Shown here piece by piece: positions 1-64,000 of a stretch of DNA of 64,000 nucleotides (position 1 is its first letter; every line of letters starts with the position of its first letter). The DNA is from Bacilli bacterium (GTDB taxonomy: Bacteria > Bacillota_I > Bacilli_A > ML615J-28 > CAG-698), in the NCBI GenBank assembly GCA_050953065.1, contig JBMNLZ010000003.1, positions 320,001-384,000 of the forward strand, given 5' to 3'. The position numbers and the translations under genes are program-made. The notes under the pieces are model-generated. The model did no database searches. It worked only from the letters and a program-made list of their open reading frames with translations, and was not told the DNA's origin.

Positions 1-204
1 TTGAATTGACACCACATCATAGTACTCATTGTTATATAGAATTGTATAATCACTACCATTTACTAAGGTTTCCAATTCATCAGTTATCAGCGTTTCAAAG
101 TTTAAGGTTAGCACCCCTGATAGTGTTTCTTTTTTCGTGCAGGTTAGTATTTTCTCAATGTTAGTAAGAAAGACTCCACTTCTAGTGAATAGTTCAAATG
201 CCAT
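1..204 (-). CDS. Phage tail protein (Tal/prophage endopeptidase-like N-terminus), runs off window
   Basis: Hand-translated open frame MAFELFTRSGVFLTNIEKILTCTKKETLSGVLTLNFET...; ATG 2 nt after TMP stop. Confidence 0.65.
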   Translation of the reverse strand, partial: MAFELFTRSGVFLTNIEKILTCTKKETLSGVLTLNFETLITDELETLVNGSDYTILYNNEYYDVVSIQ

Positions 205-206
205 AT

Positions 207-3179
207 TTATACCCCCATTGCACGTTTTAAGGATGCTGTTTTTAAACTTTGAATTCTACTTGTTGCTTCACTGATTAATTCACCATCCAGATATAACGGA
301 ACAGTGACTTCTATTGGTGATATCATTTCTTCATTTCTTTGAGGTGTGCCAGCACTAAAATCACCATTCATAGACTTTGCATCAATGGTTAGAGTCTTAA
401 TTGCATCTTGAAGGCTGTTTCTTGTTCCTTTAGTATCAACATTTGCTTCAACATTGATAGATGATTTAGTAGTTAGATTATTCATGATATCGTTGATGTT
501 TTCTGTTAAATCTTCTGCTGCTTTAATTGGTGCTTCGTCAGTTTCAATACCACTACCTAAACCTTGCATCAACATGCTACCAACCCATGCCATTTTTCTT
601 GAAGGTGATTTAATTCCAAAGAAATCAGTGATCCCCTTCCATAGGCTGCTAGCCCATCCAGAAACTTTATCTTTAATCCAACCAGCTAATGATTGAATAC
701 CATCCCATAAACCTTTTACTAGATTTTTACCCACTTCAGACATACCGCTTGTTAATGAAGAAAAAGCAGTAATGATACTTGTAATTATTTGCGGGATATT
801 TTGTGTAATACTCTTAATAATCTCAGGTAGGTTTTGAATGATGGCTGAAAATAGCATTATTCCAATTCCCATGAATTTATCAATATTACCTGTTAAAGCA
901 TTCAATATACCTGTTATAATTTGCGGAATTGCTCCTACAATCATCATAATTATTTGAGGCAATTCTTGAATTAAGCTGATAAAAAGATTTATACCAGCTT
1001 CAATGATCAGAGGTATTGCTTCAAAGATCGCATTAATAATTCCATCTATGATTTGTGGTATTGCTACAACTATTGCTGTAATAATTTCAGGTAGTGCATC
1101 AACCAATGAAGTCAATAATTCAATGCCTACATTAATGATTTCTGGAATTGATGATAATAAGAAATTCACAAGTGCAAGTATTAATCCTGGCAAGGCCTGT
1201 ATCAGTATAGGTACAGCTGCTAAAATTCCCTCCGCTAAGCCTTTTACTAATTGAAGTGCAGCATCTAAAATCAAATGTAAATTGTTAATTAGTGTATCTA
1301 CAACGGTGATTAAAGTTTTAACAATTGCAGGTATGAGTTCTGGTAATGCAGCGATAATTCCATTTGCAAGAGTAACCACCATTTCAATGGCTGCCGATAA
1401 GATATCTGGAAGGCTATCAAGTATTCCATTTACCAAAGTCATTATCACTTCAATTCCTGCTTTTGTAATCTTTGGTAGTGCTTTAAGTAATCCTTGTAAT
1501 AAAGTGAACACTAATTTACTAACCGCATTTAGAATAAGCGAGAGGTTATTAACTATGGCTTTTGCAAATCCAGAAACGAGTGAACCAGCCATTCCCATTA
1601 TTGTTGGCAGAAAATCAAAGATTGTCTTTGTCATTTGTTCTATCGCCAAACTTACAGCTTCACCTACTTTACTAAAGTCGCCATTAGACTCATTGATTGT
1701 AGTTCCAAGAATTGCGAAAGCCTCCGTAATACCAGCAGACAGATCGCTAATAGTTGGTAAAAATACACCTTGAATGGACCTCTTTGTACTTTGAATTGCT
1801 TTTTCTAAATCGTTATATTTTACTTCATTAATTTTTTCAAGAGTATCACCCACATCAAGTGTTGCATCTTTCATGCCAGATAAAACAGGTAGTACGCTTG
1901 CTTCTAAGTCCTTATATTTTGAGCCAAACAAAGATACCGCTATTTCGTTTTTCATCAATGGATCGTTGACACTTTCAAGTGCCTTCATTACTGCATAAAA
2001 AGCATCCTTAGCTGTTTGTCCACCAGCTGCAAATGCCTCTCGCATAATATCTGCATCCATTTTCAAATAAAAGAACGCATCTTTTGTTGTTGTGCTATCT
2101 TCTTTTACTCGGTTATTAAACTCTTTAACTGCATCACCGACTTTTTTAAGACTGAATACTCCAGCATCGGAACCGTTGATTAAGCTTGTTAGAAACTCAT
2201 CAGATGATAATCCTAATGCAGAATATTGAGCAGAGAATTCATTTAGAATACTTATTAAATCACCATTTTTGTCTGCACCCTTTTGTGCTCCATATGCGAT
2301 TAAGTTGTAAGCTTCTTCAGATGTAATACCGAAGTTTTTCATTAGTGAAGACACTGCTTGTGCTGATTCTTTTAAGTCATAGCCAAATGTATCACGCAGT
2401 GCAAACCCCGATTCCGTAGCTTTTTGAAGTTCCTCACCCATCAATCCAGTTGCACGACTTACAGCAGATAATCCATTAGCTACATCTTCTAGGCTATCTC
2501 CAAAATTACGTTTATAAACACTTTGTGCGATTACACCAAGTTGCTCTAACTCTTCTTCACTAGCACCTGTAGATGCTGCGATTTGATTAATTGCCTTGTT
2601 GTATTCATCACCTAATTTTACAAGTTGAACACCCGCTGCAATAGATGCTGCAGTAATTGCCGCCATCGCTGCTGCAAGAGCCACTCCCATAGATTTAGCA
2701 ACTCCACCAAGTTTTCCAAATTTAGAACCAGAGTCGTCTGCTTTATCTCCGCTATCTTTTAAAGAATCTCCTAAATCATCAGTTGCTTCTCTTGCGTCAT
2801 CAGTTGCTTCACTATGATCTTCAAGATCACCTGTGTTTTTCTTGAGTTCCTTAGACATGTTATTAAGTTCTGCTTTAGCATTATTTAATTGAACTTTCCA
2901 TGCCTTAGTTCTTTTATCATTTTCGCCAAAAGAGGTTGAAGCATTCTTTAAAGCTGATTGCAAAGCTTCTATCTTTTGCTTTTGTGCATCTATTGATTTT
3001 TGTAGCACTTCATTTCTAGCTGTTAAGGCCTGTTCTGATTTGTCTTGCTTATCAAATTGACTCTCTATCAGCTTCATCTCTGAGCCTAATACTTTAAAGG
3101 ATTGATTGATTTCAACTAGCTGAGCTTTGAACTCCTTTTCGCCTTCAATACCAATTTTTAAACCAAAATTATCAGCCAT
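207..3179 (-). CDS. Tail tape measure protein
   Basis: MADNFGLKIGIEGEKEF start with GGAGGTGA RBS; coiled-coil N-terminus; LPEII-type amphipathic repeats; follows tail chaperones. Confidence 0.95.
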   Translation of the reverse strand: MADNFGLKIGIEGEKEFKAQLVEINQSFKVLGSEMKLIESQFDKQDKSEQALTARNEVLQKSIDAQKQKIEALQSALKNASTSFGENDKRTKAWKVQLNNAKAELNNMSKELKKNTGDLEDHSEATDDAREATDDLGDSLKDSGDKADDSGSKFGKLGGVAKSMGVALAAAMAAITAASIAAGVQLVKLGDEYNKAINQIAASTGASEEELEQLGVIAQSVYKRNFGDSLEDVANGLSAVSRATGLMGEELQKATESGFALRDTFGYDLKESAQAVSSLMKNFGITSEEAYNLIAYGAQKGADKNGDLISILNEFSAQYSALGLSSDEFLTSLINGSDAGVFSLKKVGDAVKEFNNRVKEDSTTTKDAFFYLKMDADIMREAFAAGGQTAKDAFYAVMKALESVNDPLMKNEIAVSLFGSKYKDLEASVLPVLSGMKDATLDVGDTLEKINEVKYNDLEKAIQSTKRSIQGVFLPTISDLSAGITEAFAILGTTINESNGDFSKVGEAVSLAIEQMTKTIFDFLPTIMGMAGSLVSGFAKAIVNNLSLILNAVSKLVFTLLQGLLKALPKITKAGIEVIMTLVNGILDSLPDILSAAIEMVVTLANGIIAALPELIPAIVKTLITVVDTLINNLHLILDAALQLVKGLAEGILAAVPILIQALPGLILALVNFLLSSIPEIINVGIELLTSLVDALPEIITAIVVAIPQIIDGIINAIFEAIPLIIEAGINLFISLIQELPQIIMMIVGAIPQIITGILNALTGNIDKFMGIGIMLFSAIIQNLPEIIKSITQNIPQIITSIITAFSSLTSGMSEVGKNLVKGLWDGIQSLAGWIKDKVSGWASSLWKGITDFFGIKSPSRKMAWVGSMLMQGLGSGIETDEAPIKAAEDLTENINDIMNNLTTKSSINVEANVDTKGTRNSLQDAIKTLTIDAKSMNGDFSAGTPQRNEEMISPIEVTVPLYLDGELISEATSRIQSLKTASLKRAMGV

Positions 3180-3193
3180 ATGCTTCACCTCCT

Positions 3194-3397
3194 TTAGATG
3201 CCCTCAGGCAGAATATCATCAATGGAATGCTCCACTTTTGGCTTTGATAAACCTATAAATTGTTTGTGACATTCCCATAAATCAAGTAAAAGACCAAAAG
3301 GCATCATCCATACTTCTTCTTGTGTAAGTTGAAGATGGACAATGCCGTAATATAAAAGACGAGTAAACAACTCTTCGTCACTTACTCGTCCAGTGCG
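3194..3397 (-). CDS. Tail assembly chaperone -1 frameshift extension (gpT-like)
   Basis: Open -1 frame RTGRVSDEELFTRLLYYGIVHL...DDILPEGI* entered from slippery A AAA AAC at 3397-3403. Confidence 0.8.
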   Translation of the reverse strand, partial: RTGRVSDEELFTRLLYYGIVHLQLTQEEVWMMPFGLLLDLWECHKQFIGLSKPKVEHSIDDILPEGI

Positions 3398-3765
3398 TTT
3401 TTTGATTGATCTTCACTCTCAACGTTTCTTTTAGTTCCTTTTAATAACGCTTCTGTAATTGCGTCTTTAAAGTCTCCTAAATCATTAGGTGTTGTTAATA
3501 GTTCTACTTCATCTTCAGTCAATAATTCTTTTTCATTTCCTTTGTTTCTTAGGTTATGAATCAAGATCGGTTGATTTGCAAGTAGTGTAATTAAATACAC
3601 AACTTCAGATAACGCAGTATCAAAGTTTTCACTATTTAAAAGTTTATCGCCAAGTTTATCTAATCCACCATATCTTTTAGCTATTTCCTTTGTTGCTTTA
3701 GTAGTTAGTAACAACTCAAATTCTCTACCGCCAATATTAATAGCAGTGCTTCTTTCGTCAGCCAT
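3382..3765 (-). CDS. Tail assembly chaperone (gpG-like)
   Basis: Between major tail gene and TMP; start MADERSTA with purine-rich RBS; ends in slippery site. Confidence 0.85.
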   Translation of the reverse strand: MADERSTAINIGGREFELLLTTKATKEIAKRYGGLDKLGDKLLNSENFDTALSEVVYLITLLANQPILIHNLRNKGNEKELLTEDEVELLTTPNDLGDFKDAITEALLKGTKRNVESEDQSKNALDE

Positions 3766-3769
3766 ATAA

Positions 3770-4366
3770 TTATTCCCCCTCTTCTGGAATTCCAACATAC
3801 GCTGGTTCATACACTGCATCATACCAATCATCAATGATTGACTTATTATTTGCTGATTCTGTTACTTCAGCCTTCCAGGGATGCTTGAATGATGCGTCTA
3901 GTTTGTTTCTTCTTAAAATTGTACCTTCAATAGTAGGTGTTGAGAATGTAATGCTATCACCCTTTGTAGCTAGGTTTGTTGCAGGGATATTAAACAATAC
4001 TCTGTATAACCAAAAGTACTTATATTTCCCATTAGATTTCTTGGCTCTAAAACCAATAGCTACTGGATTTGCAATGTCGCTTTCACCTGAAATTAGCACC
4101 CCGTTACTATCAACTACTGCACCTACTAAGTCCGCTACAATGTCGTGACCTATATCATCTACTGAAAGTGAAATAGTACCACTCTTAAACTCTCTTACAA
4201 TTTCCGCTTGTCCATCATCGGCATAAAGAGTAGCTTCATTTAATTCCACACTCAAGTCTGCTGATATTGCTTTTGCTAGTTGGCTAGGCGTACCATAAGT
4301 TTCATTGCCACTTGCATCCTCAGTAATCTTTGCATAATACAACTTATCTAATCCGATTGTTGCCAT
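3770..4366 (-). CDS. Major tail (tube) protein, phi13 family
   Basis: MATIGLDKLYYA, LYADD and FSTPTIEGT motifs; position. Confidence 0.92.
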   Translation of the reverse strand: MATIGLDKLYYAKITEDASGNETYGTPSQLAKAISADLSVELNEATLYADDGQAEIVREFKSGTISLSVDDIGHDIVADLVGAVVDSNGVLISGESDIANPVAIGFRAKKSNGKYKYFWLYRVLFNIPATNLATKGDSITFSTPTIEGTILRRNKLDASFKHPWKAEVTESANNKSIIDDWYDAVYEPAYVGIPEEGE

Positions 4367-4369
4367 TTT

Positions 4370-4714
4370 TTATTCCTCCTCTATTTTATAATGGTCGGCT
4401 ACATCAATTGTGAAATGGTGATACTTGGTTTCTTTTTCATAGCCGTTGTATCTTCTTTCTGTGATTGTTAAGCCATTTTTTAATAATAATTTTTCTAAAC
4501 TCCTCTTTAATTTAAGGTAGTTTGATTTTGAATATAGTGATATTCTCACTTCTTCGATATCTTGCTCTGGTAAGTTATCAGCATATAACTCATATGTTGA
4601 TGTTACAGGTATTAAGACGAGGTATTGATCAGGTGCTTGACCAGAAAAGATACCTGTTTCAATTGGAACATCAAGCTCAGAAAATAAAGATATGAGTCTT
4701 TCAAGTAGTATCAT
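4370..4714 (-). CDS. Tail terminator/completion protein
   Basis: 114 aa between HK97-gp10-like gene and major tail; YEKETKYHH C-terminal motif. Confidence 0.75.
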   Translation of the reverse strand: MILLERLISLFSELDVPIETGIFSGQAPDQYLVLIPVTSTYELYADNLPEQDIEEVRISLYSKSNYLKLKRSLEKLLLKNGLTITERRYNGYEKETKYHHFTIDVADHYKIEEE

Positions 4715-5142
4715 ATTTTGTTAATTTCCTCCTCAAGTTTACCTATCATAGTATCCATACAGGCTTGTTTGGTAGTTCTAATAGCTGGCTTTAAGAAAGG
4801 TCTAGCAGGTTGATTGTGTTTTCCATACTCGATAATATTTGCTATCATCGCATTTGACTTTCCATCTTTTCTAGGTTCGCTAAACCCGATTTTAATGTTG
4901 CTATTCCCGTTCCTGTCTTGCCTTACTGAACTAACACCTAAAGAATTAACAAGCTCACCTGTTGATCTGGATTCAACCTTTGTATCACTTCCAACAACAG
5001 ACTCAAGGTTGATTTTTACTTTATCAAAAACAACCTCGCCTCCACTTTGAAGAACCTTTGCTGTTATTTCATCAGTTTTGTTTCCAAGCCTTGATAGTTT
5101 CTTTAAGAACTCTTCTGGCATTTTAACAGTCGCTTTAGCCAT
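4711..5142 (-). CDS. HK97 gp10-like tail component
   Basis: STGELVNSL and IEYGKHNQPARPFLKPA motifs. Confidence 0.88.
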   Translation of the reverse strand: MAKATVKMPEEFLKKLSRLGNKTDEITAKVLQSGGEVVFDKVKINLESVVGSDTKVESRSTGELVNSLGVSSVRQDRNGNSNIKIGFSEPRKDGKSNAMIANIIEYGKHNQPARPFLKPAIRTTKQACMDTMIGKLEEEINKI

Positions 5143-5470
5143 CAGTAGGTTCCACCTTTTTTGCTAAGACTTCAATATACATCTTTTTACCTTTTACATC
5201 TTCAATTGAGAAGATTTCAAAATCACTACCATCACATACGATTATCATGCTTGTTGTTAAGTTCACATTAGGTATTTTTCTAAACCTAAATAAATCAGTA
5301 GCCGTTGTGAAAGTAGCTCTATTAGCCCACATTGAATTGCCATGTCGACCTTCTCGATAAGCTCTAATTGACGCTACTACTTCTTTGGCTTCATTCATAA
5401 ACCCATCTTTATCTTTTTCCTTATTTTTAAGGATTATCTGAATAAAATCATTCATTTTCCCATAGCTCAT
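5135..5470 (-). CDS. Head-tail adaptor / head closure protein
   Basis: Position; start MSYGKM overlaps upstream stop (ATGA); FEIFSIEDVKGKKMYIEV. Confidence 0.85.
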   Translation of the reverse strand: MSYGKMNDFIQIILKNKEKDKDGFMNEAKEVVASIRAYREGRHGNSMWANRATFTTATDLFRFRKIPNVNLTTSMIIVCDGSDFEIFSIEDVKGKKMYIEVLAKKVEPTDG

Positions 5471-5784
5471 ACTTTCCACTCCCTATCAAGTCTTAAAAGT
5501 AGATTTACTGTGTTCCAGACCTGCTGCCCTGCCTGAACATTATCAGCAAAAAAACCGCCAGTTGAACCATCCCTTGATTCATAAAAATGGCTAGCTAACA
5601 TAATGATTGCTTGCTTTGTTGTTGCTGGCATTTCATGAGTTGAGTAGTATGCTTCAGTAAGATGCTGGAAACTTTCTGCATAAGAAACCGCAGCAGTGAT
5701 GTAACCTTCAATTAAACTATCATCTTCTGAATGCTCAATTATTAAATTTTGCTTCACTTTTTGTAATAAATCTGAAGTTGCCAT
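5467..5784 (-). CDS. Head-tail connector (HK97 gp6-like)
   Basis: VKQNLIIEHSEDDSLI and AIIMLASHFYESR motifs; AGGAGG RBS. Confidence 0.9.
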   Translation of the reverse strand: MATSDLLQKVKQNLIIEHSEDDSLIEGYITAAVSYAESFQHLTEAYYSTHEMPATTKQAIIMLASHFYESRDGSTGGFFADNVQAGQQVWNTVNLLLRLDREWKV

Positions 5785-5801
5785 CACCACTGCCTCCTTA
5801 A

Positions 5802-6482
5802 TTATTCTTCAATAACGATTGTTATTGTTTCTGTTTTAAATCCTGATTTTCCTAAAGTAATAACTTTTGGTGTTTCTACTACTTCATCACACTTAATCCA
5901 AAGTACAAAAGATCCAGCAGGACATCCTACATTAGTTGCTTCATTAACGTCTGCTGTTGCTAAGGCATAAGTGCCATTGTAAATAACATCGATAATTGAC
6001 GCTAGACCAGTTCCAATAGAAAGACCTATCCATTTATGTATTCCTTGTGCTGGATTATTTGAATCAAATGGAATCAACTCATCCACAGGAACCTTAATAG
6101 TAACTGTACTTTCATTTAAAGTAATGCTTTCAATTTTGCTGTGGTTAGCTGCAAGATCACCTGTTACAGTACTTATAGCCGCCACAGATACATTAAATAA
6201 ATCTTTTGCAACAACGCCAGCATCTTTTAATTTAGTAATTAATTCATTTAAGTCATTCTTTAAAGTACCTACGTTTGCTGCACTTGATTCTTTTACATTT
6301 ACCGCTTCTTTTACTCCACCGATTAATGTTTGAGTAGCAGGATTTATGGTGCAGGAACTTCCTCCTACACCACTTACCTCTGCGTTCTCACTAACAGTAA
6401 GTTTTCCGTTAATAATAATCTCACCATTAATAACGGTTTTCTCTCCGCCCTGTTCTGTATAATTTTTCACATTGTAACTCAT
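5802..6482 (-). CDS. Head fibre/decoration protein
   Basis: MSYNVKNYTEQGGEKTVI N-terminus and LNELITKLKDAG helix; directly after capsid gene. Confidence 0.7.
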   Translation of the reverse strand: MSYNVKNYTEQGGEKTVINGEIIINGKLTVSENAEVSGVGGSSCTINPATQTLIGGVKEAVNVKESSAANVGTLKNDLNELITKLKDAGVVAKDLFNVSVAAISTVTGDLAANHSKIESITLNESTVTIKVPVDELIPFDSNNPAQGIHKWIGLSIGTGLASIIDVIYNGTYALATADVNEATNVGCPAGSFVLWIKCDEVVETPKVITLGKSGFKTETITIVIEE

Positions 6483-6495
6483 ATTAGTTACCTCC

Positions 6496-7680
6496 TTACG
6501 CCTTAATCTTTAAGATTTTAACAGCTTCAGGTAATACTAGTTTTCCATCTACACGTTCTTTAGCAACAAAACCAATCATTCCGTTTCCTGCAAATAATTC
6601 TTTTAATTCAGCAAATGAACGTACACCACGATCACCGATGTTGTAGTATGAGAAGTCACCAAATGCAATGACTGCTGCACCAGCTTCGATGTTTGGAACA
6701 TATGCAGATGTCAATACTTCATAACCAAGTAATCGGTCAGGTTCCCCAGCTTGAAGTGCAGGTTGCCAGATGTATTGACCGTTTCCATCTTTTAGTTTTC
6801 TTAAAGTAGCGATTGTTTGATCGTTTAAGATAAACTTAGCATTCTTTCTATATGGACGTTTTAAGGCATACACAAGATTGACGATTTCATCATATGTGAT
6901 AGCTGTTGAGCTTGCAGTAGTAACTGCTACTTCGCCACCGCCACTTGCTGCAAATATACCTAGTGGTTTACCTTCGCCATTACCATTTAAGAATGCATCT
7001 TCTTCAGCATTAGCTAAAGCCTTAGCAAACTGATCAATAAGATAGTTTTCTAAACCGAATGCATTATCATATAAAAGTTCTTCTGTAACCTTTACAGCCA
7101 CATGTAATTTGTGAGCGTCTAAAATTACTTGATTAAAAGTTGCGTCTCCAAACGATAGAGCTTCGCCTTCTTCAATCCAAGCAGCTGCTGGTTTTGTTCC
7201 AGCAATGTTGATTTTGTGCTCACCACTAGTTTTGATGATAGTTCCTAATTTTCTTAGAATGTTCTCATCTGTTAAACCTTGAATCAAACGAGTGTCATAT
7301 TCTTCTGGTACTAAGTAACCACCGCTTGAGTCGATACCTTCTTGCAAAATATTACTTACTTGTCTGAAATTTGTACGAAGTGCATTAAACATAGCCTTTT
7401 TGTAAGCATCACTTGCTCTGCCAGTCTTTAATTCATCATTCATTCCAGGTTTTTGTGTAAGAGGTGTACTTGTTGCTTTTTTAAGTTCGTTTTCTAAAAG
7501 CTCACGATCCTTCATACGATTAATCTCATCTCCCAACGCTTTAATTTTTGCTTCCATCTCGTTATAAGTTTTGATGTCTTCATCTGAAAGTAATCCATCT
7601 TTATCACGTTTACTTTCTACAAATGCTTTCGCACCTTCCCATAGTTTCTTTCTGTTTTCAATTAGTTCTTGAATAGTCAT
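6496..7680 (-). CDS. Major capsid protein, HK97 fold
   Basis: GGYLVPEE, FLNGNGEGKPLGI and FGDFSYY motifs; coiled-coil delta domain. Confidence 0.96.
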   Translation of the reverse strand: MTIQELIENRKKLWEGAKAFVESKRDKDGLLSDEDIKTYNEMEAKIKALGDEINRMKDRELLENELKKATSTPLTQKPGMNDELKTGRASDAYKKAMFNALRTNFRQVSNILQEGIDSSGGYLVPEEYDTRLIQGLTDENILRKLGTIIKTSGEHKINIAGTKPAAAWIEEGEALSFGDATFNQVILDAHKLHVAVKVTEELLYDNAFGLENYLIDQFAKALANAEEDAFLNGNGEGKPLGIFAASGGGEVAVTTASSTAITYDEIVNLVYALKRPYRKNAKFILNDQTIATLRKLKDGNGQYIWQPALQAGEPDRLLGYEVLTSAYVPNIEAGAAVIAFGDFSYYNIGDRGVRSFAELKELFAGNGMIGFVAKERVDGKLVLPEAVKILKIKA

Positions 7681-7698
7681 TTTTGTTTCCTCCATTTT

Positions 7699-8406
7699 TT
7701 ACTTTATTAAAAAAAGACGTTCTAGCAGTTCGTTTGCTGATCGCCCATTTTTTATAGTTTCTTTTTTATTTACCACAATTTTATTAAGTAGTGCAGTAGC
7801 TACTTGTTTAGTTGAAAATGCATATGCTTTAACATCTGCTTGCTTCTTTCCATCTTTTAAGATGTCATCAGCGAACCCAAGCTCGATAGCTTTGTTTGCA
7901 TTCATCCATGTTTCCTCGTCCATTAAACGAGAGATTTTACTTCTGCTCATGCCTGTTTTAATTTCATAAGCATTGATAATACTTTCTTTTACTTCATTTA
8001 ACATTTCGATACCCTTAGTCATTTCTTTGTGATCACCAAATACCTGTGTTGCAGGATTGTGAATCATCATTAATGCTGTAGGTGCCATCAAAACCTTAGT
8101 TCCTGCCATCGCAATTACTGATGCAGCACTTGCTGCTATTCCATCAACCTTGATAGTTACGTTTCCTTTGTAATCCATCAGCATTGAATAGATTTGACTT
8201 GCGGCTATACAGTCTCCGCCTGGCGAGTTAATCCAGATAGTAACATCACCTGAACCACTGAATAACTCATCATGAAACATTTTAGGTGTGATATCGTCAT
8301 CAAACCAACTATCCTCCGCTATAGTTCCATAAATCTCTAGTAACCTTTCAGCGTTTGACTCGTCGTTCCTCTGATTTTTCCACACCCAGAACTTCTTGTT
8401 CTTCAT
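7699..8406 (-). CDS. ClpP-like prohead maturation protease
   Basis: INSPGGD, GIAASAAS, MMIHNP, ETWMNANKAIELGFAD. Confidence 0.95.
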   Translation of the reverse strand: MKNKKFWVWKNQRNDESNAERLLEIYGTIAEDSWFDDDITPKMFHDELFSGSGDVTIWINSPGGDCIAASQIYSMLMDYKGNVTIKVDGIAASAASVIAMAGTKVLMAPTALMMIHNPATQVFGDHKEMTKGIEMLNEVKESIINAYEIKTGMSRSKISRLMDEETWMNANKAIELGFADDILKDGKKQADVKAYAFSTKQVATALLNKIVVNKKETIKNGRSANELLERLFLIK

Positions 8407-9664
8407 TTAAATCATCCTCCTTTTTTGTGTTTTCTTTATTGGCATAAGCTCCAGCATCTCTTAGTGGCAGCATGTTTCCATTCACTAAATACAAATCCCC
8501 ACCATCTAAAGGTGATATGCGATCAAGGTTTTCAAGTTCTCTGATGTCGTTTGCTGACATCCAGCCGTTTTGTCTACCGATTGAGTAACCCTTCATTCTT
8601 GACTCATAGTCGCCTCTAAGCAGTCCTTCTAAGTTAAACTTAATGAAGCATTCCTTCTTTTCATCATTTGATAGTAATGCTCGCATTAATGATTGTTCCC
8701 ATCTGATCACCCAGGGATCTAAGGTGTATTTAACAAACTCTAAAGATTGCTGTTCTATATTTGAAAAACTCGACTTTTCCAAATCACCAACCATATGAGG
8801 CGGAATTCTAAAAATTCGAGCAATTTCATTAATTTGAAACTTACGTGTTTCCAAAAACTGTGCTTGTTCAGGAGAGATAGAAATGGCTGTATATTTCATG
8901 CCCTCTTCTAGTACCGCAACTTTACCTGAGTTGGAACTTCCACCAAATTGTGACTGCCATGCTTCTCTTACTTTCTTTGGATCTTTGATTGTTCCAGGAT
9001 GTTCAAGTACTCCACTTGGTGCTGCACCGTTTGCAAAGAACTTCGCACCATATTCCTCACAAGCTATAGCCATTCCGATTGCATTCTTTGCCATTGCAAT
9101 TGGCGAGTAACCTACCAAACCATCAAATCCAAGTCCTGGAATATGAAGCACATCTCTTGGCATCAAGACTATTGTTTTACTTGAGTTGCTGTTCATGATG
9201 TCTGATGCACTGGAATACTCATAATATAACTGTCCATTTTCATCACGATTGACTGTCATTCTGTTTGGCATTAAAGGATATAAAGCGATGACCTCACCTT
9301 TACCATTTCTGATAATCTGAGCATATGCATTACCCCAGAGGAGCAAATGTGTCATTAATGTTTCTCTAAATACAAACGAGCTCATTTCAGGATTAGGTTC
9401 ATCGTGAAGTAAACGATAAAGTGAATGATCAATTGCTTTCTCTTTTCCGTTATCCTCTTTATACCGATACAAATGCAGTGGAAGGCCAGCTACCGCTTCT
9501 GCTAAAATTCTGACACAAGAATAAACTGCAGTCATTTGCATGGCAGATCGTTCAGTCACATTTTTACCAGCGGTAGAACTACCCATTAAAAATGAATAGC
9601 CACCACTTATTACCTTATTTTCAGGTTTGTCTCTTGATTTAAAGAGACCTTTAAATATTCCCAT
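8348..9664 (-). CDS. Portal protein, HK97 family
   Basis: AVYSCVRILAE, LLLWGNAY, IARIFRIPPHMVG. Confidence 0.96.
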   Translation of the reverse strand: MGIFKGLFKSRDKPENKVISGGYSFLMGSSTAGKNVTERSAMQMTAVYSCVRILAEAVAGLPLHLYRYKEDNGKEKAIDHSLYRLLHDEPNPEMSSFVFRETLMTHLLLWGNAYAQIIRNGKGEVIALYPLMPNRMTVNRDENGQLYYEYSSASDIMNSNSSKTIVLMPRDVLHIPGLGFDGLVGYSPIAMAKNAIGMAIACEEYGAKFFANGAAPSGVLEHPGTIKDPKKVREAWQSQFGGSSNSGKVAVLEEGMKYTAISISPEQAQFLETRKFQINEIARIFRIPPHMVGDLEKSSFSNIEQQSLEFVKYTLDPWVIRWEQSLMRALLSNDEKKECFIKFNLEGLLRGDYESRMKGYSIGRQNGWMSANDIRELENLDRISPLDGGDLYLVNGNMLPLRDAGAYANKENTKKEDDLNEEQEVLGVEKSEERRVKR

Positions 9665-9675
9665 TCTCTCACTCC

Positions 9676-11286
9676 TTAAATAAATAAAATACCTCTTGAA
9701 TCGTATACTGATTCATTAGAAGTACCTTCATTTCTTAATACTCTATCAAGTGCCATAACTGTCGCTACAGCACCATCGATTTTTTCTACCGATTTAGATT
9801 TATCCATCTTAATGTTTCCAGCTGGATCTTCTCTGATCGTGATATTATCCATCATCCAATGAAGGACTGGATTACCATTTTGTGCGATACGTTTGCCAAC
9901 AACTAAGTTCATAAGTTCTTTTGTTGGTGAACTCATATCCTTAAAACCCTGTCCAAAGGGAACAACTGTAAAACCCATGTTCTCTAGGTTCTGTGTCATT
10001 TGAACTGCACCCCACCTATCAAAAGCTATCTCTTTAATGTTGTATTTCTTTCCAAGTTCCTCAATGAAAGACTCGATGAAACCATAGTGGATAACATTAC
10101 CTTGTGTTGTGTTTAGATAGCCTTGCGAATTCCATAAATCATATGGAACGTGGTCCCGACTTACTCTTTGTTTCATATTTTCTTCTGGTATCCAAAAGAA
10201 AGGCAAAACATAATATTTATCCTCATTTTCAAGCGGTGGAAAGACTAGTACAAAAGCTGTAATATCCATTGAGGATGATAGATCCAACCCTCCATAACAT
10301 ACACGACCTTCCAGCTCTTCTGCATTAAAATCAACATAGCAATCATCATACTTTCGCATGGGCATCCAGCGTTTTTCTTGCTTCACCCATTGATTTAGTC
10401 TTAGTTGCCTGAATGAATTCTCTTCACTAGGCATTTGCTTTGCTGATTCACAAGCTGCTCTTACTTTTTCAATGTCCACAGTCACCCCTAGACTAGGATT
10501 AGCCTTTTTCCAAACTTCCTCATCAGTCCAATCTGCATCGGGATCTGCACCATAAATTACAGGATAAAATGTAGGATCAATCTTTCGTCCTTCCAGGATA
10601 TCCTTTGCTTTTTGATGCACCTCATAGCAGATAGAATTTGTATCGTCTCCTGCAGTTGTTATAAGAAAAAATAACGGTTGCTTTCTGGCATCACCAGAAC
10701 CCTTTGTCATAACATCGTAGAGCTTTCTATTTGGTTGAGCGTGAAGCTCATCAAATACAACACCATGTATATTAAAACCATGCTTTGAGTAAGCCTCTGC
10801 AGAAAGAACCTGATAAAAGCTGTTTTTGTATTCGATCCTGTTTTTTGATTCAGAAATCTTGACAGACTTTTTCAAGTACTTATTAAGCTCGACCATCTTC
10901 TTTGCAACATTGAATACAATCTTCGCTTGGTTTCTATCAGCAGCACATCCATATACTTGAGCACCTTCTTCAAAGTCACCACAAGTAAGTAAAAGAGCGA
11001 CCGCTGCTGCAAGTTCACTCTTCCCTTGTTTCTTTGGAATTTCGATGTATGCAGTATTAAACTGCCTATATCCGTTTGGTTTCAAAACTCCAAATACGTC
11101 TCTTATTATTTGTTCCTGCCAATCAAGGAGTTCAAACGGCTTTTTATACCAAACTCCATCTGTGTGTTTTAATGACTCAATAAAGTTTACAGCTCTGTCT
11201 GCTGCCTCTTTAGAGTAAACGGAGTTTTTGGCTTTGAACTTGGTAGGAACATACTTCTTTAATCTTCCCAAAACCTCATCCTCCAT
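9676..11286 (-). CDS. terL: Terminase large subunit (alternative TTG start near 11271)
   Basis: Walker A IPKKQGKS, VVFDELH, LITTAG, GGLDLS, KIDGAVA. Confidence 0.96.
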   Translation of the reverse strand: MEDEVLGRLKKYVPTKFKAKNSVYSKEAADRAVNFIESLKHTDGVWYKKPFELLDWQEQIIRDVFGVLKPNGYRQFNTAYIEIPKKQGKSELAAAVALLLTCGDFEEGAQVYGCAADRNQAKIVFNVAKKMVELNKYLKKSVKISESKNRIEYKNSFYQVLSAEAYSKHGFNIHGVVFDELHAQPNRKLYDVMTKGSGDARKQPLFFLITTAGDDTNSICYEVHQKAKDILEGRKIDPTFYPVIYGADPDADWTDEEVWKKANPSLGVTVDIEKVRAACESAKQMPSEENSFRQLRLNQWVKQEKRWMPMRKYDDCYVDFNAEELEGRVCYGGLDLSSSMDITAFVLVFPPLENEDKYYVLPFFWIPEENMKQRVSRDHVPYDLWNSQGYLNTTQGNVIHYGFIESFIEELGKKYNIKEIAFDRWGAVQMTQNLENMGFTVVPFGQGFKDMSSPTKELMNLVVGKRIAQNGNPVLHWMMDNITIREDPAGNIKMDKSKSVEKIDGAVATVMALDRVLRNEGTSNESVYDSRGILFI

Positions 11287-11294
11287 ATTCTTGT

Positions 11295-11323
11295 AAAAGA
11301 AAAGCCGACCATGAAGTCGACTT
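11295..11323 (-). terminator. Intrinsic terminator ending the cargo cassette upstream of terL
   Basis: AAGTCGAC-TTCATG-GTCGGCTT followed by TTCTTTT. Confidence 0.7.
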
Positions 11324-11343
11324 CCTCGTTCTGATATAAAATT

Positions 11344-11544
11344 TTACAAATCTTCAATTTTTGGAATTTCGAGTATTATCTTTTCAATTTCATCAGATTT
11401 CAAACCAAGTCCCGCAAGTGCCTGCCTTGTTCCGCAAGTAGGGCATATCGGTGTTTGATTATCTACTCTTGAAATCGCTGGATGACCTTTATAATCCTTA
11501 CCACATAAAGGGCAAACTTTAATAAAATCAGTTGTTGTTTTCAT
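11344..11544 (-). CDS. Small zinc-ribbon protein
   Basis: CPLC...PAISR...CPTC. Confidence 0.75.
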   Translation of the reverse strand: MKTTTDFIKVCPLCGKDYKGHPAISRVDNQTPICPTCGTRQALAGLGLKSDEIEKIILEIPKIEDL

Positions 11545-12001
11545 TGCTAACCTCCATACTTTTTATTAGTGCTTCTTCTAGATACTTAGGACTAAATCCA
11601 AATGTTTTATAACCTTCAAGACAAGTTGTCACATAGAACTTTGATGGCATCCCTATCTCTCTATCTTCATGCATGATATAAACGAATGCTTGTTTTTGAT
11701 AGTTTTTGCCTGTCTTGATGCCTTTGATGTTAATTTCCATATCTGCTTTATAATAAAAGGTTGGATAACCTTCGTATCTATCAAGTGCCTGTTCATCAGT
11801 TTCAGTTACTTTCCAAATTGCAACTGGTAGTGATTTTCCTTCTGCTTTTTCAATGGTTAGGTAGCCACCAGTTTTACTTCCTTTAAAAAGAAGTTCATAG
11901 TCTTTAATAAACCCTGTTCCAACCACCCTAGCAGCTGGACATCTTCTTTTCATCTGGCTAACGTTTAGGTTGCTTCCATAAGCAATGTAATATTTACTCA
12001 T
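11528..12001 (-). CDS. Gamma-glutamylcyclotransferase-family protein
   Basis: YIAYGSNLN and LDRYEGYP motifs. Confidence 0.92.
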   Translation of the reverse strand: MSKYYIAYGSNLNVSQMKRRCPAARVVGTGFIKDYELLFKGSKTGGYLTIEKAEGKSLPVAIWKVTETDEQALDRYEGYPTFYYKADMEINIKGIKTGKNYQKQAFVYIMHEDREIGMPSKFYVTTCLEGYKTFGFSPKYLEEALIKSMEVSNENNN

Positions 12002-12012
12002 GCTGCACCCCC

Positions 12013-12975
12013 TTAAGCCGAAACCATAGAAGCAGGTCTTACCCCACTTCTAAAGCTTGCATCGCCAGATAGTCTCTTTGTTAAGAACTCTCTTGCTGTT
12101 GAGAACTCTTCACCGATAAATCCAAGTCTTAATAACCATGTTCTCATAGCATACTTTGGATTCTCGTTTTGTTGCGGCTTTGGAGAGGCTCCTTTGGCTT
12201 CCTTAGCCATTTGACTTAAGGCTAGGCATAATTGAATGTAACTCTTTAATTGGCCAGCGTGAAGGCCGTTTAGCTTGCCATCTTTAGGTGCATCAAATTG
12301 AAATAATCTAAATTCAATCGTTCCCTTTGTAAAGGTTGCATGGAAGTTTAGCATGTGGTATCTTGAACCGTTGTAATGGTTGCTTCTTGCATAATCTTCA
12401 TTATGGCTTTTGTACCAAACATCTGCAAAACCACTCATTGTTGAAGGTTTCTTTTTGTTTAAGTTTGCTAGAAATCTAGGATCAACCATTTTGCAGTATC
12501 TGCCGATTCTGTTTCTATCAAGTTCTAAGGCCTCTACTAATAATCCTTCGTGACTTGCCATGATGTTTGTTAGGTTTCTCATGGTTCTTGGTGTGTGTCC
12601 GTTAGCTCCAATGTGAATGTGAACTCCACACATTCTTGTTGCATCACTTTTTGCTCCAGCTTTTCTTAAAATTCTGACTATCTCTTGCAAGTCATCGATA
12701 TCTTCGTATTTAAGAATTGGTGTTACCATTTCGCATTTTTCATCGTCTAGTCCTGCAATGCTTACGTCCTTTTGAAACTTCCAAACTCTACCTTGTGTAT
12801 CCTTGCAAGCCCATGTTTGATATCCGTATTCAACGTGTGCGTTCCATGCTCTTGTTCCAAAGAATGCCGCTACTAGGTCTGCAGCTTTCTTTCTTTTAAT
12901 GTTGTTCATTTCAATCTCAACACCGATTGTTTGATTTTTCATGTTGTCGATTTGATTTTTGACTTTTTCTTTCAT
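12013..12975 (-). CDS. Amidoligase (COOH-NH2 ligase, Amidoligase_2) family protein
   Basis: GVEIE, CEMVTPIL, CGVHIHIG, RYHMLN, GTIEFR. Confidence 0.92.
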   Translation of the reverse strand: MKEKVKNQIDNMKNQTIGVEIEMNNIKRKKAADLVAAFFGTRAWNAHVEYGYQTWACKDTQGRVWKFQKDVSIAGLDDEKCEMVTPILKYEDIDDLQEIVRILRKAGAKSDATRMCGVHIHIGANGHTPRTMRNLTNIMASHEGLLVEALELDRNRIGRYCKMVDPRFLANLNKKKPSTMSGFADVWYKSHNEDYARSNHYNGSRYHMLNFHATFTKGTIEFRLFQFDAPKDGKLNGLHAGQLKSYIQLCLALSQMAKEAKGASPKPQQNENPKYAMRTWLLRLGFIGEEFSTAREFLTKRLSGDASFRSGVRPASMVSA

Positions 12976-13016
12976 TTTAAATCCTCCTCAATAAACTTGC
13001 GTGTATTCTTTTGTCG

Positions 13017-13059
13017 TGTATATATATCACTCTAAACGCAATATATAGCAAGTCATTTG
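13017..13059 (-). promoter_or_regulatory. Cargo promoter copy 1 (upstream of amidoligase)
   Basis: 39/43 identical to 13573-13615; TTGCTA -35 and TG-n-TATATA extended -10. Confidence 0.7.
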
Positions 13060-13096
13060 AGAAGTATTTTTCAACTTTTTTTGATATATTTTTGTA

Positions 13097-13324
13097 TCAA
13101 ACCTTATCATTGGCGATTACCTTAAATTTGTCTTCGCCATAGATCAAATTTAGTGAACTTCCATTGTCCCAATGAACTAAAATAGAGCCAATATCATCAA
13201 CTCCAACGACTGTTCCATAAGTACCAATTGGCGGTGCTTGAGTATCGTCCATTTTTAACAATTCAATTCTTGTCCCTTTTGGATATTCTTTTCTAAGCAT
13301 GTCTACTATTTTATCCAGCATCAT
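13097..13324 (-). CDS. DUF4314-family protein
   Basis: YPKGTRIELLKMDD...GTVVGVDDIGSILVHWDNGSSL. Confidence 0.85.
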   Translation of the reverse strand: MMLDKIVDMLRKEYPKGTRIELLKMDDTQAPPIGTYGTVVGVDDIGSILVHWDNGSSLNLIYGEDKFKVIANDKV

Positions 13325-13335
13325 AACCCTCCAAT

Positions 13336-13551
13336 TTATAATTCATTCCCATCTTTATCAATCAACTTAATCTGAGTAATTGTACCGTTGTGAAACAAAT
13401 TCAAAGCGTACTCCAATGCTTCTTTTTCCGTCCATTTAAGTGAGTCGATGTAGTAATTCACTAAATACTCCATTCCAGAATATTTTGTTTCGTACTTCTC
13501 GCACACTTCCTTTAGTTCAGCTCTCAGTTCCTTTACTGTTTTATCTGACAT
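13336..13551 (-). CDS. Hypothetical protein (71 aa)
   Basis: ORF with AGGAGGT RBS directly behind promoter copy 2. Confidence 0.75.
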   Translation of the reverse strand: MSDKTVKELRAELKEVCEKYETKYSGMEYLVNYYIDSLKWTEKEALEYALNLFHNGTITQIKLIDKDGNEL

Positions 13552-13572
13552 TTTTATACCTCCTTTTAGGTA

Positions 13573-13615
13573 TGTATATATATCACTCTAAACGCCTTTT
13601 ATATCAAGTCATTTG
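13573..13615 (-). promoter_or_regulatory. Cargo promoter copy 2
   Basis: Second copy of the 43-bp element; TTGATA -35 overlaps the methylase 3' end. Confidence 0.7.
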
Positions 13616-14888
13616 TGCTAGAATTATTATCCGCATTAACTTCAACTTGCTTGACAACTTCTGTGAATGTTACTTTTTGTCCGTTTCTAATACAATAAAC
13701 ATTATCGGCATCGCCTGTGTTTTCAACGTATCTTCTTAAAATTACAGACGCATACTTTTCATCAATTTCCATTGTATAACAGATTCTATTGGTTAGTTCG
13801 CAAGCCATCAAAGTTGAACCTGAACCACCAAACGTATCAACAACAATGGCGTTTTCTTGTGAGCTGTTTCTTAAAGGATATGAAAGAAGGTCTAGCGGCT
13901 TACTTGTCGGATGATTTTCATTTCGCTTTGGCTTTTTGAAGTTCCAGATAGTTGTTTGTTTTCTATCTGAATACCAGTTATGTTTTCCATTTTTCAAGAA
14001 ACCATAAAGTATAGGCTCATGTTGCCATTGATAATCTGATCTTCCTAAAACCAGCGAGTCTTTCACCCAAATGCAACAACCTGCTAAATGTAGCCCTGCA
14101 TCATGAAATGCGGTTCTAAAATTCAATCCTTCTGTATCTGCATGAAAACAATAAGCCGATGCACCGAGTTCACAGTGATCGACCATGTTCTTAAATGCCT
14201 TTAATAAGAATTGATAGAACTCTTCGTTTTTGAGTGAATCATTCTTTATTTTTAGTCCACTTGAACTAGTGAATGAAACCCCGTAAGGAGGATCTGTTAG
14301 GATCAGGTTTGCCCTCTTGCCTTCCATGAGTTTATTCACGTCATCTGCATTAGTAGCATCACCACATACCAAAACGTGACGTCCAACAATCCAGCGATCA
14401 CCATATTCTACGAATGCAGCTTTTTCTAAGACTTTCGTTAAATCATAGTCGTCATCTTCTATTTCAGCTTCATCACTTTTAAATAGGCTAGATAACTCTT
14501 TATCATCAAAACCAGTAAGCGATAGGTCAAAACCTAAGTCAGATAAACCTTCAAGTTCTACTGCTAACAGGTCTTCATCCCATCCTGCATCAAGAGCCAT
14601 ACGGTTATCTGCTATGATATATGCTTTCTTCTGAGCTTCAGATAAGTCTTCAACAAATACACATGGAACCTCTTTATATCCTTCTGCTTTGGCTGCAGCA
14701 AGTCTGCCATGTCCTGCGAGGACGTTATGATCTCTATCAATAATCAAAGGATTAATAAAACCAAACTCTCTAAGTGAAGATTGAAGCTTCTTGATTTGCT
14801 CCTTTGAGTGAGTTCTTGCATTATTAGCATAAGGCACTAACAAATCTACATTAACTAGTTTGAATTCTTTTACTGATGTCTTTGCCAT
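13599..14888 (-). CDS. ParB-like N-domain + N6/N4 DNA methyltransferase
   Basis: PYANNARTH/AGHGRL ParB domain; TDPPY, HPTSKP, DTFGGSGST; TAATG coupling to metK. Confidence 0.93.
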   Translation of the reverse strand: MAKTSVKEFKLVNVDLLVPYANNARTHSKEQIKKLQSSLREFGFINPLIIDRDHNVLAGHGRLAAAKAEGYKEVPCVFVEDLSEAQKKAYIIADNRMALDAGWDEDLLAVELEGLSDLGFDLSLTGFDDKELSSLFKSDEAEIEDDDYDLTKVLEKAAFVEYGDRWIVGRHVLVCGDATNADDVNKLMEGKRANLILTDPPYGVSFTSSSGLKIKNDSLKNEEFYQFLLKAFKNMVDHCELGASAYCFHADTEGLNFRTAFHDAGLHLAGCCIWVKDSLVLGRSDYQWQHEPILYGFLKNGKHNWYSDRKQTTIWNFKKPKRNENHPTSKPLDLLSYPLRNSSQENAIVVDTFGGSGSTLMACELTNRICYTMEIDEKYASVILRRYVENTGDADNVYCIRNGQKVTFTEVVKQVEVNADNNSSTNDLI

Positions 14889-15670
14889 TACACTAACCCC
14901 CATTCTGCAAATTTCTCGAAACCACCAAGATCACTAATAAACTCACGTGCGATCTCAACAATCTCTATATACGGTCTACCATCAATAATCTCATCGCCAA
15001 TAGCACATGAGAGTTCAATTGGTGTTCCTGTTTCTTGTGCTTTTAAGAAGCAATACACATTCAAGCTGACATCCGCTTTAGATAAGTCTTTACCATGAAG
15101 ACCTCCGCCAGTAACTGAATCAGCCATATCGGAACCTAGTTTTCTGTTGGTAGCACCTGAATCAACATCGATTCCACCAGTCCAGTCACCGATAGGATTA
15201 ATATCTGCATCGGGATAGACTCTTCTAAGTTCATCAGCTTTTGCATTACTTTGGCAGATGATAAGCCTTGTGCCATCTAAGATATACTTGCCATCACTGT
15301 TGTATTTAGCAAATAACTCTCTTGCAATGTTTGACAGCTTCTTTTGTTCAGCTGTTAGTGGCACTCCTTTAAATATTCCGTTATCACCACAACGAATCGT
15401 CCCTTTCTGGTTTTCAGCTAGGTGTATATCCTGCGGCACTTCTACATAGTCTATTTCAACGTTACCAGCAATTCTTTTAATGATTTCATTAACTTTATCT
15501 ACATCTAGCTGCGTGGATGTTTCAGTAATAACATGACATTTGCCATGACCTATCAACACTTCAACCGCTACTTTTGGATTTGTATCATACTCGTATGCAA
15601 GGTCAACAATAGCACCTGCAATACGGTCTGCAATTTTATCTGGATGTTTTGGATTTACTTTTTCGTACAT
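14888..15670 (-). CDS. metK: Short S-adenosylmethionine synthetase-like protein
   Basis: HPDKIADRIA, GDNG, DSGATNRK, GGGLHGKDLSKAD; only 260 aa. Confidence 0.85.
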   Translation of the reverse strand: MYEKVNPKHPDKIADRIAGAIVDLAYEYDTNPKVAVEVLIGHGKCHVITETSTQLDVDKVNEIIKRIAGNVEIDYVEVPQDIHLAENQKGTIRCGDNGIFKGVPLTAEQKKLSNIARELFAKYNSDGKYILDGTRLIICQSNAKADELRRVYPDADINPIGDWTGGIDVDSGATNRKLGSDMADSVTGGGLHGKDLSKADVSLNVYCFLKAQETGTPIELSCAIGDEIIDGRPYIEIVEIAREFISDLGGFEKFAEWGLV

Positions 15671-15685
15671 TAATTTTTACTCCTC

Positions 15686-16225
15686 TCATTTCTTTCTGGC
15701 TTTCAATAATTTTTCCATCATTAAATCCTGTGGATCAAGTTCATCTATCTCAGCTGATCCATTGTCTTGAATGATTGAATAAATTTGATACCAGATTTGG
15801 TTTACTTGTTTCATATATGCTTGCGACATAGAAACATACGGACTGGCGATTGCATTTCCTGTTGTCGGATGTTTTGCAAGCATTCCGTATTCAGATATAG
15901 CTTCTTCACATTGTATCCAACGAGAAACACTCATCGCATACTGTTCGATTAATTGATTACCGACCAGCGTCTCGCAGCCACGTTTCTTTAGCCATAAATA
16001 AGTGTTTTTGAAAATGTCCTGTGCATATAAGTCTTTTCCATTTTTTTGTTTCGCTTTTAAATAATCTTTTATCGGTGGAACTTCTACTCCTTTAATTTCA
16101 TCTGGAGTAATAAAGTCCGCCATGCTATCGAAGGTTGTAGTTAACACTTCTATCTTTTTTTTATTGGTTGGTTTCTTTCCACTACCAATTCTTGCACCGC
16201 CTCTTGCAGTACCGTCCTTCGCCAT
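15686..16225 (-). CDS. terS: Terminase small subunit, P27 family
   Basis: MAKDGTARGGARIGSGKK, HPTTGNAIASPYV; downstream of HNH/cos region. Confidence 0.9.
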   Translation of the reverse strand: MAKDGTARGGARIGSGKKPTNKKKIEVLTTTFDSMADFITPDEIKGVEVPPIKDYLKAKQKNGKDLYAQDIFKNTYLWLKKRGCETLVGNQLIEQYAMSVSRWIQCEEAISEYGMLAKHPTTGNAIASPYVSMSQAYMKQVNQIWYQIYSIIQDNGSAEIDELDPQDLMMEKLLKARKK

Positions 16226-16229
16226 CGCT

Positions 16230-16320
16230 TAATACCCCCTTTGAAATGAAAAAAATTCGCACGAAACCCCACGCTCGGTGTCGCATTATGCATCGGTAGA
16301 GATTTAGATCCCCCTACCCC
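16230..16320 (-). other. Probable cos/packaging site
   Basis: GC-rich non-coding gap between HNH and terS with G-tracts and ACCGAGCGTGGGG core. Confidence 0.55.
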
Positions 16321-16671
16321 TCACTTACGATCACCTAGTTCATAATGTATCTTTGTATGACAGCTCTGGCATAGCGACATAAGATTATTAAACTGGTTAG
16401 TTCCGCCACTAGAAAGAGGTACGATGTGATGAACCTCTTCAACAGGTGTGATTCTTCCTTCCTTTAAACATCTCTCACAAAGTGGATGCTTCTTTACATA
16501 CAGCCCACGTATACGTTTCCAATTGTTACCATACTTCTTATCATGATTCGGTGCTCTATTGTGACGATCATATTGTTTCTGTCTTAATGAAGAGTGCTCC
16601 TCACAATAAGAATCTAACGTAAGTTTAGGACAACCAGGAAATGCACATGGCTTCTTTGGTTTACTTGGCAC
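16321..16671 (-). CDS. Terminase-associated HNH endonuclease
   Basis: CERC, EVHHIVPLSSGG, NLMSLCQSCH. Confidence 0.94.
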   Translation of the reverse strand: MPSKPKKPCAFPGCPKLTLDSYCEEHSSLRQKQYDRHNRAPNHDKKYGNNWKRIRGLYVKKHPLCERCLKEGRITPVEEVHHIVPLSSGGTNQFNNLMSLCQSCHTKIHYELGDRK

Positions 16672-16696
16672 AGCAATTCCTACCTCCTTTTGTGCA

Positions 16697-16729
16697 TAAA
16701 AAAAGGCCAGCAGATTGCTCTGTCGACCT
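16697..16729 (-). terminator. Terminator-like hairpin upstream of HNH
   Basis: AGGTCGACAG-AGCAAT-CTGCTGGCCT then T-run. Confidence 0.6.
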
Positions 16730-16751
16730 CATTCATCTATTGGAATTTCCT

Positions 16752-16823
16752 ATTATAATAATACCACACTCTTGACATGTTTACAACAGTCCAACGAGGT
16801 CCATCGTGGTTCATTATGGTTCA
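16752..16823 (-). promoter_or_regulatory. Putative late promoter with four 10-bp-period repeats
   Basis: (a/g)gt(c/t)ca at 16788, 16798, 16808, 16818; TATAAT on minus strand at 16752-16757. Confidence 0.6.
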
Positions 16824-17240
16824 TTTTTTAAAGTCTATCTTGATATTCTCGATTCCTTCCTTGTGCCATCTTTTTATGGTGGATAAACTGAAATACATCT
16901 TGTTGGTTATCTGGTTAAAACTTAAAAGACTTATGTACCTTAGCATCAATACTGACTTTTGGTTTTCATCACTCAATGCTTCAATGACTGTTATAATCTC
17001 AGCTCTTTTCTCATCGAGTTTTTGTTCTACCTCTTTCATGTCTATTTCAAGGTCCCATAGTTTATTTAGCCATTTAACAAACGGTGCTTCAAGGTTTCTT
17101 GTTCCACTCACACGTTCTCTTGAGTAGTTTTGAGTCGGGATGGAATTAGCTAACTCTTCGTATTCTTCAGCACGTAATTTCATCATCTTTAATTTGTGTT
17201 GTAGTCTGCCTACTTGATTTAAGTATTCTTCTTTAGTCAT
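16821..17240 (-). CDS. ArpU/DUF1492-like late transcriptional activator
   Basis: MTKEEYLNQ start; VLMLRYI and C-terminal HTH; last gene before packaging module. Confidence 0.8.
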   Translation of the reverse strand: MTKEEYLNQVGRLQHKLKMMKLRAEEYEELANSIPTQNYSRERVSGTRNLEAPFVKWLNKLWDLEIDMKEVEQKLDEKRAEIITVIEALSDENQKSVLMLRYISLLSFNQITNKMYFSLSTIKRWHKEGIENIKIDFKK

Positions 17241-17290
17241 TCTAATTCCTCCTTTGCTTGCTTATGTTTTCTTTAGTAAGGTTTATGTTG

Positions 17291-17713
17291 TCATGTTCCA
17301 TCATCAACCTCCGCTATCTTGTCTAGGCACTTGATTTCAATCGATATACCAGTAGGCTCATCTGACCAAACCTTCTCTGCTATCTCCCTAACCACTAAAG
17401 CATCGTCTTTCCAAAACCCTACTTCAGTCATACAGTCTTTGAGCATCTTTTGAAGATTGTCTGTATCAGGCTTTGTAATTCGCCACTCATAGTTCTTATG
17501 CCTCTTGCCTCTTGGAAACTTCCATCTAACATGTAGTTCAAGTGGTCCTTCAAATGGCATGGCAGGCTTGAAAGGTCTTAGATGTCTAATGAGCATATGC
17601 CTTGCCGCTTTCACTTTTTCTGGTTTATAAAACACAGGTCTATTTCCAACCACTGCTACCTTCGCTTCTTGAGCCGTCACTGTAGGTGGTTCCATCAATA
17701 AAAATATCTTCAT
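17291..17713 (-). CDS. RusA-family Holliday junction resolvase
   Basis: KPDTDNLQKMLKDCM and WKDDA motifs. Confidence 0.9.
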   Translation of the reverse strand: MKIFLLMEPPTVTAQEAKVAVVGNRPVFYKPEKVKAARHMLIRHLRPFKPAMPFEGPLELHVRWKFPRGKRHKNYEWRITKPDTDNLQKMLKDCMTEVGFWKDDALVVREIAEKVWSDEPTGISIEIKCLDKIAEVDDGT

Positions 17714-17755
17714 TACTTTCTCCTTTTTAGGTTTTTGGTTTTGAATAAAGGTAGT

Positions 17756-17954
17756 GCTGACTGATGAGGCATTTGTTTGGAATAGGGCGGGCTTTAGAGC
17801 CCTATTCTACAAACGATGCGTCAGCAGTGAAGGAACTTCATATATATAAGCCCTTTCTTCACTCTTCACTGAATTTGAAGATAGGGATTTTTTTACCTTT
17901 CTTCACTTCACCATTTTTATGAGTGAAGCACCCTTTTTCCCTATATTCACTCAT
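17756..17954. other. Putative phage replication origin
   Basis: Long imperfect hairpin 17756-17825, CCTTTCTTCACT x2, multiple TTCACT/AGTGAA units, downstream of primase-helicase. Confidence 0.5.
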
Positions 17955-19950
17955 GCTTTTTTCGTGAGATTTTGCTGTCCTTTATTTCATAATCATCACT
18001 AAATTCAGCTATTCTTTTGCGTATAGTCCTATCGCTTAAATCCATATATTCTGATAAAGTTGCTAGACTACATGTTCCATCTTTTTCAACATTAATAGAA
18101 AACGCAGTGTCAAATTCTAGTTTTCTTGACTCAGGAGTTTGACTTCTTTTTCCGCTTTTATTTAGGTTTGTTCTAGGATCTCCTGATGCATAGTTTTTTT
18201 CTAATAAGTTCTTGTCATCTAACCTGTGAATTGGATGTTCAAACCAAAAGTTAACAGGCTTTATATTAGCGAATTCTCTCAAACTACTTTCAAGTCTCCA
18301 CGCTGATGCATATGGATTATCTAAGTATTGTTGTTTGAATTCATCCTCAAGTTCTAGCTCAATCATATCTAGCTGTGCATCGGGATCACGTGCGAATACG
18401 CCCGAACCAGAAGCCCTATCCATTGCACGTTTAGAACCTTGAGCACCCTTTGAGTGGTGATGACAATAAATAGCTGCAGAGCCTGTTTCATTACAAATCT
18501 TGTCAAACTGATTACAGAATGCACCCATCTCTGAAGCGTTGTTTTCATCACCTGTAATAACCTTGTAAATTGGATCGATAATTACTGCATCATATTGTTT
18601 GTTTGATATTCTTCTGATTAGCTTAGGTACAAGTTTATCAAGCGGCACTGCATGACCACGAAGGTTCCAAATTGAGATGTCATCGCTATGCTTTGGTGTT
18701 AATTTTAATGCCTTATAAATATCTGCAAAACGATTAACAAATGATGCAGAGTCTATTTCTAAGTTCACATAAAGTACTCTTGATTTCTTACATTTGAAAC
18801 CTAGCCACTCCATCCCTTCTGACAGTGCAACCGCAAGTTCCATAAGCAAAAATGATTTACCTGCTTTTGATGAACCTGAAATAAGCATTTTATGACCACA
18901 ACGCAGTATCCCTTTAATAAGCTCTTCAGGTAATGCTGGCGGATCTAATAACTGATCTTTTAGGTTTTGTAGCCCTGGAAGTTCGTCATTTGCACCTTCA
19001 ACATAATCAAGCCAATCTATCCATGAAGTGCGTCCTATATTTGTTGCTATTAATGTTTGTTCTTTACCGTTTCTTGTAACTCCTGGCATACGGGATAACC
19101 TTGAAGGATTGCGATTTTGTTTATCTACCTTTAGTCCGTTCTTTTCTAGGTAATCGTATAAGAAATCTACCCTTTTTCTGTATTCTTCATAGTCCTTCGC
19201 ATCAACCTTAACAATTGCGTGAATAGACTTTCCAGCAGAGCTTGTAAGAGTTGCTATTGGTAGTTCAAGCTTTCTATAAAAAGCATCTTGTTCTGATATT
19301 GGCATATCGTCTGACTCAACGAGTGCATAAGTAAAACGAGTGATATTTTCATTTTTTACACCTAAGCCATCTAAAGGATTAAATCTAATCCAAGCACCAC
19401 ATTCTTCTTTCCAATCACCTATCGTTGCACCTAAGTCAACTGGGTGCTTTTTTAGTGTATCTATTAATTCCTGTGCACTGCGATCATAGACGCCTTTTGA
19501 TGGCATCCATTTTCCCTCTGCATCCTGCCATACATCGTTTGTTACATATCCGACTAAATCTTCTGGTTTGAATAAGGTTTCAAGATAAAGAATAAGCTGC
19601 TCAACTGGTGTCATTGTCATTGGTATTTCATAAGTTATACCATCGCCATCATATTCAATGACATCATCCCAATCTAAATAGCCATCTCCTACAAAAGGGT
19701 GCGGAGTATAGCCATTGGCCTTTGCCATTTGTACTATTGTTCCGCCAGTTATAGGATTTGAGCTACCAACAAAGGTAGCCCATTTCCTTTCACATTCATT
19801 TGCTTTGTATCTTGAATCATTTTTGGACCATTCATCCCATACTGAGCAGTCGTAGCCTTCAGCCTTTAATGCCATGCCGACATTGATCCATTCTTGATAA
19901 CTTAAATCGGCAACATTGATGTGATTTAGTGCTTCTAGTATGTTGTCCAT
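17947..19950 (-). CDS. PriCT-2/primase + AAA_25 (RepA-like) helicase
   Basis: YQEWINVGMALK, SAGKSIHA, RLSRMPG, GSSKAGKS, IIDPIYK, HHHSKG. Confidence 0.9.
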   Translation of the reverse strand: MDNILEALNHINVADLSYQEWINVGMALKAEGYDCSVWDEWSKNDSRYKANECERKWATFVGSSNPITGGTIVQMAKANGYTPHPFVGDGYLDWDDVIEYDGDGITYEIPMTMTPVEQLILYLETLFKPEDLVGYVTNDVWQDAEGKWMPSKGVYDRSAQELIDTLKKHPVDLGATIGDWKEECGAWIRFNPLDGLGVKNENITRFTYALVESDDMPISEQDAFYRKLELPIATLTSSAGKSIHAIVKVDAKDYEEYRKRVDFLYDYLEKNGLKVDKQNRNPSRLSRMPGVTRNGKEQTLIATNIGRTSWIDWLDYVEGANDELPGLQNLKDQLLDPPALPEELIKGILRCGHKMLISGSSKAGKSFLLMELAVALSEGMEWLGFKCKKSRVLYVNLEIDSASFVNRFADIYKALKLTPKHSDDISIWNLRGHAVPLDKLVPKLIRRISNKQYDAVIIDPIYKVITGDENNASEMGAFCNQFDKICNETGSAAIYCHHHSKGAQGSKRAMDRASGSGVFARDPDAQLDMIELELEDEFKQQYLDNPYASAWRLESSLREFANIKPVNFWFEHPIHRLDDKNLLEKNYASGDPRTNLNKSGKRSQTPESRKLEFDTAFSINVEKDGTCSLATLSEYMDLSDRTIRKRIAEFSDDYEIKDSKISRKKHE

Positions 19951-19964
19951 AATATCCTCTCTCC

Positions 19965-21542
19965 TTATGGTTGATAACTTGCAGCATCAATGCCACGAGG
20001 TACGTACCAATTATTATTTGAAATTCTAGTAATCATCTTACTTGCACTGTCAAAGCCCCATGTTCCTACGTGATAGAAACCATACTTTTCAAGTAATCTG
20101 ATTTGTTTTGGTGTTGCTAAATGTTCGTCTTGTCTAGCTCTTAACTTTTCAATAATTGAGCTTGCGTGACCTGAGCATGTAATCGTGTCTGTTAAGATAC
20201 CCATTTTCTCAAGATATGATTTTTGTCTTTCAGTAACAGGTCCCATTTCCCAAGCAAATGTTGGTTCATAGTTAACTAAGTCTTCTGCTGAAATAGAAAG
20301 TGCATATTCAAGCGGATCGACATATTTTCTTTGACGCTTCTTCATTGCAGCAAGTTCACGAGCAAGTGCAGCTTCACGTTCTTGAATAACATCTTTTTCA
20401 GCTCTATTTTCTGCTTCTAGTAGGTCAATGCCACCGCCTGTATCCATGACTAATTTATCGATGCGTTTTGCGATGCTTTCATCTTTTGAGATAAGAGCTG
20501 AAGGTCTGCATAAATCATGACGCTCTGTCATCCATAAGAAATCTAGTAATAAGAGTTCATTCTTGTTAGGACTAAGTCTCATGCCACGCCCGACCATTTG
20601 TTGATATAAACTTCTAATCTTTGTAGGTCTTAAAACTACTATGGTATCTACCGATGGACAGTCCCAGCCTTCTGTTAAAAGCATAGAATTACAAAGAACA
20701 TCGTATTCACCATTTTCAAAGTCTTTTAATATTTCATCTCTATCTGGTGAGTTACCATTTACTTCGACTGCTTTTAATCCATGAACATTAAGGAGTTCAC
20801 AGAACTTTTGTGAGGTCTTTACCAAAGGTAAAAATACGACAGCCTTACGTCCTTTGCAGTAGTTCACCATTTCAATTGCTATTTGGTTTAAGTAAGGCTC
20901 TAACGCACCGCCAATTTCACCAACTGCATAATCACCGTTAGACATTCCTACATTGTTGATATCAAGTTCAAGTGGTATCATCTGTGCTCTTACAGGACAT
21001 AAAAACCCATCTTTTACTGCTTGATGCATTGAATATTCATAGGCTTTACTATTGAAGAATTGACCTAGATTTTTTTGATCTGCTCTATCTGGAGTAGCTG
21101 TTACCCCTAGTACTTTTGCAGAATCAAAGTGTGTTAATACTCGCTGATATGTTGGCGACATCGCATGATGTGCCTCATCTACAACGATCGTTTTAAAGTA
21201 ATCTCTTGGAAACTTAGTAAGTCGTTTTTCTTGAGATAAGGTTTGAACCGATGCAACTGTGACATTTAATGGAGAGCCTATTGAGGTAGACTCTGCCTTT
21301 TCCAAAGCAGAATCTAACCCACTAGCTACCTTTAACTTATCTGATGCTTGGTCTAGAAGTTCACCACGATGAGCAAGGATTAATGCCCTACTATCATCTT
21401 TGACTTCTTCTTCAACAACCTTTGAGAAAACGACCGTCTTACCTGTGCCAGTTGGCAAAACAAGTAATGTATTCTTAAATCCGCTATTCCATTGATTAAA
21501 AATTGCCTTTACAGCTTCATTTTGATACGGTCTTAAAATCAT
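19965..21542 (-). CDS. SF2 DEAD/DEAH-box helicase
   Basis: LRPYQ, PTGTGKT, DEAHH, TAT, QMVGRGMR. Confidence 0.93.
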   Translation of the reverse strand: MILRPYQNEAVKAIFNQWNSGFKNTLLVLPTGTGKTVVFSKVVEEEVKDDSRALILAHRGELLDQASDKLKVASGLDSALEKAESTSIGSPLNVTVASVQTLSQEKRLTKFPRDYFKTIVVDEAHHAMSPTYQRVLTHFDSAKVLGVTATPDRADQKNLGQFFNSKAYEYSMHQAVKDGFLCPVRAQMIPLELDINNVGMSNGDYAVGEIGGALEPYLNQIAIEMVNYCKGRKAVVFLPLVKTSQKFCELLNVHGLKAVEVNGNSPDRDEILKDFENGEYDVLCNSMLLTEGWDCPSVDTIVVLRPTKIRSLYQQMVGRGMRLSPNKNELLLLDFLWMTERHDLCRPSALISKDESIAKRIDKLVMDTGGGIDLLEAENRAEKDVIQEREAALARELAAMKKRQRKYVDPLEYALSISAEDLVNYEPTFAWEMGPVTERQKSYLEKMGILTDTITCSGHASSIIEKLRARQDEHLATPKQIRLLEKYGFYHVGTWGFDSASKMITRISNNNWYVPRGIDAASYQP

Positions 21543-21552
21543 AAATTACCTC

Positions 21553-22029
21553 CTAAAATGGAAGGTCATCATTGCTGATTTCTACCATAAAAAATGTAGG
21601 ATCATAATCGATGAAACGATCAAGATCATTGACTGTCTTTTCATCACCTGATTGATTAACATATGTTCTTTGTTTGAAATGAGCACGACCTTGTGAGCCG
21701 ATTACTTTATTCCAATCCATAGTTAATTTTTCACCATGTTTCTTTTGTCCGATGCTACGAAAGAATGCAGAAATACGCCATTCAAGAGTACGGTAAAGAA
21801 GTAAATCAAACTTAATAATTGATACACCTTCTGGTGCATTTACTTGAACAGTAATTGAAGCTTTGTTACATGCAGGAACCTTTGGTCCGCCAGGAAATCT
21901 TCCTCTTTCAAAATTTGTAACTACAAAGTTGTAGTCGCCTTCTGGCAATAGGACAAACTCTCGTCCATCGTTTTCTATGGAATCGTTCCAATCCATCATC
22001 ATGTTTTGGTTATTAATATTTTCAGCCAT
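21553..22029 (-). CDS. DUF669-like ssDNA-binding protein
   Basis: LLPEGDY motif; acidic DDLPF tail; follows Sak4-like ATPase. Confidence 0.8.
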   Translation of the reverse strand: MAENINNQNMMMDWNDSIENDGREFVLLPEGDYNFVVTNFERGRFPGGPKVPACNKASITVQVNAPEGVSIIKFDLLLYRTLEWRISAFFRSIGQKKHGEKLTMDWNKVIGSQGRAHFKQRTYVNQSGDEKTVNDLDRFIDYDPTFFMVEISNDDLPF

Positions 22030-22031
22030 TT

Positions 22032-22988
22032 TTATTTACCTCCGTTTGTTTTAGTTATTGTTTGAGTAATCTTTGCCCAGTTTGGAATAATCCATCTGGT
22101 AATGAAATCGTCTGAGTAAGTTGATATATCAGCATCAAGTGCATAATGGCCTTTAGCTGCCACAATTTTTTTGATATCTTCTTCGGTAATACCTGCATCT
22201 TTGATCATGTTTTTTAACTTTTCGATGTTAGGTTGTACCACCTCTTTTGTTGGCTCTATTTGGCCCGTTTTAGGCGACACGTCGTCAAACAAATGAGATA
22301 TCGAACTGAAAGCCAAGTCTAACTCATCGGCCAAACTGAAGCGATTTTTGGCGTCCCAACAAGGGTTGTGTGTCGTATACATTACTCGCTTACCACCGCT
22401 TGCTTTCTTTGTGTTGTTTTCAGTAGTGATAACGAAAGTTTTATAGTTACAGAAAAGTAAGGCATCACACCATTCTTTGACTAATGGAGCACATTGTTTC
22501 GTTAGCTTCATTTCCCATCTATCAAATTGTCCTTGTTCTTCTGGAAGCTCGAATTTTCGTGGCTTTCCATGAGCTATAACTACTGGATTAATTCCCACAT
22601 CGACAAGTTTGGATAATAGTTGAAGTAAGGTAGAGAACTCTTCAGCAAGGTAGGTGTAGCCCTTACCAAAACCGAAGTCCTCTATATTTGCTTTGCGATA
22701 CTTATTACAAATGAAGTCAGTACATAAACCCTCAGCCCAGTCTGCAGTATCTACCACTAGGGTTTTACAAACTTCTGGATGAGCAATTATCTCTTTAACT
22801 GTTGCGATCAACTCTTCCCAGCTTGTGATCTTAATACGTCTGACATTTAATCTTGAGGTTCCACCTTCAGTATCTAAAAAAAGTGGATCAGGCATTTTGG
22901 CTGCTAACGATGTTTTACCAACACCCTCAGCACCATAAATACAGAATTTAATCGGTGTCTTTTCAACACCACTAATTATGTTTAGCAT
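22032..22988 (-). CDS. AAA_24 / Sak4-like ATPase
   Basis: YGAEGVGKTS, LDTEGG, VVDTAD, WDAKNR. Confidence 0.88.
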   Translation of the reverse strand: MLNIISGVEKTPIKFCIYGAEGVGKTSLAAKMPDPLFLDTEGGTSRLNVRRIKITSWEELIATVKEIIAHPEVCKTLVVDTADWAEGLCTDFICNKYRKANIEDFGFGKGYTYLAEEFSTLLQLLSKLVDVGINPVVIAHGKPRKFELPEEQGQFDRWEMKLTKQCAPLVKEWCDALLFCNYKTFVITTENNTKKASGGKRVMYTTHNPCWDAKNRFSLADELDLAFSSISHLFDDVSPKTGQIEPTKEVVQPNIEKLKNMIKDAGITEEDIKKIVAAKGHYALDADISTYSDDFITRWIIPNWAKITQTITKTNGGK

Positions 22989-22990
22989 AG

Positions 22991-24148
22991 TTATTTCGTC
23001 TCCTTGTTTATTTTTATTTCTTCTCTAGCATCAGATTCCTGAGCTAGCACTGCTTGTCCTTTTGGCTTTATAATGTAGCCTCCGACTAAGTCATTAAATT
23101 GTGTCTTTCCGAGCATCTTTTGTAGCTCACTAATAGGCATTAGTTTCTTAGCTGCAAATGGATCGTATCCGTTATCAGTTAGAATTCTTACTACTGCATC
23201 TTCATCACTGATTTTGCGTTTAGTAACCGATTCAACAACCTTGTAGCCTTTCCACTTTTTACCTTCAATAGCCTTTTTCAAGCAATACTCCTTGATGTCA
23301 TCAACGTAAGTAATGATGCCGTCTAGTTTTGGTAATAGGGCTTCAATTTCCTCATCAGTCATAAATTCTGGTTTATTAACTTCTTTGATTGCTTGAAGTG
23401 TATCTTCTGCCCTTTGTCTGCAGATGTTGCGACCAGGACAGTACTTGCACCAAACACCACTATTTGCTTTTGCATCTTCACTTAATGCTTCCTTTGCTGC
23501 AGGGATAAGTCTTTTTTGTTCCCACTTTTCAAGGTCCTCAGAAGTAATGGAATACTCTGAAATGTTGTTAATCCGTTCTTGATAAATTACTAAACGAATA
23601 TTCTTGATTGGATAAAAGTCCTTGTAGCATTTGTAGGCATACAGACCATAAATACCAAGTTGCGAATTCAGCTCATTTAGTGTTTCATCGAATGGCGTAA
23701 CTTTAATAAAGCCAGTCTTGTTATCGATGATTGTTAAAGTATCACCTGCAATAATTCCGCAATCCAAAGTTCCATGAGTATCTGGTGCATAGTCCATTTC
23801 TAGGAGCTGTTCAATTAGTATCACTGGCTGCTCGCCCGTACGCTTTGCTTCATAATCAACAGTGCTGATTACATAGTTAGCGTAGCCAGTGGCTAATCGT
23901 TCCATCTCTTCTGAATAGTGCTTAAATCCTGCTTTTAATTCTTCTGTTGTTAATTTCACTTCAGATTCATAATCTTCAAGTTTTAAGCTTTGTCTAATGT
24001 AGTGTTCTGCAAGTAGATGACACTCACTTCCAAACTCGCTAGCGTCAGAAGTTTCTTCAACTTTATTTGCTAGGAACTTAGCGGCGTGTCCACAATAGAA
24101 CCATTCCTTACTACTCGGAGCTAAGATCGAGTGTGTCTTTTGACTCAT
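22991..24148 (-). CDS. DUF2800 Cas4-like PD-(D/E)XK exonuclease
   Basis: GTLDC, IIDNKTG, QLGIYG, WCKYCPGRNICR; start MSQKTH with GGAGGTG RBS. Confidence 0.85.
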   Translation of the reverse strand: MSQKTHSILAPSSKEWFYCGHAAKFLANKVEETSDASEFGSECHLLAEHYIRQSLKLEDYESEVKLTTEELKAGFKHYSEEMERLATGYANYVISTVDYEAKRTGEQPVILIEQLLEMDYAPDTHGTLDCGIIAGDTLTIIDNKTGFIKVTPFDETLNELNSQLGIYGLYAYKCYKDFYPIKNIRLVIYQERINNISEYSITSEDLEKWEQKRLIPAAKEALSEDAKANSGVWCKYCPGRNICRQRAEDTLQAIKEVNKPEFMTDEEIEALLPKLDGIITYVDDIKEYCLKKAIEGKKWKGYKVVESVTKRKISDEDAVVRILTDNGYDPFAAKKLMPISELQKMLGKTQFNDLVGGYIIKPKGQAVLAQESDAREEIKINKETK

Positions 24149-24299
24149 CTTTCTCACCTCCTTCTTTTGCATCTCCATTTAGGAGCATTACTTCTTCCGC
24201 CAAAGCCTTAGTAAGCGAGCTGATTGTTAATAAAGAATCAAATATATCAACTTTACTTACTACGGGTTCTTCTCTGGGCTTTTGATCATCGTCAACCAT
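24111..24299 (-). CDS. Hypothetical protein (62 aa)
   Basis: ATG with AGGAGG RBS; overlaps DUF2800 start. Confidence 0.65.
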   Translation of the reverse strand: MVDDDQKPREEPVVSKVDIFDSLLTISSLTKALAEEVMLLNGDAKEGGEKDESKDTLDLSSE

Positions 24300-24386
24300 A
24301 GCGTTGTCCTCCTTTGATTTTTTTGAAAGCTGATCTTGCCTTCTAAAAGTCAAATGGGAACTCGACAGGCTTTTGCCAAAAAAATA

Positions 24387-24983
24387 TCAAAATTTGTCTA
24401 CAATTTTTTCTCTAAGCATTTTTATAAGACTTGATTTCTTGTATTGAACCGTTGATCGTTTCAAACCCATAGCTTTAGCGATTTGATCATCTGTGTAACC
24501 ATCGTTGAATAGTTTCAGTATTTTCTGACTCTCTTCATCTAAAAGCGATAGTTCACGTTTGAGTGCTTTTCTCATTTCAGCATTAGCGAACGCTTCTTGA
24601 GGTGTTTCTGTGGAAGTGTCTGCAATTTCATAGTTGTTGTCTTCCATAAAGCGATCTAAGGATAAAGGCCTACCATCTCTTTGTGTTTTACCGAATGGAC
24701 AATTATTACAGTCTTCTTGACACCTTTTCATGTATGAGTACCTTTCTGAAGGAACTAAGCATCTGCTTTCGTTATCCCTTTGTCTTTTTTCTTCTGCCAG
24801 CATGTTTCGCCAATCATAGAAAAACTGGATATCACAAGGCACATACATTCTTTTTCTTTTGATGCTATTAAAGTAAGAACAGTAACGCATCTCATCTTCT
24901 GGTTTCTTGTCTTTGTTGTACTCAGCGATAGCTTCTTTGATTTCTTCTTCACTTGAGTACTCGTCTTTTAGTTTTTTAATCAT
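24387..24983 (-). CDS. Phage sigma-70 region-4 protein with Cys cluster
   Basis: CLVP...RCQEDCNNCPF, LSLD, C-terminal HTH TDDQIAKAMGLKRSTVQYKK; GGAGGA RBS. Confidence 0.85.
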   Translation of the reverse strand: MIKKLKDEYSSEEEIKEAIAEYNKDKKPEDEMRYCSYFNSIKRKRMYVPCDIQFFYDWRNMLAEEKRQRDNESRCLVPSERYSYMKRCQEDCNNCPFGKTQRDGRPLSLDRFMEDNNYEIADTSTETPQEAFANAEMRKALKRELSLLDEESQKILKLFNDGYTDDQIAKAMGLKRSTVQYKKSSLIKMLREKIVDKF

Positions 24984-24989
24984 TAAAAA

Positions 24990-25190
24990 ATCCTCCGTTT
25001 CAAAATTTCTTTTAGAAATGGAAGATCTTTTAATGCAGTCCAAGCGTTATTCGGGCATAGCAAAAAGAACGGTGAACCTTTTTCAAGATTTCCATTTCTA
25101 TTTGCAGTCCACTCCCACAGCTTTCTGCGTTTTTTTTGTGTGTTTTGGATAGTCCTACGTGGGATGCAGCGATATCTTCTGCAGTAGTGA
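24990..25190 (-). promoter_or_regulatory. Structured 5' leader with alternative RBS-sequestering / anti-sequestering helices
   Basis: 25013-25028 is complementary both to RBS segment 24990-25001 and to 25086-25100. Confidence 0.65.
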
Positions 25191-25256
25191 CTTCCTTAAC
25201 ACAATGCCAAAACTACTTATCTCAAATTTTTTGTTTAATATAAATTACTTGAGATA

Positions 25257-25285
25257 TTGTGTATTTCGGCTATTCGTGATATAAT
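25257..25285 (+). promoter_or_regulatory. Sigma-70 promoter of Lamassu operon
   Basis: TTGTGT-17 bp-TATAAT with TGn extension. Confidence 0.75.
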
Positions 25286-25422
25286 TATTTAAAAGAATAC
25301 GCTCAATAGTTATCACTGATTTTGCCTTACACGTTTTGACAAGATAATTTTACTAAAAAGAGTATTAGCAGCGGTAAGCACGAAATTAGCCTAAAATTAG
25401 CAAATTCAAAGGAGGTTTCATT

Positions 25423-26601
25423 TTGTTAAGATTGTCTTCGTTTTTAAATCTCTCGTTTAACCACAGATTGAATTTAAGTGATGATCAATATACTTTCGGC
25501 TATGATTTTTTTTATGAACTAGCCGAATTAGAATTGGAAAAACCATATAACAACAACCTTTTTAATGGCGTCAGAGACCTTACAAATAATGCAAAAACAT
25601 CTATTCTTACTACCGATAATGGTAAGAAGAAAGCTGCGAAATTTATTACAAATTGGCTAATACCATCTATTCAACCTTTAACCTTTCATGATTATATTTC
25701 GTCTATAGTTTCTATAATTGAAAACGATGATACAATTTCTGACAAAAGCAAAAATGGTTTATTAAAACCTTTAAAAGATGGAAAGCATGATGTATTTCTT
25801 TATAAATCATTTATGTATGCTATTGCCAAAGAAAATATAGATATAAAAAGCACCATCGAAGTTGATGATGCTGAGTTTGTGTTTGAATCAAATAAAAAAT
25901 GCTCATTATGTAACACTCCTATTGAAGTTAAAAAAGCAAAAGGCACTGCATACAAGTATGGTATAACTAATATCTTTCCTGAAGGATTATCTTCTTCACT
26001 TAAAACGAACTTTACTAAAATACATAAAGAGCCTGCCGATTTTGACCATCGTTCAAATAAAATCTGCTGTTGTATACCATGTGCTGATGATTATGAAGCA
26101 ACACCAACAACTGATAAATTCATAAAACTTTTATCTAAAAAAGAACATTACAATAAAACTAACGAAGCAAACTCAAGTCTAGGAAGAGCAAAACTTGATG
26201 AAGAATTAAATAGCCTATTAAAAGAACTCAAAAATCTTAAATCTTTTGATGATATTGCAGATTTTAGAAAAATACCATTAGAACTTAAGGACAAGATTTC
26301 CGATAATGAGACTTTGAGATTATCCATAAAAAATGATGTTGAAAGCTACTATAATTATTTAAGAAAACAACTATCTGATTTAGATGATGTTGGAAGTGAG
26401 TTTAGAATAATTGCAAGTCAATTCCAAATTTGTTATGAAAAACTATTAAAATCTATGAGCGATCAAGAAGATATATATAATAGAATAATCAAATGGGTAC
26501 TTGAAGAACTAGGATTTACAGAAAAATATTACACAGCAGCAAGAATTATTGTTTCATTCTTCGTGCAGAATTGTGAGGTATTCGATGAAATTTCCAAATA
26601 A
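25423..26601 (+). CDS. Lamassu/ABC-3C effector (LmuA-like): N-terminal domain + degenerate HNH + CTD
   Basis: TTG start with GGAGGT; CSLC...NKICCCIPC; C-terminal IVSFFVQNCEVF typical of ABC-3C CTD. Confidence 0.8.
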   Translation: MLRLSSFLNLSFNHRLNLSDDQYTFGYDFFYELAELELEKPYNNNLFNGVRDLTNNAKTSILTTDNGKKKAAKFITNWLIPSIQPLTFHDYISSIVSIIENDDTISDKSKNGLLKPLKDGKHDVFLYKSFMYAIAKENIDIKSTIEVDDAEFVFESNKKCSLCNTPIEVKKAKGTAYKYGITNIFPEGLSSSLKTNFTKIHKEPADFDHRSNKICCCIPCADDYEATPTTDKFIKLLSKKEHYNKTNEANSSLGRAKLDEELNSLLKELKNLKSFDDIADFRKIPLELKDKISDNETLRLSIKNDVESYYNYLRKQLSDLDDVGSEFRIIASQFQICYEKLLKSMSDQEDIYNRIIKWVLEELGFTEKYYTAARIIVSFFVQNCEVFDEISK

Positions 26602-26815
26602 AGTGACACCTTTTAAAGATAGCACCCTTGCCAAAATTCCTATGATTCTCAAATGTTTAAAAACTAAGGATTATACAATACTTTCTCTATTCAATGTCGT
26701 AAGAAAAAAAATGACGATTAAAGAATATATTGATGTCCTAGATTGTTTATATGCATTAGACAAAATCGTTTTAAAGGAGGAAATCATTCATTATGTTGAC
26801 CGAAATATATTGTGA
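26585..26815 (+). CDS. ABC-3C middle component (LmuC-like)
   Basis: MKFPNKVTPFKDSTL...LDCLYALDKI; overlaps both neighbours. Confidence 0.82.
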   Translation: MKFPNKVTPFKDSTLAKIPMILKCLKTKDYTILSLFNVVRKKMTIKEYIDVLDCLYALDKIVLKEEIIHYVDRNIL

Positions 26816-28445
26816 TAAATTTAAGACTGGTGGTAAAGATGGTCAGATTCGCCCAGCTATTAATTTCGATGCTGGACTAAATGTTGTTGAAGGATCTGAT
26901 AATGGTTCAAACTCAATAGGCAAATCAACGTTTTTAATGATCATTGACTTCTGTTTTGGCGGAAATGATTATGTTAATGTATTAAAAGATGTTGATAAAA
27001 ATGTAGGACCTCATACAATTTTCTTTACTTTTTCTTTTGATAAACATTACTTTTTTGCTCGCAAAACTGATGAGAAAGATTTCGTATATATTTGTAATCA
27101 AGGTTATGTCTTTACAGATCAGAAACTTTATATTAATGATTTTTGTGAATTTTTAAGAGAAAAATATAATATACCTGTTCTCGACTTAACTTTTAGAAGC
27201 ATCGTTAGTAGATTCATGAGAATTTACAACAGACAAAATCTAAATGAACTCCTTCCGCTTCGTGCTCATGATAATGAAACAGAAAAGCAATCGTTACTAG
27301 AAATGACAAAGATGTTTAACTTATATGAACCTTTAAAAGAGTTAACAAGAATTAGTGATGAAGCAAGTGAAATGGACTCTACTTTTAGTAAAGCTCAGGA
27401 ATATAAATTTATTCCTAGAATCAATGCTACTGAATTTAAGGATAATGAAAAACGTATTGAATCTTTAAGACTTGAAGCTGAAACACTAGCAGATAGAAGT
27501 GAACGTGGATTACTTGATTTACCAGTAGAAAAAGCAGAACAAATTGCTCGTTTGAAAGAACAAATCTCTGCACTAAAACGTAATCGATCAAGATTTTATA
27601 ATCAACTAAATGCTTATAAACAAGATAACGGGTATGAGATCGTTGGATTAAAAAGCGATTTTTCTGAGTTAAGTGAATATTTCAATAATGTCAATGTTGA
27701 GAATTTAATTCAAATTGAGGAGTTTCATAAAAAAATTACTTCTATTCTTAGAAAAGAAATCAAGAGTTCTATTCAAGAAATGTGGGATAATATTAATTTG
27801 CTTAATGAGGCAATAAAAGGACTTGAAAATGAATTAGCAGACATACAACAAACTACAAACGTTTCAAGAGTAATATTAAAATCCTATTACACAATTGAAC
27901 GTGAAATAGAAAATTTAGAAAAAGCTAATGAATTATATATTAAAAAAGGCGATTGGCATAAGGATGCACAAGAAAAAGAAAAATCTTTAACTGAAAAAAC
28001 GGCAGTTCAAATAGCAACTTTGATAGCTAAAATAAATGCCAAAATGTTAGAAATTAATAAAGAGTATTACAAAAATGAGACAAATTCACCTATATTAGCT
28101 ATCCCCTCTCCTAAAAAATACTTATTTGAAACTCCAGATGATCTAGGCACTGGATGTAGATATAAAGGTATGATTACATTAGATATGGCTGTATTACAGC
28201 TTTCATCACTTCCAGTTTTAGCTCACGATTCATTAATGTTCGTTCAGATGTCATATCCTCGTGTTGAAAGAACATTTAAACTTTATAATCAAATATCAAA
28301 TAAACAGATATTTGTTGCTGTTGACAGAACAACAAATCTAAATGATGAATCAAGAGAGATTATTAAGTCACATACAAAACTTTATTTATCACCAGATGGC
28401 AATGAACTGTTCGGTTGGTACTGGGGTAAACCGAAGGAGGTATAA
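26793..28445 (+). CDS. SMC/Rad50-like ABC ATPase, DUF2326 type (LmuB-like)
   Basis: GLNVVEG...NSIGKST Walker A, long coiled coil, GTG signature, VLAHDS Walker B. Confidence 0.88.
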   Translation: MLTEIYCDKFKTGGKDGQIRPAINFDAGLNVVEGSDNGSNSIGKSTFLMIIDFCFGGNDYVNVLKDVDKNVGPHTIFFTFSFDKHYFFARKTDEKDFVYICNQGYVFTDQKLYINDFCEFLREKYNIPVLDLTFRSIVSRFMRIYNRQNLNELLPLRAHDNETEKQSLLEMTKMFNLYEPLKELTRISDEASEMDSTFSKAQEYKFIPRINATEFKDNEKRIESLRLEAETLADRSERGLLDLPVEKAEQIARLKEQISALKRNRSRFYNQLNAYKQDNGYEIVGLKSDFSELSEYFNNVNVENLIQIEEFHKKITSILRKEIKSSIQEMWDNINLLNEAIKGLENELADIQQTTNVSRVILKSYYTIEREIENLEKANELYIKKGDWHKDAQEKEKSLTEKTAVQIATLIAKINAKMLEINKEYYKNETNSPILAIPSPKKYLFETPDDLGTGCRYKGMITLDMAVLQLSSLPVLAHDSLMFVQMSYPRVERTFKLYNQISNKQIFVAVDRTTNLNDESREIIKSHTKLYLSPDGNELFGWYWGKPKEV

Positions 28446-28447
28446 AA

Positions 28448-28648
28448 ATGGTTAGTTATAATAAATTATGGAAACTGCTTATTGATAAAGGACTAAATAA
28501 AAAAGAGCTAATTAAGCTCTCAGGTGTAAGTTCTTCTTCAATTGCTAAAATGACAAAAGGACAAAACGTTACAACTGATGTCTTATGTAAAATTTGTGCG
28601 GCTTTGAGTTGTGACTTTAAGGATATAATGGAGTACATTTCAAAATAA
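28448..28648 (+). CDS. Cro/CI-type HTH protein (HTH_26)
   Basis: MVSYNKLWKLLIDKG...VLCKICAALSC. Confidence 0.9.
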   Translation: MVSYNKLWKLLIDKGLNKKELIKLSGVSSSSIAKMTKGQNVTTDVLCKICAALSCDFKDIMEYISK

Positions 28649-28650
28649 AT

Positions 28651-28695
28651 AAAAAAATAGCGACCTAACTCGTAATTGAGCTAAGTCGCTTTTTT
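28651..28695. terminator. Bidirectional terminator between convergent defence operons
   Basis: A-run, AGCGAC...GTCGCT stem, T-run. Confidence 0.75.
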
Positions 28696-28707
28696 ATATT
28701 TCAGAGA

Positions 28708-31401
28708 TTAATTATTGTCAAATAATTTAGGATTAGAATCAACAATATCTGTAGTTTTTAGTTTTGTGCCAGTTATCTTAACTCTGCCCGCCATAATGTC
28801 ACTTGACTTGTAAATATTATAATCCATCTTGCTGGCCGCTGCTAAGTTCATAGCCGCCCAGGCTTTTGCCCCAACAACTTTATCATCGATTTTGTTGTCA
28901 CCTTTAACTTCAACAATCTCAACAGTACCATTTTTATAAAATACTAAAATGTCTGGATAGTAATTACGTATTACATTTGATTCAGGATCAATGTATTGAA
29001 CTGATAGTCCATTTTCAGATCCAGTAAACATTCCAGTAAAATACACCTCTTCGACTTGATCGGACTCTATTAAATCCATGAATAGTCTCTTTTCTGGTTC
29101 TGAATCGAAGCAATACCTGTCAACATGAAAGCTCTTTCTTGAATACTTCGTTACAAATGGATCATTTATCCCAATAGTAAGTTCTCTCTTAGTTCTGAAT
29201 ACAAAATGATCTGCTTTGTTTCCATATTTTATTAACGGTACCTTCTTCTGAACAGTTTCTACACTCTCTTCAATATTATAAAGATAATTAAAAACTGCAG
29301 GTATTAACTCATCATATAAAATATCATTATACTGAGTGATGAGTTCTTTAATCTTATCAAAACATCCAGTTTTTTCTAATATCTCTCTAATTTTAAGAGG
29401 CTCTTCATTTAAATATCTTGATACTTCAAAAACAATTGTATACTTACTAAATGGCTTATTTTCATCTGATATAAACTCTGACTTAGACTCGCCAAAACGA
29501 GTATCAATGCCTTTTTTCACAATCAATTTAGATTTATACTTCTCAACATCAATTTTATCAATATCAAATTTCATTGGATAATGAGTTTTTTTAGATTTAA
29601 GAGTATATGATTTTCTAATTTCTTCCAGACTCAGTTCTTTAACTGGGGGTACAATTTTAATCAAATAATCTACTTTATTATCTATCTTATCAGTCATATC
29701 TTTAATATCTATATTGAAGTTCTTTCTTAGTTCATCATCTAGAATTTTGTAATTTTCACTTGATAAATAAACATGAGCTATTTGTTGAGTTTCTGTAATG
29801 CTTCTCAAACAACGCATTGTTGATTGAAGTACAAATATTTTTGATTTTGGTGATCTATATAATGCCACAGAAAATAATGATCTACAATTCCAACCTTCTC
29901 TCCCCTTATTAACTAATAATAGAACTTGTTTTTGACTTCCATGCGTTCCAATAACATCAAGGTCATTAAAATCCTTAATGTCAGCATCCTTTGTTATAGT
30001 AGAATCTCCTACATTGACTAGAATTGTTGATATGTCAATACCTAAATCATTTAAGATGCCTTCAACAATTGGTTTTATTTCATTGGTAACTTCTTTAATT
30101 TCTGCACCAAATATCGCTATTTTAGGTTTTAAGCCTTCATACAAATTATCGCCATAATATTTGAAAAAATGCGTTAAAATCCTACGTAAAAATTCTTCAT
30201 TTTTTACATTATCATATCCTTGAATTTCAACTTCTTTTAGATAGCCATTTCGGATAGCATCATTTAGCTCATATGCATAAACTACCTCAGGCAGAATTTT
30301 GTTTTCTACATATGGAGTACCAGTATAGTTATAACAAGCTACTAATTTTGTTGAACGCTTTTCAAGTACTTCTGCAATTTTATTAATCGTATAACGTAGT
30401 GACGTTTCTGAATTATCATCTGATAAAGATTTTTTTAAGTCTGTTCCAAACAAGTGATGAGCTTCATCAACATATACACCTAATTGATTTAACCTGATTA
30501 TTTTCTCAAATCTTTGGTTAGCTGTTACTTCCTTTTCATCTTTTAATGAATCTAAATCACCATATAGTTTTTTTGTGAAATCATCAAGTCCTTCTAGTTC
30601 TAATTGAACTTGTTCATAAGAATCATTCATGAACTTGTCAACAGCATTCTTTTCTTTATGCACTTCTTTAAGAATAATCTTCTGCGTATTAGAAATAATT
30701 ATATTATAATCACTACCATCGATAGTGTTTAATGTTGTAGAATTGTCATCTAAAAAATGGAATTTAACATTAGCAGCCAAAAAACTGACATATTCTGTAG
30801 GAATTACTTTCTTAAAATCGAAGGTTTTGATTTCTTTTAATGATTGAAGTACAGTTTTATCAGGAGCAAAAACTAAAACGTTATGGCAAAATCTCTTATC
30901 TTTAGGATATTTACTTACAAGAATAAATTCATAAAAAATACAAGTTGCCATGAGAATTGTTTTGCCAGTACCCATTGTAAGTGCATAAATATAATTTGGA
31001 TATTTTTGATTTTGGTTAGAAAGCATGTCAAAAACATCATTGTAAACATCTGCTGTTATGTCATCAAAAAGGTTACCCATTCCAATTGAAGTGTAACTTT
31101 TAGTTTTACGTGAATATGGATCACGCATTTCAAATCTACCTTTATGATTATACCAATCAGCAAACATATCTTTTACCGATTGATTATTGAGAAACTCTTT
31201 AATTAGTACATAAATTTCTAAAGCTTCAAATTGTGGTTTTCTAAGAAACGCATTAGGATTCTTTTCTTTATCATTAAAATCAAGAATTTTTTTACTGACA
31301 TCTTTATAGCTCTTTCTAATCGAGTTCTTTTTGAAATTATAAAAATCTAATAAGGCATCGTAGAAAGGATAATCATTTGTAACTATTTTTTTCTTAGCCA
31401 T
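28708..31401 (-). CDS. res: Type III restriction endonuclease Res subunit
   Basis: LRKPQ, MGTGKT, DEAHH, EGWN; C-terminal YYPDILV...VEVKG nuclease; TAATG coupling to mod. Confidence 0.88.
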   Translation of the reverse strand: MAKKKIVTNDYPFYDALLDFYNFKKNSIRKSYKDVSKKILDFNDKEKNPNAFLRKPQFEALEIYVLIKEFLNNQSVKDMFADWYNHKGRFEMRDPYSRKTKSYTSIGMGNLFDDITADVYNDVFDMLSNQNQKYPNYIYALTMGTGKTILMATCIFYEFILVSKYPKDKRFCHNVLVFAPDKTVLQSLKEIKTFDFKKVIPTEYVSFLAANVKFHFLDDNSTTLNTIDGSDYNIIISNTQKIILKEVHKEKNAVDKFMNDSYEQVQLELEGLDDFTKKLYGDLDSLKDEKEVTANQRFEKIIRLNQLGVYVDEAHHLFGTDLKKSLSDDNSETSLRYTINKIAEVLEKRSTKLVACYNYTGTPYVENKILPEVVYAYELNDAIRNGYLKEVEIQGYDNVKNEEFLRRILTHFFKYYGDNLYEGLKPKIAIFGAEIKEVTNEIKPIVEGILNDLGIDISTILVNVGDSTITKDADIKDFNDLDVIGTHGSQKQVLLLVNKGREGWNCRSLFSVALYRSPKSKIFVLQSTMRCLRSITETQQIAHVYLSSENYKILDDELRKNFNIDIKDMTDKIDNKVDYLIKIVPPVKELSLEEIRKSYTLKSKKTHYPMKFDIDKIDVEKYKSKLIVKKGIDTRFGESKSEFISDENKPFSKYTIVFEVSRYLNEEPLKIREILEKTGCFDKIKELITQYNDILYDELIPAVFNYLYNIEESVETVQKKVPLIKYGNKADHFVFRTKRELTIGINDPFVTKYSRKSFHVDRYCFDSEPEKRLFMDLIESDQVEEVYFTGMFTGSENGLSVQYIDPESNVIRNYYPDILVFYKNGTVEIVEVKGDNKIDDKVVGAKAWAAMNLAAASKMDYNIYKSSDIMAGRVKITGTKLKTTDIVDSNPKLFDNN

Positions 31402-33131
31402 TATTCCACCTCAATTTCGAGCGATTCAGAAAGTAGGTCTGTAATTTTAATTTTAATTCTTCCATGTTTGGATGGTATTTTATATGAACCATCAACCAAT
31501 TTGTTTTTTTCAGGAATATCAATTATCTGCGGATTAAGTATAAAACCATCGTATTCATAATCTATCATAATACTATCCACTAACTGTTTCCAATCATCAA
31601 CCAATTCCTTTTGAAGAGATAATTTTTGCAGTAAATTCATTGGATAAAATTCTTTAATAGTAAGTTTATCACCTTTTACTTCTATCTCGGCTTGGGCATC
31701 ACGCTTAAATTCTAAATCAGATTTATCTCTTAAAATGTCCACAATTTCCACATCGATCTTGAATTTTGAATTGCCAACAGCTTGCAAGAATGCACCTTTT
31801 AAATCTGATTCGTGCCCCATACAAACTAGTGTTATTCTATCAACAGGTTCATTTGGATTTTCGTCAGCTAATTTTTCATACATTTTATACGGCAAATTGT
31901 TTATTAATGGTTCAAGATCAGCTTTTGTAGCAATTCTATTCACAGGAAGAATCTTAACATGTCGTCCATCAAGTTCACCATCAAAAACATGGCTTTCTGA
32001 AAAAGCTTGAATTTCTAATGCTTCAATTAAAAGTTCACGTGCCTCTATCGGATTTCTAAAGAAATCATAATTATTTACATTATATACCTCAAATCCTGTT
32101 TTCATTGAAATAAATAAATTATTATCTTCTAAAATACTAATAATTCTTTTAGTTGAAATTTGAACTGCACCTAAATTAATATCAGCACCGATAAAACGTC
32201 TATTTTTCTTTAAAGCAACAGCTTGTGTTGTTCCTGAACCCATAAAGCAATCAAAAACTATATCTCCTTCATTTGAAGATGCATCAATAATTCGCTCAAT
32301 AAGTGCTTCTGGTTTTTGTGTTGGATACCCTAATCTTTCTAATGCTTGAGAATTAATATAAGGAATATCCCATACATCTCTCATCCCAGACCATCTATAT
32401 ACACCAGATTCGTCTTCAAAAAATTCTGTATCAGCAGCTCCATAATTCACAACTCCTGCTTTACGTCCTTTTGCCTTTGTATAAGACTTTTCTTTTTGTT
32501 CATTAAAATTTCTATCTGCAGTTTTTGAATAAAACAATATATTATCATGCTGTTTATTAAATTCACCTTTTGCCCCTGATGCTGTTCTGTAAGACCATAT
32601 TATTTCATTTACAAATTTATCAGGCCCAAATACTTCGTCCATTAGCATTCTAAGATGGTGCACCTTGTGCCAGTCACAATGTAGGTAAATTGATCCCTTA
32701 TCACTAAGTAGTTCTCGTAATAAAATCAAGCGTTCATACATAAATTGAAGATACTCATCATTTGTCCATATATCACCATATTGCTTTTCTTCAAACATAT
32801 TCTGGTCATTATAAATTGATTTCTTTCCCTTTAATTCTATTTTTTTCTTATAATTTGCTTTTGAATCAAAAGGCGGATCTATGTAAATAAGATCAATCAT
32901 TCCCCGATAATCCCTTAAAAGATGGCTCATAACTTGTAGATTATCTCCCCAGAAAATCTTATTTAGCCATTCTGACTCATCAGCTTCACCGTATTTTTCT
33001 TTTAATTGTGCAGGGAAGAATTGAGTAGATGTATAAGGTCTTTTACCTGTCCACCTCAATTCGGGATATCCCTTAATTACAGGTTTATTAAAATTAAATA
33101 AATCCATTGTTTCATTTTTTTCTTTGCTCAT
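31401..33131 (-). CDS. mod: Type III R-M methyltransferase Mod subunit
   Basis: GDNL, IYIDPPF, YPTQKPE, DCFMGSGTT. Confidence 0.9.
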   Translation of the reverse strand: MSKEKNETMDLFNFNKPVIKGYPELRWTGKRPYTSTQFFPAQLKEKYGEADESEWLNKIFWGDNLQVMSHLLRDYRGMIDLIYIDPPFDSKANYKKKIELKGKKSIYNDQNMFEEKQYGDIWTNDEYLQFMYERLILLRELLSDKGSIYLHCDWHKVHHLRMLMDEVFGPDKFVNEIIWSYRTASGAKGEFNKQHDNILFYSKTADRNFNEQKEKSYTKAKGRKAGVVNYGAADTEFFEDESGVYRWSGMRDVWDIPYINSQALERLGYPTQKPEALIERIIDASSNEGDIVFDCFMGSGTTQAVALKKNRRFIGADINLGAVQISTKRIISILEDNNLFISMKTGFEVYNVNNYDFFRNPIEARELLIEALEIQAFSESHVFDGELDGRHVKILPVNRIATKADLEPLINNLPYKMYEKLADENPNEPVDRITLVCMGHESDLKGAFLQAVGNSKFKIDVEIVDILRDKSDLEFKRDAQAEIEVKGDKLTIKEFYPMNLLQKLSLQKELVDDWKQLVDSIMIDYEYDGFILNPQIIDIPEKNKLVDGSYKIPSKHGRIKIKITDLLSESLEIEVE

Positions 33132-33138
33132 AATTTAA

Positions 33139-35982
33139 TTACCTCCTCTTACAATAAAATCTTAAATCACAGTTTTTACAAATCTTAAGATCACTACATC
33201 GTTCTTCAAATTTTTTATTTTCTATTTTATCTACAACATCATCCAGAATCTTTATCGTTTCTTTTATTTGAGTGTCATCTTTTTTAAACGACAGATATGG
33301 ATTACCAGCAATTTCACTAGTGTAATATACTTTCATTCCACTAACTTTTACATCATACTTCTTTTCTATTAAGTACGCATATATTTCTAGTTGTCTTTTT
33401 ACTCTTTCAACCTTATCGATTTCTTTATTTAATATTGGTTTTTTCTCAGTTTTAAAGTCAAGCACTTCATATTGTCCTTTATCATTCAATATTAGATCAA
33501 CCTTACCGTTAAGTATATATTTCTTTTGTGATAAACTAATAGGCAATTCAGCATCTTTTATGATGTCCCAATTTTCAGATGCTCTTGCAACATAGGACAT
33601 TACTTGGTCAAATGCAGATTTTATGCTAGTTTCGTTTAAATAATAGTTATTTAATTTAGAAGCTGTTTTATAGTTAATCTCTAGCCACTTGCTGATATTA
33701 TCATCTGTAACTGTATCAATTTCACCTTTTACTACTGCTTTATGAATATCCTCAATTGTTTCATGGACAATAGTTCCAAATAAGGTTGAACCTATTCTAA
33801 CTGGTTCAAATCCTAATTCTTTAAAATATTTATATTGAGTAGGACAAATCAAATAAGCATTTATATCACTTGTAAAAGAGTATGCATTTTTAATATCTGT
33901 GTTTTTGATATCTTCAAAATCAAAATTTGTAAAATTAACTTCATATGGCAAATAATTATATATGTATTCAAAATATTTACTTGGTTCATTAGATTTTGAT
34001 GCATCACATAACATTATTAGCAGAGATTGAGCTCTTGAAAATGCAACATAATATAATCTCCAAAAATCAAACATTTTCATCATCTCAATTTCTTCAAATG
34101 GCCCTCTTCCTGAATATCTTGAAATGATATCTTCGATGTCTTCGATATATTGTTTTCTTGGAGTAGAGCTTTGTGAACCAACAAAAACTATAGGAAATTC
34201 TAGTCCTTTTGATTGGTGAATTGTCAAAAATGAAACACATCCACTTGGTGCATACTCACTTTCATCTTCATACTCTGTAATTCCGCCTTCATAAAGGAAT
34301 CTGATATATTGATTAAATAATCTTTCTACCATTTTGTCTATGTTTAATTTTGTTAAAACGGATACATTATTTAGATACTCGAACTTCACCAATAGTTTAA
34401 TCAACAAACCTACATTTCTAGATATTCTTGTATCGGTTATATTCTTAGTTAAATCAACACTAAGCAATGAGCGAAAAGGTTCAAATTCTAACATTTGATA
34501 TAACAATCCAGAAAATGAATAATCTAGTGATTTACTCATAAACATATGATCTTTTGTTCTGAATCTCATCCAGTTAAAGAAGTTTTTATATTCAGGTTTG
34601 GATAATTCATCTTTTGCTTCCATAAGGCAAGATTGATAATAAAAATTCATTTCTTTAGATTCCTCATTTTTTTGTACTTTTGTTGCATATTTAGGAAACA
34701 TAAAGATCAAACTACCCAATATTAGTTTCGTCTCATGTCTATCAAAAAAAAGATTTGATCGCGGAGAATATACAGGTATTTCATTTTTTTCAAGATAATC
34801 TGCTAAAGATTTAACACTTTCGTTTTTTACAGATCTAAACAAGAATGCAATCTGATTTAAATCTTTTATTTTACCTGAATCTATTAGTTTATTTATTGTA
34901 AGTAGAGTTTTTTCATTTATATAATCTTTTTCTTTAGTAGAACATTGTATAACTGCCGTTTCGACATATTTATCAGTTCTGACAGCAACTATTTTTTTCT
35001 CATATCTATACTTGCCCCAATCAAAATCAAAGCCTCTACCGTCTGTTGAATCCATCCATTTATTATAGAATTTAACAATGTCTTTATTTGAACGATAGTT
35101 TTTAATTAAAGCTATCTTTTTACAATTGTCAAAATGTTTAGGAAATTCTAAAATGTTTCTAACTGTGGCTCCTCTAAATCTATAAATTGCTTGGTCATCA
35201 TCACCCACAACACAAATATTGTTGCGCTTAGAACCAAAAAACATAGCTAGTTTCTCTTGTATGTGGTTTGTATCCTGATATTCATCAATCATTACATAAT
35301 CTATTGAATTAATAATTTTGTTAGCTACTTCAGGATAAGCTTTCAACATTTTATAGGTTTCAACCTGTATAGATGAAAAATCCAAGAAGTTATTTTCTAT
35401 TCTTAAACTTTCATAAGTTTGGATTAGTTTCCCAAAAAATATATAAGTTGGATTATCGCTTTTTAGTAATTCTTCATAATCAATCAATTCTTCGTTTAAT
35501 CGATTAACATACTTTAATATTGATTCGCATTTATCCCAAAAAGACCGAGTAGATATATAATTATCAAAGTTCTCAATCGCTTTGAAATCGCTAAAATGTT
35601 GATATATGAAATATTGTTGATCAAATTGATCTTTAAGATTAAAGTTCTTTTTTAAACTAGTATAGGCTATATTTTCTTTTAAAATTTTTAAACAAATAGA
35701 GTGAAAAGTACCTAAATACATCTCATTAGGATTAAATTCTATATTGTTCTCATTTAATGCATTTGAAAGCCTTGTTATCAATTCATTTGCCGCTTTATCA
35801 GTAAATGTTGAAAATAAAATATTAGATGGTGAAATTTTTTTATTGACGATCAGATTTAAAGCTCTATTAATAAGTGTATAGGTCTTACCAGTACCTGGGC
35901 CAGCAATAACTAATAATGGTCCTTCAGTCGACAATATTACTTTTAATTGATCGTCATTAGCTTTCTTAAATTTTAATTTCAT
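33139..35982 (-). CDS. UvrD/SF1A helicase fused to AddB-like PD-(D/E)XK nuclease
   Basis: AGPGTGKT, DEYQD, GDDDQAIYRFRGA, TIHQSKGLEF, YVAFSRA; GKVDL, DFKT, QLEIY, CKNCDLRFYC. Confidence 0.92.
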   Translation of the reverse strand: MKLKFKKANDDQLKVILSTEGPLLVIAGPGTGKTYTLINRALNLIVNKKISPSNILFSTFTDKAANELITRLSNALNENNIEFNPNEMYLGTFHSICLKILKENIAYTSLKKNFNLKDQFDQQYFIYQHFSDFKAIENFDNYISTRSFWDKCESILKYVNRLNEELIDYEELLKSDNPTYIFFGKLIQTYESLRIENNFLDFSSIQVETYKMLKAYPEVANKIINSIDYVMIDEYQDTNHIQEKLAMFFGSKRNNICVVGDDDQAIYRFRGATVRNILEFPKHFDNCKKIALIKNYRSNKDIVKFYNKWMDSTDGRGFDFDWGKYRYEKKIVAVRTDKYVETAVIQCSTKEKDYINEKTLLTINKLIDSGKIKDLNQIAFLFRSVKNESVKSLADYLEKNEIPVYSPRSNLFFDRHETKLILGSLIFMFPKYATKVQKNEESKEMNFYYQSCLMEAKDELSKPEYKNFFNWMRFRTKDHMFMSKSLDYSFSGLLYQMLEFEPFRSLLSVDLTKNITDTRISRNVGLLIKLLVKFEYLNNVSVLTKLNIDKMVERLFNQYIRFLYEGGITEYEDESEYAPSGCVSFLTIHQSKGLEFPIVFVGSQSSTPRKQYIEDIEDIISRYSGRGPFEEIEMMKMFDFWRLYYVAFSRAQSLLIMLCDASKSNEPSKYFEYIYNYLPYEVNFTNFDFEDIKNTDIKNAYSFTSDINAYLICPTQYKYFKELGFEPVRIGSTLFGTIVHETIEDIHKAVVKGEIDTVTDDNISKWLEINYKTASKLNNYYLNETSIKSAFDQVMSYVARASENWDIIKDAELPISLSQKKYILNGKVDLILNDKGQYEVLDFKTEKKPILNKEIDKVERVKRQLEIYAYLIEKKYDVKVSGMKVYYTSEIAGNPYLSFKKDDTQIKETIKILDDVVDKIENKKFEERCSDLKICKNCDLRFYCKRR

Positions 35983-36185
35983 TTGCTGTTCTCACTATTT
36001 ACAACACTAATATTATTTTCTTTACATAATTCTACAATTTTTCTCTTTGTCTTAATAGTTGGTTCGTACCTACCTGTTTCCCACCTATTGATTGATGCAA
36101 AGGACACACCAAGCAAATCAGCAAACTCCTGTTGAGATAAAATGAGTTTTTCTCTTAATTCTTTCACTATTCGTTGATAGTCCAT
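35979..36185 (-). CDS. XRE-family HTH regulator
   Basis: LSQQEFADLLGVSFASINRWETG; ATGA coupling to helicase. Confidence 0.92.
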   Translation of the reverse strand: MDYQRIVKELREKLILSQQEFADLLGVSFASINRWETGRYEPTIKTKRKIVELCKENNISVVNSENSK

Positions 36186-36221
36186 ATATGCCTCCTATTT
36201 TAATCGCTCACTATAATCATT

Positions 36222-36250
36222 ATTATAACACTTTATAATCATTTTGTCTA
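36222..36250 (-). promoter_or_regulatory. Promoter of HTH-uvrD-mod-res operon
   Basis: TAGACA-17 bp-TATAAT; TATAATCATT direct repeats at 36212 and 36234. Confidence 0.65.
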
Positions 36251-36293
36251 TAAAATGTGGAATAAGTATCTTATTTATCTCATTTTTTTCTCA

Positions 36294-36382
36294 AATCGTT
36301 CAATTTATGGGGTAATCGTTAAAATGGTGGGTAATCGTTCAATTTATGGGGTAATCGTTAAAAAGTAGGGTAATCGTTCAAT
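36294..36382. repeat. Tandem array: five AATCGTT cores, 39-bp higher-order period
   Basis: Cores at 36294, 36314, 36333, 36353, 36372 (spacing 20/19/20/19). Confidence 0.9.
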
Positions 36383-36396
36383 AGTTGATTTTTTTT

Positions 36397-36443
36397 AAAA
36401 AAAAAGACCTGCAAATAGCCTATATAATGACTACTGCAGGTCT
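36397..36443 (-). terminator. Intrinsic terminator near prophage end
   Basis: AGACCTGCA...TGCAGGTCT followed by long T-run. Confidence 0.7.
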
Positions 36444-36496
36444 CACTTTGTCTCGCTGCTGAGTGAATATAGGGATTTTTGCCCTTTATTCAAAAT

Positions 36497-36527
36497 AAAA
36501 AAGGCTCAATACGATTGTATCAAACCT
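36497..36527 (-). terminator. tmRNA terminator
   Basis: AGGTTTGATAC-AATC-GTATTGAGCCT then T-run, just after ssrA CCA end. Confidence 0.7.
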
Positions 36528-36539
36528 ATTCATCTAATA

Positions 36540-36892
36540 TGGTGGAATAGGGGGGAGTTGAACCCCCGTCCAAACTACAATCCATACTAATCTCTACATG
36601 CTTAGTTCATTGTAATAGTTTTAATTTATCAGTCAACATAGAACTAACTACTAATAAACTAGCTCTTTAATCTCGAAATCTTAGTAAGAGCATTCTAAGA
36701 TTTCATCCCCTAATGTCTTGCTCTTTATAAAGAACCTTAAGGGGTAATTCTTTACAAGAGTGCTACTATTTAATTAAGCAGCAAAAGCTAAATTTTGTGT
36801 TCCGGTTATTAAAAAAACCTCGGCGTTTTTACTAGCGCAACCTAGGCATGCAATTAGAACTTCAAATAGCCTGTCGAATCCAGAACTATCCC
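36540..36892 (-). ncRNA. ssrA: tmRNA; tag (A)GTQNLAFAA* at 36774-36803
   Basis: GGGATAG/CTATTCC-ACCA acceptor with G3.U, GGATTCGAC 5' motif, GGTTCAACTCC T-arm, near smpB. Confidence 0.95.
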
Positions 36893-36904
36893 ATATATAT
36901 TATA

Positions 36905-37261
36905 TCATAAAATTGATATAATTGCATATATTATTATAAAAATTGATAATCCAACACCAATATAAGCCATTATATTACCAACATTTTTTAAAGGTATTAG
37001 TTTAGCTTTACTAGGTTTTTTATAAAACCTAAAAGCTAAAAAACTAAATAAGAAAATTGGTATCATCATACTTAATAATCCAAAAACAAAAGTCAAGATA
37101 GGATTATCAATTAAGTCTGATTCTTTCCCTTTTTCTACCTTATCATCTTCTTTTGGTTTAATGTATTTTAAATACATTTCATGTTCTTTAAAATTAAAAC
37201 CGCATTCTTCACATACTATTGCATCATCCAAAGACTCTTTTCCACATCTAAGACACTTCAT
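36905..37261 (-). CDS. Zinc-ribbon membrane protein
   Basis: CLRC...CEEC then two hydrophobic helices; TAATG coupling to smpB. Confidence 0.8.
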   Translation of the reverse strand: MKCLRCGKESLDDAIVCEECGFNFKEHEMYLKYIKPKEDDKVEKGKESDLIDNPILTFVFGLLSMMIPIFLFSFLAFRFYKKPSKAKLIPLKNVGNIMAYIGVGLSIFIIIYAIISIL

Positions 37262-37707
37262 TAGTATTTCATCCTCTTCTTTATATCTTTTAAAACTTCT
37301 GCTTTTTTTAATGTTTCTCTTTTATCATAAAGTTTTTTACCCTTAGCTAGTGCTACTTTTACTTTAGCTAATGCTTTATCAAAATAAACTTCTAAAGGAA
37401 TTAAAGTCAAGCCTTCTTGAGAAACTTTTCCTGAAAGTTTTCTTATTTCACTTTTATGAGCTAAGAGTTTTCTTTCACGAGTTTCTTTATGATTAAAAAT
37501 ATTACCTTGCTCATATTTAGCAATATGCATATTGATAATAAAAAGTTCATTGTTTTTAATTAAACAATATGCATCTTGGATTGAAACTTTAGAAGCTCTT
37601 AAAGACTTTATTTCAGTCCCAGTTAAAACTATCCCACATTCTAAAGTTTCAAGGATAAAATAATCATGATTTGCTTTTTTGTTTCTGGCGATACTTTTTA
37701 TTGCCAT
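37261..37707 (-). CDS. smpB: SsrA-binding protein
   Basis: NKKANHDY, GTEIKSLR, RERKLL, GKKLYDKRE. Confidence 0.98.
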   Translation of the reverse strand: MAIKSIARNKKANHDYFILETLECGIVLTGTEIKSLRASKVSIQDAYCLIKNNELFIINMHIAKYEQGNIFNHKETRERKLLAHKSEIRKLSGKVSQEGLTLIPLEVYFDKALAKVKVALAKGKKLYDKRETLKKAEVLKDIKKRMKY

Positions 37708-39781
37708 TGTTACTACCTCTGTTTATTATTTTAAAATCAATTTCACGTTCTTTTTTACTAGCTTTAGTTACCATTACTTCTACTTTATCACCAATTCTAT
37801 AAACTTTATTTTTTCTTCCTTCTAGCGTCATATTAACAGGATTATATGTATAATAATCATCTGTCATTGAAGAAAAAGAAACAAAACCTTCAATTGTTCT
37901 TTTTACAGTAACAAACATCCCAAAACTAGTAATTGATGAAATAACTCCCATAAACTTTTCACCAATATATTTTTCCATATATTCAGCCTTTAACATATCA
38001 GCTACTTCATATTCTAATTCATCAGCTTCACGTTCTTTTTGACTAGATTGCTTTGCAATCTCTGAAATTTTTTTATTTAAGCCATCTGTTTCTAATACAT
38101 CATGATCTACTAAATATCTTCTAAGTAATCTATGAACAAGCAAATCAGGATATCTTCTAATTGGAGCTGTAAAGTGAGTATAGGTTTCACTTGCCAGTCC
38201 AAAATGACCTAAGTTTTCATGAGAATATCTTGCTTTAGCCATCATTCTTAAAACTAAATTTTTTAAGCCAACATTTTCTTCATCAATTTTTTCTAATAAC
38301 TTTTGAAGTTCTTTAGGATATACTTTATTATTTTTTAATTTAAATGAATATCCTAAATCTCTAACTACACCTGCAAAACTTCTAATTTTTTCATAATTTG
38401 GTTGTTCATGAATTCTATAGATGAATGGTAAGTCCATATGTTTAATGGTTGATGCTACTGTTTCATTAGCAATCAACATAAACTCTTCAATGATTCTTTC
38501 TGAAACACCTCTTTCATCAGGGATTATATCTTCTACTTCTCCTGTTTCATCTAGAATGATTTTAGCTTCATCTAAATCAAAATCAATTGCTCCTCGCCAA
38601 TTTCTCATTTCATTTAGTAATCCAGCTAATTCTTCCATAGAAAATAAATCTTCAGCAATATCTTTATATTTAAAGATTACTTCTCTATATCCATCAAGCA
38701 ATAGATTAATTTCTTCATAAGTTAATCTATGACAAGATTTAATATAGGAAGGAAAAATCTCACTTCTAACAACTTCACCTTTAAAATCTATTTCCATCTC
38801 ACAAGCCATTACTAATTTTAAAGTATCAGGAAGTAGTGAACATAAATCATTACTTAACCTTTCAGGTAACATAGGAATAACTCTATCTACTGGATAAACA
38901 CTAGTCCCTCTTTCTAATGCTTCAAGGTCAGTAAAACTATTTTCTTTAACATAGAAACTAACATCAGCAATATAAACTCCTAATAATTTATTTCCATTAT
39001 CTAAAAATTTTATGCCAATTGCATCATCTAAATCTTTAGCAGTTGCTCCATCGATTGTAAAAATCCTATCACAGCTTGGAGCTTTTCTTTTATCAATTTC
39101 ACTTAAATCAAATTTTAAATTATTAACTTCATTTAAAACACTCTCATCAAAGCTTAAATTAAAATTATATTTTAAAGCAAGCGTAGTTATCTCTATTCCA
39201 ATATCATCTTTTTTACCATAAATATCTATAACATTAACAATTAACTTATCTTTATAATATTCAATAACTTCAGCTTTAACAAAATCTTTTTCTTTGGCAT
39301 TCTTAACATCTTTTACTTCAACTAAAATATTAGAATTAGAATCTATAAAATAACGGTTACTTATTTTATATAATTCTCCATAAACATATTTAGTGCTTCT
39401 TTTAATAATCTTTAAAACTCTTGCTTCATCTTTATTAATTTTATGATTATATTCAACTTTGACTAAAATTATATCTTTATCTAAAGCACCATTAATATCA
39501 TCACTTGCAATATAAACATCCTTTACTAATTCATCACTCTTAAAAAAACCATAGCCTTGTTTTTTTAAATTTAACTCTCCGATATACATATTAAATCTTG
39601 AAAGAAGATTATATCTATTCTTGACAACTGCAATAATGTTTTCTTCAACTAAACTATCTAGATCATCCCTTAACTGATCTTTTTCTTTAGAATTAGTTAA
39701 ATTAAAAAACAAAACAAATTCATCAAATGTTTTAGCTTTATAATCTATTTCTTTAATTATCTCTAAAATTCTTTCTTTCAT
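37664..39781 (-). CDS. rnr: Ribonuclease R
   Basis: TIDGATAKDLDDA, YTHFTAPIRRYPDL, C-terminal S1; secG-rnr-smpB synteny. Confidence 0.96.
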   Translation of the reverse strand: MKERILEIIKEIDYKAKTFDEFVLFFNLTNSKEKDQLRDDLDSLVEENIIAVVKNRYNLLSRFNMYIGELNLKKQGYGFFKSDELVKDVYIASDDINGALDKDIILVKVEYNHKINKDEARVLKIIKRSTKYVYGELYKISNRYFIDSNSNILVEVKDVKNAKEKDFVKAEVIEYYKDKLIVNVIDIYGKKDDIGIEITTLALKYNFNLSFDESVLNEVNNLKFDLSEIDKRKAPSCDRIFTIDGATAKDLDDAIGIKFLDNGNKLLGVYIADVSFYVKENSFTDLEALERGTSVYPVDRVIPMLPERLSNDLCSLLPDTLKLVMACEMEIDFKGEVVRSEIFPSYIKSCHRLTYEEINLLLDGYREVIFKYKDIAEDLFSMEELAGLLNEMRNWRGAIDFDLDEAKIILDETGEVEDIIPDERGVSERIIEEFMLIANETVASTIKHMDLPFIYRIHEQPNYEKIRSFAGVVRDLGYSFKLKNNKVYPKELQKLLEKIDEENVGLKNLVLRMMAKARYSHENLGHFGLASETYTHFTAPIRRYPDLLVHRLLRRYLVDHDVLETDGLNKKISEIAKQSSQKEREADELEYEVADMLKAEYMEKYIGEKFMGVISSITSFGMFVTVKRTIEGFVSFSSMTDDYYTYNPVNMTLEGRKNKVYRIGDKVEVMVTKASKKEREIDFKIINRGSNNGNKKYRQKQKSKS

Positions 39782-39853
39782 TTAAAATTACTCTTTTCTT
39801 TAAATTTTTTAAAAAGAAAAAGGCCTTTTTATCAAGGCCTATTTTTCTATTTT

Positions 39854-40090
39854 TTATCCTAAGCGGTCAATAAAGAAAGAAGCAATAATCGCAAGGATAA
39901 AGAAAGTAACAGAAAGGATTCCAGTAATTCTGCTAATCCAAAGTTCAGCTCCACGTTCTTTACGATTTGCAAACAAATCAGATTTTTCTCCAGAAAAAGC
40001 TGATGATGCATCTTCTTTAGACTCTTGTAATACTATAATAGTAATTAATAAGCATGATACGATTAATAATAAAATATCAATAAAAGTCAT
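39854..40090 (-). CDS. secG: Preprotein translocase subunit SecG
   Basis: Two TM helices, VLQESK...AFSG...KERG. Confidence 0.93.
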   Translation of the reverse strand: MTFIDILLLIVSCLLITIIVLQESKEDASSAFSGEKSDLFANRKERGAELWISRITGILSVTFFILAIIASFFIDRLG

Positions 40091-40336
40091 TTGGTTCCTC
40101 CAACTAATTTTTAGTAAGATAACTATATTTTTTAACTAGCATTGTTATTATAACACAAAGACATTTACAAAATCAACCCTTAAATTATAAATTTATTATT
40201 CTGTTTGCAACGATTAAGTTGTTGATTGTTTCATTTTACAACGATTAGAGTTTATATCGTTGCATTATAAACAATTTCCTTTTTAAAATTAATAAAGAGA
40301 AAAAATACATTTTTATATTTTTTCTCTTTTATTTTT

Positions 40337-42655
40337 CTAAATAAAAACATTCTTTACGATATCATCTAATGTTTCTGCATACTCAATATTTAATTGATTT
40401 CTAACAGCTTCAGGTATATCTTCTACATCTTTTACATTTGCTTTAGGAATAATAATTGTTTTTAATCCACTTCTTTGAGCCGCAATTGATTTTTCTCTAA
40501 TTCCACCAATTGGTAGAACTCTTCCTCTTAAAGTAATCTCGCCAGTCATTCCAACTGAATGATCTACCTTACGATTTGAAAAAGCTGAAATTATCGCAGT
40601 AGCAATTGTTACCCCTGCAGATGGTCCATCTTTTGGTACAGCACCTTCTGGTACGTGAATGTGAATATCATTTTCTTTAAACATCACTGGGTCTATTCCA
40701 TATTTAGAAGCATTACTCTTAACATAACTTAAAGCTGCTTGAGCAGACTCTTTCATAACGTCTCCTAGTTTTCCTGTTAAAACTAACTTTCCTTCACCTT
40801 TATAATAAGTAACCTCTATTGATAAAGTATCTCCACCAAATTGTGTATAAGCAAGACCTGTAACAACTCCAACTTGATTATCCTTATCAACTTTATTAAA
40901 TTGATATTTTGCTTTACCAAGCCAAGATTCTAAATTATCACCAGTAACTGCAATTACAGTATCTTTACCCATAAGAATATTTTTAATACTTCTTCTTACT
41001 AAAGTACCAATATTTCTTTCTAATTCACGAACACCTGCTTCTTTAGTATAATTTCTTATAATATCTAAAATAGCATCATCTGTTATAGAGAAAGCTTCTT
41101 TTTCTAAGCCATGTAATTCTAGTTGTTTTTGAACTAAATGTCTTTTAGCAATTTCTAGCTTTTCATATTCAGTATAACTACTTAACTCAACAATCTCAAG
41201 CCTATCTCTTAGAGGTGCAGGAATATTTTCTAAATAGTTAGCAGTAGCAATAAAGAAGACTTTTGATAGATCATATGGTTCTTCTAAATAGTGATCACTA
41301 AAAAATTTATTTTGTTCACTATCTAAAACTTCTAACAGTGCACTAGTTGGATCTCCTTTATAATCACTTGATAATTTATCAATTTCATCAAGTAAGAAAA
41401 CAGGATTTATTACACCAGCTCTTTTCATACCTTGTAAGATTCTACCAGGAAGTGCCCCAAGATAGGTTCTTCTGTGTCCTCTTATTTCACTTTCATCTTT
41501 TACTCCACCTAAAGATTGCTTAACAAATTTTTTATTTAAGCTTGCAGCAATACTTCTTGCAAGAGAAGTCTTACCAACTCCAGGAGGTCCTACAAAGCAA
41601 AGAATTGCTTGTGGATTTTTAGAAGTCATAATTCCAACAGCTAAATACTCTAAAATTCTATCTTTAACTTTTTCTAAACCATAATGGTCTTTATCAAGTT
41701 GTGCTTTTGCTGCATTAATATCTTTAGTATCTTTTGAGGCTTCAGTCCAAGGAAGACTAATAATAAAATCTAGATAAGTTCTAATGATAGAACTTTCTCC
41801 ACTTGAAACACCTAAAGAAGAATATCTATTTAATTCAAGCAAAGCTTTTTCTTCAATTTCTTTAGGCATTTTTTTATCAAGAATTTTTCTTTTCAATTCT
41901 TCAATATCAGTTTCTTTTCTTACCTTATCACCTAATTCATCTTGAATTACTTTCATTTTTTCTCTTAAATAATATTCTCTTTGAGAATCATTAATTACTT
42001 TTCTAACTTGACTTTCAATATCAGATTCTAACCCAGCAAGATATTTTTCTCTTTCAATATCTTCAAGCATCATTTTAAGACGCTCTAAAACATTTGGATT
42101 ATTAAGATATTTAATTTTATTTAAAACATCCATTGGTAAACTATAAGCTAGTAAATCAGTTAACTTATCAGCACTAACTCCTTTAAATACTGCATCAGCT
42201 AGTTCAGGAGATCCCGCAAAAATCTTTTGAGCTTTTTCATCTAATTGTTTTACTAAAACTCTAACACTTGCAAGTTCTTCATCTCTATCACCATATACAG
42301 CAGGTAGTGTTACAAAATTAACTAAACCAAAAGGAGAGCCATCGATAAATTCTAAAATTTCACATCTAACTAAACCATTAATTTTAACCTTATGAACAGC
42401 ACCCGATTCTAAATCATACATGATTTTACCAACTATGCCAATTGGATTCACATCTTCTATTTTAGGATTTTCTAAAGAGATATCTTTTTGAACCAAAACA
42501 ACAATATATTTCTTTTCTTTCATAGCTGCTTGAATTGCTTTAATGCTAGCTTTTCTACCAACATCTAATTTAATTTCATTGTTAGGAAGTGGTACAATCC
42601 CACGAACTACCATTGCCGGCAAAATCCCTTGGGCTTTTATTTCATTTGAATACAT
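40337..42655 (-). CDS. lon: Lon protease
   Basis: GPPGVGKTS, RGHRRTY, PKDGPSAG. Confidence 0.98.
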   Translation of the reverse strand: MYSNEIKAQGILPAMVVRGIVPLPNNEIKLDVGRKASIKAIQAAMKEKKYIVVLVQKDISLENPKIEDVNPIGIVGKIMYDLESGAVHKVKINGLVRCEILEFIDGSPFGLVNFVTLPAVYGDRDEELASVRVLVKQLDEKAQKIFAGSPELADAVFKGVSADKLTDLLAYSLPMDVLNKIKYLNNPNVLERLKMMLEDIEREKYLAGLESDIESQVRKVINDSQREYYLREKMKVIQDELGDKVRKETDIEELKRKILDKKMPKEIEEKALLELNRYSSLGVSSGESSIIRTYLDFIISLPWTEASKDTKDINAAKAQLDKDHYGLEKVKDRILEYLAVGIMTSKNPQAILCFVGPPGVGKTSLARSIAASLNKKFVKQSLGGVKDESEIRGHRRTYLGALPGRILQGMKRAGVINPVFLLDEIDKLSSDYKGDPTSALLEVLDSEQNKFFSDHYLEEPYDLSKVFFIATANYLENIPAPLRDRLEIVELSSYTEYEKLEIAKRHLVQKQLELHGLEKEAFSITDDAILDIIRNYTKEAGVRELERNIGTLVRRSIKNILMGKDTVIAVTGDNLESWLGKAKYQFNKVDKDNQVGVVTGLAYTQFGGDTLSIEVTYYKGEGKLVLTGKLGDVMKESAQAALSYVKSNASKYGIDPVMFKENDIHIHVPEGAVPKDGPSAGVTIATAIISAFSNRKVDHSVGMTGEITLRGRVLPIGGIREKSIAAQRSGLKTIIIPKANVKDVEDIPEAVRNQLNIEYAETLDDIVKNVFI

Positions 42656-42682
42656 AATTTGTTTCTCCTTTCTTTTTTTTAT

Positions 42683-43795
42683 TTATACTACAATTAAAGA
42701 ATCTTCTAAAAATTCATAAACTAAAATTTTAATCGCTTGAGAATAAGCTATTACATTCGCATCATCTAAAGCCTTTGTTATACCATATTTTAAAAGATAT
42801 AATTCTTTAATTTTTTTAACCTTTTCATCAATTTTAAAATGAATTGCATTATTACTACTCATTGCATAAGCACATAGTCTTTGTTCTGTTAGACTTGTTA
42901 ATAATTCATATCTTGAATTATTATTAACCTTAACAATTGGTTGACCAAAAGTTCTATATTTAGGAGTCTTACTTAACTCATCATAATGATTCAAAGTATA
43001 ATTATCCCAAACTATAATTTTTTTAGCCAAAATCATATCAATTAAAATTTTAATAGTATTATTAACATCTAAATAGAATTGCTCTGCTTCTTTTATATTT
43101 TTAATAAAACTATACGCTGATTTTGCTCCCCAAGGATCAATTAGGCTGGCAATTTTATCATCTAATTCTAGCAGTTTTCTTTTTCTAATACTAGTAATTT
43201 TAAATTTTTGTTTTTGATATTCTATTTCATCACCAACTTTTTTACCTAAAAAAGTTTGATATAAATCTATATTATATTCATTTGGATAAATTACTTCTTC
43301 TAGGATATGTGATGATTCTAACTTTTCAAATCCTACTTCACATTCTTCTTTTACAATATCAGTTTTAATTAATTGATAATAACCTTTTTGCATCATAATT
43401 AAATCAATGATTTCTTTTATTTCATCTTCTGTTAATTTAGGTAGTTTTGCTTTTTCTATTTTTAAAGCAGACTTTAATAAATCAAAAGACTCATCATAAA
43501 TACAATAAGTGACACTTACAATTAAAGGTTTATCTCTTTTTATAACACTTAAGATATTATAAATCCTTTCAGACATAATAATAATATCTTCTTCGATTAA
43601 ACCTTCTTCAATTATTTCAATAACTTTTTCATAAAACTTTTCTTTAAAAAAAGTATCATCACTATGAAATTTTGCTAAAGAGTTTTTATTTAAACTACTT
43701 TCAATTTCAACAAAAATTTCTTCTGTTTCACTTTTATCAAAAGTGACATAGATTTGTTGGTATTGTTCACTTAAATTATTAAAAGTACATTTCAT
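42683..43795 (-). CDS. Divergent trigger-factor-like protein
   Basis: Collinear similarity to neighbouring Tig (LTEDEIKEII, FLGKKVGDE, FKITSIRKRKLLELDD); no GFRxGxxP. Confidence 0.7.
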   Translation of the reverse strand: MKCTFNNLSEQYQQIYVTFDKSETEEIFVEIESSLNKNSLAKFHSDDTFFKEKFYEKVIEIIEEGLIEEDIIIMSERIYNILSVIKRDKPLIVSVTYCIYDESFDLLKSALKIEKAKLPKLTEDEIKEIIDLIMMQKGYYQLIKTDIVKEECEVGFEKLESSHILEEVIYPNEYNIDLYQTFLGKKVGDEIEYQKQKFKITSIRKRKLLELDDKIASLIDPWGAKSAYSFIKNIKEAEQFYLDVNNTIKILIDMILAKKIIVWDNYTLNHYDELSKTPKYRTFGQPIVKVNNNSRYELLTSLTEQRLCAYAMSSNNAIHFKIDEKVKKIKELYLLKYGITKALDDANVIAYSQAIKILVYEFLEDSLIVV

Positions 43796-43827
43796 TTAAT
43801 TCACCCTTACTAAAAACTCTTTTCTCC

Positions 43828-45066
43828 TTAAGCCATTTTTGCTTTTTTCTTAACACATTTTGGAAAAGCTTTTTTAGTAACAACATCTTTTGTTATAATA
43901 CATTTTTTTAAATCATGTTCATCTGGGACTCTAAACATTACATCTAACATAATGTTTTCAATAATTGATCTTAAGCCTCTTGCTCCTGTTTTTTGTTCAT
44001 ATGCAAGTTCTGCAATACTTCTTATAGCATCACTTTCAAACTCTAAATCAATTCCATCCATATGAAGCATTTTTTGATATTGCTTGATAATCGCATTTTT
44101 TGGTTCTAATAAAATCTTAATTAAATCATCAATTTCTAAATTTTCTAAAACACCAATGATAGGTAAGCGTCCAACAAGTTCTGGAATCATTCCATATCGT
44201 TGAACATCTTGATGATTTACCAAGCGATACATTTCTTTTTCAGTAATTTTATTTATACTTTCAGTTCCAAAACCAATTTTCTTTTTTCCAATTCTATCAG
44301 CTACAACATTAGTAATTCCTTCAAACGATCCACCACAAATAAAAAGCACATTTGTTGTATCAAAAGCAATAAACTCTTGATGTGGATGCTTTCTTCCTCC
44401 ACCTGGAGGCACGTTTGCAACTGTACCTTCTAAAATCTTTAATAAAGCTTGTTGAACTCCTTCTCCTGAGACATCTCTTGTAATAGATGGATTATCACTT
44501 TTTCTAGCAAGTTTATCCATTTCATCAATATAGACTATTCCTTTTTGAGCTTCTTCAACATTATAATCAGCAGCTTGTAAAAGTCTTAATAAGACATTTT
44601 CAACATCTTCTCCAACATAACCTGCTTGCGTTAGGCTTGTAGCATCAGCAATAGCAAAAGGTACATTTAAAATATTAGCTAATGTTTTAGCAATTAAAGT
44701 TTTACCACTGCCTGTTGGACCTAATAATAAAACATTGCTTTTTTCAATTTCAACATCACTACTTTGAAATAAATTATTTTGAATTCTTTTATAATGATTA
44801 TAAGCCGCAACTGAAATTATTTTTTTAACATTTTCTTGGCCAACTATATATTTACTTAGTTCATCATAAATCTCCTTAGGAGTATAATCTCCATAAGGAG
44901 TTTTAATTTCTTCCAAAGCATTTTTTGAATCTTTAATCATTTCATAGCAAGCTTCAATACAACTCTCACAAATATAACTATTTTCGCCTTCTACTACTTG
45001 AGTATCCTCATCTAGTGGTTGTCTACAAAAAGAACAAAGTTTAAGTTTCTTAAAATCACTTTTCAT
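43828..45066 (-). CDS. clpX: ATP-dependent Clp protease ATP-binding subunit ClpX
   Basis: CSFC..C..C zinc domain, [23 protein letters not shown] loop. Confidence 0.98.
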
Positions 45067-45107
45067 AAGTTAGCCTCCTTTCTTTAAAAATAATTTTTTA
45101 AAAAAAA

Positions 45108-46400
45108 TTATTTTGCACTATCTTTAATTAAATTAATAGCCTTTCTCATTTTAATATAATGTTTAACATTGTTTTCTTTAATTTCTTGTTTTAAAGTTTT
45201 AACATCTTTTTTATAATGTTCTGATAGACTAGAATATTCTTTTTCTAATTCTTCTTTTGATACATCTAATTTTTCTTCATCAACAATTGCTTGAAGAACT
45301 ATTTTTTCTAAAATTGATTTTTTAGCACCTTCAGTTATTTTTTCTTTATATTGATCAATTGTCATTTGATAGAATTGAAGCATCTTTTCAGCAGTTAAGC
45401 CATATTGTTTGGCTTGAGCTTCAAGTTCAGCAAACATTGTATCTTTTTCTTGTTCAATAAAAGCATTAGGAATATCAACTTTAGCATTCTCACATGCTTT
45501 AGCCATTAATTTATTAACTAAATCATTTTCAGCATTCTTTTCTTTTTCAGCTTTTAATTCTTTCTTTATTGACTCTTTATATTCTTCTACTGTATTAACA
45601 TTATCAATTTCTAAAGTCTTAACAAATTCATCATTTAATTCAGGATATTCTTTTTTCTTAACTTCGTGCACCTTTACTTTAAATGTTGCAGCTTTGCCCT
45701 TTAAGTTTTCTGCTTGATAGTTTTCAGGAAAAACCACATTAACATCTTTTTCTTCATTTGCTTTCATTCCAATCATTTGGTCTTCAAAGCCAGGAATAAA
45801 TTGGCCACTTCCAATTTCTAAACTATAGTTATTGGCTTGTCCGCCTTCAAATGCTACTCCATCAACAAATCCTTCAAAATCAAAAACGGCAGTATCACCT
45901 TTTTCAATAGGTGAGTTTTCAGCTAATTTTAAAACAGCATTTGAACCTAAAACTTTTTTAATTTCATTTTCAATTTCTTCTTCTGTTACTAAAGTTGATA
46001 ACCTTTCAACTTCTAACTCTTTATATTGACCTAAAACAACTTCAGGATAAACTTCTACTTCAGCAGAAAACGTAAAACTATTATTTTCAAGTGGTGTTAC
46101 TAAATCAATAACTGGATCTGAAACCACTAAAATATTATTTTCTTCAACCGCTTTAAAATATGCTTCTTGAATAGTTATATTAATTGCTTCTTGATATAAA
46201 GCACTTTCTCCAAACATTTTTAAGTAAACATCTTTTGGAACCTTACCTTTTCTAAAGCCCTTAACGCTTACATCTTTTGAAACTTTTTCAAAAGCAGGAT
46301 CTAATGCTTTTTCAAAATCTTCTTTTGTAACTGCAATAGTTAATTTTACCTTACAGCCTGATACTTTTTCTAAATTAAAAGTCTTGTTTTTTTCACTCAT
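45108..46400 (-). CDS. tig: Trigger factor
   Basis: GFRKGKVP, FKBP domain FIPGFEDQM, FPENY. Confidence 0.98.
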   Translation of the reverse strand: MSEKNKTFNLEKVSGCKVKLTIAVTKEDFEKALDPAFEKVSKDVSVKGFRKGKVPKDVYLKMFGESALYQEAINITIQEAYFKAVEENNILVVSDPVIDLVTPLENNSFTFSAEVEVYPEVVLGQYKELEVERLSTLVTEEEIENEIKKVLGSNAVLKLAENSPIEKGDTAVFDFEGFVDGVAFEGGQANNYSLEIGSGQFIPGFEDQMIGMKANEEKDVNVVFPENYQAENLKGKAATFKVKVHEVKKKEYPELNDEFVKTLEIDNVNTVEEYKESIKKELKAEKEKNAENDLVNKLMAKACENAKVDIPNAFIEQEKDTMFAELEAQAKQYGLTAEKMLQFYQMTIDQYKEKITEGAKKSILEKIVLQAIVDEEKLDVSKEELEKEYSSLSEHYKKDVKTLKQEIKENNVKHYIKMRKAINLIKDSAK

Positions 46401-46472
46401 GATTGTATTCTCCTTTTTTTACTGTATGTAATTATATCAATTTAAGGCGATTTATGCAAGCAATTTGTATTT

Positions 46473-47072
46473 TTATAAAAAAATATGCCTAGCATATTTT
46501 TCAATTTCAGAAATAACACTTTCATCATAGCCTAATTCATTTATTGAATTAATTAAATCATAAAATCTATATAGCATATACTCCTTATCAATTTTAAACT
46601 CCCCAAGCATTTCTTTAAGCATTGCTTTTTGAAAAACTACTAATAAAAGAGTAATTACTCTTTTTGAATCTTTAATAGATTTAATGTCTGTATAATTAGT
46701 TTTTTCTAAATCATCAAAAAAACATTTATTTTCTGGTAAAGTTAATAAACTGCTTTTCTCAATTAATAAACTACTAAAAAACAAATCTCTCTTTTCAATA
46801 TAACTAGCCAACAATAAACTCAACAAATCATATGATTCATACCCCTTTGTTAATAATAACAAGCCTTTATCAATTACTTCTTTAAAAAGTCTTAAATTAA
46901 AAAAAGATGATAAAACTAAATCATAGATATTTGTTTTTTTATAAAAGTCAAAATCTTCTAATAACTGATTAAAATAAACAATTATTTTTTCATAATTAGA
47001 AGTTTCATATAAAGCATAAATTTTGTTTTCTAATACTATTTTTTCAGTGGGAAATTTAATAATCTTAGACAT
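46473..47072 (-). CDS. Helical-repeat protein, YsoA-like by position
   Basis: KIIKFP N-terminus, helical, directly upstream of tig as ysoA is in Bacillus. Confidence 0.55.
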   Translation of the reverse strand: MSKIIKFPTEKIVLENKIYALYETSNYEKIIVYFNQLLEDFDFYKKTNIYDLVLSSFFNLRLFKEVIDKGLLLLTKGYESYDLLSLLLASYIEKRDLFFSSLLIEKSSLLTLPENKCFFDDLEKTNYTDIKSIKDSKRVITLLLVVFQKAMLKEMLGEFKIDKEYMLYRFYDLINSINELGYDESVISEIEKYARHIFL

Positions 47073-47215
47073 TTTTTCGTTTAAAAACCTTTCAGTTTAA
47101 TCCTTAATTTTTAGTGCTTACTGATATATATTATACATTATTCTTAATCTAATTACAAATAAAATACATAAACAAAACCTTTAAACTTAATTTAAGAATT
47201 TTTTAAGTTTTCTAC

Positions 47216-47244
47216 TTTACAAAGAGCATAAAATTTAGTATAAT
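47216..47244 (+). promoter_or_regulatory. tRNA-Arg promoter
   Basis: TTTACA-17 bp-TATAAT. Confidence 0.75.
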
Positions 47245-47267
47245 ATTAAATGTATTTTGAAAATTTT

Positions 47268-47344
<77 letters not shown>

Positions 47345-47366
47345 ATCTTAATCTCTCTCTTTTTTT

Positions 47367-47399
47367 AGCTACACATAAATTTTTATGTGTAGTTTTTTT
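47367..47399 (+). terminator. Terminator after tRNA-Arg
   Basis: CTACACATAA...TTATGTGTAG + T-run. Confidence 0.8.
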
Positions 47400-47472
47400 A
47401 TTAAATTAATATAGTTTTAATTTTTTTTATGATATAATCTAATAAAGAAAGTTTTTATTAAAAAGGTGGATT

Positions 47473-47988
47473 ATGGCTGATAAACTATTCATCGCAAAAA
47501 CTAAAGCAATTGAAAAAACTTTAGCTTTTTGTTCTCAAATTCTAAAGATGTCACCAATTAAATTAAAGTTCTTAATCTTTGAAGATTCAAGCAATGTTTT
47601 TGCTGCTTTTGATGCTTCAAAAAATAGAATTTTAATTGACTCTGCTTGGGCCAAGGATGCTACAATCATTGAAATAATTGTAGCTGTTGCCCACGAAATG
47701 AGACATGCTTACCAATTAAAACAAATCAATCTTTTAAATAAAAATAAAAAAACAACAGAACCAAAAAATGTTGTTATGGAATGGCATAATGATTTTGAAA
47801 ATTATGTCTTTCCCAAAACTGATTCTTTAGATGCCCAATACATAAAATCATCAATTGAAATAGATGCTTTAGCCTTTTCTTATTACTTTGTTAAAAAACT
47901 TTATAATTATGAAACTGCAATTCCAGAAATTATTAAAGAATCAGTCTTCTTTCAAGTAAAAGTTTTAGAATCTAAAAAATTAATATAA
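47473..47988 (+). CDS. Putative zinc metallopeptidase (HEXXH)
   Basis: VAHEMRHAYQ and downstream IEIDA. Confidence 0.75.
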   Translation: MADKLFIAKTKAIEKTLAFCSQILKMSPIKLKFLIFEDSSNVFAAFDASKNRILIDSAWAKDATIIEIIVAVAHEMRHAYQLKQINLLNKNKKTTEPKNVVMEWHNDFENYVFPKTDSLDAQYIKSSIEIDALAFSYYFVKKLYNYETAIPEIIKESVFFQVKVLESKKLI

Positions 47989-47995
47989 TTAAATT

Positions 47996-48025
47996 AAAAA
48001 CATTTCGTTAAAACGAAATGTTTTT
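47996..48025. terminator. Bidirectional terminator
   Basis: AAAAACATTTCGTT-AA-AACGAAATGTTTTT perfect inverted repeat. Confidence 0.8.
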
Positions 48026-48044
48026 AATATCCTTTTATAAGTCT

Positions 48045-49275
48045 TTAAAACAAATCAATTTTCTCAAGATTTAATTTAAATAATTTGACCTTTTTATTTT
48101 CTGAAGATGTTAATATTTTTATTTTTTCCAATTCATTTAACAATCTTAAATAATATTGTTTTGAAAAATTATCGTTTGAAAACTCTTTATAATCTTTCCA
48201 ATTAAAATAACCATTTTTAGTAAAATGAATTATTAAAATATGTTTTAAAGCAATTTCATTAGAACGAGGCATTTCTATGCCTTTTTTTGTTTTTAATTTA
48301 TCTAGTATTGTATAAAAATTAATATATATTTTTGAATACTTTAATATTATATCTCCCATATATTCTAAAAAGTAAGTTATATCATTTTCTGATTTTCTTG
48401 AATTCATAATTGCATTATAATAATCCTTTTTATGAACTTTATTATTGATAGCTTCACTAACTAACAACAAACTAAGAGATGGTGCTTTTTTAAAATTATA
48501 CCAAAAGGATAGCACCCTTCCCATTCTTCCATTATAATCAAAATAAGGATGTAAATATACTAAATAATAATGAATTATATGAGAGGCAATCAAGTGTTCC
48601 TCATATTCTTTTTTTTGATTAATATAATCAATTAATCCATCCATTAATTTAGGCAGCATTTGCCAGTTTACACCTCTATCAATAACTGTATTTAATGCAT
48701 CTACAATGCTTACCTCAGCATGTCTATAAAAATTATTTGGTAGTAATTTTTCTTCTTCTTTTAAACATTTTTTAGATAATATTTCATATAATTTAAAAAT
48801 GTTTTCTTTTGTTATATCATTTTCTTTAACAAACTCATATCCAAGTAACATATTTTTAATGATAATATCATTTTTTTTCTTCTAAATCTTCATAATTTAC
48901 TTTACTTAATTTTTCAATTTCAGCTCTTGTACTTCTAACACCTTCTATTGCTAAACTAGATTCAATTTCAGAAAAAATAAAACCATTAAGCATTTCTGAA
49001 TCACTAAAATCAGAAAATTGATTAACTACAGAATTTCTAATCAAATCTTGACTATCAGCAAACTTTCTAATAATTTTTTTGCTATTCCAATAAAAAAGTT
49101 TTTCCCCTTTTTGATCATATAAGTCTAATTTCAAATATTCTTCATCTATTAGTTTTCCCTGATAAACTTCAGCCATATCATTATGAGTTAAACCATGTTT
49201 ATAAATAAGTTCTGATTCTCTAGGATAATGATCTAATTCTTGACACAAATTTTTAAATTTATTATACACATTCAT
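48045..49275 (-). pseudogene. Fic-family protein split by +1 A in an A8 run (48871-48878)
   Basis: SSLAIEG in upstream ORF, HPYFDYNGRMGR in downstream ORF; removing one A fuses them as EEKNDIIIKNMLLG. Confidence 0.85.
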
Positions 49276-49285
49276 TTTTTTACCC

Positions 49286-49378
49286 TCTTACAACAATAGT
49301 TTACAATACTGTTTACGATATGTCAATATATTTGTTTACGATTTAGTTTACAATTTTGTTTATAATTAATCTTACAAA
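49286..49378 (-). promoter_or_regulatory. fic promoter embedded in 12-bp-period direct repeats
   Basis: TTGACA-17 bp-TAAACT; GTTTA(C/T)(A/G)AT at 49299, 49311, 49334, 49346, 49358. Confidence 0.7.
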
Positions 49379-49411
49379 ATTAATAAAAGGCTTGATACGC
49401 AAGCCTTTTAT

Positions 49412-49960
49412 TTAAACTTTCTCAAATATTATAACTTCACTATGACCAAATGATTTATTTTTTAAAACTTCTAAACCCTTAACTTCTAAATTAATTTCCT
49501 TTTTCATAATCTGACAAATAATTATAGCCTTATCTTTTAATAAATCATCATTAATTAAAGTTTCAATTATTTCATTAATTACCTTTAATTTATATGGTGG
49601 ATCTAAAAACACAATATCAAACTTTTGTTTATTATCTTTAAACTTCTTTAGCGCATCTAAATAATCCATATTTAGAATACTAGAATTACTAGATTCTTTT
49701 GCTTTTAAAACATTTTTCTTAACAATTTCTAATGCTAGTTTATCTAGTTCCACAAAATAAGTAAAACTTACTCCTCTACTTAATGCTTCAAGCCCTAAAG
49801 CACCAGAACCCGCAAATAAATCTAAAGCAATTCCACCTTCAAAAAAGGGGCCTATAGTATTAAAAATAGATTCTTTCATCCGATCCATCATCGGACGAGT
49901 TGTTGCACCTTCTAAAGTATAAAGCATCATCCTTTTATGCTTTCCTGCAATAATTCTCAT
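49412..49960 (-). CDS. rsmD: 16S rRNA m2G966 methyltransferase
   Basis: MRIIAG, TRPMMDRMKESIF, LDLFAGSG, FLDPPY. Confidence 0.95.
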   Translation of the reverse strand: MRIIAGKHKRMMLYTLEGATTRPMMDRMKESIFNTIGPFFEGGIALDLFAGSGALGLEALSRGVSFTYFVELDKLALEIVKKNVLKAKESSNSSILNMDYLDALKKFKDNKQKFDIVFLDPPYKLKVINEIIETLINDDLLKDKAIIICQIMKKEINLEVKGLEVLKNKSFGHSEVIIFEKV

Positions 49961-50856
49961 TTTTTCTTCTCCTTATAAGTTGGAGCATAAATCCTTAAAT
50001 GATTATGAAGGTTTTTAACTTTAATACTACCCTTTGGTCCTTCTTCTCCATCAACACACCAAGTAATATTATCATCACAAACAACTTCAAATTCAGAAGA
50101 AGAAAAATATCCTACATATCTATATTGTTTTTTCTTTCTAAAAGCAAAAATAATTGTTTTAACTAAATTAAGCATTCCTCTAAAAAGACCATACTTAACA
50201 GCTATAATATCAAAAACACCATCATTTAAATGTCCTTTTTTATTAAATTTAATTCCACCCGCTCTCACAGAATTTAGAATTAAAAGCATTGGGACAACAC
50301 CTTCAAAGTTAATATCTTCGCCCTTAATAACAATTTTGGCTACTTTAGGTTTAAAAAAGTCCTTTACACCATCAAAAAAATAAGCCAGTCTTCCTAATAT
50401 TTTCTTAGCTTTTTGTTTAGTCCTGTAACTTACTGCAGTAAATGTCCCCATCCCTACAACATAGAGAAAATATCTATCGTTTACTACACCAACATCATGA
50501 TTAATAATATTTCCATCAGTGATTACTTTTACTGATTTTTTAATATTCTTAGAAATCTTTAAATTTCTAGCAATATCATTAACAGTCCCAGATGGAATAT
50601 ATCCTAAAACCGGTCTTTCCTCACATGAAGCAATCCCACAAGCAATATCATTAAATGTCCCATCGCCTCCAGAAAAAACTAAAACATCATATTCCCCACA
50701 AACTTCTTTAGCTTTTGTAACAGTATCAAGAGCTGATTTTGTTGCATAGATATTAACTTCACCAAAAACCTTTTTTAATTCGCTTTTGATGAAATTAACT
50801 TTTTTCAAAATCTTTCCCTTGCCACTAATGGGATTATACATAAAGATACATTTCAT
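49957..50856 (-). CDS. Diacylglycerol/lipid kinase (YegS/DAGK family)
   Basis: YNPISG, GGDGT, PSGTVND, VDGE. Confidence 0.93.
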   Translation of the reverse strand: MKCIFMYNPISGKGKILKKVNFIKSELKKVFGEVNIYATKSALDTVTKAKEVCGEYDVLVFSGGDGTFNDIACGIASCEERPVLGYIPSGTVNDIARNLKISKNIKKSVKVITDGNIINHDVGVVNDRYFLYVVGMGTFTAVSYRTKQKAKKILGRLAYFFDGVKDFFKPKVAKIVIKGEDINFEGVVPMLLILNSVRAGGIKFNKKGHLNDGVFDIIAVKYGLFRGMLNLVKTIIFAFRKKKQYRYVGYFSSSEFEVVCDDNITWCVDGEEGPKGSIKVKNLHNHLRIYAPTYKEKKK

Positions 50857-51041
50857 AATAATTTCTCCAATTACTACTATTATAAACGATTAATTCGCCT
50901 TTTAAAAGGAAAACCTTATTAAATAAAGAACTGTCTATTTAAAATGTTTATTAATAGCATAAATTTAGCCTATAATCGCCTTTCTACTACTATCTATATA
51001 AATTCATGTATAAGGTGTTTTAATCAAAACAACCCATTTTT

Positions 51042-52871
51042 TTAGATATTTTTAGAAAGTTCTATTTTTGTTGTAATAAACTGATTTTTATATAGTTCAA
51101 AGTACTCTCCTTGTAGTTTTAATAAATCACTATGGCTTCCTTTTTCAATGATTTCACCATTTTTAATCACTAAAATTAAATCAGCATTAATTACCGTTGA
51201 CAGCCTATGAGCAACCATTAAACATGTTCTATCTTTAGTAATCTTTTCAATTATTTTTTGAATACTTAATTCAGTCTTAGTATCAACTGAAGAGGTAGCT
51301 TCATCTAAAATCAAAATCTTTGGATTACTAATTAAGGCTCTTGCAAAACAAATTAATTGACGCTGCCCAACAGATAATTTAGAACCACCCTCTCCAACAA
51401 TTGTATCATACTTATTATCAAATGTTTGAACAAAATCATCTACTCCAACTTCTTTAGAAATTTTAATTATTTCTTCATTTGTTGCATCAAGTTTACCATA
51501 TCTAATATTATCATAAATAGTCCCGTTAAATAAAAACGGATTTTGAAGAACATAGCCAAGATTAGCATGTAACCAAGAGATACTTCTTTTTTTATAATCT
51601 ACACCATCAATCTTAATAATACCTTCGGTCGGCTCATAAAAACGACTAATCAAATTAACAATCGTTGATTTTCCACTTCCAGTTTCACCAACTAATGCAA
51701 CATTCATTCCTTTTTTTACTTTTAAATTAAAGTTTTTTAAAATTGTTTGGCCCTTTATATAACTAAAACTAACATTCTCAAATTCAATTTCTCCTTTTAG
51801 ACTTCCCCATGATTCTTTTTTAGGATTTAGAATTGTTCCATATTTTTTAATGACATCTTCTGTATCATAAATATCAAGTGGTGTTTCAATCAAAGACATA
51901 ATTCTTTCAGCTGATGCTTGAGCTTGTTGTAGTTCAGCAACCACAGTTGAAATATGCATTACAGGATCAAAGAATTGAATTGTACAAGTAATAAATAAAT
52001 AAAGTACTCCAAGTCCTAAATCACCCCTCATTACCATGGCTCCACCTAGTCTCATGACAAATAAAACACCAACATATGAGACAACCATTAAAATAGGGAA
52101 TAAAATAGCCGAACGAGTAACTGCTTTAATCGCATTTTTCTTCATATCCCCACAAAGATTTTTAAAATCCTTATTAGTTTTATCTTCTAAAACTAACGTT
52201 TTAGTAGTTTTAGAACCAGCTATTCCCTCATTATATGAGGCTGTAATTTTAGAGTTTATTTTCCTTACCTTTCTGTAAGCTTTTAAAATTGTTTTTCTAA
52301 AATAAAGTCCTATAATAAATATTACTGGAGTTAATAAAATATTTACTATAGCTAAACGAATATTAGTTATGATTAGAATTATCATAATTCCACTCATCGT
52401 AGCTAGTCCCCAAAGAATATCAACCAATCCCCAAGATAAAATACTAGATAACTTTCTAGAATCAGACGTAAGACGTGCCATAATCCAACCAGCTGGAGTC
52501 TTATCATAATATGAAAAAGGTAGATTTTGAAGTTTTAAAAAAGCTTCTTTTCTTATTTCATAGGCCACCTCTACCTCAACTTTTCCAGCCATTTTAATAA
52601 ATGTAAAAACAGTAACCCCATATCCTAAAACAACTACAGCATAAAAAACTATAAAAAGAGGTAATTTTTCAAATTCTTCATTTTCAAAAAATGTTGTAAT
52701 TCCATATGAATTTAAAAGAGGATAAACAACATCTAAAACTGCTAATCCAATAATTGCAATAATTAAAACAGTAACATGTAATTTATTCTTTAAAACTAAT
52801 TTTAGAATCTTCTTCCAAACTTTAGAATCTATTTTTGAATTACTATAATCATGTTCTTCAAAACGGTTCAT
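51042..52871 (-). CDS. ABC exporter, permease + ATPase
   Basis: TMD, GETGSGKST, LSVGQRQ, ILDEATS. Confidence 0.95.
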   Translation of the reverse strand: MNRFEEHDYSNSKIDSKVWKKILKLVLKNKLHVTVLIIAIIGLAVLDVVYPLLNSYGITTFFENEEFEKLPLFIVFYAVVVLGYGVTVFTFIKMAGKVEVEVAYEIRKEAFLKLQNLPFSYYDKTPAGWIMARLTSDSRKLSSILSWGLVDILWGLATMSGIMIILIITNIRLAIVNILLTPVIFIIGLYFRKTILKAYRKVRKINSKITASYNEGIAGSKTTKTLVLEDKTNKDFKNLCGDMKKNAIKAVTRSAILFPILMVVSYVGVLFVMRLGGAMVMRGDLGLGVLYLFITCTIQFFDPVMHISTVVAELQQAQASAERIMSLIETPLDIYDTEDVIKKYGTILNPKKESWGSLKGEIEFENVSFSYIKGQTILKNFNLKVKKGMNVALVGETGSGKSTIVNLISRFYEPTEGIIKIDGVDYKKRSISWLHANLGYVLQNPFLFNGTIYDNIRYGKLDATNEEIIKISKEVGVDDFVQTFDNKYDTIVGEGGSKLSVGQRQLICFARALISNPKILILDEATSSVDTKTELSIQKIIEKITKDRTCLMVAHRLSTVINADLILVIKNGEIIEKGSHSDLLKLQGEYFELYKNQFITTKIELSKNI

Positions 52872-54689
52872 TTAATTCACCTCCTTAGAAACTAATTCTT
52901 TAAATTCATCTTCTAAAGAGCCTTGAATTTCCCATAATGTTTTATATAAACCTTCTTTTTTTATTAAATCCTCATGTCGTCCAATTTCTGTGATATAACC
53001 TTTTTCTAAAACCATGATTTTATCAGCTTGTAAAGCAGTTGTAATCCTATGCGTAATAATAATTGATGTTAATTGTTTTTCTCTCATCTTTAAAGCATTT
53101 CTAATATTTAAATCAGTCCTAGTATCAACAGCGCTTAAAGAGTCATCAAAAATCATAATCGGTTTATTTAAAACAAGCATTCTAGCAATTGCTAAGCGCT
53201 GTTTTTGGCCTCCCGATAAAGTTACGCCCTTTTCTCCTACTAGCGTATTATAACCTTCTTTAAATTGAAGAATATCATTATGAAGGCTGGCAATTTGAGC
53301 AGCATTAAAAACAGACTTATTATCAAGAGATGAATCTGCAATCTTAATATTTTCCATAACAGTTTTTGCATAAATAAATGGGTCTTGTAAAATAATCCCA
53401 ACATTTTCTCTAACCCATCTTTTTTTAATATCTCTTAATTCTACACCATCAAGTTTAATTGAACCTAAGTAATCATACATTCTAACCAAAATATTAACAA
53501 TCGTAGATTTCCCAGCCCCAGTCTTTCCAACTATAGCAATAGTCTCCCCACTATTTATTTCAAAACTAACATCATTTAAAATATGTTCTTTATTGTCTTC
53601 AAATTTAAAACGAACATTTTTAAAAACTATGTTTCCTGTTATTTGAGGAGTTAATTTTCCATCATTTACATATTCAGTTGGTTCATTTAAGATTTCTTCA
53701 ATTCGTTTTGTAGCAACAATTGTTTTAGAAAAATCTCCTATAATTCTACCAAGTCTTCTAATTGGATAAACTAACATTCCAACATACATCAAACATGCTA
53801 TGATATCTCCAATTGAAACAATCCCTGTTTTTGCAAAATAAACTGAAACTATAACAGTTAGTGCATATTGACCGATTGTAACTAAATCACTAAAGCCCCA
53901 AAAAAAGGCCATTGCATTATTTATCTTTTCAGAACTTTCCGTAAACTTCCTACTTTCTTCTTCAAATCTACTCATAGCATATTGTTCTCTTGCAAAAGCT
54001 TTTACCACTCTAACACCATTAACATTTTCTTGTAAAACGCTAATCATCTTAGCTTCGTTTTCTTCACTAATCGTAAATTCCTTATAGATATATCTAAAAT
54101 AAATAACTGAAGTTACAAAAGTAATTGGAACAGTTACTAAAGTAACTAACATAATTCTTAAATCAATTAAGGACATTTGATAAACACCTGCTGAAAGTGA
54201 TGCTATAACAAACAATAACTCAGGCATTTGAACACTTAAAAAAGCTCTAATTGTTTCAACATCAGATGTACATCTTTGAATTAAATCTCCAGTATCTAGT
54301 TTACTGTGGTATGTATATGGTAAATCTTGAATATGAGAAAAAAGATTTGTTCTAATATCTTTAGCGATGCTTTCTGAATATACGCCTTTAAAATAACCAT
54401 TTAAAAAAATTATAATTCCTCTTAAAATTAAATAGGCTATTAATGTAATACCTAAGGCCCAAATCGCAGTTAGACCATCAAATTTGTTTAAAAAAGCCAA
54501 TAAAAAAGAAGGGAGATTAATATCGCCTTCAATTATTTCACTTGAACCTAAAATAACGTCCATTAAATACTTTATGAATTGAGGCACATAAGAATATGTA
54601 ATCGGTGTAAAAATTGTTAGTAAAGCAATTAGAACTACTAACACCCAATACTTCTTAACCCATTTCATAAGTTTGAAAAATGTCGACAT
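52872..54689 (-). CDS. ABC exporter, permease + ATPase (degenerate-site half)
   Basis: GKTGAGKST, LSGGQKQR, IFDDSLS. Confidence 0.95.
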   Translation of the reverse strand: MSTFFKLMKWVKKYWVLVVLIALLTIFTPITYSYVPQFIKYLMDVILGSSEIIEGDINLPSFLLAFLNKFDGLTAIWALGITLIAYLILRGIIIFLNGYFKGVYSESIAKDIRTNLFSHIQDLPYTYHSKLDTGDLIQRCTSDVETIRAFLSVQMPELLFVIASLSAGVYQMSLIDLRIMLVTLVTVPITFVTSVIYFRYIYKEFTISEENEAKMISVLQENVNGVRVVKAFAREQYAMSRFEEESRKFTESSEKINNAMAFFWGFSDLVTIGQYALTVIVSVYFAKTGIVSIGDIIACLMYVGMLVYPIRRLGRIIGDFSKTIVATKRIEEILNEPTEYVNDGKLTPQITGNIVFKNVRFKFEDNKEHILNDVSFEINSGETIAIVGKTGAGKSTIVNILVRMYDYLGSIKLDGVELRDIKKRWVRENVGIILQDPFIYAKTVMENIKIADSSLDNKSVFNAAQIASLHNDILQFKEGYNTLVGEKGVTLSGGQKQRLAIARMLVLNKPIMIFDDSLSAVDTRTDLNIRNALKMREKQLTSIIITHRITTALQADKIMVLEKGYITEIGRHEDLIKKEGLYKTLWEIQGSLEDEFKELVSKEVN

Positions 54690-54704
54690 ACATCCCCCTA
54701 TCAA

Positions 54705-55364
54705 TTATTCTTGATAAACAGTGTTAAAATAAGAAACTAATAATTCTTTAGCATTTTCAAAATCCTCTAATTTTAGCAAATTACTTCTTGCATAATATAC
54801 CAAACTACTATCAGGATTAGTTTCTTCATCAAAATAAATATAACTAAATGTTGGAATAGAAAAATCACTAGCAACAAGCGAATTTCCATTTGGTTTAATT
54901 AACGCTTTTGTTAAGTCGTTTAATTCTTCAGCGGTAATTCTACTTGCATTTATATAATAAATTGTTTTAATATCATATTCTTCTTTTGCTAAAGTGTTAG
55001 CAGCGCCAACATATTCATCGCAAACTTTCTCACTTGGAGATCCATAATATAAATGAAATGTTTCTTTTGCAGCGATTTTTTCCTTTATCTTTTCAATTGT
55101 TGTATATTCAAAAACATGTTCTGCACTACCTAAAGAAGGATATTCTTTAGCAATTGTTCCCTTGCTAGTTGAAGGAGCAAATGTAATTACATTAAAGATT
55201 ATAATCAAAGCTATTGCCAGTCCTGCTACTGCAAAAATTATTCCAAAAACTTTTTTTTCTGTTTTTGTCATTGGTTCTCTATTGCCAATCATTTCCTTAG
55301 CACCTTGAGTTGGAATATTACTCATTGCAGTTTTTGGTTGTTTTTTCTTCCTATTTCTAGCCAT
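54705..55364 (-). CDS. Membrane-anchored thioredoxin-like protein
   Basis: One TM helix; LYYGSPSEKVC, IYYIN, IPTF. Confidence 0.55.
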   Translation of the reverse strand: MARNRKKKQPKTAMSNIPTQGAKEMIGNREPMTKTEKKVFGIIFAVAGLAIALIIIFNVITFAPSTSKGTIAKEYPSLGSAEHVFEYTTIEKIKEKIAAKETFHLYYGSPSEKVCDEYVGAANTLAKEEYDIKTIYYINASRITAEELNDLTKALIKPNGNSLVASDFSIPTFSYIYFDEETNPDSSLVYYARSNLLKLEDFENAKELLVSYFNTVYQE

Positions 55365-55484
55365 TTTATTACCTCCGAAATTTCTATATGAATTATAACA
55401 TAGTTTTATTTTTTTTACTAGATTTTAATTATATAATCTTTATTCTTTAAAAAGAACTCATATCTTATCTAATTTAGGACAAAT

Positions 55485-55518
55485 AAAAATCTTCTAACGT
55501 ACATGTTAGAAGATTTTT
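55485..55518 (-). terminator. rRNA operon terminator
   Basis: AAAAATCTTCTAAC...GTTAGAAGATTTTT inverted repeat. Confidence 0.8.
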
Positions 55519-55531
55519 AAATTACTAAAAA

Positions 55532-55607
55532 TGGTGACCCGTACGGGATTCGAACCCGTGAGTGCATGCGTGAAAGGCATGTGAGTTAACCGTTTCTCCA
55601 ACGGGCC
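55532..55607 (-). tRNA. tRNA-Glu(TTC)
   Basis: GGCCCGT acceptor, CTTTCAC loop, CCA. Confidence 0.96.
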
Positions 55608-55614
55608 AAAAAAA

Positions 55615-55691
55615 TGGCGCCCCCACTAGGACTTGAACCTAGGACCCCATGATTAACAGTCATGTGCTCTAACCAACTGAGCTATGGAGGC
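55615..55691 (-). tRNA. tRNA-Asn(GTT)
   Basis: GCCTCCA acceptor, CTGTTAA loop, CCA. Confidence 0.96.
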
Positions 55692-55715
55692 ATTTTAATA
55701 AAAATAGAAAGGAAG

Positions 55716-55826
55716 TAAGGCAACTTCCTACTTTTGCGGGGAAGCCCAACTATCATCGGCGTTAAAGTGCTTAACTTCTGTGTTCGAGATGGGAACAGGT
55801 GTTTCCACTTTGCTGTTGTCACCATA
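55716..55826 (-). rRNA. rrf: 5S rRNA (ends approximate)
   Basis: CACCTGTTCCCATCTCGAACACAGAAGTTAAG conserved core. Confidence 0.93.
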
Positions 55827-55862
55827 CTTCTCTTTCAAAATTGAATAGTACTTCATCGCTTT

Positions 55863-58729
<2,867 letters not shown>

Positions 58730-58835
58730 ATTCTTTTTATTTAAACACTAAAATTTTTAAAAAGTGTTCTTACTTTCTTGCGACAAGTACTATTCAATTT
58801 TCAAAGATCTATTTTTATTTCTATTATGTTAGAAA

Positions 58836-58912
<77 letters not shown>

Positions 58913-59026
58913 ACAAATTAAATATTTTAGAAAGACAAAGTCTCTCAAAACTAAATAGAACATGATGGAGTAAAAAATCAAAGAAATTTAAAATAATTTT
59001 TGGTTAAAGGTTTAACCTTTCTCCTT

Positions 59027-60560
<1,534 letters not shown>

Positions 60561-60631
60561 AAAGTTTATTCCTTACTCCACCTGTTCTATTTAGTTTTCA
60601 AAGACCTTATTTTTTTGTTAGAGCATTTATC

Positions 60632-60739
60632 ATTATACCACATTCAGGGGTATTGTCAACATTTATTTTACTTTTTTTACTAAATTACCCATTTTTAGGC
60701 AACCTTATACATTATACTACTTTACATTTTCTAAGTCAA
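60632..60739 (-). promoter_or_regulatory. Tandem rrn promoters P1 (60711-60739) and P2 (60632-60659)
   Basis: TTGACT-17-TATAAT and TTGACA-16-TATAAT. Confidence 0.85.
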
Positions 60740-60768
60740 TCAATTTATTTTTACTCTTAAAAGGGTTA

Positions 60769-60803
60769 AAAAAGGCTTAAAAGTTTACACCTTTAAGCCT
60801 TTT
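60769..60803 (-). terminator. Terminator after lipoprotein gene
   Basis: AAAAGGCTTAAA...TTTAAGCCTTTT. Confidence 0.7.
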
Positions 60804-60848
60804 AAAATGTTTTTTTCTAAAACATTAACTTCTTTTCCAACTTAAATC

Positions 60849-63482
60849 TTAAGCATATTTTGAAGTAAAGAATAAATGTTCAACTGTAAGAGTTTCATTT
60901 CTTAATATGTCATAAACACCTTGACAGATATATCCTCTTTGAAGCATAAATCCACCAGGTTTAATTTCGTACTCAGTACCATCTCCGTTCATTGGAACTT
61001 CAATTGGAGTACAAAGTTTTGATTCTGAATCGAAGTTAAGGATAATAGCTTTGTATGCAGCCATATAGTTAAAGCCACTGAAGTAGTCTTTAGTAGGAGT
61101 TGTGCTAAGATCTTTTGGAGTATCTACAACCCAAATTGATGCATCTGTTGTGTTCTTAACAACTCTACCAAATGATCCAGATAGACCTGTTGATGCTAGA
61201 TACATCTTATCTGCGCTTTCACCAATTGCTTCGCTACCTGCTCTAACGTTTGCACTTGTAAGATTTGCATAATTAGTTTTAGCAGAAACTACATAAATTA
61301 CATACTCAACATCATTTGCTGTAATAGTTGTTTTGAAGATATTTCCGCTAAAGCCTTGCCATGAACGATCTCCAATGTTCTTTCCACCATCTGCAGCAGG
61401 TGTTTTAAAGCCATTTGTAGCAAGCCATTTTTCATAATTAAATCCTGCAAGTGAAACATCTGATGTAATAGTTATAGCAACATCACTAGGTTTTTCCGCA
61501 ATACCAACGTTAACAGTAAAGTTAACAGTTGCAGTGTTTTCAGAACCTTCTCTTGTTAGAGTTGCAACGATTGATGTTGATTTATACATAAAGTATTGTT
61601 TTAATAAATTAAATTCAGCATCAAAGATTGTAGTATCAGCAGGAGCCCATGTAATATTATAAGTATATTCTTCATGTACAAATGTTGCATCTAAATTAGT
61701 AAGTTGATTAACTGCAGTTTTTCCATATGGGAAGTGTTCTGGGATACAAGTTGATGAAAGTCCATAATAGTAAGATGCCTTATCTACATCATGTTCAAAT
61801 GGATTAATTGTAATAGGGAATGCAACATCTTGAGTAAAGTTATAAGGATAATCTGCTTGCTTATAATATACAATAGTTGCAGTTAAAGTTATTTCAGTTG
61901 CAGTTTCAACCGGAGCAACTAAAGCACCAGTATTACTAATTATATCTGTATTAGATGAAGCCCAAGTAATTGTTGTACCAAATTTTGAATCTTTAATTGG
62001 TAGTGTAATTCCACCTTTTGTAGTATAGCCATCTAAGAATTTTAAATCACCAGCAGGATCATTAACAATATAATCAATTTTTTCTGCTTGAGTATATCCT
62101 GCAGCTAAAACTGAGAATTTTCTAATTTGACTTTGACTAGCTCTTCTTAAAGATACTTCTAATGGAACTAAAACATCATCATTTCCACGTTTATAAACAC
62201 CAGCGTTAGAAATTGCATTTGCAAGTCCTGAAACCCAAGTCACTGTAACACCTTCAAAAGTAAAGCCTGCAAAATCTAGATTTGCTGCTGCTTTGAAGTC
62301 TTCATCTAAATAACCTTTTTCTTCTAAGTATGCATCTAATGCAGCTAGAGCTTCTGCTACAATAACGTCATCAGTTTTTGCAATAACAACTACTTTTACT
62401 TCAAAATTAATAACTGTTTCATTAACTGTTACTGTAGTATCAATAGTAACAACAACGTTATTAATTCCTTGTTCTGCAACAAACTCTGTAACAACTTCGC
62501 TATCTACTTGATATTCAATTGCAGCACCTGTAAATGTAGGTAGATCAAAGTTTTCTCTTGTAGAAGCAGGAATATTAGATAAAATATGGTTCTTAGCTTG
62601 ATAAGCTTTTAATAAATCAGGTTTACCAGCAGCGATAACTGCAATTGTAAATGTATAACTTACTTCACCATCAGTAATAGTAATTACAGCCTCACCCTCA
62701 TTAACACCAGTAACTTTACCTTCTTGATCAACTGTAGCTACTGTAACATCACTACTACTCCAAGTAAGTCCAGTACCTGTTAAAGAAGATAATAAAGTTG
62801 TTGATTCGCTAATAAACACATAAGATGAACCAGTAATACCAGCTAGACTAACGTCTTTTGCGATAACAATTGAAACATCGAATGTCTTAGATTTTCCACC
62901 ATAACTTACATTAACTGAAAATGTTTGTTTTAAATCTGTAGGAGCTGGTTTGTATTTAAATACAGTGCCAACTGGATGGAATGTTCCATCATAAATATAT
63001 CTAACTAAAACAACACCATCAGCATCAGGTAATACTAAATCTTCTGTTAGAACTTCAGGCAATAAATTTCTAATTGTTGCTTCAGCTCCATTTAATTTAG
63101 CCATTTTTTGAGCATCTGTTTCAATAATAGTAAATTCGATAGTTTCAACAATTGTTGTTAATTCACTAGAAGTTACAGTAATACTTACTGTCCCCTCACC
63201 TACAGCTGTAAGCAACCCTGCAGCAGAAATTGTAGCAACACTTTCATCACTACTACTCCAAGTAACTGCTTGATTTGCAATAGCTGGAGCAACAGTAGCC
63301 GATAACTGTTTTGTTTCGCCAACAATAAGTGAATCTCCACCCTCATAAATCATCATAACTTCAGTTGGTGTATCATCAAGTGGTTCGTCTTCTCCACCAT
63401 CATCACCAATCAAGTCGCACCCTACTAGAAATAATCCTAGTAAAAAGATTACAAAGAACAACGTAAATTTTTTTACATTCAT
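60849..63482 (-). CDS. Surface lipoprotein with Ig-like (Big_2 and atrophied Ig) repeats
   Basis: Lipobox FLVGC; TWSSSDESVATI, TWSSSDVTVATV, TWASSNTDIISNTG repeats. Confidence 0.88.
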   Translation of the reverse strand: MNVKKFTLFFVIFLLGLFLVGCDLIGDDGGEDEPLDDTPTEVMMIYEGGDSLIVGETKQLSATVAPAIANQAVTWSSSDESVATISAAGLLTAVGEGTVSITVTSSELTTIVETIEFTIIETDAQKMAKLNGAEATIRNLLPEVLTEDLVLPDADGVVLVRYIYDGTFHPVGTVFKYKPAPTDLKQTFSVNVSYGGKSKTFDVSIVIAKDVSLAGITGSSYVFISESTTLLSSLTGTGLTWSSSDVTVATVDQEGKVTGVNEGEAVITITDGEVSYTFTIAVIAAGKPDLLKAYQAKNHILSNIPASTRENFDLPTFTGAAIEYQVDSEVVTEFVAEQGINNVVVTIDTTVTVNETVINFEVKVVVIAKTDDVIVAEALAALDAYLEEKGYLDEDFKAAANLDFAGFTFEGVTVTWVSGLANAISNAGVYKRGNDDVLVPLEVSLRRASQSQIRKFSVLAAGYTQAEKIDYIVNDPAGDLKFLDGYTTKGGITLPIKDSKFGTTITWASSNTDIISNTGALVAPVETATEITLTATIVYYKQADYPYNFTQDVAFPITINPFEHDVDKASYYYGLSSTCIPEHFPYGKTAVNQLTNLDATFVHEEYTYNITWAPADTTIFDAEFNLLKQYFMYKSTSIVATLTREGSENTATVNFTVNVGIAEKPSDVAITITSDVSLAGFNYEKWLATNGFKTPAADGGKNIGDRSWQGFSGNIFKTTITANDVEYVIYVVSAKTNYANLTSANVRAGSEAIGESADKMYLASTGLSGSFGRVVKNTTDASIWVVDTPKDLSTTPTKDYFSGFNYMAAYKAIILNFDSESKLCTPIEVPMNGDGTEYEIKPGGFMLQRGYICQGVYDILRNETLTVEHLFFTSKYA

Positions 63483-63594
63483 TAATTAATTCCTCCTATA
63501 TTTTTAAGTCTAAACTCAATATTATTTTACTCTTTTTCTAAAGAAAAGTCAACAAAATACAGCAATAAAAGATTTTTTATTTAAAATTCATTCC

Positions 63595-64000
63595 TTATCC
63601 TTTTAAAAACTCAACTGTTTTTGTTAATAATTCACTTCTTACAGCAACATTATCATAACCATGGCCAGCATTTTCGATAACAATTAGTTTAGCTCCTTTA
63701 ATTGCTTTAGCATATTTTTCACCGAAACTAACATTAACCGCTAAGTCTTCTTTACCATGAACTATTAAACAAGGACATTTGATTTTTTCTAAATTAAGAT
63801 ATGGTGAAAACTTTTTAAAACTTTTAACTAAGTCCTCACTCATTTCAAAACCTAAAAAATCTACATTACCGTTTTCTAGTTTCGGATATTTTGAAAAATA
63901 ATTTTCAACAATTTGAGCAATATTTCCAGCCGGAGACCATAAAACTAATTTTTCTAAAATCTCAGGCATCTTGCTGGCCATATATCCAGCTATTGCTCCA
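63595..64000 (-). CDS. Alpha/beta hydrolase, 5' end outside window
   Basis: Frame open to edge (GAIAGYMA); VHGKEDLAV and AGHGY catalytic Asp/His motifs. Confidence 0.85.
   Translation of the reverse strand, partial: GAIAGYMASKMPEILEKLVLWSPAGNIAQIVENYFSKYPKLENGNVDFLGFEMSEDLVKSFKKFSPYLNLEKIKCPCLIVHGKEDLAVNVSFGEKYAKAIKGAKLIVIENAGHGYDNVAVRSELLTKTVEFLKG

Follow-up and report, generated by a model that had tools for sequence, protein, structure and literature searches.

A Lamassu system is commonly regarded as a sensor that sets a destructive enzyme free. What, then, might such a sensor do in a prophage when the nuclease domain of its effector has lost its catalytic residues and its operon lies opposite the early phage genes, in the position of a repressor? 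The question is raised by an operon at 25423-28648 (+ strand) of the window, i.e., the whole stretch of 64,000 nucleotides of a Bacilli bacterium that was analysed here.

Operon layout and sensor parts

The locus is an ABC-3C/Lamassu-type operon of four co-directional genes (CTD11 effector, MC7, DUF2326 LmuB-like ATPase and HTH_26). The order of effector, middle component, ATPase and HTH gene had already been read from the bare sequence and agrees with the Pfam, PADLOC and phrog matches, and the proposed ABC-3C/Lamassu membership is borne out by the Pfam and PADLOC matches of CTD11, MC7 and the LmuB-like ATPase. The operon comprises:

25423-26601, + strand: effector, 392 aa, TTG start, GGAGG 7 nt upstream
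25423..25842, + strand: effector N-terminal domain (aa 1-140), eight-helix, all-alpha, without Pfam model or structural match
25885..26106, + strand: HNH-derived zinc-ribbon/beta-beta-alpha domain of the effector (aa ~155-228), both catalytic/metal His absent in the alignments
26173..26583, + strand: CTD11 docking domain of the effector (aa 251-387), Pfam PF20277, E 2e-26
26585..26815, + strand: middle component MC7, 76 aa from ATG, Pfam PF20292, E 3e-19; phrog_6259
26793..28445, + strand: ABC/SMC-like ATPase, 550 aa, LmuB-like, Pfam DUF2326, E 8e-12; PADLOC LmuB, E 6e-14; phrog_5467, E 3e-131
28448..28648, + strand: XRE regulator HTH_26, 66 aa, VanU-like, final operon gene, Pfam, E 2e-17

The CTD11 match to the effector (PF20277) scored 93.6 bits, where the cut-off is 27.7. 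The listed open reading frame of MC7 spans 26549-26815, with 26585 as its likely ATG start, and the gene overlaps those of the effector and the ATPase on either side. Both the Walker A and the HDS motif of the ATPase are intact, and its match to Rad50 is weak. The PADLOC candidate PDC-M68 was also detected, PDC-M68A with E 1.9e-5 in a match that spans only aa 208-388 and PDC-M68B with E 3e-9, weaker than the LmuB model. The HTH_26 product matches NCBIfam VanU below the cut-off (E 3e-20), and its identity across loci is 42-74%; phage immunity repressors are usually far less conserved.

Closely related operons come in two forms, which we surveyed at 80 genome loci (34 long-form and 46 short-form in the counts of upstream neighbours). 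Short-form HNH-CTD11/MC7/DUF2326 systems (PDC-M68) share the CTD11, MC7 and ATPase families with the window operon, and their ATPases are intermixed with it in the tree, but their effectors are only about 250-295 aa long, keep AHI[FY]P and CxxCH and lack the N-terminal domain; they also lack the HTH_26 gene and have few leader repeats. These forms, with their intact HNH, sit in defence islands (R-M, Thoeris, AbiE, Schlafen). An HTH gene directly downstream was found by phmmer at 18/30 long-form vs 1/44 short-form loci, and the sole short-form case is L023, itself a long-form fragment. Given that 33/36 long-form rows of the ATPase tree fall in one clade, such correlations rest on few independent events. 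The Walker A sequence NSIGKS is kept in 32/32 long-form and 39-40/40 short-form ATPases and the HDS aspartate in 32/32 and 40/40, respectively, while the operon layout is conserved in Bacillota, Mycoplasmatota, Bacteroidota and Actinomycetota. At the level of sequence, these comparisons show that the sensor parts, i.e., the ATPase, the middle component and the CTD11 docking domain, are intact and conserved.

Lamassu systems sense DNA ends and then release their effector, according to 10.1101/2025.04.02.646746 and PMC10586767. Short Lamassu (LmuA-LmuC-LmuB, e.g., the Cap4-type DdmABC of Vibrio cholerae) shares with the window operon an effector with a docking C-terminal domain, a small middle component and an SMC/ABC-like ATPase. 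The window operon differs from it in an effector without a recognised working enzymatic domain, as judged from its alignments, in an extra fourth gene (HTH_26), in a fixed prophage slot and in phased leader repeats. Comparable in this respect is a Lamassu lineage (Clade O) whose LmuB and LmuC are intact but whose effector enzyme is unrecognisable (10.1101/2025.04.02.646746), and which may be this family.

HNH-like scaffold and N-terminal domain of the effector

The HNH-like domain was said to keep its cysteines and to have both histidines replaced, and this is the case: the window effector retains CSLC...SNKICCCIPC and carries N183 and A221 in place of the first and second His, compared with HHIVP...CQSCH in the intact phage HNH at 16321-16671. 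The loss proved common to the long-form family, as His occupies position 183 in 6/62 and position 221 in 1/62 long-form proteins. At the general-base position these vary widely (N, K, Q, R, S, E, D, P, T, Y), with Ala at the second His position in 42/62. The zinc cysteines are largely retained (C160 in 62/62, C163 in 56/62, C217 in 58/62, C220 in 47/62), and so is the Asn. Among the 80 genome loci, the motif-resolved long forms end in CxxC[A/S/G] without exception (23/23) and the motif-resolved short forms keep AHI[FY]P and CxxCH (43/43); the short relatives (~260 aa) of our protein alignment retain both His (7/7). On these alignments, the His loss is a conserved family trait and not local decay, and the HNH domain appears to be a catalytically disabled zinc scaffold. 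Foldseek compared it with the HNH of Cap5, McrA and Cas9 at probabilities of 0.57-0.94 but E values of 0.4-0.8. At pI 8.3 in the window effector, and >8 in 24/62, the domain is mildly basic. CTD11 systems with an inactive HNH did not come up in our search of the literature.

Preceding this scaffold is a conserved, previously unnamed all-alpha domain of ~140 aa that has been added to the effector, with relatives in 119 clusters at E<=0.001 and a confident structural model (pLDDT 94.3, pTM 0.88). Zero Pfam families, the EAD families included, matched aa 1-250 of the effector; Foldseek searches of the N-domain model against PDB and BFVD returned nothing at E<=0.001, the whole-effector sequence profile gave nothing below E 0.04 against PDB chains, and the ESM Atlas search with the effector yielded no usable match. 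Neither Pfam nor the PDB-chain profile search revealed a catalytic motif in the domain. The preliminary description had seen the end of an XRE recognition helix in these ~140 residues, a resemblance that did not survive: the hhalign probability between the N-domain and HTH_26 profiles is 0.2%, HTH proteins are absent among the Foldseek matches (best E 0.44), so that no HTH-like fold was found, and its pI is on the acidic side (5.9 here, median 4.9 over 22 relatives). On these grounds the XRE-like HTH is not supported and was rejected.

The same domain occurs on other scaffolds. CTD6 effectors begin with a homologous domain (hhalign 98.1%, E 1e-13), and the 48 matches to the CTD6-type N-domain comprise 46 CTD6 proteins, one without a Pfam domain and a single fusion to a NACHT NTPase. 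The CTD6 version is present in two phages, Streptococcus phage Javan630 and Christensenellales phage NatCom_6392, whose N-domain-CTD6/MC2/AAA_23 systems occupy the corresponding slot in these related phages and face a sigma-like or HTH gene, with a similar promoter and repeat layout (a GTGATAxA-type -10 element and phased repeats before the ribosome site); in NatCom_6392, HTH_26 likewise follows the ATPase. They differ from the window operon in the families of docking domain, middle component and ATPase, and the HNH remnant is absent from their effectors altogether.

Prophage slot, neighbours and leader

The surroundings of the operon are as follows:

24387..25043, - strand: sigma-like early phage gene, 218 aa, C-terminal sigma-70 region-4-type HTH and Cys-rich motif, Pfam Sigma70_r4_2, E 1.8e-4
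25277..25285, + strand: putative extended -10-like element TGATATAAT, a by-eye consensus match ~140 nt upstream of the effector start
25382..25401, + strand: direct repeats GAAATTAGC / AAAATTAGC, 11 bp start to start, directly upstream of the ribosome-binding site
28708-31401, - strand: type III restriction res, adjacent defence gene
31401-33131, - strand: type III restriction mod, adjacent defence gene
33139-35982, - strand: UvrD-helicase/PD-(D/E)XK fusion, adjacent defence gene
35979-36185, - strand: XRE gene, ending the adjacent defence block (28708..36185)
36540-36892: host tmRNA gene, beyond the defence genes

As had been noted, the operon diverges from an early lytic gene, in this case the Sigma70_r4_2-like neighbour (also matched by phrog_13787, by phrog_1740, a sigma factor, and by NCBIfam sigma70-ECF at E 6e-8, below the cut-off), which is followed on the - strand by genes for phage replication, packaging, head and tail. 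The supposed repressor position also stands, since the same slot recurs in 5/5 GenBank phage records with the ATPase and in many of the 34 long-form loci. At these 34 loci the upstream divergent gene is of the Sigma70_r4 type in 10 and DUF4417 in 9, vs neither at any of the 46 short-form loci. An S24-peptidase CI had been reported missing from the window, and neither Peptidase_S24 nor another repressor-like protein was found in the window ORFs scanned (sets of 30, 8 and 14), in a scan that ends short of the prophage left end, which lies outside the window; the only XRE genes among these ORFs encode 66 and 68 aa. Likewise, no CI is annotated in the whole records of Javan422 and Javan630 or in the examined parts of phiStag1. 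Strict placement opposite the early operon and absence of CI are also what a lysogeny module would show.

At other loci, type III mod, SNF2, DruA, Abi_2 or MamI come after the cassette. One locus (L021) has an intact cassette beside a truncated sigma-like gene, within a GmrSD/type III island, which weakens the case for an obligatory role of the sigma-like gene in the module. A complex prediction for the N-domain and the sigma-like protein, run without controls, scored 0.00 and counts neither way.

The position of the putative extended -10 element, ~140 nt before the effector start, implies a long leader. GTGATAxAAT-like elements are also found upstream in related loci and phages, and a simple sigma-70 scan of 25044-25422 returned no two-hexamer promoter. 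Folding of the leader is no better than that of shuffles (z 0.04), so an RNA switch is not indicated, and Rfam gave no RNA family over the operon region. The leader repeats are the sole tandem pair in the window, where single GAAATTAGC copies show no enrichment (29 found vs 28.9 expected), and the repeat block is conserved in L007 and L008. Related loci carry phased 10-11 bp repeats of differing, locus-specific sequence, and a phased exact repeat of >=8 nt was present at -120..+30 in 17/36 long vs 4/45 short loci. The operon does have a transcription-linked element, in the form of a linked XRE gene and phased leader repeats. We consider that the repeats, which lie at the operon's own ribosome site and ~340 bp from the sigma-like gene, are probably an operator, putative on sequence grounds, that sets or shuts off expression of the operon.

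As to what reads them, the near-constant recognition-helix region of HTH_26 makes this protein an unlikely candidate, given that the repeats differ between loci (e.g., L001 and L008). Nor can the HNH scaffold be the common reader, because the CTD6 effectors lack the HNH remnant and yet have leader repeats. TCGCAA/GCGAAC-type words upstream track the presence of HTH_26 (12/18, 3/14 and 5/45 loci), but the upstream region of the window operon contains zero of them, and this candidate HTH_26 operator therefore remains a lead.

Immune effector or lysogeny control

The best explanation, to which we give about an even chance, is that the operon encodes a lysogen-expressed Lamassu/ABC-3C sensor (CTD11-MC7-DUF2326) in which the nuclease output has been replaced by a non-nucleolytic one. 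By analogy with solved Lamassu complexes, an ATPase dimer and the middle component would hold one effector via its C-terminal domain; upon binding of DNA ends or replication intermediates and ATP hydrolysis, the effector would be freed and would oligomerise. The freed N-domain could then act on its target without cutting DNA, with the likely outcome that a superinfecting phage would be excluded or growth arrested while the prophage's own DNA is spared. In a lambda lysogen, the exclusion genes rexA and rexB share a transcript with the repressor cI, and this transcript diverges from the early lytic genes. The window operon would similarly be transcribed in the direction opposite to the early phage genes, with a small XRE regulator as part of the transcript, sharing with cI-rexA-rexB the combination of exclusion-type genes and a repressor-type gene in this divergent arrangement; the proteins, however, are unrelated, and the regulator is last here and first in lambda. 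The type III R-M and UvrD-nuclease genes after the operon and the intact cassette of L021 speak for defence.

Possible, though on the unlikely side, is a lysogeny or induction switch in which the sensor detects DNA ends and frees the effector, and the N-domain and/or disabled HNH of the effector alters transcription: the phased repeats would be its binding site, or else its target would be the early sigma-like protein or the XRE protein. In this way derepression would follow DNA damage or superinfection with no need for RecA. This would fit the identical slot in all five phage records and the two CTD6 phages, the sigma-like or DUF4417 neighbours confined to long forms, the missing CI annotations, the loss of nuclease residues exactly in the phage-borne forms, and repeats that vary by locus, as operators do. 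It fits less well with an acidic N-domain that has neither an HTH-like fold match nor similarity to HTH_26, with an HNH scaffold that is not the common reader, with repeats that are distant from the sigma-like gene and occur as a pair nowhere else in the window, with the persistence of the L021 cassette without an intact sigma-like gene, and with the lack of a downstream HTH gene at 12/30 long-form loci. The intact cassette of L021, the NACHT fusion, the defence genes that commonly follow the cassette and the conservation of HTH_26 are points against a pure lysogeny switch. A bolder version, which we regard as unlikely, is that this branch of Lamassu-type DNA-end sensors is a signalling device of a widespread gut and streptococcal prophage lineage and not a suicide weapon, the freed N-domain effector resetting the divergent early and lysogenic promoters via phased operators or the sigma-like protein. 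If so, CI-less phages would gain a RecA-independent means of sensing DNA breaks and superinfection for the choice to stay or leave.

We consider it rather improbable that the N-domain is an adaptor that recruits or sequesters a partner encoded elsewhere, the partner being the real output, as with the effector-associated domains of NTPase-conflict systems. An acidic all-alpha domain without recognisable catalytic motif that heads three sensor scaffolds (CTD11, CTD6 and one NACHT protein) would suit this role; set against it, a second gene with the N-domain was not seen beside the cassettes in the surveyed loci, and the EAD families of Pfam are unmatched. Residual nuclease activity of the HNH-like domain via other residues, to which the conserved Cys4 scaffold and Asn and the mildly basic charge might point, is very improbable in view of a freely varying general-base residue, the prevalence of Ala at the second His position and the CTD6 relatives that do without the domain. 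A decaying, non-functional system, despite the lost catalytic residues and the low GC of the operon (0.29 vs 0.37 in the phage body), is hardly credible with four intact ORFs, 119 clusters of relatives, conserved ATPase motifs, confident folds and a layout kept across four phyla.

The preferred reading, a sensor with a non-nucleolytic output, thus concerns a large conserved sub-family with intact sensors, an absent enzyme and an unnamed output domain that is common to two unrelated ABC-3C scaffolds, along with a regulator gene linked to the operon, repeats that resemble an operator and a fixed slot opposite the early genes in a common prophage lineage. A short DNA element and a few proteins offer a concrete set of targets. 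One outcome, if true, would be a new kind of immune effector, non-nucleolytic and harmless to the prophage that bears it; the other would be a first case in which phage lysogeny control makes use of an SMC-like immune sensor. The prophage variant may therefore serve defence against phages in an unusual way, or it may help to control the life cycle of the phage itself.

The cassette and its prophage surroundings

The effector cassette comprises four tightly packed genes, bordered on its left by reverse-strand phage genes of siphovirus-type content and on its right by defence genes and the host tmRNA locus:

207 to 25043 (-): tape measure, tail, head, protease, portal and terminase genes, then HNH, RusA, primase, helicase, Sak4-like ATPase and DUF2800 exonuclease genes
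24387-25043 (-): sigma-70 region-4-like ("sigma-like") protein, 218 aa, the phage gene closest to the operon
25423-28648 (+): the operon
gene 1: effector, 392 aa, TTG start with GGAGG upstream at 25411-25415; Pfam CTD11 (ABC-three-component systems) at aa 251-387, E 2e-26
gene 2: middle component MC7, E 3e-19
gene 3: ATPase, 550 aa, DUF2326; PADLOC LmuB, E 6e-14; phrog_5467, E 3e-131
gene 4: HTH_26 protein, 66 aa; closest NCBIfam model VanU, under that model's cut-off
28708-36185: type III restriction-modification pair (res/mod) and a UvrD-helicase/PD-(D/E)XK (Cas4-like) fusion of 947 aa with its own overlapping XRE gene (68 aa); the host ssrA-smpB-rnr genes follow

GC content drops from ~0.37 in the phage body to ~0.29 from 26 kb on, and the defence run between operon and tmRNA gene is host-like in this respect (0.28-0.30); it could be either part of the prophage or a separate ssrA-side island. 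No integrase is present within the window, and the left end of the prophage falls outside it; in related phages, serine recombinase genes sit at the distal end of the prophage, a place that here would lie past the window's left edge. The terminase-to-capsid module shares 67-70% DNA identity with 180 phage records, most of which are Streptococcus prophages and Ca. Heliusvirales. Among the packaging genes, 11528-12975 and 13599-14903 hold an amidoligase and gamma-glutamyl cyclotransferase pair and a ParB-like/DNA methyltransferase fusion. In the sigma-like protein and its relatives at comparison loci L007, L011, L012, L013 and L034 (alignment A8), a four-cysteine motif (RC..P...KRC.E.C..CP) precedes the region-4-like HTH.

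Domains of the effector

The preliminary description had noted that the HNH-like domain lacks both histidines, and alignments of these long effectors with short relatives confirm this reading and extend the loss to the whole family. A whole-effector search gave 55 relatives, and in the resulting alignment (A1) the general-base His occurs in 1/28 long proteins and the post-CxxC His in 0/28, whereas both are present in all seven short relatives (~262-270 aa), one of which matches Pfam HNH_2. When the set is widened to 62 long proteins, His is found at these positions in six and one, respectively, the general-base position being freely variable while the cysteines and Asn are retained. A one-genome-per-species scan (170 pattern matches, 162 confirmed stretches) supplied 80 loci, the best 80 of the 162, with 32 long effectors (at least 330 aa), 46 short ones and two fragments. 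Among these best 80, every long effector resolved by motif pattern ends in CxxC[A/S/G] (23/23), and every resolved short one retains AHI[FY]P and CxxCH (43/43). Long and short forms retain the ATPase motifs to the same extent, so the sensor is not in decay. With the whole effector model as Foldseek query, the middle domain matches HNH domains weakly (all E >0.3), and the top match is the YydD-YydB integrative model (147 columns, E >0.3).

The N-terminal domain (aa 1-140) is modelled at a pLDDT of 90-98 within the full effector (mean 86.6) and, on its own, as eight helices (pLDDT 94.3, pTM 0.88). The earlier suggestion that it is XRE-like found no support: Foldseek gave nothing at E<=0.001 against PDB (best 0.44, TM <=0.30) or BFVD (best 0.65), neither Pfam nor the ESM Atlas nor a sequence profile search of the PDB returned a match, its profile aligns to that of the cassette's HTH_26 family with 0.2% probability, and its sequences are acidic (median pI 4.9 over 22, pI >8 in only one).

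Genomic context and a second scaffold

Given sufficient downstream sequence, a small same-strand HTH gene (Pfam HTH_26) directly follows the ATPase at 18/30 long-form loci versus 1/44 short-form loci, the sole short case (L023) being itself a long-form fragment. The closest sizeable upstream gene is a divergent Sigma70_r4-type gene at 10/34 long and 0/46 short loci (128 proteins scanned at the latter), and the closest upstream gene is DUF4417 at 9/34 and 0/46; a phmmer search with the window's sigma-like protein matched three further long-form loci. DUF2800 exonuclease, Enc34-type SSB, Ant or holin genes also lie near long forms, and short forms lie beside restriction-modification, Thoeris, AbiE, Schlafen, KAP or housekeeping genes. 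In the GenBank phage collection, the window-type ATPase is found in five records, all with the cassette opposite early genes (sigma-like, Ant or primase) and all with an effector that has the N-domain and His-less C..C...C..C layout seen in the window. A quick ATPase tree groups 33/36 long-form rows in a single clade (SH-aLRT 96) and places a Streptococcus/Ruminococcus phage trio apart from it; the associations therefore go back to one ancient event or a few, rather than to many that were independent. In Streptococcus phage PhiSdyV1524-fexAoptrA (L003), resistance genes annotated as optrA and fexA, together with an IS6 transposase, adjoin the cassette and its XRE gene; cargo thus builds up next to the cassette.

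Another ABC-3C system occupies the same slot in Streptococcus phage Javan630 (L088, 1-4519), one of the 180 related records, where a CTD6 effector, MC2 and an AAA_23 ATPase face a Sigma70_r4_2 gene. This effector has no HNH remnant, and its aa 1-138 are homologous to the window N-domain (hhalign 98.1%, E 1e-13); Christensenellales phage NatCom_6392 (L089, 3769-8472) carries the same system with an HTH_26 gene directly after it. Because CTD6 effectors have the N-domain without the HNH remnant, the predicted output module common to both scaffolds is the N-domain and not the HNH scaffold. A search with the CTD6-type N-domain returned 48 proteins, with CTD6 on 46, NACHT on one and no Pfam domain on one. 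The NACHT case, cluster P0219 (468 aa), joins the N-domain to a NACHT NTPase domain, a fusion which suggests that different kinds of sensor NTPase use the N-domain as their output. By contrast, the CTD6-MC2-ATPase system of phage NatCom_9291 (L090, 4446-7762) has a different N-terminal domain and lies after, and on the same strand as, McrBC genes; in this single contrasting case, the short upstream spacer has no obvious phased repeats and the one downstream gene scanned with Pfam no HTH_26 match.

Leader repeats and the role of the cassette

Directly before the ribosome site, the window contains GAAATTAGC and AAAATTAGC, 11 bp apart. In L007 and L008, no other stretch of the intergenic region is as well conserved as this repeat block, and other long-form loci have 2-4 direct repeats of quite different sequence in the same place, spaced by 10-11 bp or 20-22 bp. 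Exact phased repeats 8 nt or longer occur in the upstream regions of 17/36 long versus 4/45 short loci, and the repeat scores better than 95% of shuffles at 17/36 versus 3/45. At the same position lie three TTCGGAAA units in Javan630 and four CGGAC units in NatCom_6392, both phages having a GTGATAxA-type extended -10 ~110 nt upstream that has its window counterpart at 25277-25285. No special structure was seen in the leader RNA, and the helical phasing of the repeats points to a putative DNA operator. As its reader, the HTH_26 protein is unlikely, being too uniform (42-74% identity, recognition helix near-constant); against the other candidates stand the acidity of the N-domain, the absence of the HNH scaffold from CTD6 forms, and the sigma-like protein not being present at every locus.

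TCGCAA/TTGCGA/GCGAAC/GTTCGC words cluster round the conserved -10 element in the upstream regions of L001, L002, L007, L008, L016-L019, L061, L070 and L089; none occurs in the window. They track the HTH_26 gene (12/18 long loci with it, 3/14 without, 5/45 short loci) and may form the HTH_26 operator.

The preliminary description had proposed a lysogeny switch, and a cassette forming part of phage lysogeny control would fit the slot opposite early genes, the missing CI, the linked HTH_26 regulator gene and the operator-like repeats. We consider this rather unlikely. An immune role better fits the defence gene neighbours, the N-domain-NACHT fusion and locus L021, where an intact cassette lies downstream of a truncated copy of the L025 sigma-like gene (8788-9336, 76% identical across 121 aa, lacking the HTH part) within an island that also carries ResIII, GmrSD and type III mod genes.

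The safest reading is that of a Lamassu-type sensor expressed in the lysogen, with an output that has ceased to cut DNA. In Lamassu, a single LmuA is described as being held on an LmuB dimer with LmuC until DNA-end binding releases it to oligomerise (10.1101/2025.04.02.646746; review PMC10586767). By analogy, we assume that the window cassette would follow the same logic of holding, binding, release and oligomerisation, and a non-cutting output would suit a prophage that must outlive its own replication.
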